A DNA stretch of 64,000 bases. It comes from an uncultured delta proteobacterium (lineage in GTDB: Bacteria; Desulfobacterota; Desulfobacteria; Desulfobacterales; B30-G6). The notes beneath the pieces were generated by a model. The model had not been told where the DNA came from and did not search any database. It was given only the letters and a program-made list of their open reading frames with translations. Positions 1-64,000 of this stretch are shown here, piece after piece (positions within the stretch are counted from its first letter, which is position 1; each line of letters opens with the position of its first letter). A program made the translations under genes and the position numbers. The DNA is taken from positions 288,001-352,000 of the forward strand of contig CAWGLD010000001.1 in assembly GCA_963823335.1 (NCBI GenBank). Reading direction: 5' to 3'.

Positions 1-757
1 AAAAAGCATCCATGGCCATCATCCTTTCCAACAGCCCCTCGATAAATGCCAGTGCGTTGTCGTTCAGGCGCTGGTGATGAATCATGATCCCACAGAATCC
101 ATTCGCAATGCCTGTGGCCAATTCAGTATAAAGATTTTTCCATCCCATAACAACCGAACGCTCCTTGCGGGTGTGCAGATCCACATTTATCTGAAAATCG
201 GGCATGTCCGCCGGGGCAAGGGGAGATGCACCCCGGCTCCTGGAAATCGCCAGGTATCCTGAGGAGATAAGAACGCCCAGGGTTTCTTCTGAACAACGGT
301 TCCAGGGCGGTGTAAATGCTGGAAAGAAAGCGTCCTGCATCAATGACCTCAGTCGCTCTCCCCCGCGCATAAGATCCTGTTCGATCTCCGCCATGGACCG
401 CGCCGGGCCAAACTCCTGTTTTTTCCCGCTGGGCTCATGGTTCGTGTGCCGCCAGCCATGCTGGTAAAAGCACCAGAGATTGGAATGCTTGTTGCACAGA
501 CGTTCAATGCTCTTCCAGCGGGTCTCCGTAAGCCATGTGGGCACCACAGACATGGAAAGCGGCACCTGATAACGGGAAAAAACATCCACAAGTTCACGAA
601 ATCGCTTCCCGGGAACGGCAACATCGTCCGCCCGAAAAAAAACCGGTATCGGGTCCTGACCATCGGCTGCAGCCAGCGCCTCTGTCAAACAACGATCGAG
701 ATCCATTTTTAGATCACGACAGTCATGGTTCCATATCACTGAAATGGGATAGGGCAT
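1..757 (-). CDS. polysaccharide deacetylase family protein (3' end runs off the window)
   Basis: Manual translation from ATG 757: MPYPISVIWNHDCRDLKMDLDRCLTEALAAADGQDPIPVFFRADDVAVPG...VPLSMSVVPTWL; the FFRADD motif fits a NodB-like domain. Not in the ORF track because it has no stop in the window. Confidence 0.7.
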   Translation of the reverse strand, partial: MPYPISVIWNHDCRDLKMDLDRCLTEALAAADGQDPIPVFFRADDVAVPGKRFRELVDVFSRYQVPLSMSVVPTWLTETRWKSIERLCNKHSNLWCFYQHGWRHTNHEPSGKKQEFGPARSMAEIEQDLMRGGERLRSLMQDAFFPAFTPPWNRCSEETLGVLISSGYLAISRSRGASPLAPADMPDFQINVDLHTRKERSVVMGWKNLYTELATGIANGFCGIMIHHQRLNDNALAFIEGLLERMMAMDAF

Positions 758-897
758 GGTAATTGCTCCAGATAAGAACAAAGGGTTCAGGGGTGAAGGT
801 TTGGAGGGTTTGAGGGGGTAATGTTCGAGCTATTGGTAATATGCATGATGCTGTCTATCGCTAACGCCATAGATCTTACCCACCAACCCTCCATCTC

Positions 898-2055
898 TCA
901 AACCCTCCAACCCTGTATCTCTGCTACCCAGGCAGCAGTTTTTTTCGCACCATCCAAATCTATGTCACCTGCAGGCCGTTCCTTTTCCTTCAGCATCCGT
1001 GTCATCAAACCGGCCAGCCGCGCCGGGTCCATATCTTTGTCCGAAAGTATCTGCAGGCCTCCCCGTCTCGCCAAGCTTTCCACCCGGAGGCGCTGTTCCC
1101 GGTTCTGTGAAAACGGCCAGACAAGTGCGGGAACTCCGGCTGCCATGATATTCATGCTGGTGTTATAGCCTGCCATGCTCACGGACAGATCTGCAGCGTC
1201 GAGAAAGGAAAGAAAGTCAGGTGTGAAACGATTCACGTGAATAACCGGACTCTCGAAAGATTTCAAATCGGAAAAGGATCCCTCGTCCAGAAAAGGACCC
1301 GTAAAAACCTGCAACCGGCAGTTTCTGGGCAACTGCGCAAAGGCCTTTACAACGGCTGCCAACAATTCGCCCCCCACCTTTCCACCGCCGGCACTGGCGA
1401 CAACAAAACAGTCGTTATGGCCGATACCCAGCTTTGTTCGGAGATCTTTCCCGGATCCCGGCACGGGTTTCGGTGTAACGAAACCCGTGTAGATGATGGG
1501 AATCGAGATGTCAACCAGCCGTGAAAACGTGGCATCCAGTTTTAAAAACCCGGGATCCGAATGAATCAGCAACGTATCGAAATAGCGATTCAACCGCTTG
1601 ATCACACCTTCTTCATAGGATGCCGCGTTCTCTTTTTCCACCAGGACATCTCTGAGGCTGCAGACAACCCGACAGGGCCGCAGGGAGCCGTCGCGGATAC
1701 TCTCGAGAATCGGATCGAGTTCAAACCGGAATGCCTTGCGCCCAAAAGGATAGAGCTCTGTCATGAAGACATCCGGCGCCGTCTCTTCAAAAAGACGGAA
1801 GAGCATTCTCTGCCGCTCCTTTTTTACCGCATCGACGTGTTTTCCCTTTTCCGTCGAGAACATATTTTTAAAGTCTTCGTTCATCATCAACCCTGGAAGA
1901 CGCAGTTCCCGAACATGTCCCGGCAGAGGGATATCGGGTCTCTCGCCACCCGAAACCAGCGTGACACCGTGATCTTTCAGCTTATCACAGATCTCGCGAG
2001 TTCGGAAAAAATGGCCGATTCCGAGAACATGCTGACAGTAGAATACAATTTTCAC
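898..2055 (-). CDS. glycosyltransferase (GT-B fold, GT28 C-terminal-like)
   Basis: 385 aa; N-terminal YCQHVLGIGH, ELYPFGR, SAGGG, SMAGYNT and EQRLR motifs. Confidence 0.85.
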   Translation of the reverse strand: MKIVFYCQHVLGIGHFFRTREICDKLKDHGVTLVSGGERPDIPLPGHVRELRLPGLMMNEDFKNMFSTEKGKHVDAVKKERQRMLFRLFEETAPDVFMTELYPFGRKAFRFELDPILESIRDGSLRPCRVVCSLRDVLVEKENAASYEEGVIKRLNRYFDTLLIHSDPGFLKLDATFSRLVDISIPIIYTGFVTPKPVPGSGKDLRTKLGIGHNDCFVVASAGGGKVGGELLAAVVKAFAQLPRNCRLQVFTGPFLDEGSFSDLKSFESPVIHVNRFTPDFLSFLDAADLSVSMAGYNTSMNIMAAGVPALVWPFSQNREQRLRVESLARRGGLQILSDKDMDPARLAGLMTRMLKEKERPAGDIDLDGAKKTAAWVAEIQGWRV

Positions 2056-2141
2056 GGCATCATCTCCAGATAGGTGTTATCCTGAAACGCTCAGACGTTA
2101 AGCCATAAACGGTAAGCTACAAGCTGTAAGCCGCTTAGAGC

Positions 2142-2759
2142 TTACAGCTCAATCGCGTTCACTCGCTCGATCTCCAATCCCGTCTCCCCGACTTCGAGCC
2201 AGTGCAAATGACGTGGTTTGATCATGGCCGGCTCCTGGGGTAGAAATTTTCTTTGGGCCAGACCATAGAGAAGACACTTGATAACGCCTTGGTGGGTGAC
2301 CGTCAAAATCGTTTCCCCCGGCCACCTCCTGGATGCGTCTTCCAGGGCATTCCGGCTCCTCAGCCAGAGAGCCCTGCGGCTTTCACCGCCAGGCGGACAA
2401 AATTGCCAACCGGCCTGTTCCATGATTCTCAGTTCTCCCGGAATCTGGTCCCGAATATCTCGAATCCGCCTGCCAGTCCAGACGCCCCAGTCCAGTTCAC
2501 GCAGCTGGGACATTTTTTCCATGGGCACCTTCAAGACCCGGTTGATCCATTCGGCCGTGGCAACCGTTCGACCCAGGTCACTGGTGATCATACGATCAAA
2601 GGGCACGGCCGCCAGTTGCTCTCCCCAGGTCCGGGACTGCGTCCTTCCTTTCGTGGTGAGAGGCGAATCCTCTTGCCCCTGGATCATTTTGTCCAGATTC
2701 CACACCGTCTGTGCGTGTCTTATCAAACCGAAGCGCGTGGGGGATTCTCTATCCAACAT
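2142..2759 (-). CDS. histidine phosphatase (phosphoglycerate mutase family)
   Basis: 205 aa; LIRHAQT (RHG-like), SDLGR, LRELDWG, GGES and VTHQG. Confidence 0.9.
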   Translation of the reverse strand: MLDRESPTRFGLIRHAQTVWNLDKMIQGQEDSPLTTKGRTQSRTWGEQLAAVPFDRMITSDLGRTVATAEWINRVLKVPMEKMSQLRELDWGVWTGRRIRDIRDQIPGELRIMEQAGWQFCPPGGESRRALWLRSRNALEDASRRWPGETILTVTHQGVIKCLLYGLAQRKFLPQEPAMIKPRHLHWLEVGETGLEIERVNAIEL

Positions 2760-2798
2760 GGCAGTTTTAAGTTTTAAGGTTTAGGTTTCGTTAAGAGT

Positions 2799-4082
2799 CT
2801 ACCGATTCCTGATTTCTCTTGGCATTAGTCTCAATTCCGGCACCTCTTTGCGATAAATAGAAAACAGATCCTCGATGAGAGCCCGGTTGTTGAAAGCCCG
2901 GTGGACCTTTTCTTTTCCGGAATGAATAATCTCTTCCCGCAGGTGTCTATCCGTAAGAATGCGCAGCATGGCGTCCGCCATTTCCTCGTCATTTCCCGGC
3001 TGAACCAGGAGACCGGTCTTGCCGTCCTCGATCAACTCCGGAATAGCTGAAAGTCGCGTCCCCACAACCGGCAGCCCCATTGCCAGGCACTCCACAAAGA
3101 CATTCGGTATGCCGTCCTGATCACCGTTGGCGGCCTGCTCGCAGCCCAGAACAAAAAGGTCCGAGCGGCGATAATAATCCAGAACACGCTCGTGGGTGAG
3201 GGTGCCCACCCATTGGCATGACCCGCAAAGACCGAGATCGCGAATCAAGGTCAAGAGCTTGTTCCTATCATCACCGTCTCCAATGAGTGTGTGTTGAAAA
3301 TCGACACCCTTACGCTGCAGCCGTTGTAGCGCCCGGTATACTGTGGGAAGACCTTTTTTGGGAACCAGACGCGCCACCGTTACAAAATAATAGGGCGCCA
3401 TTGGATTCCTGCGGGCCTCCCCGCCGGAAAAAAGGCCCAGATCAATGCCATGATACATCCGGTACAGGGAAACATCGCCATGGCCGTTCAGACGTGAAAG
3501 GTGGCGTCGGTTGTACTCCGTACAGGTGACCACAAAACGAGCTTTGGTCATTTTCTCCTTCAACTGCAGCGAGTTCGAGGTATAGATATCCTTGGCATGT
3601 CCCGTAAAACTGAAGTCGATTCCGCTCAACTGGCTCGCGAACATGGCCACTGAAGACGGCGAGTGTGCAAAATGTGCGTGAAAGTGAACCACACGGCTGC
3701 CCGGCAGCAATTTCTGGACCAGATAACCGGCCTGAAGCAAATGTTTGATGGTGGCTGATTTGTGGGTTCGCAGAAATCTCCGGAACGCCACCAGGCATGC
3801 ACGCAGATAAGCACCGGGTTTCTTTATGGCCAGAACGATATTGTAAAACAGGAGTTGCGGCAATGCTTCCAGGATTGACTGAGGCAGGTAATCTACCCTG
3901 GCCTTGATCTGTTGGACGCTTTTATGAGAAAAGGATTCCCGGGGATGACGCATGGAAAAAATATGAATAAAAATTCCCTGTTGTTCCAGCAGCAGAATCT
4001 CGTTCGATATAAAACTTTCTGAAATCCTTGGATAACCCTTTAGAATCATTCCGAGAAAAGGCTTTGTGCTCTGCAGTGTCAT
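2799..4082 (-). CDS. glycosyltransferase family 4 (WcaL-like)
   Basis: 427 aa; YPRISESFI, HAHFAH, ARLVPKKG and DGIPNVFVE (D/E-x7-E). Confidence 0.9.
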   Translation of the reverse strand: MTLQSTKPFLGMILKGYPRISESFISNEILLLEQQGIFIHIFSMRHPRESFSHKSVQQIKARVDYLPQSILEALPQLLFYNIVLAIKKPGAYLRACLVAFRRFLRTHKSATIKHLLQAGYLVQKLLPGSRVVHFHAHFAHSPSSVAMFASQLSGIDFSFTGHAKDIYTSNSLQLKEKMTKARFVVTCTEYNRRHLSRLNGHGDVSLYRMYHGIDLGLFSGGEARRNPMAPYYFVTVARLVPKKGLPTVYRALQRLQRKGVDFQHTLIGDGDDRNKLLTLIRDLGLCGSCQWVGTLTHERVLDYYRRSDLFVLGCEQAANGDQDGIPNVFVECLAMGLPVVGTRLSAIPELIEDGKTGLLVQPGNDEEMADAMLRILTDRHLREEIIHSGKEKVHRAFNNRALIEDLFSIYRKEVPELRLMPREIRNR

Positions 4083-4654
4083 AGCGTGGTTCCGGTGTCC
4101 TCAGGCAATCGGAATCTGGATCGATGAAGGAAGGTTTCAATGGCTTCCCGGGTCATCTCCTCTCTTTCACCGACCTTTCTGGCAGGATTCCCTGCCCAGA
4201 TTTCGAAAGGACCTGGGTTTTTTGTCAGCACAGAACCGGCGCCCAGTACAAATCCATCCGGCAGATGCGTGGCCTGATACAACACCATCGACCCGTCATG
4301 AATCCACACATCGGCCCCGATCTCCTTGTCCTGCCACAACACCCCCAGCGCATTCTCCAGCAGGGCCAGCGGCTGTTTTCCTAAATGAAGGGTGTCGTGG
4401 GTGTAGATCCGGACACGCGGGCCGATGTTACACCACGGGCCTACCCGGATAGATCCGGTACAATCCAATAGGGAAAACGGACTGATAGCCAGATTTGTTT
4501 CCAGACCGGGTGTCTCATAAGCCTTTGGTGAGACAATCAACCGTCCCTTGTGAACATGTTTGTGCGGATACCTCACCGCCCTTTCCAGAGCTGCCTGCAG
4601 CTGGTCTTTCGTCATGGTAGCGGCATCCGGTTTCATTTTCCGTTCAGGTCTCAT
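4079..4654 (-). CDS. hexapeptide-repeat (left-handed beta helix) acyltransferase
   Basis: 191 aa; IGPRVRIYTH, IGADVWI, GAGSVLTK and AGNPARKV. Confidence 0.85.
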   Translation of the reverse strand: MRPERKMKPDAATMTKDQLQAALERAVRYPHKHVHKGRLIVSPKAYETPGLETNLAISPFSLLDCTGSIRVGPWCNIGPRVRIYTHDTLHLGKQPLALLENALGVLWQDKEIGADVWIHDGSMVLYQATHLPDGFVLGAGSVLTKNPGPFEIWAGNPARKVGEREEMTREAIETFLHRSRFRLPEDTGTTL

Positions 4655-4703
4655 AAAGTTCTTTTTTTTAGCTGTTAGCCATAAGCCATAAGCTGCTGAC
4701 TGC

Positions 4704-5678
4704 TTATGGCTTATGGCTTATGGCTTGCGAAGCCGAATAAAAACGATAAAACTGCTTCATGATAAACGCCACAGTTTCCCGGTTGACATGGAAATTCTCC
4801 TTGCCCTCCGCAAAATAGGTTTTTCCCATCAGCATGCGGTAGATGGTTGCCATTTCAAACGCCGGGAAATAGTACACATTCTCGTGTCGGGAAACAAATT
4901 CATCCGCTGCAGCACGTAATGTGGATTTGGAGTTACAACTGGCACTGATCACATCCAGATCCTGGCGAAACGTTGCCCAGAGGTGCACCGGCGAAACCGT
5001 GACAAGAAGCTGGCATTCAGGGTTGTGCTGCAACATCAACGCATGGATTCTTTCCAGGTTGTCCATGTTCTCCGTATACCGGCTGACGCGGAACCGATAC
5101 CTGTCCATGCTGCCGCCTTCCTTGACATAGGGGCCCGAGGGCAGGCAGATGACGGAGCCATCCATTGTGTCCTCCCATATCTCCGTGAGCCCGAGGGTCA
5201 GAATAAGAACCCGGGCGCGTTTCAGCGCACGTCGGCTGCAGACAATGTGGTGGCTAAAATCCTTTTCCGCCGCCGGAATGGATTCATATAGAATAATCCT
5301 GCGGTATGGATCTTGAATTTTACCTGACAACGGTGCCGTCCACCAGCGGATGTCCGGTATGAAAGAAGCGAACGTATATTCGAATATCTGCCGCATGGCG
5401 AATGTATTGTACGTTCTTTCCCAGGCCGCGCTGGCATGAACGGATGCCGGATGTTCCACCTCTTCCGCAATATAGGCATATCCCTCCTTGATCAGCGATT
5501 TGCGGATCTCGCGTGCAAAACAAGAGCCCATGGAAGCAATGGGTGTTTCCGGTGAAATTGCCAAGCCTGTCTGGTCGGGAAAGGAATACAGACCGTCAGC
5601 CGGCGGGTTGTCATAACTGCCGGGCCAAACCTGCCATTGCTCAAATTTGTGACCCGGATGGACCTCTGATTTTGCCAT
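4704..5678 (-). CDS. GSCFA domain-containing protein (SGNH-like)
   Basis: 324 aa; literal SMGSCFA motif plus TLGLTE, VTVSPV, SKSTLR and YFPAFE. Confidence 0.9.
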   Translation of the reverse strand: MAKSEVHPGHKFEQWQVWPGSYDNPPADGLYSFPDQTGLAISPETPIASMGSCFAREIRKSLIKEGYAYIAEEVEHPASVHASAAWERTYNTFAMRQIFEYTFASFIPDIRWWTAPLSGKIQDPYRRIILYESIPAAEKDFSHHIVCSRRALKRARVLILTLGLTEIWEDTMDGSVICLPSGPYVKEGGSMDRYRFRVSRYTENMDNLERIHALMLQHNPECQLLVTVSPVHLWATFRQDLDVISASCNSKSTLRAAADEFVSRHENVYYFPAFEMATIYRMLMGKTYFAEGKENFHVNRETVAFIMKQFYRFYSASQAISHKP

Positions 5679-5919
5679 GCATATAACCCTGAATTATTCC
5701 CCTGATACCATTTGTGAATAAAAATGTACTTTACCATACTCGTATCTGATCTAAAAGCCACTTTTATTCTGTTCTCAAAAATGGAGAAATATGTTAACAA
5801 TAGCCTTGTAAACGCAATTTTAAGAGACCGTGACCTTGTCACTGAATGCAGAAAGGTCTATTGCACCCCTGGAACGGGTTGCCGTCAGGGAGCATAGGGT
5901 CGTATATAAGGATTAAAAT

Positions 5920-6609
5920 ATGCCGGCGGGTCTAGAGAAAAAATCGTCTTTCGGGCAAATAGAACGACAGGTGGTGCTACCGTTCGGGAAATCGATCGAA
6001 ATCGCCTTCAAAAGCATCCGAGTTCGCTTTGTCCGATCCATGATAACCACCCTAAGCCTGGTCCTGGCCGTGGCTTTCTTAAGCTATACCAATGTAAATA
6101 TCGATGTTGTCAACGGCCTGCTCGCCACTGGAAATGACGATATTCGGCAGCGGGTTACCCGCTCGGGATATGATGTACAACCCACAGGTGACCAGGTAGA
6201 AAACACCCCCAAACAGAGATGGATCGTTATTCTATCACTGCTGGTGTGCGTTGTGGGGATCGTCAATGCCCAGCTCATGTCGGTAACCGAACGGTTCAGA
6301 GAAATAGGTACCATGAAATGCCTCGGTGCCCTGGATCGTTTCATCCTGAGGTTGTTTCTTCTGGAAGCAGGTATGCAGGGTCTGGTGGGCGCAGGGCTCG
6401 GCGCACTCCTGGGCGCCCTCTTTGCCATCACCTCCGGTGTCATACAGTTTGGCACCCCAGTCATTACAAATCTTCTCTGGGGGGACATGCTTGGGTCCAT
6501 GGGCCTGGCAACCGGTGTCGGCTGTCTCTTAAGTCTTGCAGGCGTTCTATACCCTGCCATGATGGCGGCAAGGATGCAGCCGGTTGAAGCCATGCGGGTG
6601 GAAGAATAA
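5920..6609 (+). CDS. FtsX-like/MacB-type ABC permease
   Basis: 229 aa; GIVNAQLMSVTERFREIGTMKCLGA and C-terminal PVEAMR. Confidence 0.9.
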   Translation: MPAGLEKKSSFGQIERQVVLPFGKSIEIAFKSIRVRFVRSMITTLSLVLAVAFLSYTNVNIDVVNGLLATGNDDIRQRVTRSGYDVQPTGDQVENTPKQRWIVILSLLVCVVGIVNAQLMSVTERFREIGTMKCLGALDRFILRLFLLEAGMQGLVGAGLGALLGALFAITSGVIQFGTPVITNLLWGDMLGSMGLATGVGCLLSLAGVLYPAMMAARMQPVEAMRVEE

Positions 6610-6680
6610 AACCGTTACACGATTTTATAAAACGCGACGTTGTCGCTCTTATTTCGAACCGTTGTCAAGGATAAAACGCT

Positions 6681-7415
6681 ATGGCAGTCAACAGCAGTAT
6701 TGTTCGCGTTTCCAAAGTCACAAAAACCTTTCGACTCGGCAAAATCGAGGTTCAGGCGCTGAAAGGCGTGGACCTGGAAATTGCCTCTGGAAAATACATA
6801 TCCATCATGGGACCTTCCGGATCAGGAAAGAGTACTTTGTTCAATATGATCGGCGGCCTGGATAAACCCACCTCTGGAAAGGTCTTTATCGACGAAGTCG
6901 ATATTGCCCAACTGGATGCATATGAACTGGCATGGCTTCGCTGCCGGAAGATCGGCTACATATTTCAGACTTTCAATATCATACAGGTCATGACCGCCCT
7001 CGAAAACGTCACCCTGCCGATGATTTTTGCCGGCGTTCCCAATGAGACCGCCGTTGAAAAGGGTATGGGGCTGATGAATCTGGTAGGTCTGGGGGATCGC
7101 TTTAACCACAAACCCTTTGAGTTGTCGGGAGGACAGCAGCAGCGTGTTGCCATCGCCCGGGCACTGGCCAATGACCCGGCCATCATTCTGGCGGATGAAC
7201 CCACCGGCAACCTTGACCTGACCACCGGTGAGGAGATCATCACTTTGTTGAAACGCTTGAGCGCTGAACGTGGTGTCACGATTATCTCCGCCACCCATGA
7301 TTTCAAAATGCTGAACGTCTCGGATCAGGTTATCTGGATCCGGGATGGTCGTGTGGACAAAATCGAAGAGCGGGAGGAACTATCCATATCCATCGGTACA
7401 ATCGACACACGCTAG
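6681..7415 (+). CDS. ABC ATP-binding protein (LolD/MacB type)
   Basis: Walker A GPSGSGKST, signature LSGGQQQR, Walker B ILADEPTGNLD. Confidence 0.95.
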   Translation: MAVNSSIVRVSKVTKTFRLGKIEVQALKGVDLEIASGKYISIMGPSGSGKSTLFNMIGGLDKPTSGKVFIDEVDIAQLDAYELAWLRCRKIGYIFQTFNIIQVMTALENVTLPMIFAGVPNETAVEKGMGLMNLVGLGDRFNHKPFELSGGQQQRVAIARALANDPAIILADEPTGNLDLTTGEEIITLLKRLSAERGVTIISATHDFKMLNVSDQVIWIRDGRVDKIEEREELSISIGTIDTR

Positions 7416-7497
7416 CGTCATGTAGCGATGGTATCTGTCGTTGCCATAAGCATATTTTTTTCACTTATAACCACAAACTCTGTATCGGTGTCATTTT

Positions 7498-10400
7498 ATG
7501 GACCGAAAAAAATACCAGCGAACCAGGTCTAACGTTGCCGACAGCCTGTCTGTCAAAAGGGGTGCTTGCATTCTTCAAGGAAACCTGTTTGGCCTCGTAA
7601 TCACGCTGGCATTGTGCCTTTTGGGTTTGTCGGCCGTTGGCGATGGTATTGCTGCAACCGACTCCATGGATGGGGATCAGTTTTTTAAAGATATTCAGGC
7701 ATTATCCGCTGTTCAGGACAGAAGTACCGGGACCCCCGGCAATGTAACGGCTGCCGAGTACATCAAGAATCGTCTGTCCGGAATGGGATTCGAGATCATC
7801 GGGTCCCAGCGATTTTCCGTACCGGTAATGCATCATCGTGACAGCAGACTCCGGATATCTGACACCGGCCCATCAATTTCAATCCTGCCATACTTTGGAA
7901 ACGCCGTATCACCCCAGGCAATCCCTGCCCCTGGGATAAAGTCCCCCCTGATCTACGCCGGTACCGGTGAACCTCAGGAATATAATGGAAAAAAAGTCGA
8001 AGGTGCGATTGTCCTGATGGAGCTCGATTCGGGCAAAAATTGGGAATATGCCGCCACCATGGGCGCCCGGGCGGCAATCTATGTGGACCGTGGAAATTCA
8101 CCCAACATCCTTTTTAAGGATAAGTTTGAACTTTCACCGGTTCAGTTTCCCCGATTCTGGATACCCCTTGACCAGGCAAGAGACCTGTTTGGGCTCTTTG
8201 AAAATCCAGCCTTGACCCGGGTGGCGGAACAGATCACCCTGACATCGGATATCCGCTGGCAGACGGAATTAGCTGAAAATATTTACTGCCTGATTCCCGG
8301 CTTAGACCCGGAGCAAAAAAATGAGATGGTCATGCTCGAGGCCTTCTACGACAGCTCCATCAACGTGGCCGGGCTATCTCCAGGCGCCGATGAAGCCTGC
8401 GGCGTGGCGACACTACTAGAATTTGCCAAGAGAATGAAAGAAAACCCGCCCAAAAAGACGGTACTGCTTGTAGCCAGCGCAGGCCATGCGCAAACGCTTT
8501 CAGGCATGCGTGAGTTTATATGGGGCTTCTCCGAAAGATCCAAGACCGTCAAACAGATGAAAATGGACCTCAGGTCACGGATTGAAGAAACACGCCAAAC
8601 CATCGATGGTTTGACAACCCTTTCTTTCGAAAAGAAGAGATTCCCGGAGGCCGACGTCATGTCCCTTCTTGATGTGGCCATAAAAGAAAGACTCAAAACC
8701 GAGGCAGACAGCGTCTCCCGCCAGCTCATGCAGTTGCGGCTAGAGACAGATAATTCTGTCAAGCCGGAGGCCATCAAGAAACTGGCGGATCAGCGCCAGT
8801 TGTTGCGACGCCTGACCTGGCGCACCTCTTACGAGAGTGAGAATCTATCCACACAAGAAATGCATCTGCTGGATCAGATTGTTGTCAGAGCAACCGATGA
8901 CAGCAAAGCCGTATTACTGGATATCCAACAGCAATTTGTGTTTATCGAAGATGTGGACAACCTTCGCAGGCATACCCGAGAATATGACCTGGCCGCATCG
9001 GTATCCCTGCATCTCTCGAGCCACGGCACCGGCTTTGGCGCATTCAACTATGGGTGGTTGTACCCCTTCAGACCACGAATCAACCGTGTGTCCAGCTTTA
9101 GCAAACTGGATGAAGCCCTGCGACTGGCAGCCGAAGCAACCGAACAAGAACTTGGTACTAAGGATTTTTTCAAGGATACCCTGCGCCCCAGCAGACAAGG
9201 GTCATGGAAAAATTTCTTTGTGGATCAACCCCCCCTGGGAGGGGAGGTATCGGCCCTGGCCGGGTATCACGGTTTAAGCCTGGTAACGACACACGATGCC
9301 AGATCTTTTTGGGGAACCGCTTCCGACACCCTGGAAAATATGGATCGCCCATATGCTTTGCAGCAGGCCGGTGTCGTCTGCGGGATCATGCAGCGACTGG
9401 TACAATACGGCAAGCTGCACGAGGACATCTACCCCAGAAAAGGCTTTGCCACTTTGGCCGGTAGTGCAAAATTTCTAAGGCATGGAGAACTTTTCGCAGA
9501 CCAGCCTGCACCGGGTACTGTATTGCTTGCCTACCAGGGGCCTGCCAAATTTTATACGATGGTGGATCAGAGCGGTGCCTTCCTTCTCAAAGGTGTCGCC
9601 GACAGCAAGCACAGTTTCCACAAGGTCATTTTAGAAGGATACAAGTTCGATACCCACACCGGTTCCATCGACTGGACCATCGATAAAAATCAGACTGACA
9701 AGGCTGCCTACCGTGTCAAAATGATTCGTCTTGCCATGGAGACGGATTTGAAGATGTTCGCCTGTAAGGGAAGCACGCTGTTCAATCTGCTGGAACCTAG
9801 AACCTTCCGGTATCTGACCAAGAGCCAGGTGCTGGACGGGCGTCGTGAAGCCGAACCGGTTCGATTCTTCTACAGCCGCCTCGACACCTGGTCATCCAAT
9901 ATTTCAACCATTTTTCTCGAACCCGGAACACCGCTCAAGCTGACCCTTTCCGATTCCGCCCTGAATAAGAAACTGATTCTGCTGAATAACACGCCCAAAA
10001 ACCCGCAGGGAACCGGTTACAGGGTCGAAAACTGGCCCACGCTGCATCGTACCGGATATCGCATAGCCAGTGATATGTGGACATTGCTGGTGCCGCGCAT
10101 AAACAATCTGGAAGAAAGCGGCATCATCAACGAGCGTATACAGCAATTGCAAAAAGACGGCCTCACAGCCTTGAAACTTGCGGAAAGCGCATGGAAAGAC
10201 AAGCGCTACGATCGGTTCTTTGAAGCCTCATCCAGATCCTGGGCACTGGCAAGCCGCGTATACGACGACATCGAAAAAACACAGAAAGATGTGCTCTATG
10301 GCGTGTTGTTCTATATCGCCCTGTTTGTCCCCTTCTCGTTCTGTCTTGAAAGACTTCTCTTTTCCTACACCAACATCTATAAACGAATCGCCGCTTTCAG

Positions 10401-12417
10401 CGTAATCCTCATCCTCCTGATCACGGTCATCTACAATGTTCATCCGGCTTTTCAACTGGCATACAGTCCCATGGTCGTCATCCTGGCATTTCTGATCATG
10501 GGTCTTTCACTCGTGGTGACATTGATTATCTTTTTCAGGTTTGAAGAAGAAATGACCCGTATCCAAAGCCGTTCCCAGCGCAGCCAGTCTGAAGAAATCG
10601 GCCGCTGGAAGGCCTTTGTTGCGGCATTTCTTCTGGGGGTCAGCAACCTCCGCCGCCGCAGGTTGAGAACAGCCTTGACCTGTATCACCCTGATCATCCT
10701 CACCTTCACCATCATGAGTTTTACCTCAGTCAAGTCCATACGGAAACATACGCGTATCCTTTATAACAACCGGTCTCCCTACCAGGGTTTCCTCTTGAAA
10801 AACATTAACTGGCGGGATCTGCCACCCCAGGCTTACACCATCGTTTCAAATACATTTTCCGAAACGGGAATTGCGGCACCCAGGGTATGGCTGGAAGAAG
10901 AAGACCGAACCCGTTCGACGCGAATCCCCATTCATTATGACGGGAAAACGTTTGAAGCACAGGGCATGATCGGATTGTCACACAATGAAGTCCATGTGTC
11001 CGGTATCGAAAGCATTCTCGTCGGCGGACGCTGGTTGAGAGCCGAAGATCGGCAGGCAGTCCTTCTTCCAGACCGGATGGCTGAACACCTCGGTATTGAT
11101 ATCAAATCGCCGATCAACCAGGTGGTGACCATCTTGGGGACCCCTTTTCACGTTGTCGGGATTTTTTCGGGTGAGGGTTTACAGGAGCTGAAAGACCTGG
11201 ATGGGGAGCCTCTGACGCCCGCTATCTTTCCCAGAGAAGTTTCGGATGGCATGACCGAAGCCGTTGTCGAGGCACTGGAGTCGGGTGATGACATGCGTGA
11301 ATTTCAGAGCCGCTATCAGCATCTCGACACTGAAGTTACGGTCATTGTCCCTTTTCAGAAACTTATGGCGGTAGGCGGCCATGTCAAAGGTATCGCCATT
11401 CGACCGAATGCACAGGGCTCGAACCAGGAGATGGCCCAGATGCTGGTGGACCGTTTCGGTCTGTCGCTGTTCAGTGGGGAGGAATCGGGAACCTACTTGT
11501 ATCATGCCAGTGACAGCATGAGTTACAGCGGTGTTCCCAATATAATCGTGCCCATCTTGATTTCGATATTCATTGTATTGAATACCATGATCAGCAGTGT
11601 CTATGAACGCAAACGTGAAATCGGTATTTACACATCCGTCGGGCTGGCACCCTCGCACGTTTCCTTTCTGTTTATAGCGGAAGCCATGGCGTTTGCCGTA
11701 CTCAGCGTTGTTTTCGGTTACATTCTGGCACAGACATCGGCAAAATTTTTTGCAGGTACCGCCCTTTGGTCCGGTATTACGGTCAATTACTCCTCCGCCG
11801 CAGGTGTTGGTGCAATGGTTCTGGTCATTCTGGTTGTCATGATATCGGTCATTTATCCATCCAAGATTGCCGGTGAAATCGCCATTCCAGACATTAACCG
11901 TTCCTGGACCCTGCCCGCTCCCCGGGAAAACAGGATTGATATTGTTCTGCCGTTCCTCATGACCTACTTGGAGCACCGCAGTGTCGGCGGCTTTATTTAT
12001 GAATACTTTGCCAGTCACCAGGAAATCACCCATGGCAAATTTTCTACCGGGGATGTAGCCTTCTCCTTTGTCTGCGAAATACCCCCGAAAGAGGAAGACA
12101 ACCAGGAGGACTGCCCTGAAGACCAATACACCTATGATGAATGCCTCCATTTGACATCAAAGGTCTGGCTGGCACCGTTTGACTTCGGCATACTCCAGCG
12201 GGTTGCGTTGAAATTCAAACCTGCTGAAGAAGAAAAAGGGTTTCTTGAAGTGCACGTTTCACTGCACCGCGAATCCGGAGAATCCAACGCCTGGCAACGG
12301 ATCAACAAAACGTTTCTGCATGAAATCCGAAAACAACTGCTCCTGTGGCGTTCCTTTGATGACGAGACCAAGGAGCATTACGAACGTCTTTTAGCTGAGG
12401 CAGTTCAAGCAGATTAG
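7498..12417 (+). CDS. large membrane protein with N-terminal M28-peptidase-like/PA region and C-terminal FtsX-like permease
   Basis: 1639 aa; DRSTGTPG, EAFYDS and SPGADEACG (M28-like); TM cluster; SVYERKREIGIYTSVGL (FtsX). Confidence 0.75.
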   Translation: MDRKKYQRTRSNVADSLSVKRGACILQGNLFGLVITLALCLLGLSAVGDGIAATDSMDGDQFFKDIQALSAVQDRSTGTPGNVTAAEYIKNRLSGMGFEIIGSQRFSVPVMHHRDSRLRISDTGPSISILPYFGNAVSPQAIPAPGIKSPLIYAGTGEPQEYNGKKVEGAIVLMELDSGKNWEYAATMGARAAIYVDRGNSPNILFKDKFELSPVQFPRFWIPLDQARDLFGLFENPALTRVAEQITLTSDIRWQTELAENIYCLIPGLDPEQKNEMVMLEAFYDSSINVAGLSPGADEACGVATLLEFAKRMKENPPKKTVLLVASAGHAQTLSGMREFIWGFSERSKTVKQMKMDLRSRIEETRQTIDGLTTLSFEKKRFPEADVMSLLDVAIKERLKTEADSVSRQLMQLRLETDNSVKPEAIKKLADQRQLLRRLTWRTSYESENLSTQEMHLLDQIVVRATDDSKAVLLDIQQQFVFIEDVDNLRRHTREYDLAASVSLHLSSHGTGFGAFNYGWLYPFRPRINRVSSFSKLDEALRLAAEATEQELGTKDFFKDTLRPSRQGSWKNFFVDQPPLGGEVSALAGYHGLSLVTTHDARSFWGTASDTLENMDRPYALQQAGVVCGIMQRLVQYGKLHEDIYPRKGFATLAGSAKFLRHGELFADQPAPGTVLLAYQGPAKFYTMVDQSGAFLLKGVADSKHSFHKVILEGYKFDTHTGSIDWTIDKNQTDKAAYRVKMIRLAMETDLKMFACKGSTLFNLLEPRTFRYLTKSQVLDGRREAEPVRFFYSRLDTWSSNISTIFLEPGTPLKLTLSDSALNKKLILLNNTPKNPQGTGYRVENWPTLHRTGYRIASDMWTLLVPRINNLEESGIINERIQQLQKDGLTALKLAESAWKDKRYDRFFEASSRSWALASRVYDDIEKTQKDVLYGVLFYIALFVPFSFCLERLLFSYTNIYKRIAAFSVILILLITVIYNVHPAFQLAYSPMVVILAFLIMGLSLVVTLIIFFRFEEEMTRIQSRSQRSQSEEIGRWKAFVAAFLLGVSNLRRRRLRTALTCITLIILTFTIMSFTSVKSIRKHTRILYNNRSPYQGFLLKNINWRDLPPQAYTIVSNTFSETGIAAPRVWLEEEDRTRSTRIPIHYDGKTFEAQGMIGLSHNEVHVSGIESILVGGRWLRAEDRQAVLLPDRMAEHLGIDIKSPINQVVTILGTPFHVVGIFSGEGLQELKDLDGEPLTPAIFPREVSDGMTEAVVEALESGDDMREFQSRYQHLDTEVTVIVPFQKLMAVGGHVKGIAIRPNAQGSNQEMAQMLVDRFGLSLFSGEESGTYLYHASDSMSYSGVPNIIVPILISIFIVLNTMISSVYERKREIGIYTSVGLAPSHVSFLFIAEAMAFAVLSVVFGYILAQTSAKFFAGTALWSGITVNYSSAAGVGAMVLVILVVMISVIYPSKIAGEIAIPDINRSWTLPAPRENRIDIVLPFLMTYLEHRSVGGFIYEYFASHQEITHGKFSTGDVAFSFVCEIPPKEEDNQEDCPEDQYTYDECLHLTSKVWLAPFDFGILQRVALKFKPAEEEKGFLEVHVSLHRESGESNAWQRINKTFLHEIRKQLLLWRSFDDETKEHYERLLAEAVQAD

Positions 12418-12587
12418 GTTGTTTAGGCTGTAGAAAAAAATGGGTGGCCATATGAAACTCAAAACGCTTGAAACGACCAGTGAAATAACGAAGGCTGAAA
12501 AGACTATGGGGGCACGATTACTGTCCGTATGCAACCGATAGCGACCTAACAGCCTACAGTCTAAGCAACCTGATCTATAAGGATGAC

Positions 12588-14627
12588 ATGACCGACACAC
12601 CCGACATAACAGCAACACAACAGGCTCCGGTTTCGGGAAAGCGTGAAACGCTCTCAAACAGGATTCGCTGGCGGGCTATTTTCATAGGATCCTTTCTGGC
12701 CTTGCTCATCTGCCTGATAACGCCCTTCAACAACGCCTACAGATTAGGGACACCCCTTGGGGGCGGACACTTTCCCCTGGCTCCGTTTTATTTTCTCATC
12801 TGGATGGTTGTCATCACCGCTTTCATCCGCTGGTTGTTCAAGGGCCGCAATCTTCTCACCGGAAAAGAGCTTCTGGTGGCCTGGGCATTCATGGTTCTTC
12901 TTTCAGGCATTGCCTGGACGGGCCTGGCAAGGACCTTCTTTCTCAACTTAACGGCGCCTTACCATTTCGCCACCGTCGAAAACCAATGGGAAGAAGTTCT
13001 TCATCCCATGCTGCCGTCGGGATGGTACCCCCAGAACCAGGCGGCCATCACCGATCTATACAACGGCCTGTCCGGAGGACGCCAGATGAGCTGGATAGAT
13101 GTCCTGGGCAACATTCCGTGGGAGGCCTGGGTGCGGCCTCTGCTGGGCTGGGCCGGCTTTGTCCTGCTCTGTTATTTTGTCATGGCCTGCATGGTCAGTC
13201 TCTTGAGTAAACAGGGGATCTATCACGAGCGGATCAATTTTCCTCTCCTGCGGGTACCATTGCTGATTCAGGAAGCATTCGACAACCAGGAGCTGGGTCG
13301 ATTCTTCAGCAACCGCTTTCTCCTGGTGGGTCTGTCCATACCGGTTTTGCTCCACCTGTTGAACGGTCTGAGTTTTTACAATCCTTCCATACCCTCGATT
13401 CCCACGCTGGTCATAGCAGGTAAATATTTTCCGAAACTGGGCCTCTTTTCCGGATTCTACAAACTGAAAATCTATTTTTACCCGGCATTCATCGGATTCG
13501 CTTTCCTGACCTCGAAACAGATATCGTTTTCCTTCTGGTTTTTTTACATTGCCGGCGCCCTGTTGTTCGGTGTCCTGTCATTTATGGGAATCAACATCCC
13601 GGCCGGTGCTCTCGGTGTGACCTTCGGACCGACCATCTCCAGACCCGAAGAGATGCAGATGATCGGCGCATATGTTGTATTTTTTATTTTTATCGCCTGG
13701 CTGGCCAGGTTCCATTTAATGGATATCCTTCGTATGGGATTCGGACTCAAAAAAGAAACCGACCCGGAAAGTGAATGGCTCTCCACGCGCATGGCTTTCT
13801 GGGGGACCGTTCTGGGTGGTCTCGGCATTGTGCTGTGGTGCCATTTTGCCGGTGTCCCTTTCCTCTTTTCCTTTATGGTCGTAGGTGCCCTTTTCCTGTT
13901 TATGCTGGTGGCCACACGGGTGATCTGCCAGGGGGGCATCGCCTATTTCACCTTGACAGCTGCACCCATGGATGGACTCATGGCATTGTTCGGACCCAAG
14001 GCGTTTACCCATGTGGGTCTTGTTGTTTCGGCGGTTATCCAGAAAATGCTCTTTGTCGACCTGCGCGAATCGCTCATGCCGTCTCTTCTCCACGCACGAA
14101 AAATATCGGACGGCACCAACAGCAACCGGCGTATATTCATTGCCATTATCATCACCCTCGCCCTGGGTATTCTAGTTTCCTTTCTGGCCATGCTCGCTCT
14201 GTGCTATAAATTCGGCATCCGGGAACTCCAGTTCGAATGGGCCAGCCGCACGACACTGGCTGTTTATGACAATCTTTTCAACCTGATGGAAGTCCCTATG
14301 GAATCCAGCCAGTGGGTCATGACCTTTATGCTGGTGGGTGCGGCCTTGATGCTGGTTCTGGTGATCTGCTATCACCGTTTTTACTGGTGGCCGATACATC
14401 CCATCGGCTACTTGACGGCCTACAGTTCCGCCATGTGGTATCTGTGGTTCTGTTTCTTTATCGGCTGGCTTTGCAATGCACTTTGCATGCGCTACGGTGG
14501 CGTCATGCTTTACAAAAAAGTGCGCTATTTTTTCATTGGGCTCATTATCGGGGATTTCCTGATGGCAGGAACCTGGGCCATCTATGGCCTCTTCAGCGAC
14601 GCAAGCTATAACGTGATGCCGATATAA
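12588..14627 (+). CDS. polytopic membrane protein, DUF6785/OPT-like
   Basis: 679 aa; many hydrophobic segments, ERINFPL, WWPIHPIGY and FFIGLIIGD. Family name from recall only. Confidence 0.65.
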   Translation: MTDTPDITATQQAPVSGKRETLSNRIRWRAIFIGSFLALLICLITPFNNAYRLGTPLGGGHFPLAPFYFLIWMVVITAFIRWLFKGRNLLTGKELLVAWAFMVLLSGIAWTGLARTFFLNLTAPYHFATVENQWEEVLHPMLPSGWYPQNQAAITDLYNGLSGGRQMSWIDVLGNIPWEAWVRPLLGWAGFVLLCYFVMACMVSLLSKQGIYHERINFPLLRVPLLIQEAFDNQELGRFFSNRFLLVGLSIPVLLHLLNGLSFYNPSIPSIPTLVIAGKYFPKLGLFSGFYKLKIYFYPAFIGFAFLTSKQISFSFWFFYIAGALLFGVLSFMGINIPAGALGVTFGPTISRPEEMQMIGAYVVFFIFIAWLARFHLMDILRMGFGLKKETDPESEWLSTRMAFWGTVLGGLGIVLWCHFAGVPFLFSFMVVGALFLFMLVATRVICQGGIAYFTLTAAPMDGLMALFGPKAFTHVGLVVSAVIQKMLFVDLRESLMPSLLHARKISDGTNSNRRIFIAIIITLALGILVSFLAMLALCYKFGIRELQFEWASRTTLAVYDNLFNLMEVPMESSQWVMTFMLVGAALMLVLVICYHRFYWWPIHPIGYLTAYSSAMWYLWFCFFIGWLCNALCMRYGGVMLYKKVRYFFIGLIIGDFLMAGTWAIYGLFSDASYNVMPI

Positions 14628-14872
14628 AGAAGGGTTCAAGGGTCCGAGGGTGATACAAGGGTGCGAGGGTAGCTAACAGCTACAAGCGGACAGCAGCGTC
14701 CCAACATTCAAGGATTCCAGGGTCCAAGGAAAATACTTTCAGTTACAAAGAAAGAAAGGTTGTAAACAATCTTACGAATTGAGAAAAAGGGGCTACTAAC
14801 GAGCATAAGCCGGCAAACTTTTCACCCTCAATAGCGACCTAGTCGCGTTTGATAAAATCGCGAAGTGATTTT

Positions 14873-16834
14873 ATGTACGAAGACAAAGAACTCCAGGAAT
14901 ACAGAGATCTTCTCAAGACACCGGATCATTTTGAAGAAGGATTCAGCTGGAAAACGGTAGTGGGCTCCATCTTCATCGGCTTCCTCATGATGCCCGGCAG
15001 CATGTACCTGCAGCTGGTGATCGGTCAAGGCATCGGTCCGGCAGCACGATGGGTAACAATCATCCTGTTTGCTGAACTGGCCAAGCGTTCCTACAGCGAA
15101 TTGAAACAGCAGGAGATTTTTCTGCTTTACTATATGGCCGGCGCCGCGCTGGCGACACCCTTCCAGGGACTCCTGTGGAGCCAGTACCTGGTTCAATCGG
15201 ATGCCGCCCGTATGTTGGGTCTCACCGAATTCATCCCCACCTGGATCGCGCCCAGCCTCGACTCCGAGTCCCTGATGCAGCGTACCTTTTTCCATCGGGA
15301 CTGGATGATTCCGATCCTGTTGCTCGTGGGCACACAGATCATTCAACGTATCGACCAGTTCGGTCTGGGATACGCCCTTTACCGCATCACGAGTGATGTG
15401 GAAAAACTTCCCTTCCCCATGGCCCCGGTAGCTGCCCTGGGAACCATGGCCCTGGCCGAGTCTACGGAAGAAAGAAAGAAAAGCTGGAAATGGCGGGTCT
15501 TTTCCATCGGTGGTGTCATTGGTCTGGCTTTTGGGGCCATCTATGTGGTTCTCCCTACCCTCAGCGGCCTGATTCTGATGGAGCCAATCCGTCTGATCCC
15601 CATCCCCTGGATTGAGCTGACCGGACATACAGAGGACTTTCTCCCTGCGGTAGCCACCGGTATTCAACTCGATCTGGGTCTCGTTTTTATCGGCATGGTG
15701 CTGCCGTTCTGGGCGGTTATCGGCGGTCTGGTGGGTCTGCTCATCACCATAGCAGCAAACCCGGCCCTGCACCATTTCGGTATTCTTACGCGTTGGCATC
15801 CGGGAATGGAAACCGTCGATACCGTATTTGCCAACAACTTCGACTTTTACTTGAGCTTCAGTATCGGTCTGGGCCTTTCTATCGCTCTTATCGGCATCTG
15901 GCACGTGATACGCTCCTTTAAAAAAAGCTCAACACAACAGCGCGGGACACTCAAGGACCTGTTTCATCCACCTCCTGGCCGGGGTGATTTTAACTTCTGG
16001 ATCTCCATCGGAATCTATGTGTTTTCAACTTCTTGCTATGTTTTATTGTGCGTCTGGCTGGTACCCAATTTCCCCTGGATCTTTTTTCTCTTGTATGGAT
16101 TTATCTACACACCCATCGTGTCCTACATCACCGCCCGGATGGAAGGAATCGCCGGGCAGTTTGTAAGTCTTCCTCTGGTTCGGGAAGCCAGTTTTATCAT
16201 GGGTGCCAAATACTTCGGCTACCAGGGAATTGAAATATGGTATGCCCCTATTCCGATTCATAACTACGGCGAAGCCACCGTCAACTTCCGCCAGATCGAA
16301 CTTACCGGAACCAGTATCCGCGGTATCATCAAATCGGAAATCGTCGTCTTTCCGGTGGTCATGACGGCCAGTCTGCTATTTTCACAATTTATCTGGCGGC
16401 TGGCCCCCATACCGTCCAATGCCTACCCCTATGCCCAGGAGCTGTGGCATCTGCAGGCCCTCAACACACTTCTGATGCAGACATCCACCCTGGAAGGCAA
16501 CTCCCTGTTCTATCAAGCGCTAAACTGGATCTATGTGGTGGCCGGCATGGGTCTGGGTGTCGTCACCTATTCCATCCTGATCATGATGGGACTCCCCATA
16601 CTGCTGGTGTATGGTATGGTTCGCGGACTGGGGCAAAGCACCCCCCACGGTCTGATCCTTGAAGTTATCGGCGCACTATTGGGGCGCTTCTATTTCTATA
16701 AGCGTTACGGCAGCATGTGGCGACAATACGCACCAGTTCTACTGGCGGGTTTTTCCTGTGGTATGGGACTGACCGGTATGTTCGCCATGGGAATTACCCT
16801 TATTCTCAAATCACTGGGGCGGCTGGCTTACTAG
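14873..16834 (+). CDS. OPT-family-like peptide transporter
   Basis: Start taken at ATG 14873 (MYEDKE); polytopic; ITSDVEKLPFPMAPV resembles the OPT E.L.FP motif. Confidence 0.7.
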   Translation: MYEDKELQEYRDLLKTPDHFEEGFSWKTVVGSIFIGFLMMPGSMYLQLVIGQGIGPAARWVTIILFAELAKRSYSELKQQEIFLLYYMAGAALATPFQGLLWSQYLVQSDAARMLGLTEFIPTWIAPSLDSESLMQRTFFHRDWMIPILLLVGTQIIQRIDQFGLGYALYRITSDVEKLPFPMAPVAALGTMALAESTEERKKSWKWRVFSIGGVIGLAFGAIYVVLPTLSGLILMEPIRLIPIPWIELTGHTEDFLPAVATGIQLDLGLVFIGMVLPFWAVIGGLVGLLITIAANPALHHFGILTRWHPGMETVDTVFANNFDFYLSFSIGLGLSIALIGIWHVIRSFKKSSTQQRGTLKDLFHPPPGRGDFNFWISIGIYVFSTSCYVLLCVWLVPNFPWIFFLLYGFIYTPIVSYITARMEGIAGQFVSLPLVREASFIMGAKYFGYQGIEIWYAPIPIHNYGEATVNFRQIELTGTSIRGIIKSEIVVFPVVMTASLLFSQFIWRLAPIPSNAYPYAQELWHLQALNTLLMQTSTLEGNSLFYQALNWIYVVAGMGLGVVTYSILIMMGLPILLVYGMVRGLGQSTPHGLILEVIGALLGRFYFYKRYGSMWRQYAPVLLAGFSCGMGLTGMFAMGITLILKSLGRLAY

Positions 16835-16883
16835 AAGCCAATCATTCCTGGTTTAAAATGAGAGCTATCAAAAGGATCAGCAC

Positions 16884-17300
16884 ATGTCACTTTCACGATA
16901 TGAAATCGAAAAGGCCTTAAAAAAATGGAATCTCGCCTGGGATAATCATGACCTCGAAGGAGTTATGGACCTCTTTCATGAAGAGGTCGTTTTTGACAGT
17001 TGGACAGGTGGATGCGTTAGAGGAAAGGAGGCTCTCAAAAAAGCATGGAAACCCTGGTTTGCCAACCACGGAAATTTCCGCTTTATAGAAGAAGAAACAT
17101 TCATCGATGAAAAAGAGCAAAAAGTTCTTTACCGCTGGTTACTTGAATGGCCTTCTTTTGAAAAAGGAAATGAGGGAAAACCTGAAAAACGAAGAGGCGT
17201 CGATATAATTCATTTTAAAGACCGCAAGATAATTAATAAATTTACCTATTCAAAGACCTCTATTGAGATCGATGGGAAAAGGCACTCGCTTCACATATAG
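16884..17300 (+). CDS. NTF2/SnoaL-like protein
   Basis: 138 aa; AWDNHDLEGVMDLF, RGKEAL and GVDIIHF. Confidence 0.8.
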   Translation: MSLSRYEIEKALKKWNLAWDNHDLEGVMDLFHEEVVFDSWTGGCVRGKEALKKAWKPWFANHGNFRFIEEETFIDEKEQKVLYRWLLEWPSFEKGNEGKPEKRRGVDIIHFKDRKIINKFTYSKTSIEIDGKRHSLHI

Positions 17301-17398
17301 GATAGACAGCAATCGAGAAGTTGGGAGGGTTTTCCAGCAACACCTTAGTCAGCTTTGCAAAAACATTTTTTTTCACTTCATTAATTTAGGAGGTCGAT

Positions 17399-17695
17399 AT
17401 GAATGTCAAAGTTTTAATCAAAAGGACGGTTCCAAAAGAAAAATCCAGGGAAATGTTAAAGTTGTTTAAGGAGATGAGATCGTTGGCGACAGGTCTGGAT
17501 GGGTACATTTCTGGTGAAACCTTGAAAAGTAGTGACCGACTCGATGTTTTTCTGGTCATAAGCACATGGGCATCGTCAAACGATTGGGAAAATTGGCTTA
17601 AGAACAAGGAAAGACAGAAGATTCAAGGCAAAATTGATGCTCTGCTGGGGGGCAAAACATCCTACGAAATATTTCAATATGGCTTAAGAGAATGA
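17399..17695 (+). CDS. antibiotic biosynthesis monooxygenase (ABM) family protein
   Basis: 98 aa; GYISGETL and VISTW; AGGAGG RBS upstream. Confidence 0.8.
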   Translation: MNVKVLIKRTVPKEKSREMLKLFKEMRSLATGLDGYISGETLKSSDRLDVFLVISTWASSNDWENWLKNKERQKIQGKIDALLGGKTSYEIFQYGLRE

Positions 17696-17869
17696 TGTTC
17701 ACAGAAACATTGTAAATCGTAATTAAGTTCTCAGAAAAAACACATCAGGCACCGGAAGCGTGACTGCCTATGTACCCGATGGCGTCGATGAATGCAATCT
17801 GGGATTTTATATTGCGCTCACTCGGCAAACCGGAAGTGGTGGTGGTTTATTTTTTCTACAAGTCCCTAA

Positions 17870-18412
17870 ATGATGAAACTTGTTCGCGGCCTTATACTTT
17901 CTATGTTGGTTATTTACGCCTTGCAAGGCCTAAGCTACGGCAGTTCTGATTTTTATAAGCTGATAGATATAGATGACCCAGTTTCGTTTCAAGATGATGC
18001 CATCTACTTTCAACATGTAACACCCCTTTCCAATATACAAACATCCTCATTTTCAGAGGATAAAAGCGCATTGGATATGGGCTTTCTGCATAAATATTTG
18101 GGGTACGGTACACTTCTTTTGGCCGGCGTGGCTGCGGCGACGGGATCCGACAGCTCAATTCACCATTATTCAGCGATGGGATCAGCTACTTTTGGTATAA
18201 TGACCCTGGCAACCGGTTACCATGAATATGGGGATATGTTTGAGATTGATGAAGGTTTTTCAAAATATAACCTTCATATCGCATTGGGAACACTTGGTGC
18301 CCTTGGATTTGCCACGGAAGCCATTATCGCCAACACCGATTCGGATCATGGCGGTCTGGGCATAGGATCTGCCATTGTAATGGGAGCCGCCTTGATTGTC
18401 ATTGTCTGGTAA
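17870..18412 (+). CDS. hypothetical membrane protein with several membrane-associated His residues
   Basis: 180 aa; signal-like N-terminus and about 4 hydrophobic segments. Confidence 0.6.
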   Translation: MMKLVRGLILSMLVIYALQGLSYGSSDFYKLIDIDDPVSFQDDAIYFQHVTPLSNIQTSSFSEDKSALDMGFLHKYLGYGTLLLAGVAAATGSDSSIHHYSAMGSATFGIMTLATGYHEYGDMFEIDEGFSKYNLHIALGTLGALGFATEAIIANTDSDHGGLGIGSAIVMGAALIVIVW

Positions 18413-18507
18413 TAATTCATCAAAACCATAATAGACACGTTTGCGTCACCAGATCCAAAAAGGATGCCTAACGACACAATTTTATTTTCAGCCCGCCGGA
18501 GGAAGAT

Positions 18508-19068
18508 ATGCAAGGCTTTAAATCGTATACGATGCTGTTCTTGTTGATACTTGTCCAAGGTTGCTCGAATGTAATTGTCAGCCAGGATTATCCGCTCAGT
18601 ACCGATTACTCGGCTTTGAAAACATATGCCTGGCAGTCTGAACATCAAGAGAAAACGGGCGATCTCAGACTGGACAACCCGCTTCTGGATGTGCGCATCC
18701 GTCGCGCGATTGATACATCATTGCTGGAAAAAGGTTATCGGCAGGTTTCTGACATGCAGCCTGATTTTTACATTGCCTACCACCAGGAAATTTACAACCG
18801 CATCACTGTAGATCAAAACAGGTCCGGATTTGCATTTGGTATGGGAAGTACTGGTTACCATGGCGGGATCGGTCTCAGTACAGGAAGCAACACCGGCAGT
18901 TATGACGACAACATGCTGGTGATCAATGTGATCGATTCAGGAAATGGCGGCATTCTTTGGCGGGGGACCGCTACCCGTTCCTTTTTGCAGCACACTGACC
19001 CGGAAAAATTAACCAAACGGGTCAACGAAACCGTTAATAAAATATTAAAACAGTTCCCGCCCCAGTAA
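18508..19068 (+). CDS. DUF4136 family lipoprotein
   Basis: Lipobox VQGC; KTYAW, L..KGY and LVINVID...WRG. Confidence 0.8.
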   Translation: MQGFKSYTMLFLLILVQGCSNVIVSQDYPLSTDYSALKTYAWQSEHQEKTGDLRLDNPLLDVRIRRAIDTSLLEKGYRQVSDMQPDFYIAYHQEIYNRITVDQNRSGFAFGMGSTGYHGGIGLSTGSNTGSYDDNMLVINVIDSGNGGILWRGTATRSFLQHTDPEKLTKRVNETVNKILKQFPPQ

Positions 19069-19121
19069 AAATAAATCGTTCTGGAGCAGTACTATGAAGC
19101 CTCGCTATAAAAGGAATTCAG

Positions 19122-20075
19122 GTGGATATCCGTCTTTGCAACAAGATCATTGAAAATATATCCCGTGTGATTGTCGGCAGGGATCAAGCCATCGAATTGC
19201 TACTGATCACCCTCATGGCAGAAGGCCACGTGCTGCTGGAGGATGTACCGGGTGTGGCCAAGACGCTGCTGGCGAAATCCCTGGCAAAAAGTATCGGCGG
19301 CACCTTCAACCGGGTGCAGTTTACACCGGATCTCATGCCCACCGATATCACCGGCTTCAATGTCTATGATCAGCAGTCGGCCTGCTTCTCTTTTCGCCCG
19401 GGGCCGGTCATAACCCACATTCTGCTGGCCGACGAAATCAACCGCACCATACCACGGACCCAGTCAAGCCTTCTGGAATGCATGGAAGAACGCCAGGTGA
19501 CAGTGGATGGGAAAACCCATCTGCTTCCCAGCCCTTTTTTTGTCATGGCCACCCAGAATCCCATTGAACTGGAAGGCACTTTCCCCCTGCCCGAAGCTCA
19601 GTTGGACAGATTTCTGTTGAAAACCCGGCTGGGATATCCTGACAAGCAAGAAGAAATTCAGATTCTCCAACGTTTCCAGCAGACAGACCCTCTCCAGGAA
19701 CTTATGCCTGTGACAACCCCTGAAGAAGTCAGCCGATTACAGCGGGACCGCAGAAACATCATCGTTTCAGGACCTGTCCGGGAATATATCACCGATATTG
19801 TTCGGGCCACACGCAATCACAAGGCAATTCAATTCGGCGCCAGCCCCCGGGGCTCTCTGGGCTTGATGCGGGCTGGACAAGCCCTGGCAGCCCTGCGCGG
19901 CAGGGAATATATTCTGCCTGACGATATCAAATCGCTGGCGCTCCCGGTTCTCACCCACCGGCTGATCCTTAAGGAGCAAGACCGGCTGCGGGGCGAAAAC
20001 GCCGGGCATATCCTGGAAAGTATCATCCAGCATACCCAAGTTCCGGCTGCGGCAGGATCGAAAAATGGCAACTGA
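19122..20075 (+). CDS. MoxR family AAA+ ATPase
   Basis: LLEDVPGVAKT, RVQFTPDL, LADEINR, ATQNPIE, LPEAQLDRF and GASPRG. Confidence 0.95.
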   Translation: MDIRLCNKIIENISRVIVGRDQAIELLLITLMAEGHVLLEDVPGVAKTLLAKSLAKSIGGTFNRVQFTPDLMPTDITGFNVYDQQSACFSFRPGPVITHILLADEINRTIPRTQSSLLECMEERQVTVDGKTHLLPSPFFVMATQNPIELEGTFPLPEAQLDRFLLKTRLGYPDKQEEIQILQRFQQTDPLQELMPVTTPEEVSRLQRDRRNIIVSGPVREYITDIVRATRNHKAIQFGASPRGSLGLMRAGQALAALRGREYILPDDIKSLALPVLTHRLILKEQDRLRGENAGHILESIIQHTQVPAAAGSKNGN

Positions 20076-21276
20076 GCTGGATCAAACCAAGGAGCCGACC
20101 ATCTTCAATTCCCTGCTGGTCTGCTTTTTTGTAGGCATTCTCCTTTTCATCGCCCTCCTGTTCCGCCAGCAAGACCTCTCGTTGCTGGCAATGCTGATCC
20201 TGCTGGTCATGGGTGGATCAAAAGCCTGGAGCACCCTCAATTTTTACCACGTCACATGCCATTATCGCGTGGATAAGAAACGGGTCTTTCCCGGAGAAAC
20301 CGTCTCCATGGCAGCCACCATGGAGAACAGGAAATTTCTTCCGGTCTGGATCCGCTTACGCTGGCCAGAACATGGTGCTTTTGAAACTGACCACGACACT
20401 GAATCTTTTTCCCGGCACGGAGCAGGTCTTCTGTGGCATCAGCAGATGCGGATTCAACAGGATTTTACTGCCATACGCCGGGGAGTCTTCCATTTGGGAC
20501 CCCCTCACCTTGGTTCCAGTGATTTATTCGGTTTTTTTCACAAGGAAAAAGAGCGGGGAAAACCGGTCCAGGTTCTTGTCTACCCACGTCTTGTTCCCAT
20601 CAAGACAATTTTTCTTCCCAAGCAGGACTGGTTTGACACACCCGGCCAGAACAGTCCCATCAAAGATCCCGTCTACATCCTGGGCACACAGGATTACCAG
20701 CCCTCCAGCCCTTCCCGGCATATTCACTGGAAAGCAAGTGCGCGGCATTTTCGACTCCAGGAGAAAGTCTTTGAACCGTCTGAATTTGGTACGATCCTCC
20801 TAGCCCTGGACGTGGGATCTTTCGAAAAGATATCGGCCGGGGATAGCTTTGAACATACCCTGGAAGTCATTGCATCCCTGTCCATCAAACTGGATGAATC
20901 CGGCCATGCCGTGGGATTGATGACCAACGGCATCATGGAAGGCAGTGGTGTTTCTATGGTATCCCCGGCCCGAAGCACCCGCCAGCTTCCCGCGATACTG
21001 GAAGCCCTTGCCCGTTTACAGATGAAGCAACACAGACCCATGACGCACACCATACGACAGGCCTCATTCAGGCAGCGAGGCGTCAGCTGCGTCCTTTTTT
21101 CATACGCGTACGGGCAGGACACCGCTGAATCGAAACATATCCTGCAAGAACGGCGTATTCCCGTAATTACATTTGTCAGCCATTGCCATGTCGCAGCAGA
21201 TTCCGTCGAGCAGCAGACCATGACAGGGGTCCATCCAATAGATGACATCCGACTTCAGAGGGAAAATCTGTCATGA
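20065..21276 (+). CDS. DUF58 domain-containing protein
   Basis: VLVYPR and DYQP...IHWKASAR; directly follows MoxR. Confidence 0.85.
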   Translation: MATELDQTKEPTIFNSLLVCFFVGILLFIALLFRQQDLSLLAMLILLVMGGSKAWSTLNFYHVTCHYRVDKKRVFPGETVSMAATMENRKFLPVWIRLRWPEHGAFETDHDTESFSRHGAGLLWHQQMRIQQDFTAIRRGVFHLGPPHLGSSDLFGFFHKEKERGKPVQVLVYPRLVPIKTIFLPKQDWFDTPGQNSPIKDPVYILGTQDYQPSSPSRHIHWKASARHFRLQEKVFEPSEFGTILLALDVGSFEKISAGDSFEHTLEVIASLSIKLDESGHAVGLMTNGIMEGSGVSMVSPARSTRQLPAILEALARLQMKQHRPMTHTIRQASFRQRGVSCVLFSYAYGQDTAESKHILQERRIPVITFVSHCHVAADSVEQQTMTGVHPIDDIRLQRENLS

Positions 21277-22667
21277 CGTCCGGCAAAAAAACACTCTTGT
21301 TTCTGGCCCGTGCCGGTATGGAAATATCCTGGCGGTATGCCTGGGTCGGATTCCTGATGCTGCTCATCTGCCATCAGATTTTCCCCCTTGGCGAAGCTGC
21401 CGGCGCATTCGTCATGGCCATTATCCTGAACCGCCTGTCCGTAAATCACAACTGGCGCTTATATCAAAGCCTTCTCATGGAAGGGGCCGGTCTAGTTCTT
21501 TTTTCACTGCTGATCCTTTACCGGTTGTGGTATGAAGGCTTTGCCTTTTTCAGTTTCTCATGGTTAAGGGTCTTTTTTCAGGACCCCATGGCCCGGCCTC
21601 ACAATTACATGTCGCTGCTGATTATTTTCTGTCTGCTGCTGATATGGCGTGGTGGGCGTGCATTGGTCAAAAATGCCATGGAGTATCATCACGTGTGTAT
21701 TCAGTTCGACAAGGGTATCGGTCTGTTTATTCTCCTGCTGCTTGTCAAGTTTCTGATTCATGAAAAAGCCGGTATTCTCGTAGATGGTCTGGCCATGGGC
21801 TTCCTGGTGTGCGCCTATTTCATTTTCAGTCTGCTTTCCATCTTCCTGGTCCGTAAACAGCCTGATATTGAAAAATCCTTTATGACCGGCTACCACGGTA
21901 TCGGTATCACCTTGAGCCTGACATCACTCATTATCCTTTTCGGTTCTGGGATCACATTCTTTTTCTATCCCACATTAACCCAGGTAGCAGATTCGCTGCA
22001 GGTCCTTCTCAAAGATGCTGCCGGGCCAATGGTTCCCGTATTTGTCGCCATCATCCTGTTCTTCTTTGCACCAGGGAAACTGCGTAATGAAATCGGGGAG
22101 GTTACCGGTTCCTTATCGGATATGAGTGGTTTTTCAGCGCCCACAGTCGGCAAATGGGAAGCGTTCTTGCTAAAAGGCATCAGTTTGGGCCTGATGGTAA
22201 TTGTCGGTATAATTGCTGCGGGTCTTTTTGGCCTTTTTATACGGTATCTGCTGCACCTGCTGCTGAAGCAAGATACCCAAAACGGTCCCCCAATATCCCT
22301 GTCCTGGATTCGAGACGTGGCACGATGGTTCATTTTGCTGCCCCTTCGTGTCTGGCGGGCCTTGATATCCTTGTTGGAAAGCGCCGAAAGTGCGGCATCG
22401 GTATATACCGGATTGCTTGGCTGGGGACGCCGCAGCGGAGTGCGCCTGCTGTCCGGTGAAACCCCCGCCGAATATGGCAGCCGGCTGGTGCGGCACTTTC
22501 CCGATCTCAGTGATGAAATCGCCTGGATCATTGATGCGTTCAACAGGGAGATATACGGTCAGCTCGCCACCGATCACGATATCCTGTTCCGCCTGCGTTC
22601 GGCACAGCGACGAATGAAGCGCCTCAGACATTGGCCATCACGCATAATAACCTGTTTTTCTGTATAA
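21273..22667 (+). CDS. membrane protein with C-terminal DUF4129-like domain
   Basis: Many TM segments, then ETPAEYGSRL and REIYG. Confidence 0.75.
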   Translation: MTSGKKTLLFLARAGMEISWRYAWVGFLMLLICHQIFPLGEAAGAFVMAIILNRLSVNHNWRLYQSLLMEGAGLVLFSLLILYRLWYEGFAFFSFSWLRVFFQDPMARPHNYMSLLIIFCLLLIWRGGRALVKNAMEYHHVCIQFDKGIGLFILLLLVKFLIHEKAGILVDGLAMGFLVCAYFIFSLLSIFLVRKQPDIEKSFMTGYHGIGITLSLTSLIILFGSGITFFFYPTLTQVADSLQVLLKDAAGPMVPVFVAIILFFFAPGKLRNEIGEVTGSLSDMSGFSAPTVGKWEAFLLKGISLGLMVIVGIIAAGLFGLFIRYLLHLLLKQDTQNGPPISLSWIRDVARWFILLPLRVWRALISLLESAESAASVYTGLLGWGRRSGVRLLSGETPAEYGSRLVRHFPDLSDEIAWIIDAFNREIYGQLATDHDILFRLRSAQRRMKRLRHWPSRIITCFSV

Positions 22668-22673
22668 TTCGAT

Positions 22674-22882
22674 TAGGGGACGTCCTTTACTAATTAGACT
22701 TATAGACCTAAGATGCGCCTTTCAAATATTATAAAATATGGGATTTAGAAATGAAATATTGAAGAACCTCGCAGCATGCGAAGCACTGCCGCAAGGCAGA
22801 ACCTACGAGGAATGCGCTCGCTGTTGCGGTTCAGGGAATCGGCCAGCCAAGTGTAAGTCAAGTTAGTAAAGGACGTCCCCTA
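22674..22882. mobile_element. MITE-like element, 209 bp, with 20-bp perfect terminal inverted repeats
   Basis: TAGGGGACGTCCTTTACTAA (22674-22693) and its exact reverse complement (22863-22882); non-coding interior with a nested 75-bp repeat. Confidence 0.7.
22759..22833. repeat. structured dispersed repeat, copy 1 of 3
   Basis: TTGAAGAACCTCGCAGCATGCGAAGCACTGCCGCAAGGCAGAACCTACGAGGAATGCGCTCGCTGTTGCGGTTCA; similar copies at 29523 and 58205. Confidence 0.85.
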
Positions 22883-22947
22883 TAATGTTTACTTGACGAT
22901 TCTTGTGATCTATATTATTACTGCTTCACAAAAAAAGGAAGTTACCC

Positions 22948-23364
22948 ATGCGAAGATTCGGTTCAAGTTCTGAAGACATGCGAGACATGAATCATGATGA
23001 CACCTTTCTTGGGAGAGTAAAACTTCTCGTTGTCATGGTTAAAGCTTTTTTAGGTGATTATCCTCTCGAAGGATACCGGCAAAAAGCTATTTTGAAAAAC
23101 GCTGAAGCTGTTCACAACGTCTGTGAGGACTGGAATCGATATATCATCCAGATAAGATCCAGTGCTGAACGAAAAGAGGGGCTCGAGTTCGATCATATTT
23201 TTCATCAGAGAACCAGCTTGCTTGCTACAATGGCACAGTCGTTTGTAGCCGGGAACCCCATGGGTTATCATCGGAAAATGGTCATCCGGGCCAACATGGA
23301 ATACATATGTGACGCACTTCAGTTCAATCCGCAGGAATATAACAGCCTTTTAAAGGTCGCCTAA
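22948..23364 (+). CDS. hypothetical protein with an internal duplication of about 38 aa
   Basis: 138 aa; two F..R..LL..M...F....P....R...I..N units. Confidence 0.7.
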   Translation: MRRFGSSSEDMRDMNHDDTFLGRVKLLVVMVKAFLGDYPLEGYRQKAILKNAEAVHNVCEDWNRYIIQIRSSAERKEGLEFDHIFHQRTSLLATMAQSFVAGNPMGYHRKMVIRANMEYICDALQFNPQEYNSLLKVA

Positions 23365-23489
23365 TCTTCAAATATTATTTCCAACGTTGACAAAAGACAA
23401 CCTATCTGAAAATAAATTCTTTATCGAACAAGCTGTAACCAACATGACATCCGAATCAGAGTCAATCTGGTAATATTCACCCTGCATCT

Positions 23490-23702
23490 TTGATGCGAGA
23501 GACCCTGGACAAAAAAGGACGAATGGAAATGGTAGAAAGGATCATTATTCGAGAAAAGCTCTTAGAGTTAGAGAAACTCCGGCCAGAATTGTTGGAAGAA
23601 GCAATGAGGTTTATCGAATATCTTATTCATCGTGAAAAAGAGAAACAGGCCACGCCAGGAGTTAAAGATACTAACGAAATTGAATTTTTGCCCAATGATT
23701 AG
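23490..23702 (+). CDS. small hypothetical protein (start uncertain; possibly DUF2281-like)
   Basis: LEKLRPELLEEAMRFIEYL resembles small antitoxin-like helical proteins. Confidence 0.45.
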   Translation: MMRETLDKKGRMEMVERIIIREKLLELEKLRPELLEEAMRFIEYLIHREKEKQATPGVKDTNEIEFLPND

Positions 23703-23720
23703 GGCTATGAACTATCATAA

Positions 23721-23858
23721 TAGGGGACGTCCTTTACTAATTGGACATATGGCAAGTCACCTTTCATCTTGCCAGGATAGGAATGGTGCCAACCACACTA
23801 TCCCGGAAAATTTATGAACCAGACAAACATAAGTTTAATTAGTCAAGGACGTCCCCTA
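23721..23858. mobile_element. MITE-like element, 138 bp, same terminal inverted repeats as 22674-22882
   Basis: TAGGGGACGTCCTTTACTAA (23721-23740) and TTAGTCAAGGACGTCCCCTA (23839-23858, one mismatch). Confidence 0.7.
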
Positions 23859-23904
23859 ACGGTTACTTTTCGCTATCAACCTAAAACGTGAACAGGAGAA
23901 TTCG

Positions 23905-24696
23905 ATGAAGAAAGCCGTTGTTGTATTTTTGATATTGTCACTGATGGTCGCCGTAAACGCCTCGGCGGGCCCGAGCTTTGAGCGCATCCTGAAAAAGGGA
24001 GAGCTGGTGATTGGCACAAGCGGTAATCAGCCACCGATGACGGCTATCACCAAAAAAGGCGATATCATCGGATTGGATGCTGATATTTCTAGAGCCATGG
24101 CTTCTGCAATGGGTGTTAAAGTAAAATTTGTCGTAAAACCATTTGTCGAGCTGCTTCCAGCCCTTGAAGCGGGCCAGGTTGACATGGTCTTGTCAGGCAT
24201 GACCATAAAACCAAAACGCAATCAAAAGGTGGCATTTGTGGGACCGTATTATGTGACGGGTAAGGGATTTCTGTCCGTGGCGACCAAGTATGCTGCTCTA
24301 CAGGATGCCAAGGGGATGGACTCCCCCGATGTTACCGTTGCTGCTTTGAAGAATTCAACCAGCCAGGAATTTGTCGAATCGTTAATATCCAAGGCAAAAC
24401 CGGTTTTTGTCGATTCCTACGATGAGGCCATTGATCTTCTTTTCAAGGGTAACGTCGATGTGATTATAGCCGATTTCCCTTTTTGTGCACTGACAGCTTA
24501 TAAACACCAGGATAAGGGACTGATCGCAGGAAAGTCGCCTCTTACTTTTGAACCACTGGGCATCGCCATGGCCGAAGACACACTGTTGATAAATTGGGTG
24601 GGGAATTTTATGAATTATCTTCAAGGCACCGGAGAGTTAAAAAAAATGCATATGCATTGGCTAAATGGAGGTCCCTGGATTGATGATTTGCCTTAG
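23905..24696 (+). CDS. amino-acid ABC transporter substrate-binding protein (family 3)
   Basis: Signal peptide; ILKKGELVIG, GLDADI and SGMTIKPKR; AGGAG RBS. Confidence 0.9.
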   Translation: MKKAVVVFLILSLMVAVNASAGPSFERILKKGELVIGTSGNQPPMTAITKKGDIIGLDADISRAMASAMGVKVKFVVKPFVELLPALEAGQVDMVLSGMTIKPKRNQKVAFVGPYYVTGKGFLSVATKYAALQDAKGMDSPDVTVAALKNSTSQEFVESLISKAKPVFVDSYDEAIDLLFKGNVDVIIADFPFCALTAYKHQDKGLIAGKSPLTFEPLGIAMAEDTLLINWVGNFMNYLQGTGELKKMHMHWLNGGPWIDDLP

Positions 24697-24835
24697 GATG
24701 AATCCGCTATATTCCTGACAGGTTAGATTAAAGGTGGTTTGATATGGCAGGCAAAACATTTCTACCGTTGACTGAATATAGCACGCTTTCAGAAATGGAG
24801 AAAACCTGACAGCAAAGCACCTTCATCATCTCCCT

Positions 24836-26611
24836 ATGTCCAACAATATCATCGATAGCGTGTCTTACCCGCCAACGCCACCCAAACCGCTGGAATGGCT
24901 GATTGGAAACGTGCGCCACGCACGAGGATGGATTCTTCTTTCCGTGTCAACAGGCTTTGCCAGCGGACTCCTGTTGATCCTCCAGGCTGCGTTATTGTCC
25001 AGAATAATTCACCGTGCGTTTATCGACAATCTGTCACAGACCGCCCTGAATCCGCTTTTTCTGATATTATGCGGTCTGGTTCTCCTGCGCGCCGGACTGG
25101 CATGGACAAGAGAGGTGTCAGGATTTTATGCCGGAGCCGGTGTTCGCCAGGAGGTCCGTATGGCTCTGATACACCATATCAATACCCTGGGTCCTGTTCA
25201 GGCCGACCGCCCCCACAGCGGTGCCCTGTCTACCGCCATTGTCGAACAGGTGGAAGCACTACAGGCGTTCTACGCCCATTATTTGCCCCAACTGGCCCTG
25301 GCTGTCTCGATTCCGGCGGCCATCGCAGCCTTTGTGTTTCCCATCAGCTGGGCTGCAGGGGGACTGCTGCTGCTGACAGCGCCACTGATACCGCTGTTTA
25401 TGATTCTTATCGGAATGGGCGCCGAAAATATCAGCCAAAAAAATTTTCAGGCTTTATCCCGTATGAGTGCCCACTTTCTCGATATTCTTCAGGGGCTCCC
25501 CACCCTCAAGCTCCTGGGCCGCAGCCGGGCCGAGCAAACCTCTATTGAAAAGGTCTCCGACGAATACAGGCTGCAAACCATGAAAGTTCTCCGGGTGGCG
25601 TTTATATCCACGGCCGTGTTGGAACTGTTCAGCTCTTTATCCATCGCCCTGGTGGCCGTCTACCTGGGGACCACATATCTGGGATATACCCATTTCGGGT
25701 TATATGGACAGATTCTTACCCTGAAACAGGGTTTGTTCATCCTGCTGCTGGCACCCGATTTTTACCTGCCTCTGAGAGAACTGGGGATTCATTACCACGC
25801 CCGTGCAGAAGCCATGGGCGCAAGCCAAGAAATTTTAGACATCCTCTCCCGACGGCCGGCCACAACTTTCACCGGCACTAGATCGCTAGCGGTTTCCACA
25901 CCCCTTACCATAAACTGCCGAAATATCCATTTTGCCTATAAAACCCGTCAGGGTCCAGTGTTATCAGATATCAGTTTGGAACTGGTACCCGGAGAACACG
26001 TGGCATTGGTGGGAGAGAGCGGAGCCGGGAAAACCACGCTCCTGAACCTTTTGCTGGGATTTATACAGCCCGACCAGGGTGAAATCAACGTCAATGGGAA
26101 CCCCCTCTCGACCTTGACATTGAATAACTGGCACCAGGCGCTGGCCTGGGTCGGGCAGCATCCCATGCTGTTCCACGATACCATTGCCGGCAACATCGGT
26201 ATGGCCTTGCCGGGTTCAACACGCGCCGATGTCGAACAGGCAGCCCGTTCAGCCCAGGTACTCGATTTTGCGCGCAATCTTCCCAGAGGCCTGGATACGA
26301 AGGTAGGCGAGCAGGGCTGGGGGCTGTCACGGGGTCAGGCCCAGCGCGTGGCACTGGCGCGGGTGTTTTTGAAAGATGCACCGATTCTTTTGCTGGATGA
26401 ACCGACCGCCGGTCTGGATGTCGATACCGCCCAATCGGTGATGCAGACCATCGCATCCTTTTCAAAAGACCGGACGGTTCTGTTGATCACCCATCGGCTG
26501 GATCAACTTCAAACCGCTCGCCGGATCATCGTCATGTCCGAAGGTAGACTGGTGGATCAAGGCAGTTATGCAGCACTTATGAAACGGGAAGCCATAAGCA
26601 GTAAGCGATAA
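24836..26611 (+). CDS. cydD: thiol/heme ABC exporter subunit CydD
   Basis: YLPQL, TAPLIPLFMILIG, TMKVLRVAF and LAPDFYLPLR; Walker A GESGAGKT; LSRGQAQR. Confidence 0.95.
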   Translation: MSNNIIDSVSYPPTPPKPLEWLIGNVRHARGWILLSVSTGFASGLLLILQAALLSRIIHRAFIDNLSQTALNPLFLILCGLVLLRAGLAWTREVSGFYAGAGVRQEVRMALIHHINTLGPVQADRPHSGALSTAIVEQVEALQAFYAHYLPQLALAVSIPAAIAAFVFPISWAAGGLLLLTAPLIPLFMILIGMGAENISQKNFQALSRMSAHFLDILQGLPTLKLLGRSRAEQTSIEKVSDEYRLQTMKVLRVAFISTAVLELFSSLSIALVAVYLGTTYLGYTHFGLYGQILTLKQGLFILLLAPDFYLPLRELGIHYHARAEAMGASQEILDILSRRPATTFTGTRSLAVSTPLTINCRNIHFAYKTRQGPVLSDISLELVPGEHVALVGESGAGKTTLLNLLLGFIQPDQGEINVNGNPLSTLTLNNWHQALAWVGQHPMLFHDTIAGNIGMALPGSTRADVEQAARSAQVLDFARNLPRGLDTKVGEQGWGLSRGQAQRVALARVFLKDAPILLLDEPTAGLDVDTAQSVMQTIASFSKDRTVLLITHRLDQLQTARRIIVMSEGRLVDQGSYAALMKREAISSKR

Positions 26612-26655
26612 GCTGCTCACAGCTTACTGCTTATGGCTTCATAAACGCATTTATT

Positions 26656-28404
26656 ATGAAAAAAAGGCTAAAAAACCTGATGCCGTTCATGCGCCTCTTC
26701 CGGCCTCACTATCGCCGTATGGGGCTGGGTACTTTCTTGGGATGGCTGTCGATCATGGCCTCGGTGGGACTACTGGGCTTGTCGGGCTGGTTCATATCTG
26801 CGGCAGCATTTGCCGGGTTATCCCTGGGCGGCGCCTATCTGTTCAATTTCTTTTACCCCAGTATCGGCGTACGGCTGTTTGCCTTTACCCGTACCCTTTC
26901 CAGATATGCCGAACGCATCGTGATCCACGACGCCACCTTTCGTATGCTGGCCACGCTCAGGCTCTGGTTTTACCGCAAGATCGAGCCCCTGGCCCCCGCC
27001 CGCCTGATGCAATACCGCAGCACGGACATCCTGAACCGTATTGTGACCGACATCGATACCCTGGACAACCTTTATGTCAGGGTGCTTTCCCCCAGCATGA
27101 CAGCAGCAATAGCCATCATTGCCGTAGTACTGTTTCTGGCATTTTTCGATGTCTATATTGCAGGAGCCGCCCTCCTGTTTCTGCTGATAGCCGGAATCGT
27201 CCTCCCCCTGGCTACATCCAGATCCGGAGCAGACATGGGCCGGCGGCTGACCCTTGGTACAGCCAGAATGAGAATCCGGGCCGTCGAAGCTCTCCAGGGT
27301 CTTTCCGAGTTGATGGTTTACGGAAACTGGGACAGAAAAATCAATGCACTGGAAACAGAGAGCAGCGCATTGATCCTAATCCAGGGCCGAATGAGTCGTC
27401 TGCGGGGTCTTTCTCTGGCAGGGACCACCCTGTTGACGGGCCTGGCAACACTGACCTGTTTATACATCGGGGTTCATCAGGTGACTCGTGGAATACTGGA
27501 TGGCGCCAACCTGGCCCTGGTCGGTTTTGCCGTACTGGCATCTTTCGAAGCGCTTTTACCGCTGCCCACCGCCTACCAGTACCTCGGGCAGACAAAAAAG
27601 GCAGCTGAAAGACTGCTGGAAATCGTCAATGCGCCACCTGCTGTCATCTTCCCCGATGTTTCAAGCACCCCTGGTGAACACCACCATATTCACTTCAACA
27701 ACGTTGGTTTCCGCTATCGGGACTCCGACCCATGGGTTCTCGAGGAATTTGATCTGCGTATCGAACAGGGCCGACATGTGGCCATTATAGGCGAGACAGG
27801 CGCCGGCAAATCGACCCTTTTCAATCTTCTTGTACGATTCTGGAACCCGGTAAAGGGACGTATTCAGATCGGCGGTCAGGATCTCAAAACTTATGCCGAG
27901 TCAGATCTGCGACAGACCATCGGGGTTGTAGCCCAGCAGACCCATCTGTTTCACACCACCTTGCGTGAAAACCTTTTGATGGCCAGGCCCGCAGCTGACG
28001 AAACAGCCTTAAACGCAGCACTGAAAAAGGCACAACTGCTGGATTGGGTCAAAGCCCTTCCCCAGGGATTGGACAGCTTTATAGGGGAAGCCGGCAAGGG
28101 TCTTTCCGGCGGCCAGGCCCGTCGATTGAGCCTGGCCCGGATATTTTTACAGAATGCGCCCATCTGGGTATTGGATGAACCCACCGAAGGGCTGGACCGG
28201 GTCACGGAACAGAAATTGATGCAGACCTTGTTCCATGCGTCTCAGGCTCGCACCCTCCTGGTCATCACCCACCGAACGACAGATCTGGAACACTTCGACG
28301 ATGTCATCCTCATGGATCAGGGTCGTATTATTGCCCGGGGGAAGCATGATGCATTACTTAGGACAAATGAAAGATATGCTGCTTTGGTAAAGAAAGGGTC
28401 GTAG
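26656..28404 (+). CDS. cydC: thiol/heme ABC exporter subunit CydC
   Basis: GLLGLSGWFI, RYAERIVIHDATFR and DIDTLDNLY; GETGAGKST. Confidence 0.95.
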   Translation: MKKRLKNLMPFMRLFRPHYRRMGLGTFLGWLSIMASVGLLGLSGWFISAAAFAGLSLGGAYLFNFFYPSIGVRLFAFTRTLSRYAERIVIHDATFRMLATLRLWFYRKIEPLAPARLMQYRSTDILNRIVTDIDTLDNLYVRVLSPSMTAAIAIIAVVLFLAFFDVYIAGAALLFLLIAGIVLPLATSRSGADMGRRLTLGTARMRIRAVEALQGLSELMVYGNWDRKINALETESSALILIQGRMSRLRGLSLAGTTLLTGLATLTCLYIGVHQVTRGILDGANLALVGFAVLASFEALLPLPTAYQYLGQTKKAAERLLEIVNAPPAVIFPDVSSTPGEHHHIHFNNVGFRYRDSDPWVLEEFDLRIEQGRHVAIIGETGAGKSTLFNLLVRFWNPVKGRIQIGGQDLKTYAESDLRQTIGVVAQQTHLFHTTLRENLLMARPAADETALNAALKKAQLLDWVKALPQGLDSFIGEAGKGLSGGQARRLSLARIFLQNAPIWVLDEPTEGLDRVTEQKLMQTLFHASQARTLLVITHRTTDLEHFDDVILMDQGRIIARGKHDALLRTNERYAALVKKGS

Positions 28405-28421
28405 AAACTAAGGGCTGGCTG

Positions 28422-29174
28422 ATGCAAGATATTCTTTTTCTCCTTTTGCTGATCGTTGTTGGAATAGTTTCCGGTTTCCTGAACGTTATGGCCGGCGGTG
28501 GATCGGCCATCTCCTTGCCTCTTTTGATTTTCCTCGGCCTGGACAGCCCCCTGGCTAACGGCACCAACCGTCTGGCCATTTTTATTCAGACCATTGCCAG
28601 CATCCTATCCTTCAAACAAGAAAAGCTTTTTGAATTTAAAACCAGCCTGAAGATAGCCGCGTTCGCGCTTCCCGGTGCCATCGCAGGCGCTATTCTCGCG
28701 GTAAAAATTGACAGTGTTCTTTTCCAGCGGGTCTTGGCGTTCTTTATTCTGGGTATTTTATTGACCGTCATTATCCCAAGATCAAAAAAAACTACCACCA
28801 CTCAAACTATCAAGCCGGCTCATGGTTGGTTGATTTACCCAACCATGATGGTTATCGGATTCATCGGAGGGTTTCACCAGGTCGGTATCGGTTTTTTAAT
28901 GATCGGTGCTTTGAGTTATATACTGAAAATGGATCTGGTGCGCATCAACATGCACAAGGCGTCCGTTTTTTTCATCTACACGATCCCTGCTCTGATGGTA
29001 TTTATTTGGACCGATAATATCAACTGGAAATACGGCATCGCACTTGCCGTTGGAAATGCCATTGGCGGTTGGTGGTCCGCCAAGGTTGCTGTCCGAAAGG
29101 GAGAAAAGACAATTCGGATCTTCCTCGCAGTTGCCATGTTGATCATGGCCGCCAAGTTACTGAACAGTTTTTAG
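28422..29174 (+). CDS. TauE/SafE (TSUP) family membrane transporter
   Basis: GFLNVMAGGG, ANGTNR and about 8 TM segments. Confidence 0.85.
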   Translation: MQDILFLLLLIVVGIVSGFLNVMAGGGSAISLPLLIFLGLDSPLANGTNRLAIFIQTIASILSFKQEKLFEFKTSLKIAAFALPGAIAGAILAVKIDSVLFQRVLAFFILGILLTVIIPRSKKTTTTQTIKPAHGWLIYPTMMVIGFIGGFHQVGIGFLMIGALSYILKMDLVRINMHKASVFFIYTIPALMVFIWTDNINWKYGIALAVGNAIGGWWSAKVAVRKGEKTIRIFLAVAMLIMAAKLLNSF

Positions 29175-29204
29175 AAGGATAATATACGTTGTCAAAGTAG
29201 AGTG

Positions 29205-29237
29205 AAAAAATAGAAAGGGCAGCCATAAAAGCTGCCC
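29205..29237 (-). terminator. intrinsic terminator
   Basis: GGGCAGC-TTTTATG-GCTGCCC followed by TTTCTATTTTTT on the minus strand. Confidence 0.8.
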
Positions 29238-29301
29238 AGTTAGGAGGAGTTCAAAAGATGAGAGGTGGTTACCTTTTGAACATGTTTCTGGTACTATTGA
29301 C
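29205..29301 (-). ncRNA. candidate sigma-54-dependent small RNA with anti-Shine-Dalgarno tract (5' end inferred)
   Basis: Lies downstream of a -24/-12 motif; 9-bp stem GTTCAAAAG/CTTTTGAAC with a C-rich loop, then CTCCTCCT, then a terminator. Confidence 0.55.
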
Positions 29302-29311
29302 TACTTCTAAT

Positions 29312-29328
29312 AGCAATAATCATGCCGA
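29312..29328 (-). promoter_or_regulatory. sigma-54 -24/-12 promoter
   Basis: TCGGCATGATTATTGCT; GG-N10-GC spacing with TTGC. Confidence 0.65.
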
Positions 29329-29522
29329 TTGTCGCTGATTCCGCAAACTCTTAAAAAACGGGGTCTCAGAGGATATTTGGGTATAGCCAATAGTATAAAT
29401 ATAACCAATATTACCTATAAAGCGTGTAACATATACCACGATAAAGGCTACCTAGGTTGACAGAACTGCCGTTTTGAGCACTCTTATAAAATCTATTTCT
29501 GTCTAATTTAGTTTCGCTCGCT

Positions 29523-29591
29523 AACCCCGCAGCATGCGAAGCGCTGCCGAACAGCAGAACCTGCGGGGAATGCGCTCGCTGTTGCGGTTCA
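29523..29591. repeat. structured dispersed repeat, copy 2 of 3
   Basis: AACCCCGCAGCATGCGAAGCGCTGCCGAACAGCAGAACCTGCGGGGAATGCGCTCGCTGTTGCGGTTCA. Confidence 0.85.
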
Positions 29592-29769
29592 GGTGGGCTC
29601 GGCGCTATAGCGACGTCCTGGCTTGGCGATGGAAACAACGAAGCCATCTCGTCTGACCAAATTTCCAACATGCTTGGCGCCGATAAGATTTCTGAGTTTG
29701 CATCCAAGCTTGGACTTAGCGACTTTTGATCTACCCCTCCAACTCTTGGATTCTCGGACCCTGCTTTTT

Positions 29770-30786
29770 CTAGTACATGAAATCTTCTGGCTTAACCTTG
29801 TCCTTAAACAAATTATAGGTCCAGATCTGATAAGCAAGCACCAGCGGAACAAAGAGGATCACCACAACCAGCATAATCTTCAGCGTCAGAGGACTGGATG
29901 AGGCATTGTGGGCGGAAAGGCTGTACGCCGGATCGATACTGGATGGAAACAGATTTGGATAGAGCCCGATCACACCAAAAAAGGTAGCCCCGATAATGGT
30001 CAGGGCAGAAGCAAACCAGGCTTTAAAGCCGTTTCCCTGTTGCAGAAACAGGCGCACACCCAATAAGGCGACAACGGTGACGATAATCACCACGAACAGT
30101 ATGGGACGGGCCAGGTAATTCTGATAAAGGGGTGTGGCAAACCAGGAGGCTACCAGAAATATAACGGCAACTGCCGTCAGAACCGGCCAGATACCCTTTG
30201 CCATTTTAAGCGCCCGATCATGCAGATCTCCTTCACTCCTGATGATAATCCAGTTGGCACCATGCTGCACAAAAAGCAGCAGGAACAGCACGCCGCCCAG
30301 CAGGCCATAAGGATTCAACAGGGTAAACAGCGTTCCCAGGTAAAGCCCATCACCGTCAATGGGAATCCCCTGAAATATATTGGCAAACGCCACCCCGAAA
30401 AGAATAGCCGGAGCAATACTGCCGATAAAAATGCAGGTATCCCAGACTTTTTTCCACACGGGATGGTCGATTTTATTGCGGAATTCAAACGAAACACCCC
30501 GAATGATCAGCGCAAAGAGGATCAACATCAAGGCTGTGTAAAGGGATGAAAACATAACGGCATAAACCAATGGAAATGCGGCAAACGTCACACCACCTGC
30601 AGTGAGCAACCAGACCTCGTTGCCGTCCCACAAAGGGCCCATGGCATTGATCATCGTTTTCTTGTCCTGATCGGTCTTTCCCAGGACCGGATACAACGCG
30701 CCGATACCCAGGTCAAAACCATCCGTCATAAAATACAGCGCCCAAAGAAGACCCCAAAGAAAAAACCATATCGATTGTAAAGCCAT
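29770..30786 (-). CDS. cydB: cytochrome bd quinol oxidase subunit II
   Basis: DGFDLG, GPLWDGNEVWL, RGVSFEFR and SSPLTL. Confidence 0.97.
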   Translation of the reverse strand: MALQSIWFFLWGLLWALYFMTDGFDLGIGALYPVLGKTDQDKKTMINAMGPLWDGNEVWLLTAGGVTFAAFPLVYAVMFSSLYTALMLILFALIIRGVSFEFRNKIDHPVWKKVWDTCIFIGSIAPAILFGVAFANIFQGIPIDGDGLYLGTLFTLLNPYGLLGGVLFLLLFVQHGANWIIIRSEGDLHDRALKMAKGIWPVLTAVAVIFLVASWFATPLYQNYLARPILFVVIIVTVVALLGVRLFLQQGNGFKAWFASALTIIGATFFGVIGLYPNLFPSSIDPAYSLSAHNASSSPLTLKIMLVVVILFVPLVLAYQIWTYNLFKDKVKPEDFMY

Positions 30787-30854
30787 TTTATCCTCCTATG
30801 TAATCTAAAAAAACCACGCGCTTGAGCTTGGCCGGTACTGTCATTCGAAATAGA

Positions 30855-32165
30855 TTATTCCGATGCCAGATCCGGACCTTTTTTGGCCTTCTGGAACATC
30901 AGGTAAAACCCGGCTGCCCCCAAGACACTGTATACCAGGATAAAAGCCACCAGCGAGGCAGCCACCTGTGAAACCGCAACAGGTGAAGCACCATCGGCGG
31001 TTCTGACCACACCGTACACCAGCCACGGCTGACGGCCGATTTCCGTCACGATCCAGCCGAGTTGGATAGCCAGATAGGGCAGTGGAATGGCAAACAGCAT
31101 GATTTTCAAATACAGCGTATTCTCAAGCAGGTTCTTGCGTTTGAACCAGCCGAAAACCGTCAGAAGAATAAAAATTACACCCAGACCGACCATACCCCTG
31201 AACGCATACGAGGTAATCAGCACCGGCGGTCGCTCGTCCCTGGGAAAGTCTTTGAGTCCCTGGACCACTGCATTGAAATCATGCTTGACCAGAAAGCTGA
31301 GCATGCCGGGTATCGCACCGATTTCAATGGCATTTCTCTCGTTTTCCGGATCAGGCCAGGTAAACAAATAGGAAGGTGCCATATCGGTTGTTTCCCACAG
31401 GGACTCCATGGCAGCCAGTTTGGCGGGCTGCTTTTCAGCCACCATGACACCATTCATATCCCCTAAAATAAAAACCACCAGAGAAAAGATGAGGCCAAAA
31501 CCCAGACCGGTTCTGAACGACTTTGTAAAGAATTCCTTGTGGCGGTTTTTCAGCAAATGATAGGCACTGATGCCCATGATGAAGAAGCTTGCCAGCACGA
31601 GGGCAGCACTGAGGGTATGAAGAATTTTATAGATAGCGAAGGGTTGCGAAACCACCGCGCCGAAATCCACCATTTCCGCCCTGCCGTTGCGAATCGTAAA
31701 CCCCACCGGACTCTGCATCCAGGCATTGGCAATCAGGATCCATACAGCGGAAAGGTTGGACCCGATGGCCACCAGCCACATGACCCCTGCATGGGCTTTT
31801 TTGGACAGTTTTTTCCAGCCGAAGATCCACACACCGATGAAGGTGGACTCCAGAAAAAAAGTGGCAGTGGCTTCGATGGCCAGGAGGGAGCCGAAGACAT
31901 CCCCCACATAGGCTGAATAGCGTGACCAGTTGGTCCCGAACTGAAACTCCAGGGTAATACCGGTAACCACACCCACGGCAAAATTGACCAGAAACAGTTT
32001 GGCCCAGAATTTGGTCATTTCCAGGTAGGTTTCATCCCCGGTCTGGACATACCGGGTTTCCATATAAGCGATAATGATGGACAACCCCAGGGTCAACGGG
32101 ACGAAAAGGAAATGAAACATGGTTGTGGTTGCAAATTGCAATCGTGATAAGGTGACTAAATCCAT
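30855..32165 (-). CDS. cydA: cytochrome bd quinol oxidase subunit I
   Basis: FHFLFVPLT, EFQFGTNW, FFLESTF, QPAKLAAME and EIGRQPW. Confidence 0.97.
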   Translation of the reverse strand: MDLVTLSRLQFATTTMFHFLFVPLTLGLSIIIAYMETRYVQTGDETYLEMTKFWAKLFLVNFAVGVVTGITLEFQFGTNWSRYSAYVGDVFGSLLAIEATATFFLESTFIGVWIFGWKKLSKKAHAGVMWLVAIGSNLSAVWILIANAWMQSPVGFTIRNGRAEMVDFGAVVSQPFAIYKILHTLSAALVLASFFIMGISAYHLLKNRHKEFFTKSFRTGLGFGLIFSLVVFILGDMNGVMVAEKQPAKLAAMESLWETTDMAPSYLFTWPDPENERNAIEIGAIPGMLSFLVKHDFNAVVQGLKDFPRDERPPVLITSYAFRGMVGLGVIFILLTVFGWFKRKNLLENTLYLKIMLFAIPLPYLAIQLGWIVTEIGRQPWLVYGVVRTADGASPVAVSQVAASLVAFILVYSVLGAAGFYLMFQKAKKGPDLASE

Positions 32166-32292
32166 ATGCTTCCTCCTGCTATCATAAAACCGTTATACGT
32201 TTTTATAAGGCTTACTATTGTACGAATTCGACAAGAAAATTTCAATGACCTCTCCAGGAAGGCCTCTGCTCCAGCCACGGTGCGTTGCATAA

Positions 32293-32739
32293 TCAGTCAA
32301 CCCGTTTCATGGCCTCCATCAACTCTATGGTACAGCTTTTATCGGTCAGAATACCTTTGAAATCGGCCTGTCTGAGAGTTTCTCTGAGTTGATCCCTGGC
32401 CGTTTCCCAGACCCGGTGGATGGCACAGGCGGATATGCGGCTGCAGGATTCCGGCCGAACAACACAGTCATTGAGATAAATTTTGCCGATGACCGCTTCC
32501 ACCACATCCAGCATGGTCAATTTTCCCGGCGGAACAAGCAGTCGATAACCCCCTTTTGCCCCCTGAACGATCTCTATAATCCCTGCCCTGGCGAGTTGCT
32601 GGGCGATTTTACCGAGAAACTGAGCCGGGATATCCATGGCCCGGGCGATTTCTTTTTTGTTGACGACAACGCCCATTCCCTGAAACGAGAGAAACAATGC
32701 ACAACGTATGGCATATTCTCCTGCTTTTGTCAGGCGCAT
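32293..32739 (-). CDS. Rrf2 family transcriptional regulator with three C-terminal Cys (probable Fe-S sensor)
   Basis: EYAIR, GAKGGY and NDCVVRPESCSRISAC. Confidence 0.92.
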   Translation of the reverse strand: MRLTKAGEYAIRCALFLSFQGMGVVVNKKEIARAMDIPAQFLGKIAQQLARAGIIEIVQGAKGGYRLLVPPGKLTMLDVVEAVIGKIYLNDCVVRPESCSRISACAIHRVWETARDQLRETLRQADFKGILTDKSCTIELMEAMKRVD

Positions 32740-33075
32740 TTTAACTCCTAATTAAAGAAGCGGGTAACCCAGCCCCAAAACAGAAAACCTTCTGTGATGT
32801 GAGCGACAACCTCGCGATTTCAAGATCGTTAGACGTTTTTAGTCGGACATATATCATATTATTTATCCTATATTTTTGAAAACGGCACGTGTCAAGCAAT
32901 AAATTTGCCCTGCCAAGTTATAGGAATTGACATTCCTCATCACCTCGGATACATAATTATATACAGGTTTCAATGTCACAATGTTACATATAAGCTGTTC
33001 GCGGTCAATCTTTGGCTGCCAGCCCCGCAAAGCAACAAGTCAAACCCACGTAACTTTGTCGGAGTAAGTGTTTAC

Positions 33076-36015
33076 ATGGATCGTCGGACCTTTCTGAAAA
33101 TAGCCGGTATGGGAAGTCTGGCCTTTGCTTCTTCCTGTACCTCCGAGAGCGACAAAAAACTCTTCTCTCTGGTACAGGCTCCTGCAGACATGGTTACGGG
33201 AAAAGCCAACTGGTATGCTTCCACCTGCCGCGAGTGTCCCGCTGGATGCGGAATTCTGGCGAAAAACCGTGAAGGGCGGATCATAAAGATAGAAGGGAAC
33301 CCGCTGCACCCCATCAACAAAGGCAGGCTCTGCATGCGAGGCCAGGCTGCTCTGCAGGGGGTCTACCACCCGAACCGGCTCAAGGCACCTCTGCTCAAAA
33401 AAAATGGCCGGTTTCAGGCGCTCTCATATTCTGAAGCGACAACGCTCCTGAATTCAAAGGCACTCGCTGCCCGCAATGGATCGAATCGGGCACGCATACT
33501 CACGGAAACAGTCGGTCAAAACCTCATGCGCTTGTTCTCCGATGCATTGCAGAATCTGAACAGCCCACCACCACTCGTGTTCGAACCCTATGCCTATGAA
33601 TCGTTGAAAACCGCCAACAAACTGGTGTTCGGTATCGATGGTCTACCATCTTATCGCATGGACCAGGCAGACCTTCTGGTCTCTTTTGGCGCTGATTTTC
33701 TGGAAACCTGGCTGTCCCCTGTGGAATATGCCTGGAAATTCAAAACCATGCACGCCCATCAGGCTGACACCAAAAATAATTATATTCACATCAGCCCCTT
33801 TCAATCCCTGACCGGTGCCAATGCGGATCTGTGGCTTGCATGCCAACCCGGAGCAGAGCATCTCATCACCCTCGGCCTGATAAAACAGGTCCTGGACGCC
33901 GGTATGGGTCAGTCACTTTCTCCAACCTTCCGGCAGGTCTTGACCACATCCGCAGCCCCTTTTGATCGCAATTTCGTTATTCAGCACACCGGAATATCTC
34001 CACACGGGTATGACAGCCTGGTCCAAGGTCTCGTGCAAGCACGCCGCCCGCTGATTATAGGATCAGGTACCGGTGCCGCCGACACCCATGGATTGACGAC
34101 CCAGGTATGCGTCAACCTGCTCAATCTTCTTCTGGACCCGCAACTTCGCCTGCTGGACTTCACCCGGCGTCATCGGGTGGAAACAGCTGCCAGGCGGGCA
34201 GATATCCTGAGCTTCTTCGACACACTCGATAATGACGCCGTTGAACTGCTGCTGATTAACAATGCCAACCCCGTCTTCTGCATGTCATCCGACAGTTCCG
34301 TGACAGAGGTGCTCGAAAGAAGCGACCGTTTTGTGGTCTGCTTCAGCAATTTTCTGGACGAAACCACAGCATCGGCGGACTTGATTCTGCCGGTACGTAT
34401 GCCCCTCGAGACCTGGGACGAATACGGCGGAAAAAGCGGGATGACGTCGACCCTTCAGCCGGCCATGGGCCAACTGACCCAGACCCCTCATCTGGGGGAT
34501 GTGATACTGAAAACCTGCTTTGGGCCGGAATATTCTTTCAAGGCCTACAAAGATCACCTTGTTTCCATGCTGGCCGGAACCTTTGAAATAGCCGATGAAT
34601 TCAAGTGGGCCAAAACCCTGCAGCAGGGGGGCCGCTTTGACCCGCCGCAATCACCGATCGAATTGCGGCAGCCACCCACCACAGACGCCATTACGACACT
34701 GCTTAGGCAAGGATCTGAATTCAAGACACCGCAACTGACATTTACGGCCACACCCTCCATCCGTTTTTTTGACGGACGGGGTGCCAACAGACCCTGGCTC
34801 TGTGAAATCCCGGATCCTTTATACCGAATTGCCTGGCAGACACCGGTGGTCATGCATCCTGAAACCGCCCGGGCCAACAACGTCGAGCAGGAAGATGTCA
34901 TCGGTATTGAATCCCCTTTCGGCAGTCTGGAAGCACCGGCGGTTCTTTCCGAACTGGTGATGCCGGGGCTCCTGGTCATGACCATCGGGCAGGGTCACCG
35001 GCCTTTTGGAAACGAAACTGAAGTTGCAGGGGTGAACCCCCTGCAGTTGCTTTCCCCAATAGCCCACAAGGACTCCGGCGGCGCCGACCTCCATGCAACC
35101 GGCATCAAGGTACGCAAAACAGGCCGTACCATGAAACTGGCCAGCACCTCGGGCAGCCTGACACAACACGGGCGGACGCTGGCCCTTTCCGTGACGCTGG
35201 CGGAACTGCAGGATAGAAAGACACCCGCCAGATCCGGTCTCACCATGGGAAATTTTCCCCTCACACTCCCCTTACCCGAAGGATACGACCCAAAACGCGA
35301 TGTGTACCCTCCCCATGACCACGATACCTATCGCTGGGGAATGGTGGTGGATCTGGACAGATGTATCGGCTGCGGTGCCTGTTCAGCAGCCTGTTACGCT
35401 GAAAACAATATCGGGGTCGTGGGAGAAAAACGGATCCTGCAAGGCCGTGAGATGGCCTGGATGAGCGTCGAGCGCTACCATGCATCCGACCGGATGGAAA
35501 GGGTGACCTTTCTGCCCATGATGTGCCAGCACTGTGACAACGGCCCGTGCGAGTCGGTCTGCCCGGTGTATGCCCCGCACCATTCCAAGGAGGGCCTGAA
35601 CAACCAGATTTACAACCGCTGTATCGGTACCCGCTACTGTGTTCAGAACTGCCCCTACAAGGTGCGCCGCTTCAACTGGTTTACCTGGGAATGGCCCGAA
35701 CCCATGAATCTTCAACTCAACCCGGATGTCACCGTCCGCAGCAAAGGGGTCATGGAAAAATGTTCCTTCTGTATTCAGCGCATCAAGGCGGCCCATAACG
35801 TTGCCAAGAATGAAAACCGCTTGATCCGGGATGGTGAGGTGCTGCCGGCCTGTGTACAGACCTGCCCCACCAACGCCCTTGTTTTCGGGAACCTGATGGA
35901 CAAAACCAGCCGCGTCCGTAAACTGACCGAGAGTCCCCGTGCCTACCAGGCCCTGGGGTACCTCAATACCAAACCGGCCGTGATATACCTGAAAAAGGTG
36001 GTCCAAGAGATATGA
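33076..36015 (+). CDS. actB: alternative complex III subunit B (molybdopterin-oxidoreductase-like domain fused to a 4Fe-4S dicluster domain)
   Basis: Start at ATG 33076 with Tat signal MDRRTFLK; CRECPAGC; C-terminal CIGCGAC, CQHCDNGPC, CIGTRYC...CPY and CSFC. Confidence 0.85.
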   Translation: MDRRTFLKIAGMGSLAFASSCTSESDKKLFSLVQAPADMVTGKANWYASTCRECPAGCGILAKNREGRIIKIEGNPLHPINKGRLCMRGQAALQGVYHPNRLKAPLLKKNGRFQALSYSEATTLLNSKALAARNGSNRARILTETVGQNLMRLFSDALQNLNSPPPLVFEPYAYESLKTANKLVFGIDGLPSYRMDQADLLVSFGADFLETWLSPVEYAWKFKTMHAHQADTKNNYIHISPFQSLTGANADLWLACQPGAEHLITLGLIKQVLDAGMGQSLSPTFRQVLTTSAAPFDRNFVIQHTGISPHGYDSLVQGLVQARRPLIIGSGTGAADTHGLTTQVCVNLLNLLLDPQLRLLDFTRRHRVETAARRADILSFFDTLDNDAVELLLINNANPVFCMSSDSSVTEVLERSDRFVVCFSNFLDETTASADLILPVRMPLETWDEYGGKSGMTSTLQPAMGQLTQTPHLGDVILKTCFGPEYSFKAYKDHLVSMLAGTFEIADEFKWAKTLQQGGRFDPPQSPIELRQPPTTDAITTLLRQGSEFKTPQLTFTATPSIRFFDGRGANRPWLCEIPDPLYRIAWQTPVVMHPETARANNVEQEDVIGIESPFGSLEAPAVLSELVMPGLLVMTIGQGHRPFGNETEVAGVNPLQLLSPIAHKDSGGADLHATGIKVRKTGRTMKLASTSGSLTQHGRTLALSVTLAELQDRKTPARSGLTMGNFPLTLPLPEGYDPKRDVYPPHDHDTYRWGMVVDLDRCIGCGACSAACYAENNIGVVGEKRILQGREMAWMSVERYHASDRMERVTFLPMMCQHCDNGPCESVCPVYAPHHSKEGLNNQIYNRCIGTRYCVQNCPYKVRRFNWFTWEWPEPMNLQLNPDVTVRSKGVMEKCSFCIQRIKAAHNVAKNENRLIRDGEVLPACVQTCPTNALVFGNLMDKTSRVRKLTESPRAYQALGYLNTKPAVIYLKKVVQEI

Positions 36016-37328
36016 CCCAGCTGAGCTACGCAAAAATCGATCAAACCATTCTGGACACGCTAACACCCCCGAAATGGACCTACTGGGGCATCCTGGTGTT
36101 GCTGCTTCTGGGTGTCCTGACTGGAGCGGCCTGCTGGACGTACCAGATTTTTGTCGGTATCGGGGTGGGTGGGCAAAACAACCCGGTGGCCTGGGGAACC
36201 TATCTGATCAACTTTGTCTTCTGGGTGGGAATCGCTCACTCGGGCACCTTGATTTCCGCTATTCTGCACCTTTTCAGGGCCGGGTGGCGCAATCCCATCG
36301 CCCGGGCAGCGGAAACCATGACGGTATTTGCGGTCTGTGTGGCAGGGCTGTTTCCATTTATCCATCTGGGACGTGTATGGCAGGTGTATTACATGCTCCC
36401 CATACCGAGCCAGAGACTCCTGTGGCCCAACTTCCTTTCACCGCTCATGTTTGACGTGATCGCCATCAGCACCTATCTCACCGTGAGCTCCCTGTTCTGG
36501 TACACAGGCATGTTGCCGGATCTGGCGGCTGTGCGGGACCGCTCCACAGGAACCCGCCACAAAATATTTAGCTTTCTCTCCTTTGGCTGGTCAGGGGCCC
36601 ATGAACAGTGGCGTCATTACACCCGCGGGTATCTCTTCTTTGCGGCCCTGGCAACGCCCCTGGTCATCTCCGTTCACAGCGTCGTTTCCTGGGATTTTGC
36701 CCTGGGTGTCGTGCCGGGATGGCACACAACCATTTTTGCGCCCTATTTTGTCGCCGGTGCTATCCATTCCGGTCTGGCCATGGTCCTGACCCTGATGATC
36801 CCCTTGCGCAAGTTGTTCAAATACGAGGACATCATTACCATGGAGGTTCTGCAGAATGTTGCCAAGACCATCGTATTGACCGGTCTGATTGTCGGCCTGG
36901 CCTACGGAACCGAATATTTCATCGCCTGGTACAGCCACAACAGCGTTGAAATGGAACAGTTCCGCTGGCGAGCCCTGGGAGATTACCGCTGGGGGTTTTT
37001 CTTCATGGTGCTCTGCAACACCCTGGTCCCGCTGCTCTTTTTGTTTAAAAAAATTCGCACCACCGTTGCATCTCTTTTTATCATTTCCCTGGTCGTAAAT
37101 TTCGGGATGTGGTGGGAACGCTTTGTCATCATCGTGGGCGGGGTCGCCCACGGGTTTGCACCCCATGCCTGGGGGCTCTACAGACCCACGATGATTGAAT
37201 TCGGCATTATGTTCGGTGCCTTCTGTCTCTTTTTCTTCTTGTTCGTGTTGTTTGTAAAACACCTGCCCTCTGTTTCCATGACCGAGATGAAAGAGACCCT
37301 CGAAGGAGGTCACGATCATGCCGCATGA
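36012..37328 (+). CDS. actC: alternative complex III subunit C (NrfD family)
   Basis: NFVFWVGIAHSGTLISA, RAAETMT, VISVHSVVSWDF and GWHTTIFAPYFVAGAI. Confidence 0.92.
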   Translation: MTQLSYAKIDQTILDTLTPPKWTYWGILVLLLLGVLTGAACWTYQIFVGIGVGGQNNPVAWGTYLINFVFWVGIAHSGTLISAILHLFRAGWRNPIARAAETMTVFAVCVAGLFPFIHLGRVWQVYYMLPIPSQRLLWPNFLSPLMFDVIAISTYLTVSSLFWYTGMLPDLAAVRDRSTGTRHKIFSFLSFGWSGAHEQWRHYTRGYLFFAALATPLVISVHSVVSWDFALGVVPGWHTTIFAPYFVAGAIHSGLAMVLTLMIPLRKLFKYEDIITMEVLQNVAKTIVLTGLIVGLAYGTEYFIAWYSHNSVEMEQFRWRALGDYRWGFFFMVLCNTLVPLLFLFKKIRTTVASLFIISLVVNFGMWWERFVIIVGGVAHGFAPHAWGLYRPTMIEFGIMFGAFCLFFFLFVLFVKHLPSVSMTEMKETLEGGHDHAA

Positions 37329-37890
37329 ACGACATGTCATGGGATTTTTTAAGAACGAAGATCACGTGGTTTCAGCGCTTGAGGCATTGAAGACCTCTCC
37401 CTATGAATTCGTTCGCGTCAACACCCCCATCCCGAGCCATAAGATCATGCAGGCCTTGAACTTGAAGAAAAGCAAGGTGGGCTGGTTTACCCTCTGCGGC
37501 GGGATTATAGGATTCATAAGTGGATTTGGCCTGGCTGCTTTCACCGCCACACGCTGGGATCTGATTGTCAGCGGCAAACCCATCATGGCCATCATTCCCT
37601 TTGTGGTGGTGGGTTTCGAAGCAACGATTCTCTTTGCCGTGTTCGGAAACGTAATCGGGCTTCTGACCCAGATGCGGATGCCGAACAATAAATGGCTGCA
37701 GTATTATGATCCGCGTTGTTCTGGAGAGCATTTCGGTGTTCTGGCCGCCTGCGAAGCCCATCAGGAAAATGGCCTGCAAAATTTCTTCAGGGAACGGGGA
37801 GCGGAGGTAAGAATTTGGATCACCTCCAAAGGGGTCGATCCAAATGAAGGGTTCGAGGATTCGAGGGTTCAAGGGTCCGTGGGTAGCTGA
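37318..37890 (+). CDS. actD: alternative complex III subunit D (DUF3341)
   Basis: TPIPSH, two TM helices, VSGKP, FEATIL and YDPR. Confidence 0.85.
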   Translation: MPHERHVMGFFKNEDHVVSALEALKTSPYEFVRVNTPIPSHKIMQALNLKKSKVGWFTLCGGIIGFISGFGLAAFTATRWDLIVSGKPIMAIIPFVVVGFEATILFAVFGNVIGLLTQMRMPNNKWLQYYDPRCSGEHFGVLAACEAHQENGLQNFFRERGAEVRIWITSKGVDPNEGFEDSRVQGSVGS

Positions 37891-37947
37891 CAGCTATCAG
37901 CGGACAGTAGCACTTGAACCCTGGATTCCTTGACCCCTTGAACCCTT
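37848..37947. repeat. palindromic cluster of octamer units (GGGTTCRA / TTGAACCC)
   Basis: Tandem octamers followed by inverted copies; related clusters near 781-920, 14630-14730, 42049-42141, 60270-60304 and 62905-62927. Confidence 0.75.
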
Positions 37948-38000
37948 TATCCCAATGAATTGGGAGAAGAACCAACTTGTTCAACACTGGATAAACCCAT

Positions 38001-39218
38001 ATGATGGATGCCGAAACAAACCAACAGAGCGCCGTTAAGAAGACCCCTGCATTCGGGGTGTTCATTGCCCTGTTCATTGTGGGGGCCGTGACCTTCCTGT
38101 GGGAATTGACCAGTCATCACCCGCAAAGAGCCTGGCAGGCCTATCTGATCAATTTCCTGCTCTGGTCGGCCATTGCCCAGGGGGCCCTGCTGTTCTCGGC
38201 GGTCATGCACATAACCAAAGCACGCTGGAGCGGTCCGCTTTCAGATCTTTCGGAATCCTTTGCGTCATTTTTTCCAATTTCCTTTGTGCTGTTTCTGATC
38301 CTCTTCATGGGAAACAACCATATATTCCCATGGCTCCACGAGGATCTGCACGGTAAAGAAGTCTGGCTCAATATCCCCTTTCTTTTTGCCCGGGACGGCA
38401 TGGGTCTCCTTATTCTGTACCTCCTGGGTTTCGGATACCTGTTTTATGCCTTACAGCTCAAACTGGACCGGCATGAACCCAAAGGAAAGATCCGTAAGGC
38501 ACTTTTAAGGCACTGGCAGAAAAAACAGCTCCCAGCGGAAAAGATCCACCAAAAAATGACCCTCTGGGGCGGACTCTATATCCTGGCATTTGCCCTTGTC
38601 TTGAGCCTCATGGGATTCGATCTTGTCATGAGTATGGATCCACACTGGGTTTCCACCCTTTTTGGTGCATACCATTTCGTCAAAGCCTTTTTTGTAGGAC
38701 TGGGAGGACTGATCATTCTTGCCTCGGTTATGCATACCCATAACGGGCAGAGCTCCCCCTTGACACCCGCCCATTTCCATGACATCGGCAAGCTGTTTTT
38801 CGGCTTCTGCCTTTTGTGGGCTGATTTCTTTTATGTCCAGCTGCTGGTTATCTACTATGGCAACATCCCCGAAGAAACCTATTATGTGATTACACGTACC
38901 ATGCTGGCACCCTGGAACAAGCTGGCCTGGGGGGTTTTTATCATCTGTTTCGTGGGCCCTTTTTTCATTCTGCTGAATAAAAATGTGAAAACACGGCCCC
39001 TTTTCATGGCTGTCATATGCAGCATCGTCATCGTTGGGATCTGGTTCGAGCACCTCCTACTTCTGGGCCCGGCCTTGAGCCACGGTGCATCATCCATCTC
39101 CCTGGGTTTTTCAGACGGGTTGATTTCCCTGGGCTTTTTCGGGCTCATGGCCCTGGCTATCGGCTCTTTCTTCCACGTCTTTCCGGAGCTGGCCGGAAGA
39201 GAGAGGAACGACCATTGA
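38001..39218 (+). CDS. actF: alternative complex III subunit F (NrfD-like paralogue)
   Basis: WLNIPFLFAR, DLVMSMDPHWVSTLFG, HDIGKL and YGNIPEET. Confidence 0.88.
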   Translation: MMDAETNQQSAVKKTPAFGVFIALFIVGAVTFLWELTSHHPQRAWQAYLINFLLWSAIAQGALLFSAVMHITKARWSGPLSDLSESFASFFPISFVLFLILFMGNNHIFPWLHEDLHGKEVWLNIPFLFARDGMGLLILYLLGFGYLFYALQLKLDRHEPKGKIRKALLRHWQKKQLPAEKIHQKMTLWGGLYILAFALVLSLMGFDLVMSMDPHWVSTLFGAYHFVKAFFVGLGGLIILASVMHTHNGQSSPLTPAHFHDIGKLFFGFCLLWADFFYVQLLVIYYGNIPEETYYVITRTMLAPWNKLAWGVFIICFVGPFFILLNKNVKTRPLFMAVICSIVIVGIWFEHLLLLGPALSHGASSISLGFSDGLISLGFFGLMALAIGSFFHVFPELAGRERNDH

Positions 39219-39727
39219 AAAAAAACAAGACCGCCATTCTGTTAAGCGTATCAGCGCTGATTTTCACGGCCGGCTTTCTGTTTTTATTCTATGGCATATC
39301 TTCCGATGCAATGGGTCCGGAACAACCCATACCCTTCAGCCACAATGTTCACGTTGGCATCAAACAGATACAATGTCAGTACTGCCACCCCTATGTGGCC
39401 TATTCGACCTTTCCGGGGATACCACCGGTGGAAAAGTGTCTTCACTGCCATAACTATATCATTGCCAACCACCCATGGATACAGGAGGAACACCGCTATT
39501 TCGATACCGGAAGTCCCACGCCATGGAAAAAAGTCAACTACGTTGCCGAACACGTTCTTTTCAACCACCAGCGGCACATCAACAAGAAAGTGGCCTGTCA
39601 GGAGTGCCATGGTCCGGTGGAGAATCAACATCGCCTGCCGGCTAAAACCTGGCGTATGGGCATGTGTATCGAATGCCACCAGCAAAAAGGTGCCAATCTG
39701 GACTGCTGGCTGGCTTGCCACAGCTAA
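39215..39727 (+). CDS. actA: alternative complex III pentaheme cytochrome c subunit A
   Basis: TTG start overlapping the actF stop; one TM helix; PEQPIPFSH; CQYCH, CLHCH, CQECH, CIECH and atypical CWLACH. Confidence 0.85.
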   Translation: MKKNKTAILLSVSALIFTAGFLFLFYGISSDAMGPEQPIPFSHNVHVGIKQIQCQYCHPYVAYSTFPGIPPVEKCLHCHNYIIANHPWIQEEHRYFDTGSPTPWKKVNYVAEHVLFNHQRHINKKVACQECHGPVENQHRLPAKTWRMGMCIECHQQKGANLDCWLACHS

Positions 39728-39741
39728 TTGAAGGAGTGACT

Positions 39742-41115
39742 TTGGCTACCGAAGAAACTGAAAAAAAGATCTACCAGAACCAGACGGCCAGGGCCTTTGT
39801 CTTGACATCGGCTTCCTGGTTCGCCGTGGCGACAACCTTCGGACTTATCGCCGCAGGATACCTGATGGCACCTGATTTCATGGCCAATATCGAATATATT
39901 CACTTCGGACGCATGCGCCCCATGCACATCAACGCCGTGCTGTTTGGATTCGTGACCCCCGGTCTTCTGGCAGTCGCTTTCTACTATATACCCCGCATGC
40001 TGCGCACGGAGCTCTACAACCACAAGCTGGGTGTTCTGAGCGCCATCTTTTGGAATATCACGGTGACTGCCGGTATGATCGGAATTTCTCTGGGACATAC
40101 CCAGGGGCGGGAATATGCGGAGCTGCCCTGGCTGGTGGACATCATGGTGGTCATTTCCTTCACACTGGTGGCCGTCAACCTGCTCATGACCATCGCCAGA
40201 CGTAAAGAACCCATCCTGTATGTTTCCATCTGGTATGCCATGTCGGCCGTCATTCTCACGGCCTGTACCTATTGTCTGGGCAATGTCATCTGGAAACCGG
40301 ATACGGGCGCCCTGGTGGGCATACCTGATGCGATTCTATTGTGGTTTTACGGCCACAATATCTTCGGTCTCTTGTTATCCCCCATGGCGCTGGCTGTGGC
40401 GTATTATGTGCTGCCAATCGCCACCCGCAGCCCCCTTTACAGTCACACCATGTCTCTGGTGGGGTTCTGGTCACTCATCATCGTCTATACCCACGTGGGT
40501 ACCCATCACCTGCTCCAGGTCCCGGTGCCCACCTGGTTGAAAACCATCTCCATTGTGGACAGCGTGGCCATGGTTATTCCGGTGATGATTGTTTTGATCA
40601 ACCTCTGGTACACGGTGAAAGGCAAGTTGGGGGATATCCACGCCGACGTCGGTGCCAAGTTCGTGTTTACCGGCACCATCTATTATTTCTTCGTCAATAT
40701 GCAGGGATCCATGATGGCACTGCCGCATGTCCAGCGTATCACCCATTTCAACAACTGGGTTGTGGGGCATGCGCATATCGGTGTGCTCGGTTTTGCCGGC
40801 ATCACCGCCCTGGGAGGCATCTATTTTATTCTGCCCAGGATGACCGGCAAACCGCTCTACAGCAGGTTTCTGGCAGATCTGCAATACTGGCTGGTTCTGA
40901 TCGGAATCACCGGTTTTGCAGTGGTGCTCACCACTGCGGGCCTTATTCAGGGCAATGCCTGGTATAACGGTGAAACCCTCTACCGGACACTGCCTGAAAT
41001 TCAACCCTACTATATTTTAAGAGCGTCCCTGGGTGCACTGATCGTGATCGGTGCTTATCTTGGACTGTATAACGTGGTTCGATCTCTCTATTTTAATCGT
41101 GGAGCTTCAACATGA
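39742..41115 (+). CDS. ccoN: cbb3-type cytochrome c oxidase subunit I
   Basis: TTG start after AAGGAG; FGRMRPMH, GREYAE, WFYGHN, GTHHL and GHAH. Confidence 0.92.
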   Translation: MATEETEKKIYQNQTARAFVLTSASWFAVATTFGLIAAGYLMAPDFMANIEYIHFGRMRPMHINAVLFGFVTPGLLAVAFYYIPRMLRTELYNHKLGVLSAIFWNITVTAGMIGISLGHTQGREYAELPWLVDIMVVISFTLVAVNLLMTIARRKEPILYVSIWYAMSAVILTACTYCLGNVIWKPDTGALVGIPDAILLWFYGHNIFGLLLSPMALAVAYYVLPIATRSPLYSHTMSLVGFWSLIIVYTHVGTHHLLQVPVPTWLKTISIVDSVAMVIPVMIVLINLWYTVKGKLGDIHADVGAKFVFTGTIYYFFVNMQGSMMALPHVQRITHFNNWVVGHAHIGVLGFAGITALGGIYFILPRMTGKPLYSRFLADLQYWLVLIGITGFAVVLTTAGLIQGNAWYNGETLYRTLPEIQPYYILRASLGALIVIGAYLGLYNVVRSLYFNRGAST

Positions 41116-42044
41116 AGATGACGCCAACCGTCATCATTGTCGGTATCCTGTCTCTGCTGACGGCCATTATCCTGACCATTGTCTACTGGCCGTATACACA
41201 GCGTATAACAGAGCCTTCCGAGATTTTCCGTGAACGGGTGCCCGTAGAGGCTGCCGGGCGCAAAATCTATCTGGAAAACGGTTGCGTATATTGTCACAGC
41301 CAGTCCATTCGTTCCATCGACTGGGGCCACGGCGCAGACCGAATTGCTCAGCCGGGTGACTATATTGCCGATGAACCCATTGCACTGGGATCGCAACGTA
41401 CCGGTGTAGACCTCTCCCAGGAAGGCGGTGAACACCCGGATGACTGGCATATCACCCATTTTGTCAATCCGCGCTACACACGGCCTGCCTCCATCATGCC
41501 TCCCTTCGAGTGGTTGGGCATGGAGCGTATCCAGACACTGACGCATTATATGCAAAGCCTGGGATTCAAGAATGCGGACAAACGTATGGAGCGGCAGCAT
41601 TACTGGAAGAAAGAAGCCATCAAGGCCTATGAATCCGGACCTGACATCAACATCCAATGGTTGTCTGATATCACCCCCGAGGGGTGGCGAAACATACCGA
41701 ACCCGTATCCCACTACCCGCGCCGGTCTGCAGCGGGGACACAAAATCTATCAAAATTTCTGTATCGGCTGTCACGGACCCATTGGTGACGGGATGGGTCC
41801 CGGACAACCCTGGATGTACCCACCCCCCTTGAATTTTACCGTATTGAAGGGCAGAGGCATCTCGGGCGGCATTCTTTACTACCAGATCATGAACGGCATC
41901 ACCGGAACCGCCATGCCCTATTTCAAGCGGGACCTGGAGTCACAGAAAATATGGGAGGTGGGTGACTACGTTGCGGTCAACTTTATCAATCAAAGCGATG
42001 CCAATACAGAACCGCGGGGTATTGATTCGGCGTGGGAGCCTTAA
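41112..42044 (+). CDS. ccoO: cbb3-type oxidase subunit II with a fused second cytochrome c domain
   Basis: GCVYCHSQSIR, GSQRTGVDL and SIMP; second heme site CIGCH...TAMP. Confidence 0.88.
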   Translation: MKMTPTVIIVGILSLLTAIILTIVYWPYTQRITEPSEIFRERVPVEAAGRKIYLENGCVYCHSQSIRSIDWGHGADRIAQPGDYIADEPIALGSQRTGVDLSQEGGEHPDDWHITHFVNPRYTRPASIMPPFEWLGMERIQTLTHYMQSLGFKNADKRMERQHYWKKEAIKAYESGPDINIQWLSDITPEGWRNIPNPYPTTRAGLQRGHKIYQNFCIGCHGPIGDGMGPGQPWMYPPPLNFTVLKGRGISGGILYYQIMNGITGTAMPYFKRDLESQKIWEVGDYVAVNFINQSDANTEPRGIDSAWEP

Positions 42045-42218
42045 GAGCAGGGTTCGAGGGTTCAAGGGTGATACAAGGGTTGGAGGGTAAGCCCTTAAGC
42101 GATAAGCAGCTTACCGCTTAAGGTTTATAGCTTGAACCCTTCAATTTAAATTACACAACGTGTTAGGATGGTTAAAGTTTTAGATATCAACTACGAGCTA
42201 TGAGCTGTAAGCAACAAC

Positions 42219-42308
42219 AAATAACGCGCGAAGCGCTAATGTCGTCCGTAGGACAAATGACGCACGCAGTGCTAATGACATCCGAAGGATAGATGACGCC
42301 TGAAAGGC
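42219..42308. repeat. array of five GNA-triloop mini-hairpins with an exact 18-nt period
   Basis: GCGC-GAA-GCGC, GTCC-GTA-GGAC, GCAC-GCA-GTGC, ATCC-GAA-GGAT and GCCT-GAA-AGGC, each preceded by a 7-nt WAATGAC-like linker. Confidence 0.85.
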
Positions 42309-42312
42309 AACT

Positions 42313-42573
42313 ATGTACTTCCCCTATTACATCGCCTATATGACGGCCGGTTTTGTCATTACCCTTGTGGTGTTTTTCTGGGCCTTGAACCAGGGTCAAT
42401 TCAAGGACCAGACGCGTGCACGCTTCATACCCCTTGAAGCCGATGGCAATACCAAACCGGTAAAGGCTTCACGATTTGCCCGGCTGGAAACCATCGCGCT
42501 GTTCACACTAGTGGGTATCGGGCTGGCGGCATCGGCTGCCGTTGTCACTTTTGCGCTGCTAAAGGCATTATAA
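42313..42573 (+). CDS. ccoS: CcoS-like cbb3 oxidase assembly protein
   Basis: FFWALNQGQFKD...A matches the CcoS pattern; extra C-terminal TM helix. Confidence 0.7.
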   Translation: MYFPYYIAYMTAGFVITLVVFFWALNQGQFKDQTRARFIPLEADGNTKPVKASRFARLETIALFTLVGIGLAASAAVVTFALLKAL

Positions 42574-42656
42574 CAACAACTGTGATGCACGCAAACGAAC
42601 GATGACTCTGGGCATGCTAAAAGGTGCGGCCGGAATCGAATGTAGTTGCGTGGGAA

Positions 42657-42830
42657 TAAATACTAAATTCGAATTTCGAAATACGAAACAAATTCTAATA
42701 TCAAATGCTCCAATGACCCAAACAGAGTCCATGGGCTTGATTTTTTTGATATCCTGTTTGGAAAATTAGAATTTAGGTAATTGGATATTGTTTAGAATTT
42801 TGAAATTTGTGCTTCGGGTTTAATTTGTTT
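42657..42830. repeat. AT-rich imperfect inverted-repeat element
   Basis: A-rich left arm (AAACAAATTCTAATATCAAAT...) mirrored by a T-rich right arm (...ATTGGATATTGTTTAGAATTT). Confidence 0.55.
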
Positions 42831-42908
42831 TGATATGCCAATATAGCCGACTGGTAAAAACCTGGCCAGAATTACCAGGCGGTATTTATTGATAAAGAGG
42901 ACTTAAAA

Positions 42909-43184
42909 ATGCGATATTTCGAACTGCTGGGTGTTCAGCATTATATCATGTATCTGTTCCCTGCCGTTGTGTTCGCGCTGCTGTTTGCCATTGGTCTCGG
43001 GTTTTACCATTTTCGAACAAAAGACGCTGAGGATCGTGAAACCCGTATCGTCGAAACTTTTCCCGATGGCATCCAGGGCCGCAACGCCCCGTTTCCGGCC
43101 ATCGCCTACTTGACCATTGCAGGTACCCTCGCCTGGGTGTTGGCATATATACTCACGATCGGTTTTCTGGAGATAAGCATCTGA
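42909..43184 (+). CDS. small two-TM hypothetical protein
   Basis: 91 aa; GAGG RBS; FPDGIQGRNAPFP resembles the DGI.E.DNP.P segment of CcoP N-termini. Confidence 0.6.
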   Translation: MRYFELLGVQHYIMYLFPAVVFALLFAIGLGFYHFRTKDAEDRETRIVETFPDGIQGRNAPFPAIAYLTIAGTLAWVLAYILTIGFLEISI

Positions 43185-43468
43185 TGGAACAGACAGGACA
43201 TCACCTATCGACAATAAAAACCTGGTCCGTCGTTATTCTGATGGTGGGATGGGTATTCTTTAAAGGCTGGCTGGCATATCATGTGATAGGCGACCTTGGC
43301 CAGCCGGACTGGGACTACCGGCCCATAAAGGACGTTCCAGCTGAATCGGCATTTGCCGTCAACGAACCATACCATCCTCTGCCGTCTGCTCAGCATGTGC
43401 TGGGTCGACAGGGGCAAGAGGAAAACCCATCACACTTATCCGTGGTGCCGCTTCAAGGTGTTCAATAG
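43184..43468 (+). CDS. small membrane hypothetical protein
   Basis: 94 aa; translationally coupled to both neighbours. Confidence 0.6.
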   Translation: MEQTGHHLSTIKTWSVVILMVGWVFFKGWLAYHVIGDLGQPDWDYRPIKDVPAESAFAVNEPYHPLPSAQHVLGRQGQEENPSHLSVVPLQGVQ

Positions 43469-43987
43469 ATGAAAAAACTGATTGGACTCTTCATCTTGGC
43501 TGGTATCATCAGCCTGGCAGCCTACCAGGCCCTGATGTACTACGACAACAACTTCCGTTACGGTCGTATGCGGGAAACCCCGGGGGTCAAACCCCACGAG
43601 ACCCCTTTACTGGTCTCGGAACCGGATATCGTTCCCATCCATGGCGGAGACGCAGTCTACCGGTTAACACCGGCAGCTGATCTGCTGGCACCCCTCGACA
43701 TGCAGGCATCCGCCACCATTACCAGGGGCGAAAACCTCTATCGTGTATACTGTGCCCAGTGCCATGGCAACAACTTCGATGGCAAAGGTACCGTTGGACA
43801 AAGTTTTCAACCCTTGCCTGCCAACCTTCGTGGCCCCGAGGTTCAGGCAAAAACAGAAGGTGAATTATTCAAATCCATCAGTTTCGGTATTCCGGGCGGT
43901 CGTCAGCCCGCCCTCGACACAACCATCGCACCGGATGACCGCTGGTATATCATCGCCTTTGTTCAATCCCTGGATCATGACAAATAA
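43469..43987 (+). CDS. monoheme cytochrome c, ActE-like
   Basis: RMRETP and RGENLYRVYCAQCHG...G.G; lies in the act/cco cluster. Confidence 0.75.
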   Translation: MKKLIGLFILAGIISLAAYQALMYYDNNFRYGRMRETPGVKPHETPLLVSEPDIVPIHGGDAVYRLTPAADLLAPLDMQASATITRGENLYRVYCAQCHGNNFDGKGTVGQSFQPLPANLRGPEVQAKTEGELFKSISFGIPGGRQPALDTTIAPDDRWYIIAFVQSLDHDK

Positions 43988-46484
43988 AACCTGTGATCTA
44001 TGTGGCTTGTCCCTCCGGCATGGCGCTGTCAGTGCCATCATTTCCGAAAAATCCATGCAGTTCTGCTGCTTTGGCTGCAAGCAGGTCTATGAAATCTTGT
44101 TGGCCGCTTCAGGCGACCTGGCTCCGGATGAATTCAGGGAAACGGACATTTTCAAACGTTGCCTGGCAGCCGGTATCATTCCGGAATCCATGGACGACCT
44201 TGAAAAGAAGAAGCTGTCAACCACACCGGGAAAAGTACCCGGCCGGATCCGGGAACCCAAAATGGCCGACAACGAACCCGCATCTGAATCGGATGACGGG
44301 CTTTGGCTCGATCTGAATGTCCGCGGTATGTGGTGCCCGGCCTGCGCCTGGGTGGTTGAAGAAACATTGATCAAAGAACCGGGTGTAAAACAGGCCAAAT
44401 GCCAATTTACCACAGACCGCATCAAACTCAAATACAACCCGGTTCTCACCTCGCCGCAACACCTCATGGAGGCCATGAAAAAGATTGGATATCATGGCAG
44501 CCCTGTCGAAGACGGACAAAAAAAACCTGAGTCCAGAAAAGAATTTATCCGGCTGGGTATTTCGGCCTTTCTGACCATGAATGTGATGATGCTTTCTTTT
44601 GCCCTCTATACCGGTTTTTTCACCCAGCTTTCTGCAGACACCATCCATCATTTCACCTGGCCCATTGTTGTCATGGCTTCGGCGGTCTTTATTTATGGTG
44701 GCGCCCCAATTCACCGCAAGGCCGTGTCCGGCCTGTCGACGGCATCGCCCGGCATGGAAACTCTCATCAGCATGGGCGCCGGCAGTGCTTTTTTTTACAG
44801 CCTGTTCAACTGGTTCACAGGAAGTATCCATCTCTATTTCGATACCACGTGCATGTTGATCAGTCTGGTTCTGGTGGGCAAGGCCATCGAGCAGCGAACC
44901 AAAGACAGGATCAATGCCCAGATCAGCAGGTTTTTTGAACTTCAGCCTTCCAAGATAAGGATTTGCACGGAAAAATTTCCCCAGGGAAAATACATGCAAG
45001 CCCGGCTGCTGTCTCCCGGAGACATTTTTCGGGTCGAAGCAGGGGAAATCGTCCCGGCAGACGGTAGAATCCTGAAGGGAGACGCGCGCATCGATGAAAG
45101 CACCCTGACCGGTGAAGCAAGACCGATTCATAAACAAAAAGGAGACATGCTAAACAGTGGAACGACGATCATCTCAGGCGCCCTCCAGGTATCGGCTCAC
45201 GCTGTAGGTGAGAATTCCCTGGTTGGGCAGTTGATATCCGTCATGGAAGCTTCCCTGGATCAGAAAGCGCCGATGGAAGATATCACCGATAAGGCTCTGA
45301 AATATTTCGTTCCCGCCATCATATTGCTGGCCATGGGAACGGCCATGGTTTGCCTGTTCCTTGGCTTCAGCGCTCAACATGCCATCATTCGTGCCGTCAC
45401 CGTCATGGTAATCTCCTGCCCCTGTGCCCTGGGCTTTGCCATTCCACTGGCAAGGGTGGCCGGAATCTCCCTGGCAGGCAAAAACGGAATTCTCGTTCAC
45501 CACTTCTCGGCCTTTGAAAAGATCAGAAAAATCGACACGTTTGTTTTCGACAAAACCGGCACCCTCACCAGGGGTGAATGGGATTTGATAGAAATAGAGA
45601 CGCTGGGTCACTGGTCTGTGGACAACGTCCTCTCCCTTGCCGCCGGCCTGGAGTCCCATTCAGACCATTATGCCGCAGAGGCCATTGTTCATGCTGCTCG
45701 GGAAAACAAGCGTGTGCCTGCAACAGCCACACGCATTACAGAAACAGACAACGGCATTTCCGGTTATGTGGAAAACAGTCTTGTCAAAATCGGGTCCGCT
45801 GCATTTTTTCCCGCTGAAACCGTCACCCCCCGGCAATACCATGGCGACGAAAAAGCAGATACGGCAGCTGTCATTTCCACCGTACACATGCGTGTCGATG
45901 AGAAGCCCTGCGCCCTGTTTCATTTTGGCGATACGCTACGTTCATCGAGCAAAACCGTTATTCAAGACTTGAAGGATCGCGGTATGCAGCTTGCCCTGAT
46001 ATCGGGCGACGGCCAGGGAACCACCCGAATGATCGCTAATCTTGTCGGTATTTCAGAATACCGCGGCAATATGCTGCCTGAAAACAAGTCTGAATTTGTC
46101 AGGACCTTACGGGAACGGGGACATTTGGTAGCCATGGTCGGCGACGGTGTCAATGATGTTCCGGCGCTCGCTTCCGCCGATCTGGGAATCGCTGTTCATT
46201 CCGGGCATCGAATCGGCATGGAAGCATCCGGTATTACCTTGATGGGAAATGACCCCGCCCAGATACTCACCTTTACCGCACTCGCCTCACATGTCTCCCG
46301 CACGATTAAACAGAATCTCGTTTTTACCTTTCTGTACAACATCATCAGTATCCCCATCGCCATGAGCGGTCTTCTGAATCCACTGGTTGCGGTTTCCGCC
46401 ATGCTCATGAGCAGCTTAAGCGTCACAGGAAACACCCTGTACCTCACCCGGCGGGTATCCAGACAAAAAGATGAAATCGCATAG
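43977..46484 (+). CDS. ccoI: heavy-metal P1B-type ATPase (CcoI/FixI-like)
   Basis: Start at ATG 43977; CDLC...CCFGC, GMWCPAC, TGE, CPC, DKTGTLT and GDGVND. Confidence 0.88.
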   Translation: MTNKTCDLCGLSLRHGAVSAIISEKSMQFCCFGCKQVYEILLAASGDLAPDEFRETDIFKRCLAAGIIPESMDDLEKKKLSTTPGKVPGRIREPKMADNEPASESDDGLWLDLNVRGMWCPACAWVVEETLIKEPGVKQAKCQFTTDRIKLKYNPVLTSPQHLMEAMKKIGYHGSPVEDGQKKPESRKEFIRLGISAFLTMNVMMLSFALYTGFFTQLSADTIHHFTWPIVVMASAVFIYGGAPIHRKAVSGLSTASPGMETLISMGAGSAFFYSLFNWFTGSIHLYFDTTCMLISLVLVGKAIEQRTKDRINAQISRFFELQPSKIRICTEKFPQGKYMQARLLSPGDIFRVEAGEIVPADGRILKGDARIDESTLTGEARPIHKQKGDMLNSGTTIISGALQVSAHAVGENSLVGQLISVMEASLDQKAPMEDITDKALKYFVPAIILLAMGTAMVCLFLGFSAQHAIIRAVTVMVISCPCALGFAIPLARVAGISLAGKNGILVHHFSAFEKIRKIDTFVFDKTGTLTRGEWDLIEIETLGHWSVDNVLSLAAGLESHSDHYAAEAIVHAARENKRVPATATRITETDNGISGYVENSLVKIGSAAFFPAETVTPRQYHGDEKADTAAVISTVHMRVDEKPCALFHFGDTLRSSSKTVIQDLKDRGMQLALISGDGQGTTRMIANLVGISEYRGNMLPENKSEFVRTLRERGHLVAMVGDGVNDVPALASADLGIAVHSGHRIGMEASGITLMGNDPAQILTFTALASHVSRTIKQNLVFTFLYNIISIPIAMSGLLNPLVAVSAMLMSSLSVTGNTLYLTRRVSRQKDEIA

Positions 46485-46601
46485 CGATTTAATTTGGGTT
46501 GACAAATTACGGAATTAATTTAATTTTTAGTCCCCCGTTTGCAACAAGGTGATAAAGTTTCTCCTGGCAGGGGTGAAAGTATACACTAGCTCGAACATTA
46601 A

Positions 46602-47309
46602 ATGAACGAACCCAACGAAAATATCGACTTAAAAGAAATTTTGCATTTTGATGGTCATGCTGTGGATTGGTGGGATCTCAAGGGTCCCCTGAAGGCCCTG
46701 CATGAGATCAACCCCTTGCGCCTGCAGTATATCCAAAAGCATGCCGGTATTGCGGGAAAAACTTTTCTGGACGTCGGGTGCGGTGGTGGGATTCTGTCGG
46801 AAGCACTGGCCTCGGCCGGTGGATATGTGACCGGAATAGATATGACGGAATCTGCCTTGAGTGCCGCGCGAGAGCATTTAATAAAAACAAATCAGCGGCT
46901 TCAATACCGCCGTACAACTGTCGAAGAACATTCAAGGGAAAGCCAAAACCGTTACGACAGCATTACATGCATGGAGTTACTGGAACACGTTCCCCGGCCG
47001 GCATCGGTGTTAAGTGCCTGCGCTCGGCTTCTTAAACCTGGCGGTGATATGTTTATCGCCACCATCAACCGAACATGGACGGCGTATATATTGGTAATCC
47101 TGGCGGCTGAGTATCTATTGAGAATTGTTCGCAAAGGCACCCATACATATGGAAACTTCATTCAGCCCCAGGAAATCAGCCATTGGGCAGCAGATATTGG
47201 CATGAAAACAATGGATCTTGGCGGCTATTTATACAACCCTTTTACAGGAAACACGCGTCTGTCATCCTTCACCGGAATGAATTACCTGATGCATTTGAGA
47301 AAAGTATGA
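46602..47309 (+). CDS. ubiG: UbiG-type O-methyltransferase
   Basis: WWDLKGPLKALHEINPLR, LDVGCGGGILSE, CMELLEHVP, TINRT and AEYLL...GTH. Confidence 0.9.
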   Translation: MNEPNENIDLKEILHFDGHAVDWWDLKGPLKALHEINPLRLQYIQKHAGIAGKTFLDVGCGGGILSEALASAGGYVTGIDMTESALSAAREHLIKTNQRLQYRRTTVEEHSRESQNRYDSITCMELLEHVPRPASVLSACARLLKPGGDMFIATINRTWTAYILVILAAEYLLRIVRKGTHTYGNFIQPQEISHWAADIGMKTMDLGGYLYNPFTGNTRLSSFTGMNYLMHLRKV

Positions 47310-48166
47310 ATAAACCGACAAAAAACAGACTCAACGACTGGAAACCACCTGCCTGGCTTGACAAAAACGAACGCCAGAAAATGCTCGATGCCTATGTGGA
47401 TTCATCGGACACCGCCTACTTTGGGTTCAAGCGGCATCGGGCCGCTGAAAAAGCAAAATCCGTTTTATCTCATTTCAATCGTGTGGCTCCCAAGTATGAT
47501 TTCATGAACTCCGTTCTCAGCTTCGGAATTCATCACGCCTGGAAGAGGACGGCCATCCGTATGCTCCATCTGAAACCGGGTGATCAACTTCTGGACGTCT
47601 GTGGTGGTACCGGGGATCTGGCGGTCCTTTCCGCTGCACGCATCGGGAGTGACGGCCATGTCTTTATTTATGACATCAATCGCGCCATGATGGCAACCGG
47701 AAGAGACCGGCCTGAAAACCAGGAGAAGCGCTCGTGTATTCACTATATCGAAGGTGATGCGGAACAGATAGCCTGTCATGAAAATCGGTTTGATGCCGCC
47801 ATTGTCGGGTTTGGCATCCGGAATCTGACCCATCTTGAAAAAGGTTTTCAGGAAATGTACCGGGTTTTGAAACCGGGTGGGAAGGTCATGTGCCTGGAAT
47901 TTTCAAAACCCACCAACCCCCTGTTCCGCTGGTTATATGACTTCTATTCCTTCAATATCATGCCCTTTGCCGGTTCTGTCCTGGCCGGTTCGCGACAGTC
48001 TTATGCCTGCCTGTCCCAAACCATTCGCATGTTTGCATCTCCGGATGAATTGAAAAATATTCTCGAAAGCATCGGATTTGAAGCGGTTTCGTACAAGCGC
48101 CTGACCAACGGTATCGCCGTAATCCATATGGGCCGCAAACCTCCAAGCAATCGCTCGATGCTGTAA
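47306..48166 (+). CDS. ubiE: UbiE/MenG C-methyltransferase
   Basis: ATGA overlap with ubiG; VAPKYDFMN.VLSFGIHHAWK, LDVCGGTGD, FGIRN and LEFSKP. Confidence 0.92.
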   Translation: MNKPTKNRLNDWKPPAWLDKNERQKMLDAYVDSSDTAYFGFKRHRAAEKAKSVLSHFNRVAPKYDFMNSVLSFGIHHAWKRTAIRMLHLKPGDQLLDVCGGTGDLAVLSAARIGSDGHVFIYDINRAMMATGRDRPENQEKRSCIHYIEGDAEQIACHENRFDAAIVGFGIRNLTHLEKGFQEMYRVLKPGGKVMCLEFSKPTNPLFRWLYDFYSFNIMPFAGSVLAGSRQSYACLSQTIRMFASPDELKNILESIGFEAVSYKRLTNGIAVIHMGRKPPSNRSML

Positions 48167-48199
48167 GTCGCTTGTCCATATCCAAAAAGGATTAAATGA

Positions 48200-49357
48200 A
48201 TGTTTGACTACAACCGGAAAATCGATTTGGATGGCGGAAAAATTGTCCAGATTGACAATGCGCTGGATGCAACATCACCTATATTCTTTGGATATGATAT
48301 CGAAGAGCGGTTCATTGACGTCCTTGATCGGTCGACACAGGATATGCCCGTTGACAGGCTTTTTTTGCTGACGGACCGCACTATCTTCGATTTTTTCGGT
48401 GAGAGGTATTTGAGCAGGCTCAGTGAAAGGTTTCCAGACACGGAACTGTACCTGCTCCCCGAGGGAGAAAAAAGCAAAACATTTGAGGTTCTTCAGCAGC
48501 TGTGCAATCAGCTCGTAGAGAAAGGGGTGAGTAAACAGTCGCTGCTGATCGCCTTCGGCGGAGGCTCCATCGGAAATATCACCGGTCTTGCCGCCGGTCT
48601 GATATTTAGAGGCATTCGATTCATTGAAGTTCCCACCACGCTTTCCCACCAGACCGATGGAATGCTCAGCAACAAGCAGGCTGTGAACGGAAGGTTCGGC
48701 AAAAATCACTTCGGGCTTTACCACACCCCTGTTTTTTCATGGACGGACACACGTTATCCCGAAACAGAGCCGTTGAGGTTCAAAAAATCCGGTATCGTCG
48801 AAGGAATCAAAAACGGCTTGATCGATCAGAAGGAATTTATCCGCTACCTGGAAAAAACCATTAAACAGCATGGCGATTATTCTCCACAAGAACTCACCGA
48901 TCTTTGCTACAAACTGATCATTTCAAAACTTGAAATTCTCAAAAAAGATCCAACGGAAAAGCATTACGGAATTATTCTTGAATACGGGCACACCTTTGCC
49001 CACGCCATCGAATGGCTTTCCAAGGGTAGCCTGGCTCACGGGGAAGCCGTTTCCATCGGCATGAAAATCGCAGCGGAGCTTTCCGCTGAATTGGGATATA
49101 TTGACAGTGACGCACTGGCCCTTCATTACCGTTTAATCGATGAGTTACTGGCACTCAAGCCCAGGCTTCCAGAAAAGATTGATCCACAGTCCATTCTCAA
49201 AACCATGGTTGTCGACAATAAAAAAACGGGCAGAAATGTGAGATATGTTCTTCTAGAAAAAATCGGACAATGCAAAAAAGGCAATGGAGATTATCTCATC
49301 AGCGTGGATAGAGAGATCGTTCAATCTGTGATTGAGGCGTTTATCAGTAAGTATTAA
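48200..49357 (+). CDS. 2-deoxy-scyllo-inosose synthase-like sugar-phosphate cyclase (DHQS superfamily)
   Basis: GGGSIGN, LSNKQAVN and DPTEK...ILEYGHT match BtrC-type residues rather than AroB (GD, GGKT, NxGHT). Confidence 0.75.
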   Translation: MFDYNRKIDLDGGKIVQIDNALDATSPIFFGYDIEERFIDVLDRSTQDMPVDRLFLLTDRTIFDFFGERYLSRLSERFPDTELYLLPEGEKSKTFEVLQQLCNQLVEKGVSKQSLLIAFGGGSIGNITGLAAGLIFRGIRFIEVPTTLSHQTDGMLSNKQAVNGRFGKNHFGLYHTPVFSWTDTRYPETEPLRFKKSGIVEGIKNGLIDQKEFIRYLEKTIKQHGDYSPQELTDLCYKLIISKLEILKKDPTEKHYGIILEYGHTFAHAIEWLSKGSLAHGEAVSIGMKIAAELSAELGYIDSDALALHYRLIDELLALKPRLPEKIDPQSILKTMVVDNKKTGRNVRYVLLEKIGQCKKGNGDYLISVDREIVQSVIEAFISKY

Positions 49358-49368
49358 AGGCAGCCAAA

Positions 49369-50322
49369 ATGGAGAAAAATGATTTGAAAGCATCGTCCGG
49401 GGCCTCCCCTTCACGCCGGAGTCGATGGCTCCGCACGTTAAATGTAACCGATGCGCCGGCCCATACGGACGCCCCCCATTGCGGATCCATCGGGCATGTT
49501 CTGCCGTTTCCAGAAAGTTGTCGTTTGGCGGACAAATTTGGATATGATGCCGTCAATGCCGATCGTTTCTTTTTAAAAGAACACGGCCCCATTCAGGCAG
49601 CCACCCTGCTGAAGCGACACAATATAAAGCCTGGCGCCTTTGCTTTTTCGGCGGCATTCAATGCCTGCTATTCCGACTCGGATTTCGAGCAAAGCCTTAC
49701 AGAATTCGAGCAGGATGTATCCTTGTGCAGAGAGGCGGGTTTCACGTACTGCGTGGGGTATGTGCAGCCCTCATCCCACACACTGGACTATTACGATCAC
49801 TTCGCACTTTTGTCTGGGCGTTTGAAACGCATAAAACCCCTGCTGGAAACATATGATGTGCGTCTAGGCCTGGAATTTATCGGTCCCACCACCATGCGCA
49901 TACGTCGAAAATTCGATTTCATACACACCATGGACGGCATCAGGAGTCTCATCGCCGCCGCCAACGCGCAGAACTGCGTGGGTTTCAAACTGGATACCCT
50001 GCATTGGTATACCAGTGGTGCAGGATTATTGGACATTGAAAAGCTTTCTGCCGAGGAAGTTGTTTATGTGGAGCTCAATGACGGTCTGAAGGGGGATTAC
50101 GACCGGTTCACATTACCCGAGTTTCAACGGGAATTGCCGGGAGCTGTCGGCACCATCGATATAGCCGGAATGCTCAGAAAACTCGATGCTATAGGCTTTG
50201 ATGGGCCGGTGGTTGTGGAACCATGGAATGCGCTGCTTCGTGAAATGAGCCCTGAGGAAGCCGTTGAGAAAGTAAAGCTTGCCTTGGATCTCAGTTTAAA
50301 TAAGGCCGGGATTGACGTCTGA
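49369..50322 (+). CDS. sugar phosphate isomerase/epimerase (xylose-isomerase-like TIM barrel)
   Basis: LGLEFIGP, LDTLHW, VELND, RELPG and VEPWN. Confidence 0.85.
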   Translation: MEKNDLKASSGASPSRRSRWLRTLNVTDAPAHTDAPHCGSIGHVLPFPESCRLADKFGYDAVNADRFFLKEHGPIQAATLLKRHNIKPGAFAFSAAFNACYSDSDFEQSLTEFEQDVSLCREAGFTYCVGYVQPSSHTLDYYDHFALLSGRLKRIKPLLETYDVRLGLEFIGPTTMRIRRKFDFIHTMDGIRSLIAAANAQNCVGFKLDTLHWYTSGAGLLDIEKLSAEEVVYVELNDGLKGDYDRFTLPEFQRELPGAVGTIDIAGMLRKLDAIGFDGPVVVEPWNALLREMSPEEAVEKVKLALDLSLNKAGIDV

Positions 50323-50419
50323 CGGCCTAACATACCAAGACGTTTAAACGGATTGCCGGCTCTTTTACACTCCTTAAGGCTTGTCCAGACTATCTCAATT
50401 ATCTTACCTGTTGTCGTAA

Positions 50420-51886
50420 TCACTCAGTCCGAATCGGTTTTTTACGCTGGAGCGTAAGTATCGTGATATCATCTTCCTGGGGAGCTTTGCCGATATGTTC
50501 AAAAACCTCCGTTGCGATCCTTTGAATGAGTTCTGGTGCGTCGGCTGCGGGCCGGGATAATAATGAGAAAAGGCGCCTCTTGGTAAATCGTTCTTCATCT
50601 GGAGATCGAGCGTCAATCACGCCATCTGTATAAGCAAACAAAATTTCGCCTGGCAGTAACTGGACTTCTTGGTATGCGAATTTTGCCTGAGGTATGGCAC
50701 CGACTGCCGGTCCGGTGGGCAATAACCGTTTGCGTACGCCCTTTTGATCAATCACGGACACGGCTTCATGACCGCCGTTAATGTAAAACAGTTTGCCACT
50801 TTCTGGATCTAAAACACCGAAAAAAAGCGTAGCAAACATGCACATATCATTGTCCTGAGCTATGTAATCATTGGTGAGAGAAACTGCAATTAGAGGATTG
50901 GTCTGCCCAAAGTCAACTTTTTCCTGTTTTTTTATTATGTCTCCCACTCTTTTTGGACTCATACCCTTGAATGATTCGCACAGGTTCTTGCACAGGTGCG
51001 TTTGCCCGGAAAAGATCCGGATCAGGCTGCGAAATAGAGCCATGAAAAGCGCTGATCCCACGCCTTTATCACACACATCACCGATGACCAGCCCAGTGTA
51101 GCCGCCCGGCAACATGAATGCATCGTAAAAGTCGCCGGAGACACGCTTGGCCGGGAAAAAAAACTCCTCAATGTCCCAATCGGGCAGAAGCGGCAATTGC
51201 CGGGGTAAAAAGTTCATTTGGATTTGACGACATTTTTCCATCTCCAGGTCGAGCTCCCGGGAATAGGCTTCGATTTTTTGATTGGCTTTTCCCAAGGACT
51301 TGAGTGAATTGTTCAGATTGGTGAAGAGACAGGTGTTTTCTATAACCATGGCCATCTGGGTTGCGATGACCCGCATCAACTCGACAATTTCCCTTGTAAA
51401 ATGGCAGGGTCTGGAGTGCTTTAGCGTTAGAATTCCCAGAAGCACTTCACCGGTGATGATGGGCAGGGATAGAGCCGAGCGATCACCATAGGGTTTATCC
51501 GTGGAGATTAGCCAGCGATCATCCGTCTGGGTGTCATCCACCAAGCCAATCTTGCGATGATGCCTGACCCAACCGGCAAGGCCTTTATTAAATGCAGATT
51601 CGATACGCACCGGCTTTGGCTGAGATGAAACATCTCCCCTGGAAAATATGATATCGCTGACACCACCGTCACTGTCGAGTAAGATCAGGCTGCCGTGGTG
51701 TGCGCCGGATAGTCTGATTGAGATATCAATCGTTTTGCGCAGCATGTCGTTTATTGCGGCGGGTTCATCCGGAGACCGCGCCATTGAAATAAAGCGTTCA
51801 AACAACTCAGACTGAGCTTTGAAGGCCTCACCCAATTCGTCCGCACTGAGAATGCTGCTCAGTTTTTCTTCTGCCATGCTCTCCAT
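50420..51886 (-). CDS. GAF plus PP2C/SpoIIE protein phosphatase
   Basis: VSGDFYD, IGDVCDKG, NGGH, YTDGV and EDDIT. Confidence 0.92.
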   Translation of the reverse strand: MESMAEEKLSSILSADELGEAFKAQSELFERFISMARSPDEPAAINDMLRKTIDISIRLSGAHHGSLILLDSDGGVSDIIFSRGDVSSQPKPVRIESAFNKGLAGWVRHHRKIGLVDDTQTDDRWLISTDKPYGDRSALSLPIITGEVLLGILTLKHSRPCHFTREIVELMRVIATQMAMVIENTCLFTNLNNSLKSLGKANQKIEAYSRELDLEMEKCRQIQMNFLPRQLPLLPDWDIEEFFFPAKRVSGDFYDAFMLPGGYTGLVIGDVCDKGVGSALFMALFRSLIRIFSGQTHLCKNLCESFKGMSPKRVGDIIKKQEKVDFGQTNPLIAVSLTNDYIAQDNDMCMFATLFFGVLDPESGKLFYINGGHEAVSVIDQKGVRKRLLPTGPAVGAIPQAKFAYQEVQLLPGEILFAYTDGVIDARSPDEERFTKRRLFSLLSRPAADAPELIQRIATEVFEHIGKAPQEDDITILTLQRKKPIRTE

Positions 51887-51987
51887 TGTGGCGTCCTCAT
51901 GTGTTAAAATGCTATTTGACTTAAGTTAAAAGTTATAAATAAGGTGTTACAAAGAGAAATAATCGCCGCAGAAAGCATGAAAACATA

Positions 51988-52719
51988 TCAATTGTCATCA
52001 AAACGTTCTTCTTTCCAAGGATCGGCAGTGTTGCTGTACCCGTTGCTTTCATAATACCCGGGCTCATCCGTAACGGTGAATTTGATTCGCCGGACCCATT
52101 TTACACTTTTGTAGAAATATCGATCCGGTACCAACACACGCAGTGGAGCCCCATTCGCCTGGGGAAGTTTTTTATCGAACAAACTATGGGCCAGCAATAC
52201 ATTGTTTTTACCGGCCTCATGAATGGAGATGTTGCTTGAATACTTGCCGGGTGCCTCGAAGATGACAAAACCAGCCGTGTTTTTAACCTTGACCAGCTCC
52301 ATAATATATTTCATGGAAATACCATGCCAGCGCGAATCAAGCAGCGTCCAGCCGGTTACACAATGCACATCACACGTTTGCGCAATCTGTTCTAATCTCA
52401 TCAGATCCGCAATCTTCAAAATCAATGGATTTTCAACTTCACCATCGATTTTCAAACTCCATTCAGAGACGTCGCCGTCGCTCTGACGTCCACCCATGTC
52501 TGGCAAGGCTTTTACGGCATGCTGACCAGGGGGAATTCGCAGTTGTCCGTCCGATCTCAGCTCCGCCGCCATGGCTTGATTGTCTGAATCCGTCAATTTA
52601 CAAAAGACACCTGGCAAGCCGATGAATACAATGGTTCCACCGGCCGCCGCCATAAAGTCTCTTCGGGTTATTTTACGGGGCATTTTCCTACCAAACCCCA
52701 TTTTTGCCTTCATGTCCAT
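51988..52719 (-). CDS. Tat-exported sulfite-oxidase-family molybdopterin oxidoreductase
   Basis: TRRDFM Tat motif; PPGQ, DVHCVTGW, GAPLR, KSVKWV and GYYE..GY. Confidence 0.88.
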   Translation of the reverse strand: MDMKAKMGFGRKMPRKITRRDFMAAAGGTIVFIGLPGVFCKLTDSDNQAMAAELRSDGQLRIPPGQHAVKALPDMGGRQSDGDVSEWSLKIDGEVENPLILKIADLMRLEQIAQTCDVHCVTGWTLLDSRWHGISMKYIMELVKVKNTAGFVIFEAPGKYSSNISIHEAGKNNVLLAHSLFDKKLPQANGAPLRVLVPDRYFYKSVKWVRRIKFTVTDEPGYYESNGYSNTADPWKEERFDDN

Positions 52720-53015
52720 GATATTTACTCCTTTTCCATTACAAATCCCGTTCAGCTTTTATAATAGTTGATGGTTTTTCAGAGTTCGAGAATATCGGAA
52801 ATTAAGGATGGGTCGCGTTTTATACCGCTTGTCATAATAATGTTCCGAAAATAGGATGGCGGCATAAGAGGTTGTAGCAGAAAAAAGGTCCTCAATCGGA
52901 ACGTTTTTCTGACAACCCCTATATAAAAAAAAAGAAAAGATTATAGCATACCCTGAATAAACGACCACCCGTGAAACGGGTGGCTTTCATTTTTCCGCAA
53001 AGCGGAGAAAGATCC

Positions 53016-53085
53016 GGAGACGGCACGTCTCCGGACGTTTTGTTTCGGAACCGCGTGCTTAGCACGCGGTTTGTAGAACAATCAA
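53016..53085. repeat. 70-bp hairpin-rich direct repeat, copy 1
   Basis: GGAGACG-GCA-CGTCTCC and AACCGCGTGC-TTA-GCACGCGGTT followed by TGTAGAACAATCAA; second copy at 55641-55710. Confidence 0.85.
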
Positions 53086-53218
53086 GCTGGGAGGAATATT
53101 CTGCCGTGCGGTAGTGCTTCGCAGCGACCGTATGGGATTCTATTTAATATAGATTCGCTTGCATTCTCCTTGGCTAGTCGCGGAAAATGCAAGCGCTGTA
53201 GTTCAGGTAATTATCGCA

Positions 53219-53875
53219 TCAGACAACTGATTTCTGCTTGGCTTTTTCCCAGTCTTCCAGTTCAACACCTTCTTCCACGTCTTCCCAGCCACTGATCATG
53301 GCTTTGGTGTGAGCGAGTATGGTATGTCCGGTGGTGGTCATGTAGACATGTACGATAATGAATGAAAAAACGGCAAAGGCGCCTGCCATGTGAACCCAGG
53401 CTACAAGGGTGAGAGAAATACCTGCAATACCCCAGTTGGCCCAGGAGTTGTAACCCCAGTAGAGAAAACCGGTAATCATCATTACCGGGAGAAGAAGCGC
53501 CGCCAGGTTCAGATAGACCAGACGTTGAAGGGGGTTGTGTTTGGCCTCTTTTCGTTTGGGAAACGGGTGGGACTCCCCTCGAAAAATACCATAGGCATAG
53601 TAGCGGATCACTTCAATCATTTTCTGGGTTGTGGGGATGTATTGTTTCCATTCACCGGTTGTGAACACCCAGAAGACAAAGAATGCAAAGGCAATAAGCC
53701 AGGTGAGGCCAGTAAAGTTGTGTACCTTGACGGCTGTGTGGAATCCCAGCCAGGTATACACACCATGCACCTCCAGTCCGCTTACAAGAAGAATGAGAAT
53801 CAGCGCCATCTGAAGCCAGTGCCAGAAACGTTCATAGCGTGTATAAAGATAAATATTTCTCATCTTGCCTTCCAT
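53219..53875 (-). CDS. cytochrome b (Ni-hydrogenase/PhsC-like di-heme membrane subunit)
   Basis: ERFWHW, VKVHN, HNPLQRL, WVH and IVHVYM; start at ATG 53875 after AAGGAG. Confidence 0.88.
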   Translation of the reverse strand: MEGKMRNIYLYTRYERFWHWLQMALILILLVSGLEVHGVYTWLGFHTAVKVHNFTGLTWLIAFAFFVFWVFTTGEWKQYIPTTQKMIEVIRYYAYGIFRGESHPFPKRKEAKHNPLQRLVYLNLAALLLPVMMITGFLYWGYNSWANWGIAGISLTLVAWVHMAGAFAVFSFIIVHVYMTTTGHTILAHTKAMISGWEDVEEGVELEDWEKAKQKSVV

Positions 53876-53891
53876 GATTGACTCTCTCCTT

Positions 53892-55526
53892 CTATTTTTT
53901 GTTATTTCCGTTGGTGAATATCCGGCCGATGCCGTGCAGGGAAACCCCCACAAGCGATCCCAGAATCACAAGCCAGCCCAAGGTATCCAGCAAGCCTGCG
54001 CTGTCGCGGCCCGGCATATAAAAGCCGGCCAGGTTCGCCATCCTGCCCTCATCACGCGTGTGACACTCGCTGCACACCACCACATTCTCTTTGGGGGCAA
54101 CCATGTGCGTGGTAGGATAGACAAAGGTCGTTTTAACAAAATCAAATTCGCCTGAGAACGGTATATCGAGGGATTTGGCACCATTCGAAAGGGCAACCTG
54201 CCAGTCGAGGGTGCTCCAGTAACCTTTGGGTCCCGACAGCAAGGGCGTCAACAGCGTCTTGTGCACCTTGTCGTAGGGCTGAACCCCCTCGTGGACCTTG
54301 AAAGGATAAATACGCGAGTTTTCATCGTTCCGGTCACCCAGTGGATGACTGAGTGCCACAACCCCGGATGGATCAATCGTATCCACTGCCGTGAGAGATT
54401 CAATGGAACCATTGAACCAGAAATATTGCGGTTTCAGATTTTTCTCCCACTTCATATTTCCTTTGATGGAAAGATAGTCTTCCTTCCCGTAGGCTCCCTT
54501 GGTTTTATAGGGTTTGCCGTCTTTGGTTTTCCCGGAAGTAGACCAGTCCCAGGACATTTTTGTCGGATTGACGCGCGCAAATGTCGGGATGTGGCAACTC
54601 TGGCAGGCGACCTTGTCCGTGTGGTCGTTGGCCTTGGATCCGGTCTTATGGGGCGTACTGCTGTGGCAGGATTCGCAGGTGATCTTGGACATCAGGTCAT
54701 CTTCGATCAGGCTTTTGCGATGTGTATAAGCCGGCGTCGTGTACATCCTGCCCGAAATGTTGTGCTGACTTGTGGTGTGGCAGCGGACACAATCGAAATT
54801 CTGACCATCGGTCCCCATATGGACGTCCAGCGCCTTGTTAGGTTTGGTCATGGACGAGTCGAGGTCACCATGCTTTACACCGTCACCACCACCGCCGTAG
54901 AAATGACAGGAGCCGCAGTTCTTCCGGGTAGGAAGGCCCACACTCTGAACGGCCAGCTTAATTTCGGATTGAATCTCATTGGCCAGCTCTTTCATTTCCG
55001 GATCTTCCTCTGACTCTTTCAGGAAGGCATTGAAATCCTCGAATGATTCATCCCAGTTAATTTCTTTGGAGCCATGGCAGACCAGGCAATTGGTGGCTTT
55101 GGTTTCATTGCCCCAGCCAGGATGACAGGAAAGACACCCCTTGTCTTGCCCGTTGTTAGCTGAAATACAGAAATTGTTCAGTGAATAAGCAGATTTCCCC
55201 ATCTGAACACCTTTTTCATTCGTGCCTGCCTTCCATGTCCAGTGGATGGTTTGATGAAATTGTGCTTCCGCCTCGGAATGACAGGAAATACAGGCAGCTG
55301 TCACCTGAGACCCTGACGTAAACGTCTGTTTTAACACCTCGTGCTTGGCGTGATCAGTCGTATTCCAGTGTTCGGCAATTTTGGCAGCCTGCTGCGCCAT
55401 GGTGCGGCCGGGTGCCTGATCTGCCGTTTCCTGAGCTGCCCAAGTTACGGATATCAAGCCTAAAAGAACCCAAACCGGTAGGAGAATAAAAAGAACGCCA
55501 GTGATTGGAGCGTTTGATGATTTCAT
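53892..55526 (-). CDS. otr: octaheme tetrathionate-reductase-family c-type cytochrome with C-terminal membrane anchor
   Basis: Eight CxxCH motifs (CISCH, CLSCH, CLVCH, CGSCH, CVRCH, CESCH, CQSCH, CSECH); HWTW, NNFC and GGGGDGVKHGDLD. Confidence 0.88.
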   Translation of the reverse strand: MKSSNAPITGVLFILLPVWVLLGLISVTWAAQETADQAPGRTMAQQAAKIAEHWNTTDHAKHEVLKQTFTSGSQVTAACISCHSEAEAQFHQTIHWTWKAGTNEKGVQMGKSAYSLNNFCISANNGQDKGCLSCHPGWGNETKATNCLVCHGSKEINWDESFEDFNAFLKESEEDPEMKELANEIQSEIKLAVQSVGLPTRKNCGSCHFYGGGGDGVKHGDLDSSMTKPNKALDVHMGTDGQNFDCVRCHTTSQHNISGRMYTTPAYTHRKSLIEDDLMSKITCESCHSSTPHKTGSKANDHTDKVACQSCHIPTFARVNPTKMSWDWSTSGKTKDGKPYKTKGAYGKEDYLSIKGNMKWEKNLKPQYFWFNGSIESLTAVDTIDPSGVVALSHPLGDRNDENSRIYPFKVHEGVQPYDKVHKTLLTPLLSGPKGYWSTLDWQVALSNGAKSLDIPFSGEFDFVKTTFVYPTTHMVAPKENVVVCSECHTRDEGRMANLAGFYMPGRDSAGLLDTLGWLVILGSLVGVSLHGIGRIFTNGNNKK

Positions 55527-55640
55527 ACAAAATTTCCCTTCGTTTCCATAGACCCTGCCGGGTCGGAAAGGGGCAACAGACTATAAGCTGTCTCAAAAAT
55601 GGCTTATAGTGTTGCCCCCTTATGGGTCTTAGCAGTCAAA

Positions 55641-55710
55641 GGAGACTGCACGTCTCCGTAAGTTCAGGTTCGGAACCGCGTGCCAAGCACGCGGTTTGTA
55701 GAACAATCAA
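55641..55710. repeat. 70-bp hairpin-rich direct repeat, copy 2
   Basis: Same length and hairpins as 53016-53085. Confidence 0.85.
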
Positions 55711-55721
55711 CGGGCCCTAAA

Positions 55722-56849
55722 TCAAGAGGCAGGTTTCTTGATGGTATATGAACCGTCTTTATTAAAGGTGGCTTCGGCTTCAAGATAGAAGACGTTTTTC
55801 AATTCCGGTCTGACATCCTGAACCATGTAATAAGCCTCACCGCTTCTGGCACCCGTTGAACAGACAAAAACCACGGGTTTGTCCGAAGGCAAAGAACTGA
55901 TCTTACCCTCGAGCTCATCTGTTGGAATATTGACAGCCGTTTTGAAACTTCCGGCAGCAAACTCATCAGGGTCGCGAACATCGATCAACATGATGCTTGC
56001 AGGGTTTTCCATGATAATTTTTTCAAAGGCAGCGATATCGATGGTACCCTCTTCTGCACCGGCTGTTACCTTGACCGGCTCTGCTGCTGCCATTTCCTCT
56101 TTCCATGCCGGGTATCCCGCGGCAAATACCATTACATCTTTGTAGCCCAGCTGAACCGCCTTCCTGGCGGAATTATGACTCAGCTTTCAGGTGTAGCCTT
56201 CGCAGTAGAAAACCAGAGGTTTACTTTTGTCAGCGGGCAGGTCACCTGTCATCTCATCGAACTTGCTGTCCGGCAGGCTGATGGCGCCTGGAATGTGGCC
56301 TTTGTCATACTTGGGGCGTTTGGGGCGTGAATCGATAATCGCAACATCGGCGCTGGTCTCCACCAGTTTTTTTACGACACTGGTCTCGACAGCATAGTAG
56401 TTGCCGGGGGTGCTTTTCCATTTCGGGAATCCGTCTTCGAATACCTTGACGTTCTTGTAACCGAGTTTTTCTGCCTTCCAGGCAGATTTGTGACTCAGTT
56501 TTCAAGTGGGGCCTTCGCAATAAAAAATAAGCAGAGCTTCCTTGTTCTCCGGCAGACTGCTCAGCATGCTTTCGAACTTGCTGTCCGGGATGCTGACGGC
56601 TGAAGGAATGTACCCCTTGTCATATTTCGGACGTTTGGGCCGTGAATCGATGATCATCGTGTCGGCAGGTACCGGCACCATGGCATACTGTTGAACAAAT
56701 GCCACATCAACGATGTCGTGAAATTTCCAGGAAGTGTCTTCCACGGCGCTTGCGGCTTCTGGCGCTTTGGGTGCAGAGGCGCAACCAAAAGTCACCAGCA
56801 GCAGCGCTGCAAGGATGGACACCACCAACAAACTTTTTCTTACTGACAT
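55722..56849 (-). CDS. triple-rhodanese lipoprotein with two predicted selenocysteines (U116, U221); 375 aa
   Basis: One continuous frame through TGA at 56502-56504 (FYCEGPT-U-KLSHKSA) and 56187-56189 (FYCEGYT-U-KLSHNSA); lipobox TFGC; a hairpin follows each TGA. Confidence 0.9.
56156..56170 (-). promoter_or_regulatory. SECIS-like hairpin for U221
   Basis: CCGCC-AGGAA-GGCGG; 21 nt separate the UGA from the loop. Confidence 0.65.
56470..56486 (-). promoter_or_regulatory. SECIS-like hairpin for U116
   Basis: TCTGCC-TGGAA-GGCAGA; 21 nt separate the UGA from the loop. Confidence 0.7.
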
Positions 56850-56878
56850 GTGAAACCTCCTTTAATTATTTTGTGTCT

Positions 56879-57009
56879 ATCCAGAAATAGGGATTTTCGC
56901 GTTCTGACAAGGCGGGCGTCAGATTTAACCCGGAGGAATAGCAAGCTATTTTGAGGAGTTAAATCATGGTGCCCAACACCGGCAGGGCGTGAAAAGACCA
57001 TTTGTGGAT
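56879..57009. repeat. nested palindromic intergenic element
   Basis: GATTTAAC (56922-56929) pairs with GTTAAATC (56958-56965); inner AATAGC-AA-GCTATT; imperfect outer arms. Confidence 0.55.
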
Positions 57010-57013
57010 GGCA

Positions 57014-57358
57014 CTATTTACATTTTGCAGGTGTAGGTGAATCAGAACCATGTTCATAGAGATAGGTAAAAATATCCACCAGATCCGTATCGCTGACACT
57101 GCTCCACTCCTCTTGACAACCAAATTCAGCAAATTCCTTATTGTCGAAAATCGCCATCCACTCAGCCTGGGTGTGAGCATCAGGATTAACGGTCGGTTTG
57201 GGGGAAGTCACCTCACCTCTTTCCATACAGGTTTTGTACAGCTTCCGGTAGGTGTATTTTCCTTTACGTTTATTGCCCATTTCCATGGCCAGCCCTGTGC
57301 CCACAAAGCACACAGACACCAGGATGGCCACTGCAGTCGATACAATTTTCTTTTTCAT
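57014..57358 (-). CDS. secreted cytochrome-c-like small protein lacking a canonical CxxCH
   Basis: Signal peptide; GNKRKGKYTYRKLYKTCME, TQAEW and H.SDSP.PAKC; AGGAGG RBS. Confidence 0.65.
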   Translation of the reverse strand: MKKKIVSTAVAILVSVCFVGTGLAMEMGNKRKGKYTYRKLYKTCMERGEVTSPKPTVNPDAHTQAEWMAIFDNKEFAEFGCQEEWSSVSDTDLVDIFTYLYEHGSDSPTPAKCK

Positions 57359-57432
57359 CCGATTACCTCCTAATTATTCAGCAATACAATGTTAAAATAT
57401 GAACGATTGGCTTTTTTTATCACATGAGTAAA

Positions 57433-57449
57433 AGCAATCTGTATGCCAG
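57433..57449 (-). promoter_or_regulatory. sigma-54 -24/-12 promoter of the cytochrome-like/rhodanese/otr/cytb operon
   Basis: CTGGCATACAGATTGCT, a near-perfect TGGCAC-N5-TTGC, 75 bp upstream of ATG 57358. Confidence 0.85.
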
Positions 57450-57547
57450 TTAGACAAAAAATTAAATTAATTATAATTTACTGTAATCAATATATTTTTT
57501 AATCTGTAAAACCTACAGGTTTATAAGAGTTGCTTATCAATTAACAC

Positions 57548-57570
57548 TTGTTAACCATAGCTGTTAACAA
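57548..57570. promoter_or_regulatory. candidate enhancer (activator-binding palindrome)
   Basis: TTGTTAAC-N7-GTTAACAA about 100 bp upstream of the -24 box; IHF-like AATCAATATATTT at 57485-57497 lies in between. Confidence 0.6.
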
Positions 57571-57630
57571 TTTCACCCGTAGCCTTATGGCTGGTCCAGG
57601 CGACAAATGGTGGCTTCTCCTTCGGACGGG

Positions 57631-57942
57631 TTAGAAAACAACATACCGATAGCAATCCTTTAACATAAACGACAGTGCCTGGGCCGGAACGACAGCCACA
57701 TCACGCCGACGATGATCGAAATGTTTTTCAGCATCCTGCTTTGCGGTGAACGGACACAGGGTCATCCGGACCAGACGGCTCAGGCGCGTACATGCGTCGG
57801 TCTTAATGAACTCACACCCCGATCCCAGCAGATGAATCCAGACCTGTTTCTCCTGTGCCAGGGCGGCATCAGCCAGTTTTTCAACAAAGCCAAAATACCT
57901 GTTCGAGTTGACGATAATACCCAGCCTGTTTTCTGCACGCAT
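57631..57942 (-). CDS. DsrE-like protein
   Basis: LGIIV...LADAA...V.IHLLGSG...TLC; start taken at ATG 57942. Confidence 0.65.
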   Translation of the reverse strand: MRAENRLGIIVNSNRYFGFVEKLADAALAQEKQVWIHLLGSGCEFIKTDACTRLSRLVRMTLCPFTAKQDAEKHFDHRRRDVAVVPAQALSFMLKDCYRYVVF

Positions 57943-57947
57943 CAGGT

Positions 57948-58139
57948 TCACCACCAACAAATGACCCGCTCATAAACAAAAATATCCTTCACCAGGCGCG
58001 ACCAGTCGACCGCGGTGCCGGAGACCTCGTCCTGATAAAGACTCACCACAGCGATTTCATCCTCGCCAGCCGAGGCTTCGATCAGCCTTGCAACACTTTC
58101 ATCCGGCTTGCATTTTAGAATGTGCAACACCTTTGTCAT
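57948..58139 (-). CDS. small DsrH/TusB-like protein
   Basis: KVLHILK...VDWSRLVKDIF...VICWW. Confidence 0.6.
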   Translation of the reverse strand: MTKVLHILKCKPDESVARLIEASAGEDEIAVVSLYQDEVSGTAVDWSRLVKDIFVYERVICWW

Positions 58140-58204
58140 CGTGACACCGTCGTACTCCAAAAAACCGTTGTTGTGTTCTTATCGGTCCTGTTCTTTTGTA
58201 TGAA

Positions 58205-58278
58205 TTGAAGAACCTCGCAGCATGCAAAGCACTGCTGCTGGCAGAACCCACGGGGAATGCACTCGCTGGTGCGGTTCA
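58205..58278. repeat. structured dispersed repeat, copy 3 of 3
   Basis: TTGAAGAACCTCGCAGCATGCAAAGCACTGCTGCTGGCAGAACCCACGGGGAATGCACTCGCTGGTGCGGTTCA. Confidence 0.85.
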
Positions 58279-58463
58279 TCCATGTTAACCTTAAATTTCT
58301 CTTTCTCTACAACAGCAATGTTCATACCAAATTTGTATAAAACATGTATCAATTTGATTTTATACATATAAATAATTTTCTATGCTCGCTTGCTTTTTTA
58401 TAGAGCCTGAACTATATTTACATTTGTTAACTTTTTCGGATTAGATTAACATCGGGAGTACCC

Positions 58464-59849
58464 ATGGACATATCAAAATACTGGAAAACCATCGTCGACA
58501 CCCTTCAGGATGGCGTCATGGTCGTGGACCCCGGCGGGAAGGTGTTGTCTGTAAACCCGGCCGCAGAACAACTGACCGGTTACATGGCCGAAGAGTTGAT
58601 CGGCAGATCCTGTCGTGTTCTGGACTGTAGCGGGTGTGAAATCATCGATCAGGGTAAAGGAGAGAAATGGTGCGGTCTTTTCCTGAAAGGGAACGTCAAA
58701 GCCAAAAAGTGTTTGATTACCAACAAAGACCACCGATCGATAAATATCATAAAAAATGCAACCATCCTTTATGACCAAGACAGAACCATCATTGGCGCTG
58801 TGGAGACACTGACCGACATGTCTACCCTGGTATCCCAGCGATTTGAAATTTCACAACTGCGCAAAAGCCTGCATCTAGACGAGGGATTTCACGGTTTGAT
58901 CGGAAAATCGCCTGTCATGCAAAACCTCTTCGAACTCATTGAAAATGTCGCCCTGACAGAGGCGCCCGTGATTATAAGTGGCCCAAGCGGCACCGGCAAA
59001 GAACTGGTGGCCCGCGCCATTCACGAAGCCAGCGATCGAAAAGAAGAGCCTTTTGTCAAGGTGAATTGTTCGGCCTTGAATGAAAACCTGCTGGAAAGCG
59101 AATTGTTCGGTCATGTCAGGGGCGCATATTCGGGCGCTGAAAAAAGCAGAATCGGTCGTTTTGAAGCTGCCCACGGCGGCACCATCTTTCTGGATGAAAT
59201 CGGTGATATCAGTCCGACCATCCAGGTCAAGCTGTTGCGAACTCTGGAGGAGAAGGAAATCGAGAGGGTCGGTGACAACCAGCCCATAAAGGTTGATGTA
59301 AGGGTACTCTCGGCAACCAACAAGAACCTGGAGTCGCTGGTGAACCAGAATCGTTTTCGGGATGATCTGTATTTCCGTATCAACGTGTTTCCCATCAACT
59401 GTCCGCCACTCAAGGAACATGTAACGGATATTCCCATTCTCGTGCAGAATTTCATCCGGCTCAACAACCAGAAGAGCGGCAAAACAATCCTGGGCATGAC
59501 ACCGGAGGCCATCGAAAAAATTACTGCCTACGAATGGCCCGGAAATGTCCGCGAGCTGCGCAATGCCATCGAATATGCCTTTGTTCTTTGCTCCAGTGGC
59601 GGAATCGGGGTCAATCATCTGCCACCAAAAATCGCCGGCACTTCACTGGAATGTGTCGCACCTGAAACAAAGAGTGATCGCCCGGGAAAGAAAATAGACG
59701 CATCCAAAAAAAGCGCTCTGATCAAGGCCCTTCGCCAGGCACATGGCAATCGGTCCGAAACTGCCCGCCTTCTGGGTGTCAGCCGGGTGACGGTCTGGAA
59801 ACAGATCAAAAAATTCAAGATCGATTTGTTCAAAGACCTGGCCACGTAA
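58464..59849 (+). CDS. PAS-domain sigma-54-dependent transcriptional activator (Fis-type HTH)
   Basis: Cys-rich PAS domain; GPSGTGKE, ESELFGH, GAYSGA (GAFTGA variant), FLDEIG and WPGNVREL; C-terminal HTH. Confidence 0.93.
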   Translation: MDISKYWKTIVDTLQDGVMVVDPGGKVLSVNPAAEQLTGYMAEELIGRSCRVLDCSGCEIIDQGKGEKWCGLFLKGNVKAKKCLITNKDHRSINIIKNATILYDQDRTIIGAVETLTDMSTLVSQRFEISQLRKSLHLDEGFHGLIGKSPVMQNLFELIENVALTEAPVIISGPSGTGKELVARAIHEASDRKEEPFVKVNCSALNENLLESELFGHVRGAYSGAEKSRIGRFEAAHGGTIFLDEIGDISPTIQVKLLRTLEEKEIERVGDNQPIKVDVRVLSATNKNLESLVNQNRFRDDLYFRINVFPINCPPLKEHVTDIPILVQNFIRLNNQKSGKTILGMTPEAIEKITAYEWPGNVRELRNAIEYAFVLCSSGGIGVNHLPPKIAGTSLECVAPETKSDRPGKKIDASKKSALIKALRQAHGNRSETARLLGVSRVTVWKQIKKFKIDLFKDLAT

Positions 59850-59853
59850 GATG

Positions 59854-60174
59854 TCATTGTGCTCGGAACAGCTTCTTGAAAAAACCTTTGTTCTCAGGTT
59901 CAGGCAGAGGTAAATCCAGCTGTTTGCAGATTTCTGTTTCTACTTCGAATTGGCCGATGTCCAATCCTTCTACGACAATTTCGTCCCCTACCATTACTGC
60001 CGGTGCTACGGGAAGTTCTAACTCAAAATACTCGTCGGTGATGTACGCTGCTTTTGGCTTGGATATGGTTTCAATCTCAATTTCGTATTTTTCACCCAGA
60101 CCGGGCATCATCTTTTTAAAATGTTTTCATGGCTTGCCATTGGGCTCATTTAGAAAAAACCGGACTTTCAGCAT
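59854..60174 (-). CDS. tsoC: small NEPxGxxU-motif predicted selenoprotein (U16), thioredoxin-like; 106 aa
   Basis: AGGAGG RBS then ATG 60174: MLKVRFFLNEPNGKP-TGA(60127-60129)-KHFKKMMPGLG, in frame with track ORF 59854-60111; hairpin GCCC-GGTCT-GGGT at 60094-60106. Symbol from recall of a family name, not from a search. Confidence 0.8.
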
Positions 60175-60291
60175 TTTTTGCCTCCTGTTTTGCAATACGA
60201 ATAAAGCCGTTAATATTTTGACACGATGCGTTATGACCTTTAAGATTCTTCTCCCAAGCAGTTGGGAAAAAGGGTTCAAGGGGCCCAGGAT

Positions 60292-62040
60292 TCAAGGGTT
60301 CAAGTGTTTGTTTTCCAAGGAAACCATTATCTTTAAAAATTCATTTGGTTCTATATAATCTACCACCCGCAAATCATTTCGCTCACGGCCTGAGGGGTCC
60401 AGGAATACGACCGTTGGAACACCTTTGACCTTGTATTTACGTAACAGGTGGTCATAACTTTGACGGTCCTTTTTAGTAAGATCCACTTTCACCATGACAA
60501 ATTCCTCTTGAGAAAGCTTGACGATATCCGGATGATGAAATGTAATCTGGTCCAACTCCCGGCATGGCGCACACCAATCAGCATAAAAATCGATGATCAC
60601 CGGTTTATTATTTTCTGCTGATTCCGCCAAAAGCCGGTCCGAATAATTGTGCCAGTAGACAGACGGTCCTTTGACCATTTGGTTGCCGATCAGAACGATT
60701 CCCATCACCAGGCAAACGGTGCCAATGATAGATTTTATCCAGGCAAACGAACGGAAAGTCGCTGCGCTTTTATCCAGCCATCCCAGATGAACACCGGCTG
60801 TAATGACAATGGTGGCAAGGATATATTTCTGTAGGACCCATGGCAGAATTGGCCGGATAAAGTAGGCGGCCATCCCGATGAGTACCCATCCCATGAGCCG
60901 TCGCACCCAATTCATCCATTCGCCGGATTTTGGCAGCTTTGCCAGTTGACCTGAAAACAATGCCAGGACAAACAAAGGTGTGCCCAATCCCAGGCTTAAA
61001 ATGAAAAAAATGACAAATCCAACCAGCGGGTCGCCAATTGCTGCAACCCAGGTCAGAAGCCCCAGCACGAAAGGACCGATACATGGTGCAGCCACCACAC
61101 CCAAGGTTATCCCCATGAAAAAGGAGCCAAAAAATCCCGTGTAGGATTTGGAGGCTGCCTGGGTCAGCCAAAAGGGAAGCCTAAGTTCCCAAAATCCGAA
61201 AAGACTCATGGCAAAGGCAGTCATCACTGATGCGATCGCAATCAGCACCAGAGGGTTTTGAAGTAATGCACCGATTAAACCTCCTGTGAGAGCTGCGATT
61301 ACACCCAGTAACGAGTTGGTTAGTGCCAATCCCCCAATGTAGCAGATACCGTGTCCGATAAGTCCCCGTTTACCCTGAGTGCTTCTTCCACCGAAATATG
61401 AGACTGTGATGGGGATCAGGGGATAGACACAAGGTGTGAGGTTCAACGCAAGACCACCGGCGAAGACACCCAACAGCGTCCATAGAAGTGCCCAACCAGA
61501 TAAGGAGAGATTCGATTCGGAAGGGGTCGTTTTTGATAACGGGTTCAATTTGCCCTGGGCGACCGGAAACCCTTTTGATTGCCAATGAGGATATCCTTCT
61601 GGATAGCGATATACATTTTGATACCCTAATTCTACGGCTACCCGAGCCGCCGAGTCGCTGCGGACTCAAGCCAGGCCCGCTCAGTAAAAAACAATCGTTT
61701 TTTCCTTATCTGGCCCAAGAAACGCTTTCAATTCCCCTTTTTTCTGCCATCTTGCCCACCACGTAGGTTCAATGGGGAAATTTACACTCTCGGCTATGTG
61801 GCCGGCACGGTGCTCCCATTCCTGGCGTGTGTCTACCAGCAGGATCTTTTCCTGATTTGACGGATACAGTTTCGACAGCGCATCAACATCTATCAGCCGA
61901 TAGCCACCGTTTTCGGCCTCCTGTTCAACTTGTGCCATGTTCGATACCACTATTGGCACCGGCAAATTGGAGTACCAGAGGACCAACACGGTAATTGAGA
62001 CGGCTAAGCATGGCAGAAGGATGGATCGAAAAATTTTCAT
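60292..62040 (-). CDS. tsoB: rhodanese-DsbD-thioredoxin fusion with two predicted selenocysteines (U120, U125); 582 aa
   Basis: Track ORFs 61681-62040 and 60292-61548 are in one frame via IVFY-U-AGLA-U-VRSDSAARVAVELGYQNVYRYPEGYPHW; DsbD motifs LTPCVYP, APC and WCAPC. Symbol from recall, not from a search. Confidence 0.85.
61635..61667 (-). promoter_or_regulatory. tandem SECIS-like hairpins for U120 and U125
   Basis: GAGTC-CGCAGC-GACTC (61652-61667) and CGGCT-CGGGT-AGCCG (61635-61649; 21 nt separate the second UGA from the loop). Confidence 0.55.
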
Positions 62041-62741
62041 CGGATTGTTCCTCCGCTCTCAGACAATTTCTCTTCCCCCTCAGATACCGCAAATCCCATT
62101 GCCCGCCAATCCTGGATTCCTTCTTCAAGGCGAACGGCATTGAAACCTCTTTTTCTTAGCATTTCTACGGCCTGGACAGCCAAGACACAATACGGTCCCC
62201 GGCAATATGCGACAATTTCCTGATCCTTAGGAAGTTTAGAAAATAATTCTTCAAGATGTCTCAGCGGTACAGATAAGGCCCCAGGGATGTGGCCCGCGTG
62301 ATATTCCGATTCCGGCCGAACATCAAGAACTGTTGCGGAGCCATTTTTTACACGCTGCAAAAGATCTTTTCTATCAACTGGTTCCATGCTTTCTTTACCT
62401 TCCAAAAAACGACGATTGATCATCTCGACCTCTGCCAATCGGTTTTCAGCCAATACGCGCATGGATCTGAAGAACTCACAAACCATTTGATCCGCAAGAC
62501 GGTACGTGACATACAGGCCTTCTTTCTCCGCTTCAATCAGGCGGGCCGCTCGAAGAACCTGAAGGTGCTGGGAGGTGTTGGCCGGGGTCAAACCGGTTTC
62601 TTGAGTTAAGGTTTCAACGGTTTTTTCACCCTGACAGAGAAGGTCAAGCAACTCCAGGCGTTTCGGGCTGGAAACGGCTTTACCAATTCTTGAGAATTGC
62701 TCATATATGGCATCCTTGAATTTTCTGTTTGGACTTTTCAT
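62037..62741 (-). CDS. ArsR/SmtB regulator fused to a rhodanese domain
   Basis: PKRLELLDLL and SQHLQVL; DVRPESEY..GHIPGA and YCRGPYC; start at ATG 62741. Confidence 0.93.
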   Translation of the reverse strand: MKSPNRKFKDAIYEQFSRIGKAVSSPKRLELLDLLCQGEKTVETLTQETGLTPANTSQHLQVLRAARLIEAEKEGLYVTYRLADQMVCEFFRSMRVLAENRLAEVEMINRRFLEGKESMEPVDRKDLLQRVKNGSATVLDVRPESEYHAGHIPGALSVPLRHLEELFSKLPKDQEIVAYCRGPYCVLAVQAVEMLRKRGFNAVRLEEGIQDWRAMGFAVSEGEEKLSESGGTIR

Positions 62742-62750
62742 GACCGCTCC

Positions 62751-62803
62751 TCTACTATTCAATTAATATATTGAATAGTAGATTTAAAACTGAACACTGT
62801 CAA
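62751..62803 (-). promoter_or_regulatory. sigma-70 promoter overlapped by an ArsR-type operator palindrome
   Basis: TTGACA (62798-62803), 17-nt spacer, TACTAT (62775-62780); perfect 13-6-13 inverted repeat TCTACTATTCAAT/ATTGAATAGTAGA at 62751-62782. Confidence 0.85.
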
Positions 62804-62965
62804 TGTTTTCTTATGTATCAAGTTTTGGAGGATAAATGGTGGATGGAAATTCTGGTGGGTTTACATTTGCTATCAGCTATCTGCTGTGGGCTAATTGTTG
62901 CTTCACTTGAATCCTGGAACCCCTCGAGTATCAGTTTTATTTTTTCACTGATCGTCTGATGGCCC

Positions 62966-63058
62966 TACCCGGATAAACGCTATGTATCGCTGGAAGCACT
63001 GGATATTCGCGATTTTGCCCGTGACGATCCACGCGGATTTTTAGCCGAGCATGCCGAT
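62966..63058 (+). pseudogene. short remnant resembling an AAA_14/DUF4143-type ATPase
   Basis: Translates as YPDKRYVSLEALDIRDFARDDPRGFLAEHAD, with no start and no full ORF. Confidence 0.45.
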
Positions 63059-63101
63059 TGGAAACATTCCAAATCTGTCCGCTCCTTAAGACGCATTTCA
63101 C

Positions 63102-63398
63102 TTAAGGGCTCTTCTTTATGGGTTTGCCTGGACAAACACCTTTAAGCACTCTTGAGTCCCTCACCACAACGGTTCCGGTGACCACCACAAAGGGAATGCC
63201 ACTGGAAGGCAGTCCGCCGTCTTTCATGGTCGCGTTGTCTTTGACGGTTTTCGAGTCAAAGACGGTGATATCGGCGTCTGTACCGACCTGGATGCGGCCT
63301 TTATGTGCCATCTGATCTACACCATTGTACTGGAGAAACTGGGCAATGAGATAGGTCATTTTCGAAACGCCATCCATGAGGGGGATGTCTACTTTCTT
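63102..63398 (-). pseudogene. C-terminal fragment of an amidohydrolase (D-aminoacylase-like)
   Basis: KGRIQVGTDADITVFD...VVVTG.VVV...PG; an in-frame stop lies just upstream and the catalytic barrel is absent. Confidence 0.7.
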
Positions 63399-63413
63399 TT
63401 ACAGCACCATCAA

Positions 63414-64000
63414 TTAAAACCGAAATCCCTTCCAGATAAAATACATACCCATTACCATCATCAAAACAGCACCGATCTGGTATACTTTTTCGCGCTGCCG
63501 CAACCAACGCAGATCCGTGAGTCTCGACACCAGAAAAAGCGCCGGCATGGTGCCGAAACCAAAACAGAGCATGAGACCCGCCCCGGAAAACACACCGCCC
63601 AGAGTGGTGTCTGCCTCCATTCCTGAGCGTGCAGCCGCAAGCAGGGCGGTATAAACCGGCCCGCAGGGCAGCAGCCCGAGAAGCAGTCCGAGAGGTAGAT
63701 ACATCAGGGGATGCTTCTTTTTCTGCAGCAGCTTTTTAAAAGCCCCGCTGATGAAGGTGCCAACCGGGGGCGCCGCCCGGAAGATGATACCGCTTGGCAC
63801 CCAGCCGGTCATTGCCAGACCCATCAGGATGATAAGGACACCCGCAGCCACCATGACCCCTTTTTGCAAACCATCGATACTTTCTGCAAAACGGGTGAAG
63901 GAGGCCATGCCACCTACGATTGCACCCAGGAGACCATAGGTCAGGGTTCGGCCGGTAGTGTAAAACAGATGGGGCCAGACCGATGGAGCACCCTTTAAAT
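63414..64000 (-). CDS. DsbD_2 / TauE-SafE-like membrane protein (5' end outside the window)
   Basis: Frame open to the window edge: HLFYTTGRTLTYGLLGA...GLLPCGPVY...FGFGTMP. Confidence 0.85.
   Translation of the reverse strand, partial: LKGAPSVWPHLFYTTGRTLTYGLLGAIVGGMASFTRFAESIDGLQKGVMVAAGVLIILMGLAMTGWVPSGIIFRAAPPVGTFISGAFKKLLQKKKHPLMYLPLGLLLGLLPCGPVYTALLAAARSGMEADTTLGGVFSGAGLMLCFGFGTMPALFLVSRLTDLRWLRQREKVYQIGAVLMMVMGMYFIWKGFRF

Follow-up and report, generated by a model that had tools for sequence, protein, structure and literature searches.

The four-gene unit and its surroundings

The window, a 64,000-nucleotide stretch of DNA from an uncultured delta proteobacterium of the sulfate-reducer type (GCA_963823335.1 CAWGLD010000001.1:288001-352000), carries four consecutive + strand genes in which two Ubi-type methyltransferases are followed by a cyclase and a TIM barrel. 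A ubiG-type O-methyltransferase gene (46602..47309, 235 aa, TIGR01983) overlaps by 4 bp a ubiE/menG-type C-methyltransferase gene (47306..48166, 286 aa from the ATG at 47306; PF01209, TIGR01934, NF001244). After a gap of 33 bp comes the gene for a DHQS-fold sugar-phosphate cyclase of the 2-deoxy-scyllo-inosose (DOI)-synthase type (48200..49357, 385 aa, PF01761 plus PF24621), and 11 bp beyond it the gene for a xylose-isomerase-like TIM barrel resembling IolI and 3u0h (49369..50322, 317 aa, PF01261). A preliminary description had claimed a tight co-directional run with this overlap and these gaps, and the open reading frames bear it out. None of the three junctions has a + strand terminator-like site; the sole such site within the unit lies inside the cyclase gene (48581-48598). 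A terminator-like hairpin is present at 46474-46490, between an ATPase gene and ubiG, such sites being no commoner than in shuffled sequences. Contigs from four RNA libraries, at identities of at least 95%, span all four genes and the three junctions, which is a weak hint of expression and not proof of a transcript. The lack of a terminator-like site in the 33-bp gap argues that the cyclase pair is co-transcribed with ubiE. A single transcription unit comprising all four genes is part of the explanation proposed below, which taken as a whole is evenly poised.

The unit was said to follow directly upon an ACIII/cbb3 block, and Pfam searches located that block upstream of ubiG: an NrfD-type ACIII-like subunit (36012-37328) and, on the + strand, the cbb3 COX1 subunit (39664-41115), a FixO/FixP fusion (41112-42044), a cytochrome c (43469-43987) and a CcoI-like HMA-domain P-type ATPase whose gene ends at 46484, directly upstream of ubiG. 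The order CcoN-CcoO/P-ATPase-ubiG recurs at loci L095, L097 and L131-L134. At its far edge the window cuts through a CcdA/DsbD-like membrane protein gene, of which it includes the 3' part (63414..64000, - strand). Past that gene, outside the window, are a 148-aa ORF, a gene for a UbiA-like prenyltransferase (C1:352716-353666, window-equivalent 64716-65666) and, beside it, a divergent UbiB-like gene. The window itself indeed holds no UbiA-type prenyltransferase, as had been stated, and the UbiA-like gene begins 716 bases beyond its end. These window-edge neighbours adjoin ubiG or ubiE in two genomes (G049 and G200).

The methyltransferases and other Ubi-type proteins

The ubiG product belongs to the UbiG family, scoring 248 bits over its full length on TIGR01983 (cut-off 102.95). 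The known substrates of UbiG-family enzymes are prenylated phenols, methylated at catechol-type hydroxyls. The ubiE product is a UbiE/MenG member by both TIGR01934 (237.6 bits, cut-off 158.35) and NF001244 (233.8, cut-off 216), with 245 bits on PF01209; on the MpqE model it scored 259.7, under the cut-off of 335. Since ubiE at 47306..48166 is the one full-length UbiE-type gene in the host genome, its presence is not specific to the pathway proposed here.

The host resembles ubiquinone producers, including those with the O2-independent UbiT/U/V route, in having a UbiG family member, a UbiE/MenG member, a UbiA-family prenyltransferase and an ABC1/UbiB-like protein. It differs from them in that canonical UbiA, UbiU/V and the flavin-type hydroxylases are absent over model cut-offs. 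The UbiA-like protein scored 89.6 bits on PF01040, with 60.9 on TIGR01475 (cut-off 180.8), and the UbiB-like protein 418.6 on TIGR01982, under the cut-off of 487.55. Searches of the host genome for a flavin-type Ubi ring hydroxylase with TIGR01988 gave 24 bits at best, with nothing over the cut-off; no UbiU/V passed either, the U32 proteins scoring 207 and 151 against a UbiU cut-off of 440. With canonical UbiA and the ring hydroxylases missing at these cut-offs, the host cannot be counted among carriers of the canonical ubiquinone pathway. Two UbiD-family genes are present in the genome, one of them on C5. The ubiquinone ring comes from chorismate or 4-hydroxybenzoate, whereas the ring source proposed for the host is a sugar phosphate. 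The available text of a 2026 survey places the ubiquinone pathway, within Desulfobacterota, only in class GWC2-55-46, where the genes lie with high-affinity oxidases as they do in the host (PMC13386864), and the available part of another report describes ubiquinone as undetected in sulfate reducers (PMC4746011).

The cyclase and the TIM barrel

Both Pfam halves of the DHQS fold are present in the cyclase (PF01761, 90 bits; PF24621, 94 bits). In phmmer searches of PDB sequences its best solved relative was the DOI synthase BtrC (186 bits), ahead of the best DHQS (158), the ValA-type 4p53 (83) and 5tpr (72), so that by these scores it is nearer BtrC than DHQS, EEVS or DDGS. The BtrC-type GN, LSxKQAVN and EYGHT residues claimed for it were all present in the alignment, as G125-N126 (GD in DHQS), L156-S-N-K159-Q-A-V-N163 and E261-Y-G-H264-T, the last matching E243-Y-G-H246-T of BtrC. 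E261 thus takes the place of E243 of BtrC, where DHQS has Asn, and four residues earlier G257 stands at the Arg of DHQS 3zok. The roles of the Glu at BtrC position 243 and of the DHQS Asn and Arg are those given in the literature. On the AroB model TIGR01357 the cyclase scored 232.1 bits against a cut-off of 305, and a housekeeping aroB scoring 351 bits lies elsewhere in the genome (C1:660416-662332). Judged by its sequence, the cyclase is distinct from the housekeeping DHQS, because its aroB score is below the cut-off, a separate aroB exists, BtrC is its best relative, and it has the DOI-synthase Glu and the change of Arg to Gly.

In its motifs and its best solved relative, then, the protein is like the BtrC-type DOI synthases, but its setting and lineage are different. 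No aminotransferase was found among the conserved neighbours, as the preliminary description had reported, nor are glycosyltransferase or other aminoglycoside genes near it; its partner is instead a TIM barrel. The BtrC lineage is one of Bacillales or actinomycetes, and the host-type cyclase one of Desulfobacterales and cyanobacteria. 2-deoxy-scyllo-inosose is a candidate product of the cyclase. The work on EboD, in the text available, indicates that close folds may prefer mannose 6-phosphate (PMC12904256).

The TIM barrel scored 82.4 bits on PF01261 (cut-off 31.1), and its PDB profile matches were 3u0h (1.5e-23) and IolI (7e-18). Foldseek, used with an AlphaFold model of pLDDT 85, ranked 3u0h first and IolI second, followed by 5hmq, a QuiC1 dehydroshikimate dehydratase fusion (TM 0.67). 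The nearest characterised relative is IolI, an inosose isomerase. IolI, IolE and AsbF/QuiC all use cyclohexanone-type substrates, and IolE and AsbF/QuiC are dehydratases. The host protein shares with all of these the fold and the Glu/Asp/Glu metal ligands, conserved as E169, D209 and E284, but the identity is about 21%, and the position of the IolI His ligand is an invariant Glu, E235. The likeness to 3-dehydroshikimate dehydratases (QuiC/AsbF) is one of fold, the score on NF042435 being 19.8 (E 2.3e-4) against a cut-off of 1200. It may be a dehydratase or an isomerase.

Distribution of the window-type cyclase

The four genes occur in identical order in four other species records (L004-L007), and the exact order is confined to one genus, where half of the 10 genomes have it. 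Chance alone does not account for such an arrangement. The window-type cyclase is present in the same proportion of the genus (5/10) and in 2 of 301 sampled genomes of the host order. In the other five, ubiG-type genes occupy the same setting, but the window-type cyclase and MIPS are absent and there is one DHQS-family gene only; half of the genus therefore retains ubiG-ubiE without the window-type cyclase.

Desulfosarcina, cyanobacteria and Oligoflexia also have the cyclase-TIM pair, unaccompanied by ubi genes. At 51 of 55 loci carrying a relative of the cyclase, ubiG and ubiE were absent within 6 kb, and at 19 of the 55 the IolI/3u0h-like TIM barrel lay on the same locus, mostly directly downstream. 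Outside Desulfobacterales no ubi genes were found within 6 kb of cyclase-family genes, and the neighbours were an efflux-type MFS transporter, another TIM barrel and an SDR. Among the 55, loci of the cyanobacterial type have an MFS gene after the cyclase (34), another TIM barrel (30) or an SDR (29), and sometimes cytochrome b561 or an OprB porin. These settings imply that the cyclase family can yield a product that stays free and is exported. In Desulfosarcina alkanivorans, whose genome is complete, UbiG is present together with the window-type pair.

Coupling of cyclase and TIM barrel modules to ubi genes in the host order

The sample comprised 301 genomes of the host order; UbiG was counted over the TIGR01983 cut-off, and a genome with UbiG or a UbiA-like protein was scored as having the ubi set (148 genomes, the remainder being 153). 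UbiG was found in 128 genomes and a UbiA-like protein in 139, both being present in 119. A TIM barrel different from the window's, with epimerase/isomerase models as its nearest and here called TIM2, was found in 114 genomes: 110 of the 148 with the ubi set, including 94 of the 128 with UbiG, and 4 of the 153 without. A MIPS-like (inositol-phosphate-synthase-like) cyclase was present in 94 genomes, 92 of which also have TIM2. NF004852 cyclases, here labelled EboD-like, gave 21 strong matches, 12 of them with TIM2; no TIM2 genome among the 114 has the MIPS-like and EboD-like cyclases together. Any one of the three cyclases, often directly beside ubiG, is present in 110 of 148 ubi-set genomes against 7 of 153 others, leaving 38 ubi-set genomes with none of the three and 7 genomes with a cyclase and no ubi set. 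The sampled genomes are related, and Fisher values on this co-occurrence overstate its significance.

The coupling is also positional. A cyclase and TIM pair lies within 5 kb of ubiG in 17 of the 301 genomes, from 8 families. Examples are the order MIPS-TIM2-ubiG-UbiA-like in genome G298, with further cases in G148, G114, G073 and seven genomes of family f58, and TIM2-EboD-like-ubiG-UbiA-like-UbiB in G037. In the host genus MIPS was found in none of 10 genomes, and TIM2 and the EboD-like cyclase each in none of the 4 sampled; outside the genus, TIM2 is missing from four of five carriers of the window-type pair, D. alkanivorans among those lacking it. In most of the host order the module is a MIPS-like cyclase with TIM2, and the DOI-synthase-like pair replaces it in the genus. 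Given that the other cyclases are missing from a genus half of which carries the DOI-synthase-like pair, the same ubi genes have beside them, in different lineages, one of three hexose-phosphate cyclases that are unrelated to one another and are each accompanied by a TIM barrel. Conservation of linkage, on which the preliminary description had staked its proposal, thus failed for the literal four-gene order, which is limited to one genus, most loci with a relative of the cyclase having no ubiG or ubiE within 6 kb, but held at the level of function, with two other, unrelated cyclases, each with its TIM barrel, directly beside ubiG and the UbiA-like gene in 8 families of the order.

Comparison with the ebo cluster

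In the accessible text of two reports, the ebo genes pair a sugar-phosphate cyclase (EboD), a TIM barrel (EboE) and a UbiA-like prenyltransferase (EboC), and the cluster, whose product was formerly regarded as a prenylated cyclitol, is now linked to an aromatic prenylated product and to thallusin; an inositol-phosphate synthase route is proposed there in place of EboD in some phyla (bioRxiv 10.64898/2026.05.21.724671; PMC12904256). The host set would follow the same logic, in which a hexose phosphate is the substrate of a DHQS-fold cyclase and the further enzymes are a TIM barrel of the xylose-isomerase-like kind and a prenyltransferase of the UbiA family. It differs in its partners, which are UbiG, UbiE, a UbiB-like gene and the respiratory oxidases. 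EboD-like cyclases and EboE-like barrels do occur in the host order. The window proteins themselves were ruled out as ebo family members: the cyclase scored 138.5 on NF004852 (cut-off 333), the TIM barrel had no match to the EboE model NF035939 at E up to 0.01 (BLAST E 1.5 against Nostoc EboE), and the UbiA-like protein had none to the EboC model NF035940 at E up to 1e-10. EboA, EboB and EboF were not seen among annotated neighbours.

Discussion

The proposal that a sugar-phosphate cyclase and a TIM barrel feed a ring to Ubi methylases gains strong comparative support from linkage at the functional level and loses the literal four-gene linkage. The comparison of genomes gives good grounds for taking a sugar-derived carbocycle to be the prenylated, methylated head group. 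The pair could instead be a horizontally mobile cyclase and TIM cassette that merely landed behind ubiE in this genus and has no ubi role. Its product would then be a soluble compound derived from a deoxy-inosose, such as a cyclitol or a hydroxyquinol, that acts as an osmolyte, a signal, a metal ligand or an extracellular reductant. The pair does stand alone among unrelated neighbours at L008, L009, L046 and L057, the cyanobacterial loci favour MFS, TIM and SDR partners, the cyclase is rare and patchy both in the order and in the genus, and half of the genus keeps ubiG-ubiE without it. Such a landing nevertheless leaves unexplained the two other, unrelated modules beside ubiG and the UbiA-like gene in seven other families, the co-occurrence, and the scarcity of TIM2 in carriers of the window-type pair (none of 4 in the genus, missing in 4 of 5 others) as against 94 of 128 UbiG genomes, and the 33-bp gap suggests co-transcription with ubiE. 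We consider it unlikely.

We give an equally low rating to a prenylated non-aromatic cyclitol, in which the cyclase and a TIM isomerase or epimerase would yield a deoxy-inosose or cyclitol for prenylation by the UbiA-like enzyme and for O-methylation, giving a membrane lipid, antioxidant or signal and not a redox quinone, with ubiE serving menaquinone only. The isomerase activity of IolI, the models nearest TIM2, the fully reduced inositol phosphate that MIPS normally yields and the single UbiE-type gene would all suit it. It sits poorly with the catechol-type hydroxyls on which UbiG enzymes act, with the UbiB-like gene that travels with the UbiA-like gene, and with the repeated placement of the set beside cbb3, CcoI and bd oxidase genes. 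The ebo precedent has moved from one side to the other: its product was once taken for a prenylated cyclitol, and the genes are now linked, in the part of the preprint available, to an aromatic ring (bioRxiv 10.64898/2026.05.21.724671). Far less probable than either is a shikimate paralogue, in which the cyclase would duplicate the 3-dehydroquinate synthase, and the TIM barrel, as a dehydroshikimate-dehydratase-like enzyme, would work with it and with the housekeeping DHQ dehydratase to make protocatechuate as a pre-hydroxylated ring precursor. The TIM barrel's weak QuiC match and third-ranked QuiC1 fusion hit, and the 232 bits that the cyclase still scores on the aroB model, point that way; yet that score and the QuiC score of 19.8 against 1200 both fall below cut-off, a canonical aroB exists elsewhere, and the cyclase has Gly for the DHQS Arg and Glu for the Asn, as in BtrC. 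Moreover, a protocatechuate route would still require a decarboxylase step, and the parallel modules carry a MIPS-like enzyme and not a DAHP enzyme.

The explanation that we prefer, and whose chance of being right in its entirety is about one in two, treats the four genes and the UbiA-like and UbiB-like genes beyond the window as one dispersed system. The DOI-synthase-like cyclase would close a hexose 6-phosphate, most likely glucose 6-phosphate, to a deoxy-inosose, which the metal-dependent TIM barrel would dehydrate or enolise towards a ring of the 1,2,4-trihydroxybenzene type. The UbiA-like enzyme would add a polyprenyl tail. Methylation would fall to UbiG, at the oxygen of one of the paired catechol hydroxyls, and to UbiE, at a ring carbon. 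The outcome would be a methoxy-methyl-polyprenyl-benzoquinol akin to demethoxyubiquinone, which would serve the adjoining cbb3 and bd oxidase chains. The cyclohexanone substrates of the TIM barrel's nearest relatives speak for this scheme, as does the lack, over the cut-offs, of a Ubi-type ring hydroxylase and of UbiU/V in the genome. It is probable that the head group of the ubiG/UbiA-like product comes from the cyclase and TIM pair. An aromatic head group of the trihydroxybenzene type falls slightly short of an even chance, and a product working as a respiratory quinone is more tentative again. Of the two end products first suggested, a quinone or a soluble shuttle, the shuttle is now the less likely, since ubiG has as its companions a dedicated UbiA-like prenyltransferase and a UbiB-like gene. 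Our literature searches found no description of a sugar-derived, demethoxyubiquinone-like route. If the proposal is true, this organism would have a route to such a ring that needs no O2, ring hydroxylase, decarboxylase or chorismate.

Organization of the four-gene unit

The preliminary description reported four co-directional genes, ubiG and ubiE followed by a cyclase resembling 2-deoxy-scyllo-inosose (DOI) synthase and a TIM-barrel enzyme, with a 4-bp overlap and gaps of 33 and 11 bp, placed after the cbb3 block. ORF listing and family scans showed this to be right in every particular. All four genes are on the + strand: ubiG at 46602-47309 (TIGR01983, 248 bits against a cut-off of 103); ubiE (UbiE/MenG) from an ATG at 47306 to 48166 (TIGR01934, 237.6 bits against 158); a DHQS-fold cyclase of 385 aa at 48200-49357 (PF01761 and PF24621); and a TIM-barrel protein of 317 aa at 49369-50322 (PF01261). 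The overlap is at the ubiG/ubiE junction, the 33-bp gap between ubiE and the cyclase gene, and the 11-bp gap between the cyclase and TIM-barrel genes. The top-scoring model for the ubiE product was MpqE (259.7), yet under its cut-off of 335; the genome contains no other gene of the UbiE/MenG type.

On the 5' side lie genes for an NrfD-type subunit, a cbb3 oxidase (COX1, FixO/FixP), a cytochrome c and an HMA-domain P-type ATPase; on the 3' side, on the opposite strand, are genes for a GAF-PP2C phosphatase, a molybdopterin oxidoreductase, a cytochrome b561 and a multihaem cytochrome. Scans for promoters and terminators gave 4 and 10 sites respectively, no more than in shuffled sequence, and were uninformative. 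Each of the four genes is matched, at no less than 95% identity, by contigs from four RNA libraries of estuary samples; individual runs left parts of the stretch uncovered. Single records bridged the ubiG/ubiE junction (library X14 record 10, X15 record 18), the ubiE/cyclase junction (X14 record 11) and the cyclase/TIM junction (X14 record 14, X15 record 23, X16 record 31); such contigs are a weak hint of expression and cannot prove a single transcript. Elsewhere in the window, a TsoB-like rhodanese/DsbD-type protein (60292-62762, - strand; 701 bits against a selenoprotein-model cut-off of 805) is adjoined by an ArsR/TsoR-like regulator with a rhodanese domain.

Affinities of the cyclase and the TIM barrel

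The closest solved structure to the cyclase was the DOI synthase BtrC (186 bits), followed by the best DHQS (158), a ValA-type cyclase (83) and 5tpr (72), a placement that rests on PDB bit scores and aligned residues. The GN, LSxKQAVN and EYGHT motifs, previously described as BtrC-type, proved to be common to the two proteins when aligned. Cyclase residue E261 aligns with BtrC E243, where DHQS has Asn, and G257 aligns with a DHQS Arg that we take to be the binder of the substrate carboxylate. The aroB model scored 232 on the cyclase, below its cut-off of 305. The genome has a canonical aroB elsewhere (351 bits), apparently fused, as read from its sequence, to a shikimate-dehydrogenase-like C-terminal half, and the window cyclase is therefore an extra paralogue.

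By sequence profile and by fold alike, the nearest proteins to the TIM barrel were the uncharacterised 3u0h and IolI. With the TIM-barrel model (pLDDT 85), Foldseek placed these two at ranks 1 and 2 and a QuiC1 dehydroshikimate dehydratase fusion at rank 3, giving isomerase (IolI) and dehydratase (QuiC1) relatives without separating them. Residues E169, D209, H212, E235, N237, D238 and E284 are invariant in a 19-member alignment, E235 standing in place of the His metal ligand of IolI.

Distribution of the window-type pair

A search for relatives of the cyclase gave 55 loci (44-93% identity), and 19 of these also carry a window-type TIM barrel, mostly directly 3' of the cyclase. The hosts of these 19 loci are Desulfobacterales including Desulfosarcina, several cyanobacteria, and Oligoflexia/Silvanigrella. 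ubiG and ubiE adjoin the cyclase at 4 of the 55 loci only, L004-L007 (81-93% identity to the window). Of 301 genomes sampled from Desulfobacterales, the order of the window, 2 have the window-type cyclase and 128 have UbiG over cut-off; within the genus, 5 of 10 genomes have the cyclase. One locus, in a Desulfobacteraceae MAG (L055:5929-10596), has the pair (44% and 39% identity) followed by radical SAM and B12-binding radical SAM enzymes, which suggests another tailoring of the same carbocycle.

The genes downstream of the cyclase in cyanobacteria usually encode an efflux-type MFS transporter (34 loci), a TIM barrel of another type (30) and an SDR (29); at some loci cytochrome b561 or an OprB porin comes after it too. 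A conserved cassette of DOI-synthase-like cyclase, MFS transporter, IolO/epimerase-like TIM barrel and SDR runs through L011-L054 (e.g., L017:5998-10353); in L049 a vanadium-haloperoxidase-like protein follows the cyclase. The product of the cyanobacterial cassette is probably exported.

The UbiA-like gene and parallel cyclase modules

As stated in the preliminary description, no UbiA-type gene lies inside the window; a UbiA-family gene was found 716 bases beyond its end, divergent from a UbiB-like gene. Homologues of its product (45-81% identity) are present in 139 of the 301 genomes, together with UbiG in 119, and in other families the gene directly adjoins ubiG, ubiE or UbiB. The UbiA-like gene has as neighbours a gene for a CcdA/DsbD-like membrane protein and an ORF of 148 aa that matches no family (window 63414-64000; contig C1 of the same genome, 351414-352542). 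Both are again close to ubiE or to the UbiA-like gene in genomes G049 and G200, and they may be further members of the system.

Two other cyclase types were found beside ubiG in relatives. Family f58 has, in sequence, cbb3, ATPase, ubiG, a myo-inositol-1-phosphate-synthase-like (MIPS-like) gene (PF01658/PF07994) and a different TIM barrel, here called TIM2; in genome G037, ubiG is flanked by TIM2 and an EboD-like DHQS-fold cyclase of NF004852 type (551 bits), a type partnered elsewhere with EboE-like barrels. Orthology of the window TIM barrel with TIM2 or EboE was rejected (pairwise BLAST E 1.0 and E 1.5), and as far as sequence comparison reaches the three have only the Pfam superfamily in common. 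TIM2 is present in 114 of the 301 genomes, MIPS-like cyclases in 94 (89 full matches and 5 broken or at contig ends), and the NF004852 type in 21 (strong matches). TIM2 is present in 92 of the 94 genomes with a MIPS-like cyclase, and the TIM2 genomes divide by cyclase partner into 92 with MIPS-like, 12 with NF004852, none with both and 10 with neither. TIM2 was found in 110 of the 148 genomes with UbiG or the UbiA-like protein and in 4 of the 153 with neither; for any of the three cyclases the counts are 110 of 148 and 7 of 153. Taken by itself, the NF004852 type shows only a moderate association with UbiG, which 15 of its 21 genomes have against 128 of all 301. Relatedness among the genomes inflates the nominal Fisher values for these co-occurrences. 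Gene position gives evidence that does not depend on the counts: a cyclase and TIM-barrel pair is within 5 kb of ubiG in 17 of the sampled genomes, drawn from 8 families (f1, f2, f12, f37, f40, f58, f69 and f73). In sum, three unrelated cyclases predicted to act on hexose phosphates adjoin the same ubiG and UbiA-like genes. Each comes with a TIM barrel of the xylose-isomerase-like kind, and the three have complementary distributions.

In the window's genus, no MIPS was found in 10 genomes, and neither TIM2 nor the NF004852 type in the 4 that were sampled; in their place the genus has the DOI-synthase-like pair. Among five other carriers of the window-type pair, TIM2 was found in one, as a partial match only, and UbiG in three; Desulfosarcina alkanivorans, a carrier with a complete genome, has ubiG about 110 kb from the pair. 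In genome G001 a MIPS-like gene with four in-frame TGA codons and a TIM2 gene in two pieces lie directly 5' of ubiG-ubiE (C1:196929-199693); either decay of the module or errors in the assembly may be the cause. In four genomes (L117, L121-L123) a PHP-domain phosphoesterase and a DUF2064-glycosyltransferase fusion are within a few genes of ubiG, and an EamA transporter adjoins ubiG in L119, L120 and L127.

Menaquinone genes

Neither of the known menaquinone pathways was detected in the window's genome or in nine other genomes of the genus. In the window's genome the best MenD score was 66 bits (cut-off 244), and MqnA/MqnD (PF02621) had no match; across all 10 genomes MenB reached at best 154 against 342.7 and MqnC 32 against 428. 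A MenA-like gene at C5:452648-453655 was marginal (103.2 against 102.15). This gap reflects either an unrecognised quinone route or MAGs that are missing the genes. Outside the window, the genome also encodes an IspH-UbiA fusion protein of 577 aa (C1:1319939-1321672); it is the 'Rosetta stone' fusion of Desulfobacterales that PMC4746011 describes.

Discussion

On the simplest reading of these arrangements, the UbiA-like enzyme prenylates a carbocycle derived from sugar and UbiG methylates it. We infer the following chemistry. The cyclase would convert a hexose phosphate to a deoxy-inosose, which the TIM barrel would aromatise by dehydrations to a 1,2,4-trihydroxybenzene-type ring; conversion of DOI and inososes to such rings is a known chemical reaction. 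Once the UbiA-like enzyme had prenylated this ring, UbiG would add one O-methyl and UbiE one C-methyl group, yielding a molecule like demethoxyubiquinol or a positional isomer of such a molecule. Such a route would need no O2, hydroxylase or decarboxylase, and its product would be a higher-potential quinone. No Ubi-type flavin hydroxylase (best 24 bits) and no UbiU/V over cut-off was found in this genome, in agreement with a hydroxylase-free route. The ubi and cyclase genes are recurrently placed beside genes for cbb3, its copper ATPase and bd oxidase, which suggests a role on meeting O2.

The nearest precedent is the ebo cluster, whose EboD cyclase, EboE TIM barrel and EboC UbiA-like prenyltransferase are now tied to a prenylated aromatic compound. 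No window protein belongs to an ebo family, and the gene set can be described as a hybrid of ebo-like ring supply and Ubi-type tailoring. For phyla without EboD, two sources propose an inositol-phosphate-synthase bypass (bioRxiv 10.64898/2026.05.21.724671; PMC12904256). In a search that left most subscription journals outside, we found no published work on a cyclitol- or sugar-derived isoprenoid-quinone ring, or on this gene set in Desulfobacterales.

With the cyclase so much rarer than UbiG (2 against 128 of 301 genomes), their linkage might have been accidental, an explanation dropped after the co-occurrence and placement of the UbiA-like, TIM2 and MIPS-like genes. Several observations count against a sugar-derived quinone. 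Five of the 10 genus genomes keep ubi genes with a single DHQS-family gene and neither the cyclase nor MIPS, and none of the three cyclases was found in 38 of the 148 genomes with UbiG or the UbiA-like protein. The UbiA-like and UbiB-like proteins score under the cut-offs of named families, and the ubiE of the unit is the sole UbiE/MenG-type gene of the genome. In cyanobacteria the cyclase family stands beside exporters without ubi genes, so its product can be a free compound. Ubiquinone is undetected in sulfate reducers according to PMC4746011, and a 2026 survey of quinone pathways (PMC13386864), in the part available, places UQ within Desulfobacterota only in class GWC2-55-46.

Against this background we tentatively propose, at clearly less than an even chance, that a large share of Desulfobacterales makes an unrecorded isoprenoid benzoquinone, its ring drawn from hexose phosphate rather than chorismate by a cyclase, TIM-barrel, UbiA-like and UbiG/UbiE route, and employs this quinone together with cbb3 and bd oxidases on the occasions when such 'strict anaerobes' encounter oxygen. 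The gene set is present in about 40% of the sampled genomes. If a hexose ring does lead to this benzoquinone, the cyclase would have been exchanged at least twice (MIPS-like, EboD-like, DOI-synthase-like). Since no known menaquinone pathway was detected in the window's genus, the benzoquinone could even be the main quinone there. Since at least one carrier, Desulfosarcina alkanivorans PL12, has a record as a named strain, the question can be tested directly.

To our knowledge, established respiratory-quinone routes always take the ring from the shikimate/chorismate pathway or tyrosine, and the benzoquinone routes we know of also require ring hydroxylases. If the proposal is true, drawing a pre-hydroxylated ring from sugar would be a new way of making higher-potential quinones without O2, and would bear on the order of events around oxygen's rise and on the respiration of trace O2 by sulfate reducers. 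It would also account for 'UbiG' in organisms recorded as menaquinone-only, and would assign a role to an orphan gene set that is very common among marine sediment bacteria, namely UbiG, the UbiA-like protein, the TIM barrel and the MIPS-like cyclase.

What the first reader, a model, noticed from the sequence alone, without database searches (positions are those of the whole stretch)
53219..62803. Hidden selenoprotein-rich sulfur/selenium redox system: five UGA codons in three genes beside an octaheme reductase
Seen: three genes that the ORF track breaks are continuous if UGA is read as Sec, four of the five UGAs sit at Cys-equivalent rhodanese active-site positions, and each UGA has a nearby hairpin. 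They lie in two regulated units, a sigma-54 unit (cytochrome-like, triple rhodanese, otr, cytb) and an ArsR-operator unit (ArsR-rhodanese, rhodanese-DsbD, NEPxGxxU protein), with DsrE/H-like genes and a PAS activator between. Known: rhodaneses carry sulfane sulfur, Otr-family cytochromes reduce tetrathionate and nitrite in vitro, and DsbD moves electrons across the membrane. Inference: a periplasmic Sec-based sulfane sulfur or selenium relay coupled to quinol and thioredoxin electrons. I recall family names for two parts (TsoB, TsoC) but know of no functional description of the combined locus.
Basis: partly seen in the sequence, partly recalled or inferred. Interest (0 to 1): 0.9.

Follow-up and report, generated by a model that had tools for sequence, protein, structure and literature searches.

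The report
Selenocysteine rhodaneses beside an octaheme reductase
Five apparent stop codons in three genes of a sulfate-reducer relative really encode selenocysteine, but they belong to two separate modules, one catalogued in 2025 and one a widespread sulfur-reductase cassette that hints at what the puzzling Otr cytochrome does.

Summary
All five in-frame UGAs are selenocysteine codons. The genome has selA, selB, selD and tRNA-Sec. Homologues carry only UGA or Cys codons at the rhodanese sites (66 and 53 of 119 sites). Conserved hairpins with compensatory changes follow each UGA.

The "combined system" does not hold. ArsR-rhodanese/TsoB/TsoC (59853-63413) is a strain-specific insertion that the closest relatives lack. 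It never lies near the Otr genes elsewhere (0 of 57 loci). TsoB and TsoC are curated families of the published Tso operon, here in a form without TsoA.

The other unit is a conserved cassette under a sigma-54 activator: a cytochrome-c-like protein (p114), a triple rhodanese (Rhd3), Otr and cytochrome b. In 15 of 57 loci Rhd3 instead follows a PhsA-like molybdoenzyme. Distant p114 relatives with a haem motif also precede PhsA-like genes. The best reading is a menaquinol-fed periplasmic reductase of tetrathionate, thiosulfate or polysulfide sulfur, with a Sud-like Sec/Cys rhodanese.

I found no published description of this cassette. This scan had already noted it, and TsoB, on other DNA.

The parts
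53219..53953 (-). Membrane cytochrome b (Ni_hydr_CYTB type), the likely quinol-oxidising subunit of the Otr cassette
   Evidence: PF01292 at 91.5 bits. The best NCBIfam hit is the thiosulfate reductase cytochrome b subunit PhsC at 118.9 bits, below its cut-off of 204. It lies next to otr in 27 of 57 homologous loci.
53892..55526 (-). Otr-family octaheme c-type cytochrome with a signal peptide and an extra C-terminal hydrophobic helix
   Evidence: TIGR04315 at 514.6 bits (cut-off 375). It matches Shewanella OTR 1SP3 at E 2.8e-107 over residues 62-492. Eight CXXCH motifs are read in the translation.
55641..55710 (.). Intergenic repeat element with internal hairpins; a second copy lies at 53016-53085
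   Evidence: Direct repeat D2, 70 nt, 89% identity. Other strains have a different hairpin sequence here (loose ends at 55637).
55722..56849 (-). Rhd3: periplasmic triple-rhodanese lipoprotein with two selenocysteines (U116, U221) in C-x4-U loops; the third domain has a classical CSTGARS loop
   Evidence: Three PF00581 stretches. Read-through translation. U/C alternation. Lipobox-like N-termini in most homologues. Full-length database relatives are at most 75% identical and named only 'rhodanese-like'.
56459..56504 (-). UGA (56502-56504) for U116, with its SECIS-like hairpin
   Evidence: MFE -17.7, z -3.98. The structure is conserved in 63 Sec sequences.
56144..56189 (-). UGA (56187-56189) for U221, with its SECIS-like hairpin
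   Evidence: MFE -17.1, z -2.37; conservation.
57014..57358 (-). p114: exported 114-aa protein with a cytochrome-c-like fold, no CXXCH, invariant C44, C81 and C113, and a flexible C-terminal tail DSPTPAKCK
   Evidence: No Pfam or NCBIfam hit. There are 578 relatives. Invariant residues. AF2 model at pLDDT 81.5. Nearly all top fold hits are class I cytochromes c, best 2fwt at Z 5.4, rmsd 2.9 over 63 residues. It lies next to rhd3 or otr in 50 of 57 loci.
57434..57448 (-). Sigma-54 type -24/-12 promoter (TGGCAT-N5-TTGC) upstream of p114
   Evidence: One mismatch to the consensus. A like site lies within 260 nt upstream of p114 in 10 of 15 homologous loci.
57631..57960 (-). 109-aa ORF, possibly DsrE/F/H-like
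   Evidence: ESM Atlas feature score 0.91-0.93 to DsrE/F/H clusters, a lead only. No Pfam hit. Present in 10 of 57 loci.
57948..58139 (-).
   Evidence: No family hit. Atlas best score 0.86, to unnamed clusters. Conserved in 16 of 57 loci.
58315..58329 (-). Second sigma-54-like site (TGGTAT-N5-TTGC) upstream of the two small ORFs
   Evidence: Two mismatches. Its conservation was not tested.
58464..59849 (+). Sigma-54 activator with an N-terminal Cys-rich PAS domain
   Evidence: PF00158 at 239 bits, plus PAS and HTH_8. Five Cys are invariant in 27 of 27 orthologues. Divergently adjacent in 36 of 57 loci.
59853..63413 (.). Strain-specific inserted segment holding the Tso unit
   Evidence: Synteny with L117, L119 and L073 stops at window 59848-59852 and resumes at 63413-63426. 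The L119 gap is 53 nt, and L117 and L073 hold other genes there.
59854..60174 (-). TsoC: cytoplasmic thioredoxin-fold selenoprotein with motif NEPNGKPU (U16)
   Evidence: NF045708 at 145.2 bits (cut-off 45). AF2 model at pLDDT 79.8 with U16 at the N-cap of helix 1. Fold hits are thioredoxins, glutaredoxins and ArsD at E about 5e-3.
60093..60129 (-). UGA (60127-60129) of TsoC, with a small hairpin at +22 to +36
   Evidence: The 6-bp stem is kept in 9-10 of 10 sequences. It is weak as a single-sequence fold.
60292..62040 (-). TsoB: rhodanese / DsbD transmembrane core / thioredoxin fusion with a U-x4-U loop (U120, U125)
   Evidence: NF045694 at 949 bits (cut-off 805). DsbD profile at 261.9 bits over residues 175-573. 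DsbD_TM, Thioredoxin_7 and Rhodanese domains.
61634..61683 (-). The two TsoB UGAs (61681-61683, 61666-61668) and two tandem hairpins
   Evidence: Both hairpins are kept in 17 of 17 sequences. Pair 38-44 is CG in 14 and UA in 3; pair 35-47 is GC in 13 and AU in 2.
62037..62741 (-). ArsR/SmtB-type regulator fused to a C-x4-C rhodanese domain; its stop overlaps the tsoB start (ATGA)
   Evidence: HTH_5 plus Rhodanese. NF033788 at 73 bits. TsoR model at only 44.8 bits against a cut-off of 115. The same fusion lies directly upstream of TsoB in 9 of 12 other loci.
62751..62782 (-). Operator-like palindrome TCTACTATTCAAT-N6-ATTGAATAGTAGA, just upstream of the RBS
   Evidence: Read; perfect 13-bp arms. 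By eye in the sequences, the core ATTCAAT-N6-ATTGAAT recurs in 8 of 10 loci, window included.
63102..63377 (-). 91-aa remnant matching the C-terminus of an amidohydrolase, at the edge of the inserted segment
   Evidence: PF07969 matches profile positions 428-472 of 472 at E 0.0013.

Best explanation
The stretch holds two independent redox modules, each using selenocysteine in rhodanese-type loops.

Module A (53219-59849) is a conserved cassette switched on by a divergently encoded sigma-54 activator with a Cys-rich PAS sensor.
- The cytochrome b (PhsC-like) takes electrons from menaquinol.
- It passes them to a membrane-tethered Otr octaheme cytochrome in the periplasm.
- Otr reduces an S-S bonded sulfur species: tetrathionate, thiosulfate, or polysulfide/sulfane sulfur.
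- The lipoprotein Rhd3 acts like Wolinella Sud. It captures and presents the sulfur substrate on two C-x4-U (elsewhere C-x4-C) redox loops and one classical rhodanese Cys.
- p114, a cytochrome c derivative that has lost the CXXCH motif, docks on Otr. Its flexible C-terminal Cys serves as a carrier or adaptor.

Module B (59853-63413) is a two-selenoprotein form of the published Tso operon that was inserted here.
- An ArsR-rhodanese repressor sits on a palindromic operator.
- TsoB moves cytoplasmic reducing power through a DsbD-type membrane core and a thioredoxin domain to a periplasmic U-x4-U rhodanese domain.
- TsoC is a cytoplasmic thioredoxin-fold selenoprotein that feeds or serves TsoB.

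Shown: family memberships, Sec decoding signals, conservation of each module, and the insertion.
Inferred: topology, electron path, substrate, and the roles of p114 and TsoC.
For: Sec decoding. The machinery is present. Only U or C occurs at the sites. Hairpins covary, and mean MFE is -17.8 for 66 TGA sites against -11.4 for 53 Cys sites.

Module A is conserved. Of 57 loci, 50 hold p114, 50 rhd3, 44 otr, 36 the activator and 27 cytb. Both p114 and otr are seen in 13 of 19 loci with 1.5-kb flanks. The sigma-54 site recurs in 10 of 15 loci, and five PAS Cys are kept in 27 of 27 orthologues.

Otr identity: TIGR04315 at 514.6 bits and 1SP3 at E 2.8e-107.

The sulfur reading.
- The best hit of cytb is PhsC.
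- In 15 of 57 loci Rhd3 lies directly after a PhsA-like molybdoenzyme and its Fe-S subunit.
- Seven of those loci also have an NrfD::Otr fusion and a p114 paralogue.
- Distant p114 relatives precede PhsA-like genes in 7 of 10 distant loci. The three whose sequences I saw keep CXXCH and the C-terminal Cys tail.
- Rhd3 domain 3 matches Sud 1QXN at E 5.2e-5.
- otr of a marine sediment bacterium rose 36-fold with tetrathionate (PMC8528874, passages).

p114 with Otr: the predicted complex scored 0.53, 0.53 and 0.50 against a best control of 0.01. The tool's verdict is 'weak support'. That mark was reached by 58 of 80 solved complexes and 2 of 110 mismatched pairs, but scores of 0.60 or under came from only 7 of those 80 solved complexes and from both mismatched passes. 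The runs agreed in 100% of contacts and the partner's pLDDT was at least 86.

Module B. TsoB scores 949 bits and TsoC 145 bits. The ArsR-rhodanese/TsoB/TsoC order recurs in 9 of 12 loci, and the operator is conserved. TsoC has a thioredoxin fold.

Insertion.

Contigs of three RNA libraries cover parts of both modules, including stretches across UGA positions. This is weak, because contigs cannot prove transcription.
Against: - No experiment bears on this locus, and the substrate and direction are inferred from neighbours only.
- Shewanella OTR also reduces nitrite and hydroxylamine in vitro (recalled, not read here).
- The cytb and PhsA-like hits are below their curated cut-offs (118.9 against 204; 549 against 694).
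- The p114 fold matches are modest (best Z 5.4; Foldseek E above 1), and the complex verdict is only 'weak support'.
- The residue after C44 varies (M, H or N), so I cannot tell whether p114 binds haem.
- The cytoplasmic small ORFs, one possibly DsrE-like, have no place in a purely periplasmic scheme.
- No Cys-containing orthologues of TsoB or TsoC were seen in 201 genomes, so their Sec assignment rests on hairpins, family curation and the Cys-bearing paralogous ArsR-rhodanese loop.
- ArsR-family control and the ArsD-like fold matches of TsoC would also fit a metalloid role.
Confidence: 0.6

Rival explanations
1. All the genes form one integrated periplasmic Sec-based relay for sulfane sulfur or selenium, in which quinol electrons (cytb-Otr) and thioredoxin electrons (TsoB) converge on the same carrier proteins.
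For: The units are adjacent in this genome. All three rhodanese-bearing proteins share the same [FY][C/U]xGxx[C/U] loop type. Both units appear in the same RNA libraries (weak).
Against: None of 57 Rhd3 loci has Tso genes within 10 kb. In the other genomes of the order that hold both, the genes are on different contigs. The Tso segment is missing at this site in the closest relatives. The two units have separate regulators and promoters. About 48 of 201 genomes in the sample have a near-full Rhd3 and 33 of 201 have TsoB, with only about a dozen holding both, which is close to the chance expectation.
Confidence: 0.1
2. Selenium or tellurium oxyanion handling. The rhodanese loops bind selenite-derived Se as selenotrisulfide or perselenide, and Otr/cytb or TsoB supply electrons for reduction to Se(0) or selenide, as detoxification or as Se supply for selenoprotein synthesis.
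For: The Geobacter extHIJKLMNOPQS cluster combines a rhodanese-like protein (ExtH), a 104-aa protein of unknown function (ExtJ), multihaem cytochromes (one a selenoprotein) and a cytochrome b, and has been implicated in selenite and tellurite reduction (PMC5877670, passages). An ArsR-family regulator controls the Tso unit. The TsoC model resembles the metalloid chaperone ArsD as well as thioredoxins.
Against: Cys forms make up 53 of 119 Rhd3 sites, so Sec looks like a catalytic upgrade and not a sign of selenium metabolism. The recurrent partners are PhsA- and PhsC-like proteins. Homology of p114 to ExtJ and of Rhd3 to ExtH was not tested.
Confidence: 0.15
3. Otr works here as a nitrite or hydroxylamine reductase for detoxification, and the rhodanese and p114 genes are functionally unrelated neighbours.
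For: The octaheme fold is related to NrfA- and HAO-type enzymes.
Against: The order p114-rhd3-otr-cytb is kept across families at 52-91% protein identity. The same Rhd3 and p114 families accompany PhsA-like enzymes when Otr is absent or fused to NrfD. No nitrogen-cycle gene was seen in the flanks examined.
Confidence: 0.08
4. The UGAs are real stops or pseudogene lesions, and the genes are broken.
For: Table 11 splits the genes. One close relative, L117, has Cys codons at both Rhd3 sites.
Against: The Sec machinery is complete. UGA recurs at exactly the same codon in dozens of genomes, with conserved downstream reading frames and covarying hairpins. TsoB has two TGAs in each of the 33 genomes that score over the family cut-off.
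Confidence: 0.02

Closest known systems
Tso 'three selenoprotein operon' (TsoA, TsoB, TsoC, regulator TsoR). Haft & Tolstoy 2025, mSystems. I know it only through the table and text of the review PMC13188914 and the NCBIfam models NF045694, NF045695, NF045707 and NF045708.
   Same: TsoB (U-x4-U rhodanese/DsbD fusion) and TsoC (NEPxGxxU) are full members above their cut-offs, adjacent and in the same order.
   Different: TsoA was not found in this genome, nor in 18 of the 33 TsoB-positive genomes of the order sample. The regulator is an ArsR-rhodanese fusion scoring 44.8 against a cut-off of 115 for TsoR. I could not read the primary paper, so I cannot say whether this form is described there.
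Octaheme tetrathionate reductase OTR of Shewanella oneidensis (PDB 1SP3; TIGR04315)
   Same: Same family. Eight CXXCH motifs, E 2.8e-107 over almost the whole chain, and the GK motif in the region of the lysine haem ligand is kept (the ligand's identity is recalled).
   Different: This Otr has an added C-terminal hydrophobic helix. It is encoded with a cytochrome b, a triple rhodanese and p114 under a sigma-54 activator.
Wolinella succinogenes Sud with polysulfide reductase PsrABC, and Salmonella thiosulfate reductase PhsABC (functions recalled)
   Same: A periplasmic rhodanese-fold sulfur-binding protein is encoded with a quinol-linked periplasmic sulfur reductase. Rhd3 domain 3 matches Sud 1QXN at E 5.2e-5. 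The best hit of cytb is PhsC. Rhd3 follows PhsA-like genes in 15 of 57 loci.
   Different: The catalytic subunit here is a multihaem cytochrome and not a molybdoenzyme. Rhd3 has three domains, two of them with a C-x4-U/C redox pair that Sud lacks.
Known rhodanese selenoproteins, 'forms 1-5' of the review table in PMC13188914, including NF041203 (LYCAU)
   Same: Sec lies in a rhodanese active-site loop. The UKLS of Rhd3 fits the UxxS motif listed for form 1.
   Different: Rhd3 has two Sec in one three-domain lipoprotein, each at +5 from a retained catalytic Cys. It scores 79 against a cut-off of 115 for NF041203. Identity with form 1 could not be tested because its exemplar could not be fetched.
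Escherichia coli DsbD
   Same: The TsoB core and C-terminal thioredoxin domain align with the DsbD profile (261.9 bits, residues 175-573), including the two membrane Cys and WCAPC.
   Different: The N-terminal immunoglobulin-like alpha domain is replaced by a rhodanese domain with two Sec.
Geobacter sulfurreducens extHIJKLMNOPQS cluster (PMC5877670, passages)
   Same: It combines a rhodanese-like protein, a roughly 100-aa protein of unknown function, multihaem cytochromes, a selenoprotein and a cytochrome b.
   Different: It has a porin-cytochrome conduit and Rieske/bc-type partners and no Otr. Sequence homology of its parts to p114 and Rhd3 was not tested.

Membership tests
TsoB (NF045694) | Whole-protein score over the curated cut-off of 805 bits | tested here: met
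   949 bits, profile positions 2-570 of 572; 936.9 bits in the genome scan.
TsoB (NF045694) | U-x4-U motif in the rhodanese loop (two in-frame TGAs) | tested here: met
   YUAGLAUV, U120 and U125. Every genome that scores over the cut-off (33 of 201 searched) has two TGAs.
TsoC (NF045708) | Score over 45 bits and the NEPxGxxU motif | tested here: met
   145.2 bits; NEPNGKPU.
Tso three-selenoprotein operon | TsoA (LULAxC selenoprotein, NF045695) encoded with TsoB and TsoC | tested here: not met
   No match at E <= 0.001 in the genome, which is 93.9% complete. The gene upstream of tsoB is an ArsR-rhodanese fusion.
Tso three-selenoprotein operon | Regulator TsoR (NF045707, cut-off 115) | tested here: not met
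   44.8 bits. The protein does meet the general ArsR/SmtB model NF033788 at 73 bits against a cut-off of 55.
Otr / tetrathionate reductase family octaheme cytochrome (TIGR04315) | Score over 375 bits, eight CXXCH motifs, homology to 1SP3 | tested here: met
   514.6 bits. Eight CXXCH in the translation. E 2.8e-107.
Otr / tetrathionate reductase family | Tetrathionate reductase activity | not testable with these tools
   Enzymology is needed. The only in situ hint is from another phylum (PMC8528874).
Rhodanese-related (seleno)protein NF041203 (LYCAU) | Score over 115 bits and the C-x-U motif | tested here: not met
   79.1 bits. The motif here is C-x4-U.
Rhodanese superfamily (PF00581) | Rhodanese domain with Cys (or Sec) in the active-site loop | tested here: met
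   Three stretches in Rhd3 and one each in TsoB and ArsR-Rhd. The first loop Cys of Rhd3 aligns with the loop Cys of 6mxv.
Bacterial SECIS-dependent selenoprotein genes | Sec machinery, hairpin downstream of the UGA, Cys homologues | tested here: met
   For TsoB and TsoC no Cys orthologue was found; the Cys-bearing ArsR-rhodanese loop is a paralogue.
Thiosulfate reductase cytochrome b PhsC (NF011582) | Score over 204 bits | tested here: not met
   118.9 bits. It is the best hit but only family-level likeness.
Class I c-type cytochrome | CXXCH haem-binding motif | tested here: not met
   p114 has YKTCM. In 46 Otr-linked relatives Y41 and C44 are invariant and the next residue varies. Distant relatives beside PhsA-like genes do have CXXCH. 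The fold likeness is modest.
DsrE/DsrF/DsrH (TusBCD) family | Match to PF02635 or PF04077 | tested here: inconclusive
   No Pfam hit even at E 5. Language-model likeness is 0.91-0.93 for the 109-aa ORF and nothing named for the 63-aa ORF.
Thioredoxin fold | beta-alpha-beta-alpha-beta-beta-alpha topology with the redox residue at the N-terminus of helix 1 | tested here: met
   The TsoC model has that order of elements, with U16 just before helix 17-29. The top fold hits are thioredoxins, glutaredoxins and ArsD, with probability up to 1.00 and E about 5e-3.

The most novel reading that the evidence does not exclude
The physiological substrate of Otr-family octaheme cytochromes may not be free tetrathionate. 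It may be sulfur held on partner proteins: a persulfide, thiosulfonate or selenenylsulfide on the C-x4-U/C loops of the Rhd3 lipoprotein, or on the C-terminal Cys arm of the cytochrome-c relic p114. On this reading Otr and PhsA-type molybdoenzymes are interchangeable catalytic heads of one partner-assisted sulfur reductase system. The evidence is that the same two accessory families travel with either head or with both: p114-Rhd3-Otr-CytB; FeS-NrfD::Otr-p114-PhsA-like-FeS-Rhd3; and haem-bearing p114 with a PhsA-like gene.
Probability: 0.25. Interest if true: 0.7.

Novelty: new variant of a known kind. Interest (0 to 1): 0.5.

Why it matters
Otr has had a crystal structure since 2004 but no settled physiological role. 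A cassette kept across many Desulfobacterales and some other lineages names its likely partners: a quinol-oxidising cytochrome b, a Sec/Cys rhodanese and a haem-motif-less cytochrome c relative. It also ties Otr to Phs/Psr-type sulfur reduction, which turns the question into a few direct assays.

The Sec forms of the triple rhodanese are split by gene callers. They do not appear as full-length proteins in the large protein collection searched, so selenoproteome counts for marine sulfate reducers are too low.

The window also shows that the recently named Tso unit moves as a small insertable block. It also has a common form with two selenoproteins and an ArsR-rhodanese regulator.

Tried and rejected
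- Primary Tso paper. Haft & Tolstoy 2025 is not held. What I say of Tso comes from the review PMC13188914 (passages) and from NCBIfam. That paper and its supplements may already describe the TsoA-less form or the triple rhodanese.
- Literature searches. None of these gave a description of the p114-Rhd3-Otr-CytB cassette: 'octaheme tetrathionate reductase' + rhodanese + Desulfo; octaheme + rhodanese + 'cytochrome b' + 'gene cluster'; SO_4144 / 'octaheme tetrathionate reductase'. I checked passages of PMC11492766 and PMC8528874 and otherwise saw only listings.
- Family scans. Pfam and NCBIfam found nothing for p114, TsoC (Pfam) or the two small ORFs.
- p114 fold. Foldseek gave no match at E <= 0.001.
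- 63-aa ORF. The Atlas gave no named family.
- Sigma-54 consensus. Window-wide it is not enriched (61 matches against 72.8 expected), so I relied on positional conservation.
- Rhd3 with p114. I did not resend it, so whether p114 contacts Rhd3 is untested.
- RNA libraries. They are contigs only, so they cannot show transcription, strand, ends or level. Parts without cover mean nothing.
- Notes near this place in the scan index: none.
- Rejected readings: pseudogenes, one integrated system, and a heme-bearing p114 in this genome.
- Not tested: homology of p114 to ExtJ and of Rhd3 to ExtH of Geobacter; identity of Rhd3 with 'rhodanese form 1'; conservation of the second sigma-54-like site.

Full report
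**What is in the sequence.** On the minus strand of window 53219-62803, table 11 breaks three genes that become continuous when TGA is read through.
- A triple rhodanese, here called Rhd3 (55722-56849; U116 and U221).
- A rhodanese/DsbD/thioredoxin fusion (60292-62040; U120 and U125).
- A 106-aa protein with NEPNGKPU (59854-60174; U16).

The other minus-strand genes around them are:
- a cytochrome b (53219-53953);
- an octaheme cytochrome (53892-55526);
- a 114-aa exported protein, here called p114 (57014-57358);
- two small ORFs (57631-57960 and 57948-58139);
- an ArsR-rhodanese fusion (62037-62741).

A PAS/sigma-54 activator lies on the plus strand (58464-59849).

**Are the UGAs selenocysteine codons?** The genome (93.9% complete) has selB (373 bits), selA (610 bits), selD (372 bits, itself with one TGA) and tRNA-Sec (75 bits), all over their cut-offs.

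Rhd3 homologues occur in 56 of 201 genomes sampled from the same order, with two, one or no in-frame TGA.
- In 20 aligned loci, site 1 is U in 14 and C in 6. Site 2 is U in 9 and C in 11. Both lie in the motif FYCxGxx[U/C]KLSHKSA.
- Over 77 loci I found 119 distinct sites, 66 TGA and 53 Cys codons. With the residue left free, five further pattern matches appeared. They lack the first Cys and look unrelated.
- The 52 nt after TGA sites fold to a mean of -17.8 kcal/mol, against -11.4 after Cys codons. The Mann-Whitney p of 3e-14 is overstated, because relatives are not independent.
- In 63 distinct Sec sequences the upper stem pairs in 62-63 of 63. One pair covaries at synonymous positions (CG 51, UA 4, UG 3, AU 5). 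Overall 838 of 945 cells pair, against 522 of 795 in Cys sequences.
- TsoB has two tandem hairpins, one after each UGA. They are kept in 17 of 17 sequences with CG-to-UA (14 and 3) and GC-to-AU (13 and 2) changes.
- TsoC has only a 6-bp hairpin, kept in 9-10 of 10 sequences.

One correction: by alignment to a solved rhodanese (6mxv), the Cys of FYC is the canonical catalytic position and the Rhd3 Sec lies five residues later in an enlarged loop. Only TsoB U120 replaces the catalytic Cys itself.

**The Tso half is known.**
- The small protein scores 145 bits on NF045708, 'NEPxGxxU motif selenoprotein TsoC' (cut-off 45).
- A 2026 review lists both, with TsoA (LULAxC). It calls Tso a 'three selenoprotein operon' described by Haft & Tolstoy in 2025 (PMC13188914, passages). 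The primary paper is not held.
- Earlier notes of this scan reached the same verdict on TsoB in other genomes.

What differs here:
- TsoA is not found in this genome.
- The regulator scores only 44.8 against 115 on the TsoR model.
- The gene in that position is an ArsR-rhodanese fusion with a C-x4-C loop. Its stop overlaps the tsoB start.

This form is common.
- In the order sample, 33 of 201 genomes have TsoB over the cut-off, always with two TGAs. In 18 of those 33, TsoA is not found at E <= 1e-10.
- In 9 of the 12 TsoB loci I fetched, the same ArsR-rhodanese (69-82% identical) lies directly upstream.
- A perfect 13-6-13 palindrome (62751-62782) abuts the ribosome-binding site. By eye, its core ATTCAAT-N6-ATTGAAT recurs in 8 of 10 loci, window included.
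- The TsoC model (pLDDT 79.8) has a thioredoxin fold with U16 at the N-cap of helix 1. Its best fold matches are thioredoxins, glutaredoxins and ArsD (E about 5e-3, none below 1e-3).

**The two units are not one system.**
- In 57 loci that encode an Rhd3 relative, fetched with up to 10 kb on each side, none has TsoB, TsoC or the ArsR-rhodanese.
- In the other genomes of the order that have both, the genes are on different contigs.
- The nearest relative, locus L117 (84-95% nucleotide identity over the aligned blocks), and also L119 and L073, align with the window up to 59848-59852 and again from 63413-63426.
- In between, L119 has 53 nt, L117 has one unrelated 367-aa ORF, and L073 has peptidase and signalling genes.
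- The window's segment ends beside a 91-aa amidohydrolase remnant.

The Tso unit is therefore an insertion into a variable spot between a DsbD_2-family gene and the activator gene.

**The Otr cassette is the conserved and less-described part.**
- Of the 57 loci, 50 hold p114, 50 Rhd3, 44 Otr, 36 the activator, 27 the cytochrome b, 16 the 63-aa ORF and 10 the 109-aa ORF. Contig ends limit these counts.
- The record titles are mostly Desulfobacterales MAGs, with a few SAR324 and others.
- A sigma-54 type site (TGGCAT-N5-TTGC, 57434-57448) lies 76 nt upstream of p114. The consensus is not enriched in the window as a whole (61 matches against 72.8 expected). However, a like site lies within 260 nt upstream of p114 in 10 of 15 homologous loci.
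- The activator's PAS domain has five Cys that are invariant in 27 of 27 orthologues. That fits an Fe-S or thiol-based sensor.
- Otr scores 514.6 bits on TIGR04315 and matches Shewanella OTR (1SP3) at E 2.8e-107. It adds a C-terminal hydrophobic helix.
- Most Rhd3 homologues have a lipobox-like N-terminus.

Full-length relatives of Rhd3 in the large protein collection are at most 75% identical and named only 'rhodanese-like'. The closer Sec-bearing relatives seen as DNA (77-91%) are missing there, as expected if gene callers split them.

**What p114 is.**
- It has no family hit but 578 relatives.
- In 46 aligned sequences Y41, C44, C81 and C113 are invariant and the residue after C44 varies. 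The C-terminus DSPTPAKCK is nearly invariant and is modelled as a disordered tail.
- The model (pLDDT 81.5) resembles class I cytochromes c only modestly. The best match is 2fwt at Z 5.4, rmsd 2.9 over 63 residues; Foldseek gave nothing below E 1. Nearly all top rows are c-type cytochrome domains.
- A profile search of 301 genomes across the phylum found the family in 22.
- The three closer relatives sit beside Otr.
- Of the ten distant loci, seven have the gene directly upstream of a Tat-exported molybdoenzyme. Its best family is thiosulfate reductase PhsA (438 bits on a 474-aa N-terminal part). The three distant sequences that I retrieved have a true CXXCH and keep the C-terminal Cys tail.

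So p114 is a cytochrome c derivative in which Tyr replaces the first haem Cys. The family as a whole accompanies periplasmic sulfur reductases. A predicted p114-Otr complex scored 0.53, 0.53 and 0.50 against a best control of 0.01. The tool calls this 'weak support' and notes that scores of 0.60 or under are more often wrong than right unless the pairing was already likely.

**A second architecture ties Rhd3 to Phs/Psr chemistry.** In 15 of the 57 loci, Rhd3 lies directly after a PhsA-like molybdoenzyme (549 bits against a cut-off of 694 in L078) and an Fe-S subunit. Seven of these loci also encode a 1090-aa fusion of an NrfD-type membrane subunit with an Otr-family octaheme domain (531.5 bits), a p114 paralogue and a PAS/sigma-54 activator. 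Two further hits point the same way: PhsC is the best hit of the window's cytochrome b, and Sud (1QXN) matches Rhd3 domain 3. This favours sulfur intermediates over nitrogen or selenium compounds as substrates. An in situ study reported a 36-fold rise of an acidobacterial otr transcript after tetrathionate addition (PMC8528874, passages).

**Mechanism proposed.**
- Inferred electron path: menaquinol, then cytochrome b, then the Otr haems, then cleavage of an S-S bond in tetrathionate, thiosulfate or polysulfide-type sulfur.
- Rhd3 acts as a Sud-like binder whose C-x4-U/C pairs can form and resolve a selenenylsulfide.
- p114 acts as an Otr-docking adaptor or carrier through C113.
- For Tso: cytoplasmic reductant, then the TsoB membrane Cys pair, then WCAPC, then the periplasmic U-x4-U loop. 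TsoC is a cytoplasmic partner. The ArsR-rhodanese is a repressor released by a thiol-reactive signal.

None of this was measured.

**Expression.** Contigs from three estuary RNA libraries, at roughly 93-99% identity, cover parts of otr, rhd3 (across both UGA positions), p114, the activator, tsoB (across both UGAs) and the ArsR-rhodanese. One contig joins p114 to rhd3. Contigs cannot prove transcription, and DNA may be present in such libraries, so this is only a hint.

**Comparison and novelty.**
- TsoB and TsoC are already known.
- Sec in rhodaneses is known as a kind (the review table).
- Rhd3 with two C-x4-U loops fits no curated selenoprotein model (79 against 115 on NF041203) and is generically annotated.
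- I found no paper describing the p114-Rhd3-Otr-CytB cassette or its PhsA-linked sister form.
- The Geobacter ext cluster is a published analogue (rhodanese, small unknown protein, cytochromes, cytochrome b; PMC5877670). Its homology to these genes was not tested.
- Earlier notes of this scan had already described the triple-rhodanese selenoprotein and the Otr operon in other genomes, with similar conclusions. They are unchecked AI notes and are not independent evidence.
- What this window adds: the insertion that explains the adjacency, the TsoA-less Tso form, and the link of both accessory families to PhsA-like enzymes.

**Verdict.** This is a new variant of known kinds, of moderate interest.

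Noticed in passing
L117 (closest relative locus), Rhd3 sites: The nearest relative has Cys codons (TGC, TGT) at both Rhd3 sites but keeps both SECIS-like hairpins (-17.7 and -19.0 kcal/mol). This looks like a very recent Sec-to-Cys conversion. That locus also lacks the Tso insertion and shows a frame break in rhd3.
   Followed up: partly
window 53016-53085 and 55641-55710: A 70-nt intergenic repeat (89% identity) with two internal hairpins sits after cytb and between rhd3 and otr. Other strains carry a different hairpin sequence at 55637.
   Followed up: partly
window 56863-57014: The p114-rhd3 spacer is 152 nt longer than in contigs of three RNA libraries and in L117, so it is a small insertion inside the operon.
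   Followed up: no
window 56257-56340 and 56572-56655: Rhodanese domains 1 and 2 of Rhd3 share 82% nucleotide identity over 84 nt, which indicates a tandem domain duplication.
   Followed up: no
L078 2696-5968: A 1090-aa protein fuses an NrfD/HybB-type membrane subunit to an Otr-family octaheme domain (531.5 bits). It is encoded with Fe-S proteins, a PhsA-like molybdoenzyme, a p114 paralogue and a Sec-containing Rhd3.
   Followed up: partly
G000:C1:1234241-1234564: Another rhodanese-like stretch with two in-frame TGAs lies beside a thioredoxin-like ORF elsewhere in the same genome.
   Followed up: no
G000:C5:144246-145172: The genome's selD itself carries one in-frame TGA, so it is a selenoprotein form of selenophosphate synthetase.
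   Followed up: no
window 60246-60321: The 3' end of tsoB and the spacer after it resemble (88%) a stretch of L073. In addition, the last residues of TsoB (SLENKHLNP) match the C-terminus of a 71-aa ORF elsewhere in L073. The tsoB end may have been remodelled by a small repeated element.
   Followed up: no
window 50420-52719: Downstream on the same strand lie a Tat-signal molybdopterin oxidoreductase domain protein (51988-52719, PF00174) and a GAF-SpoIIE/PP2C phosphatase (50420-51886). The Mo-domain protein was seen in none of the 57 homologous cassette loci, and the phosphatase matched only weakly (23-44% identity) in 4.
   Followed up: partly
window 63102-63377: A 91-aa ORF matches only the last 45 positions of an amidohydrolase profile. 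It is a gene remnant at the border of the inserted segment.
   Followed up: no
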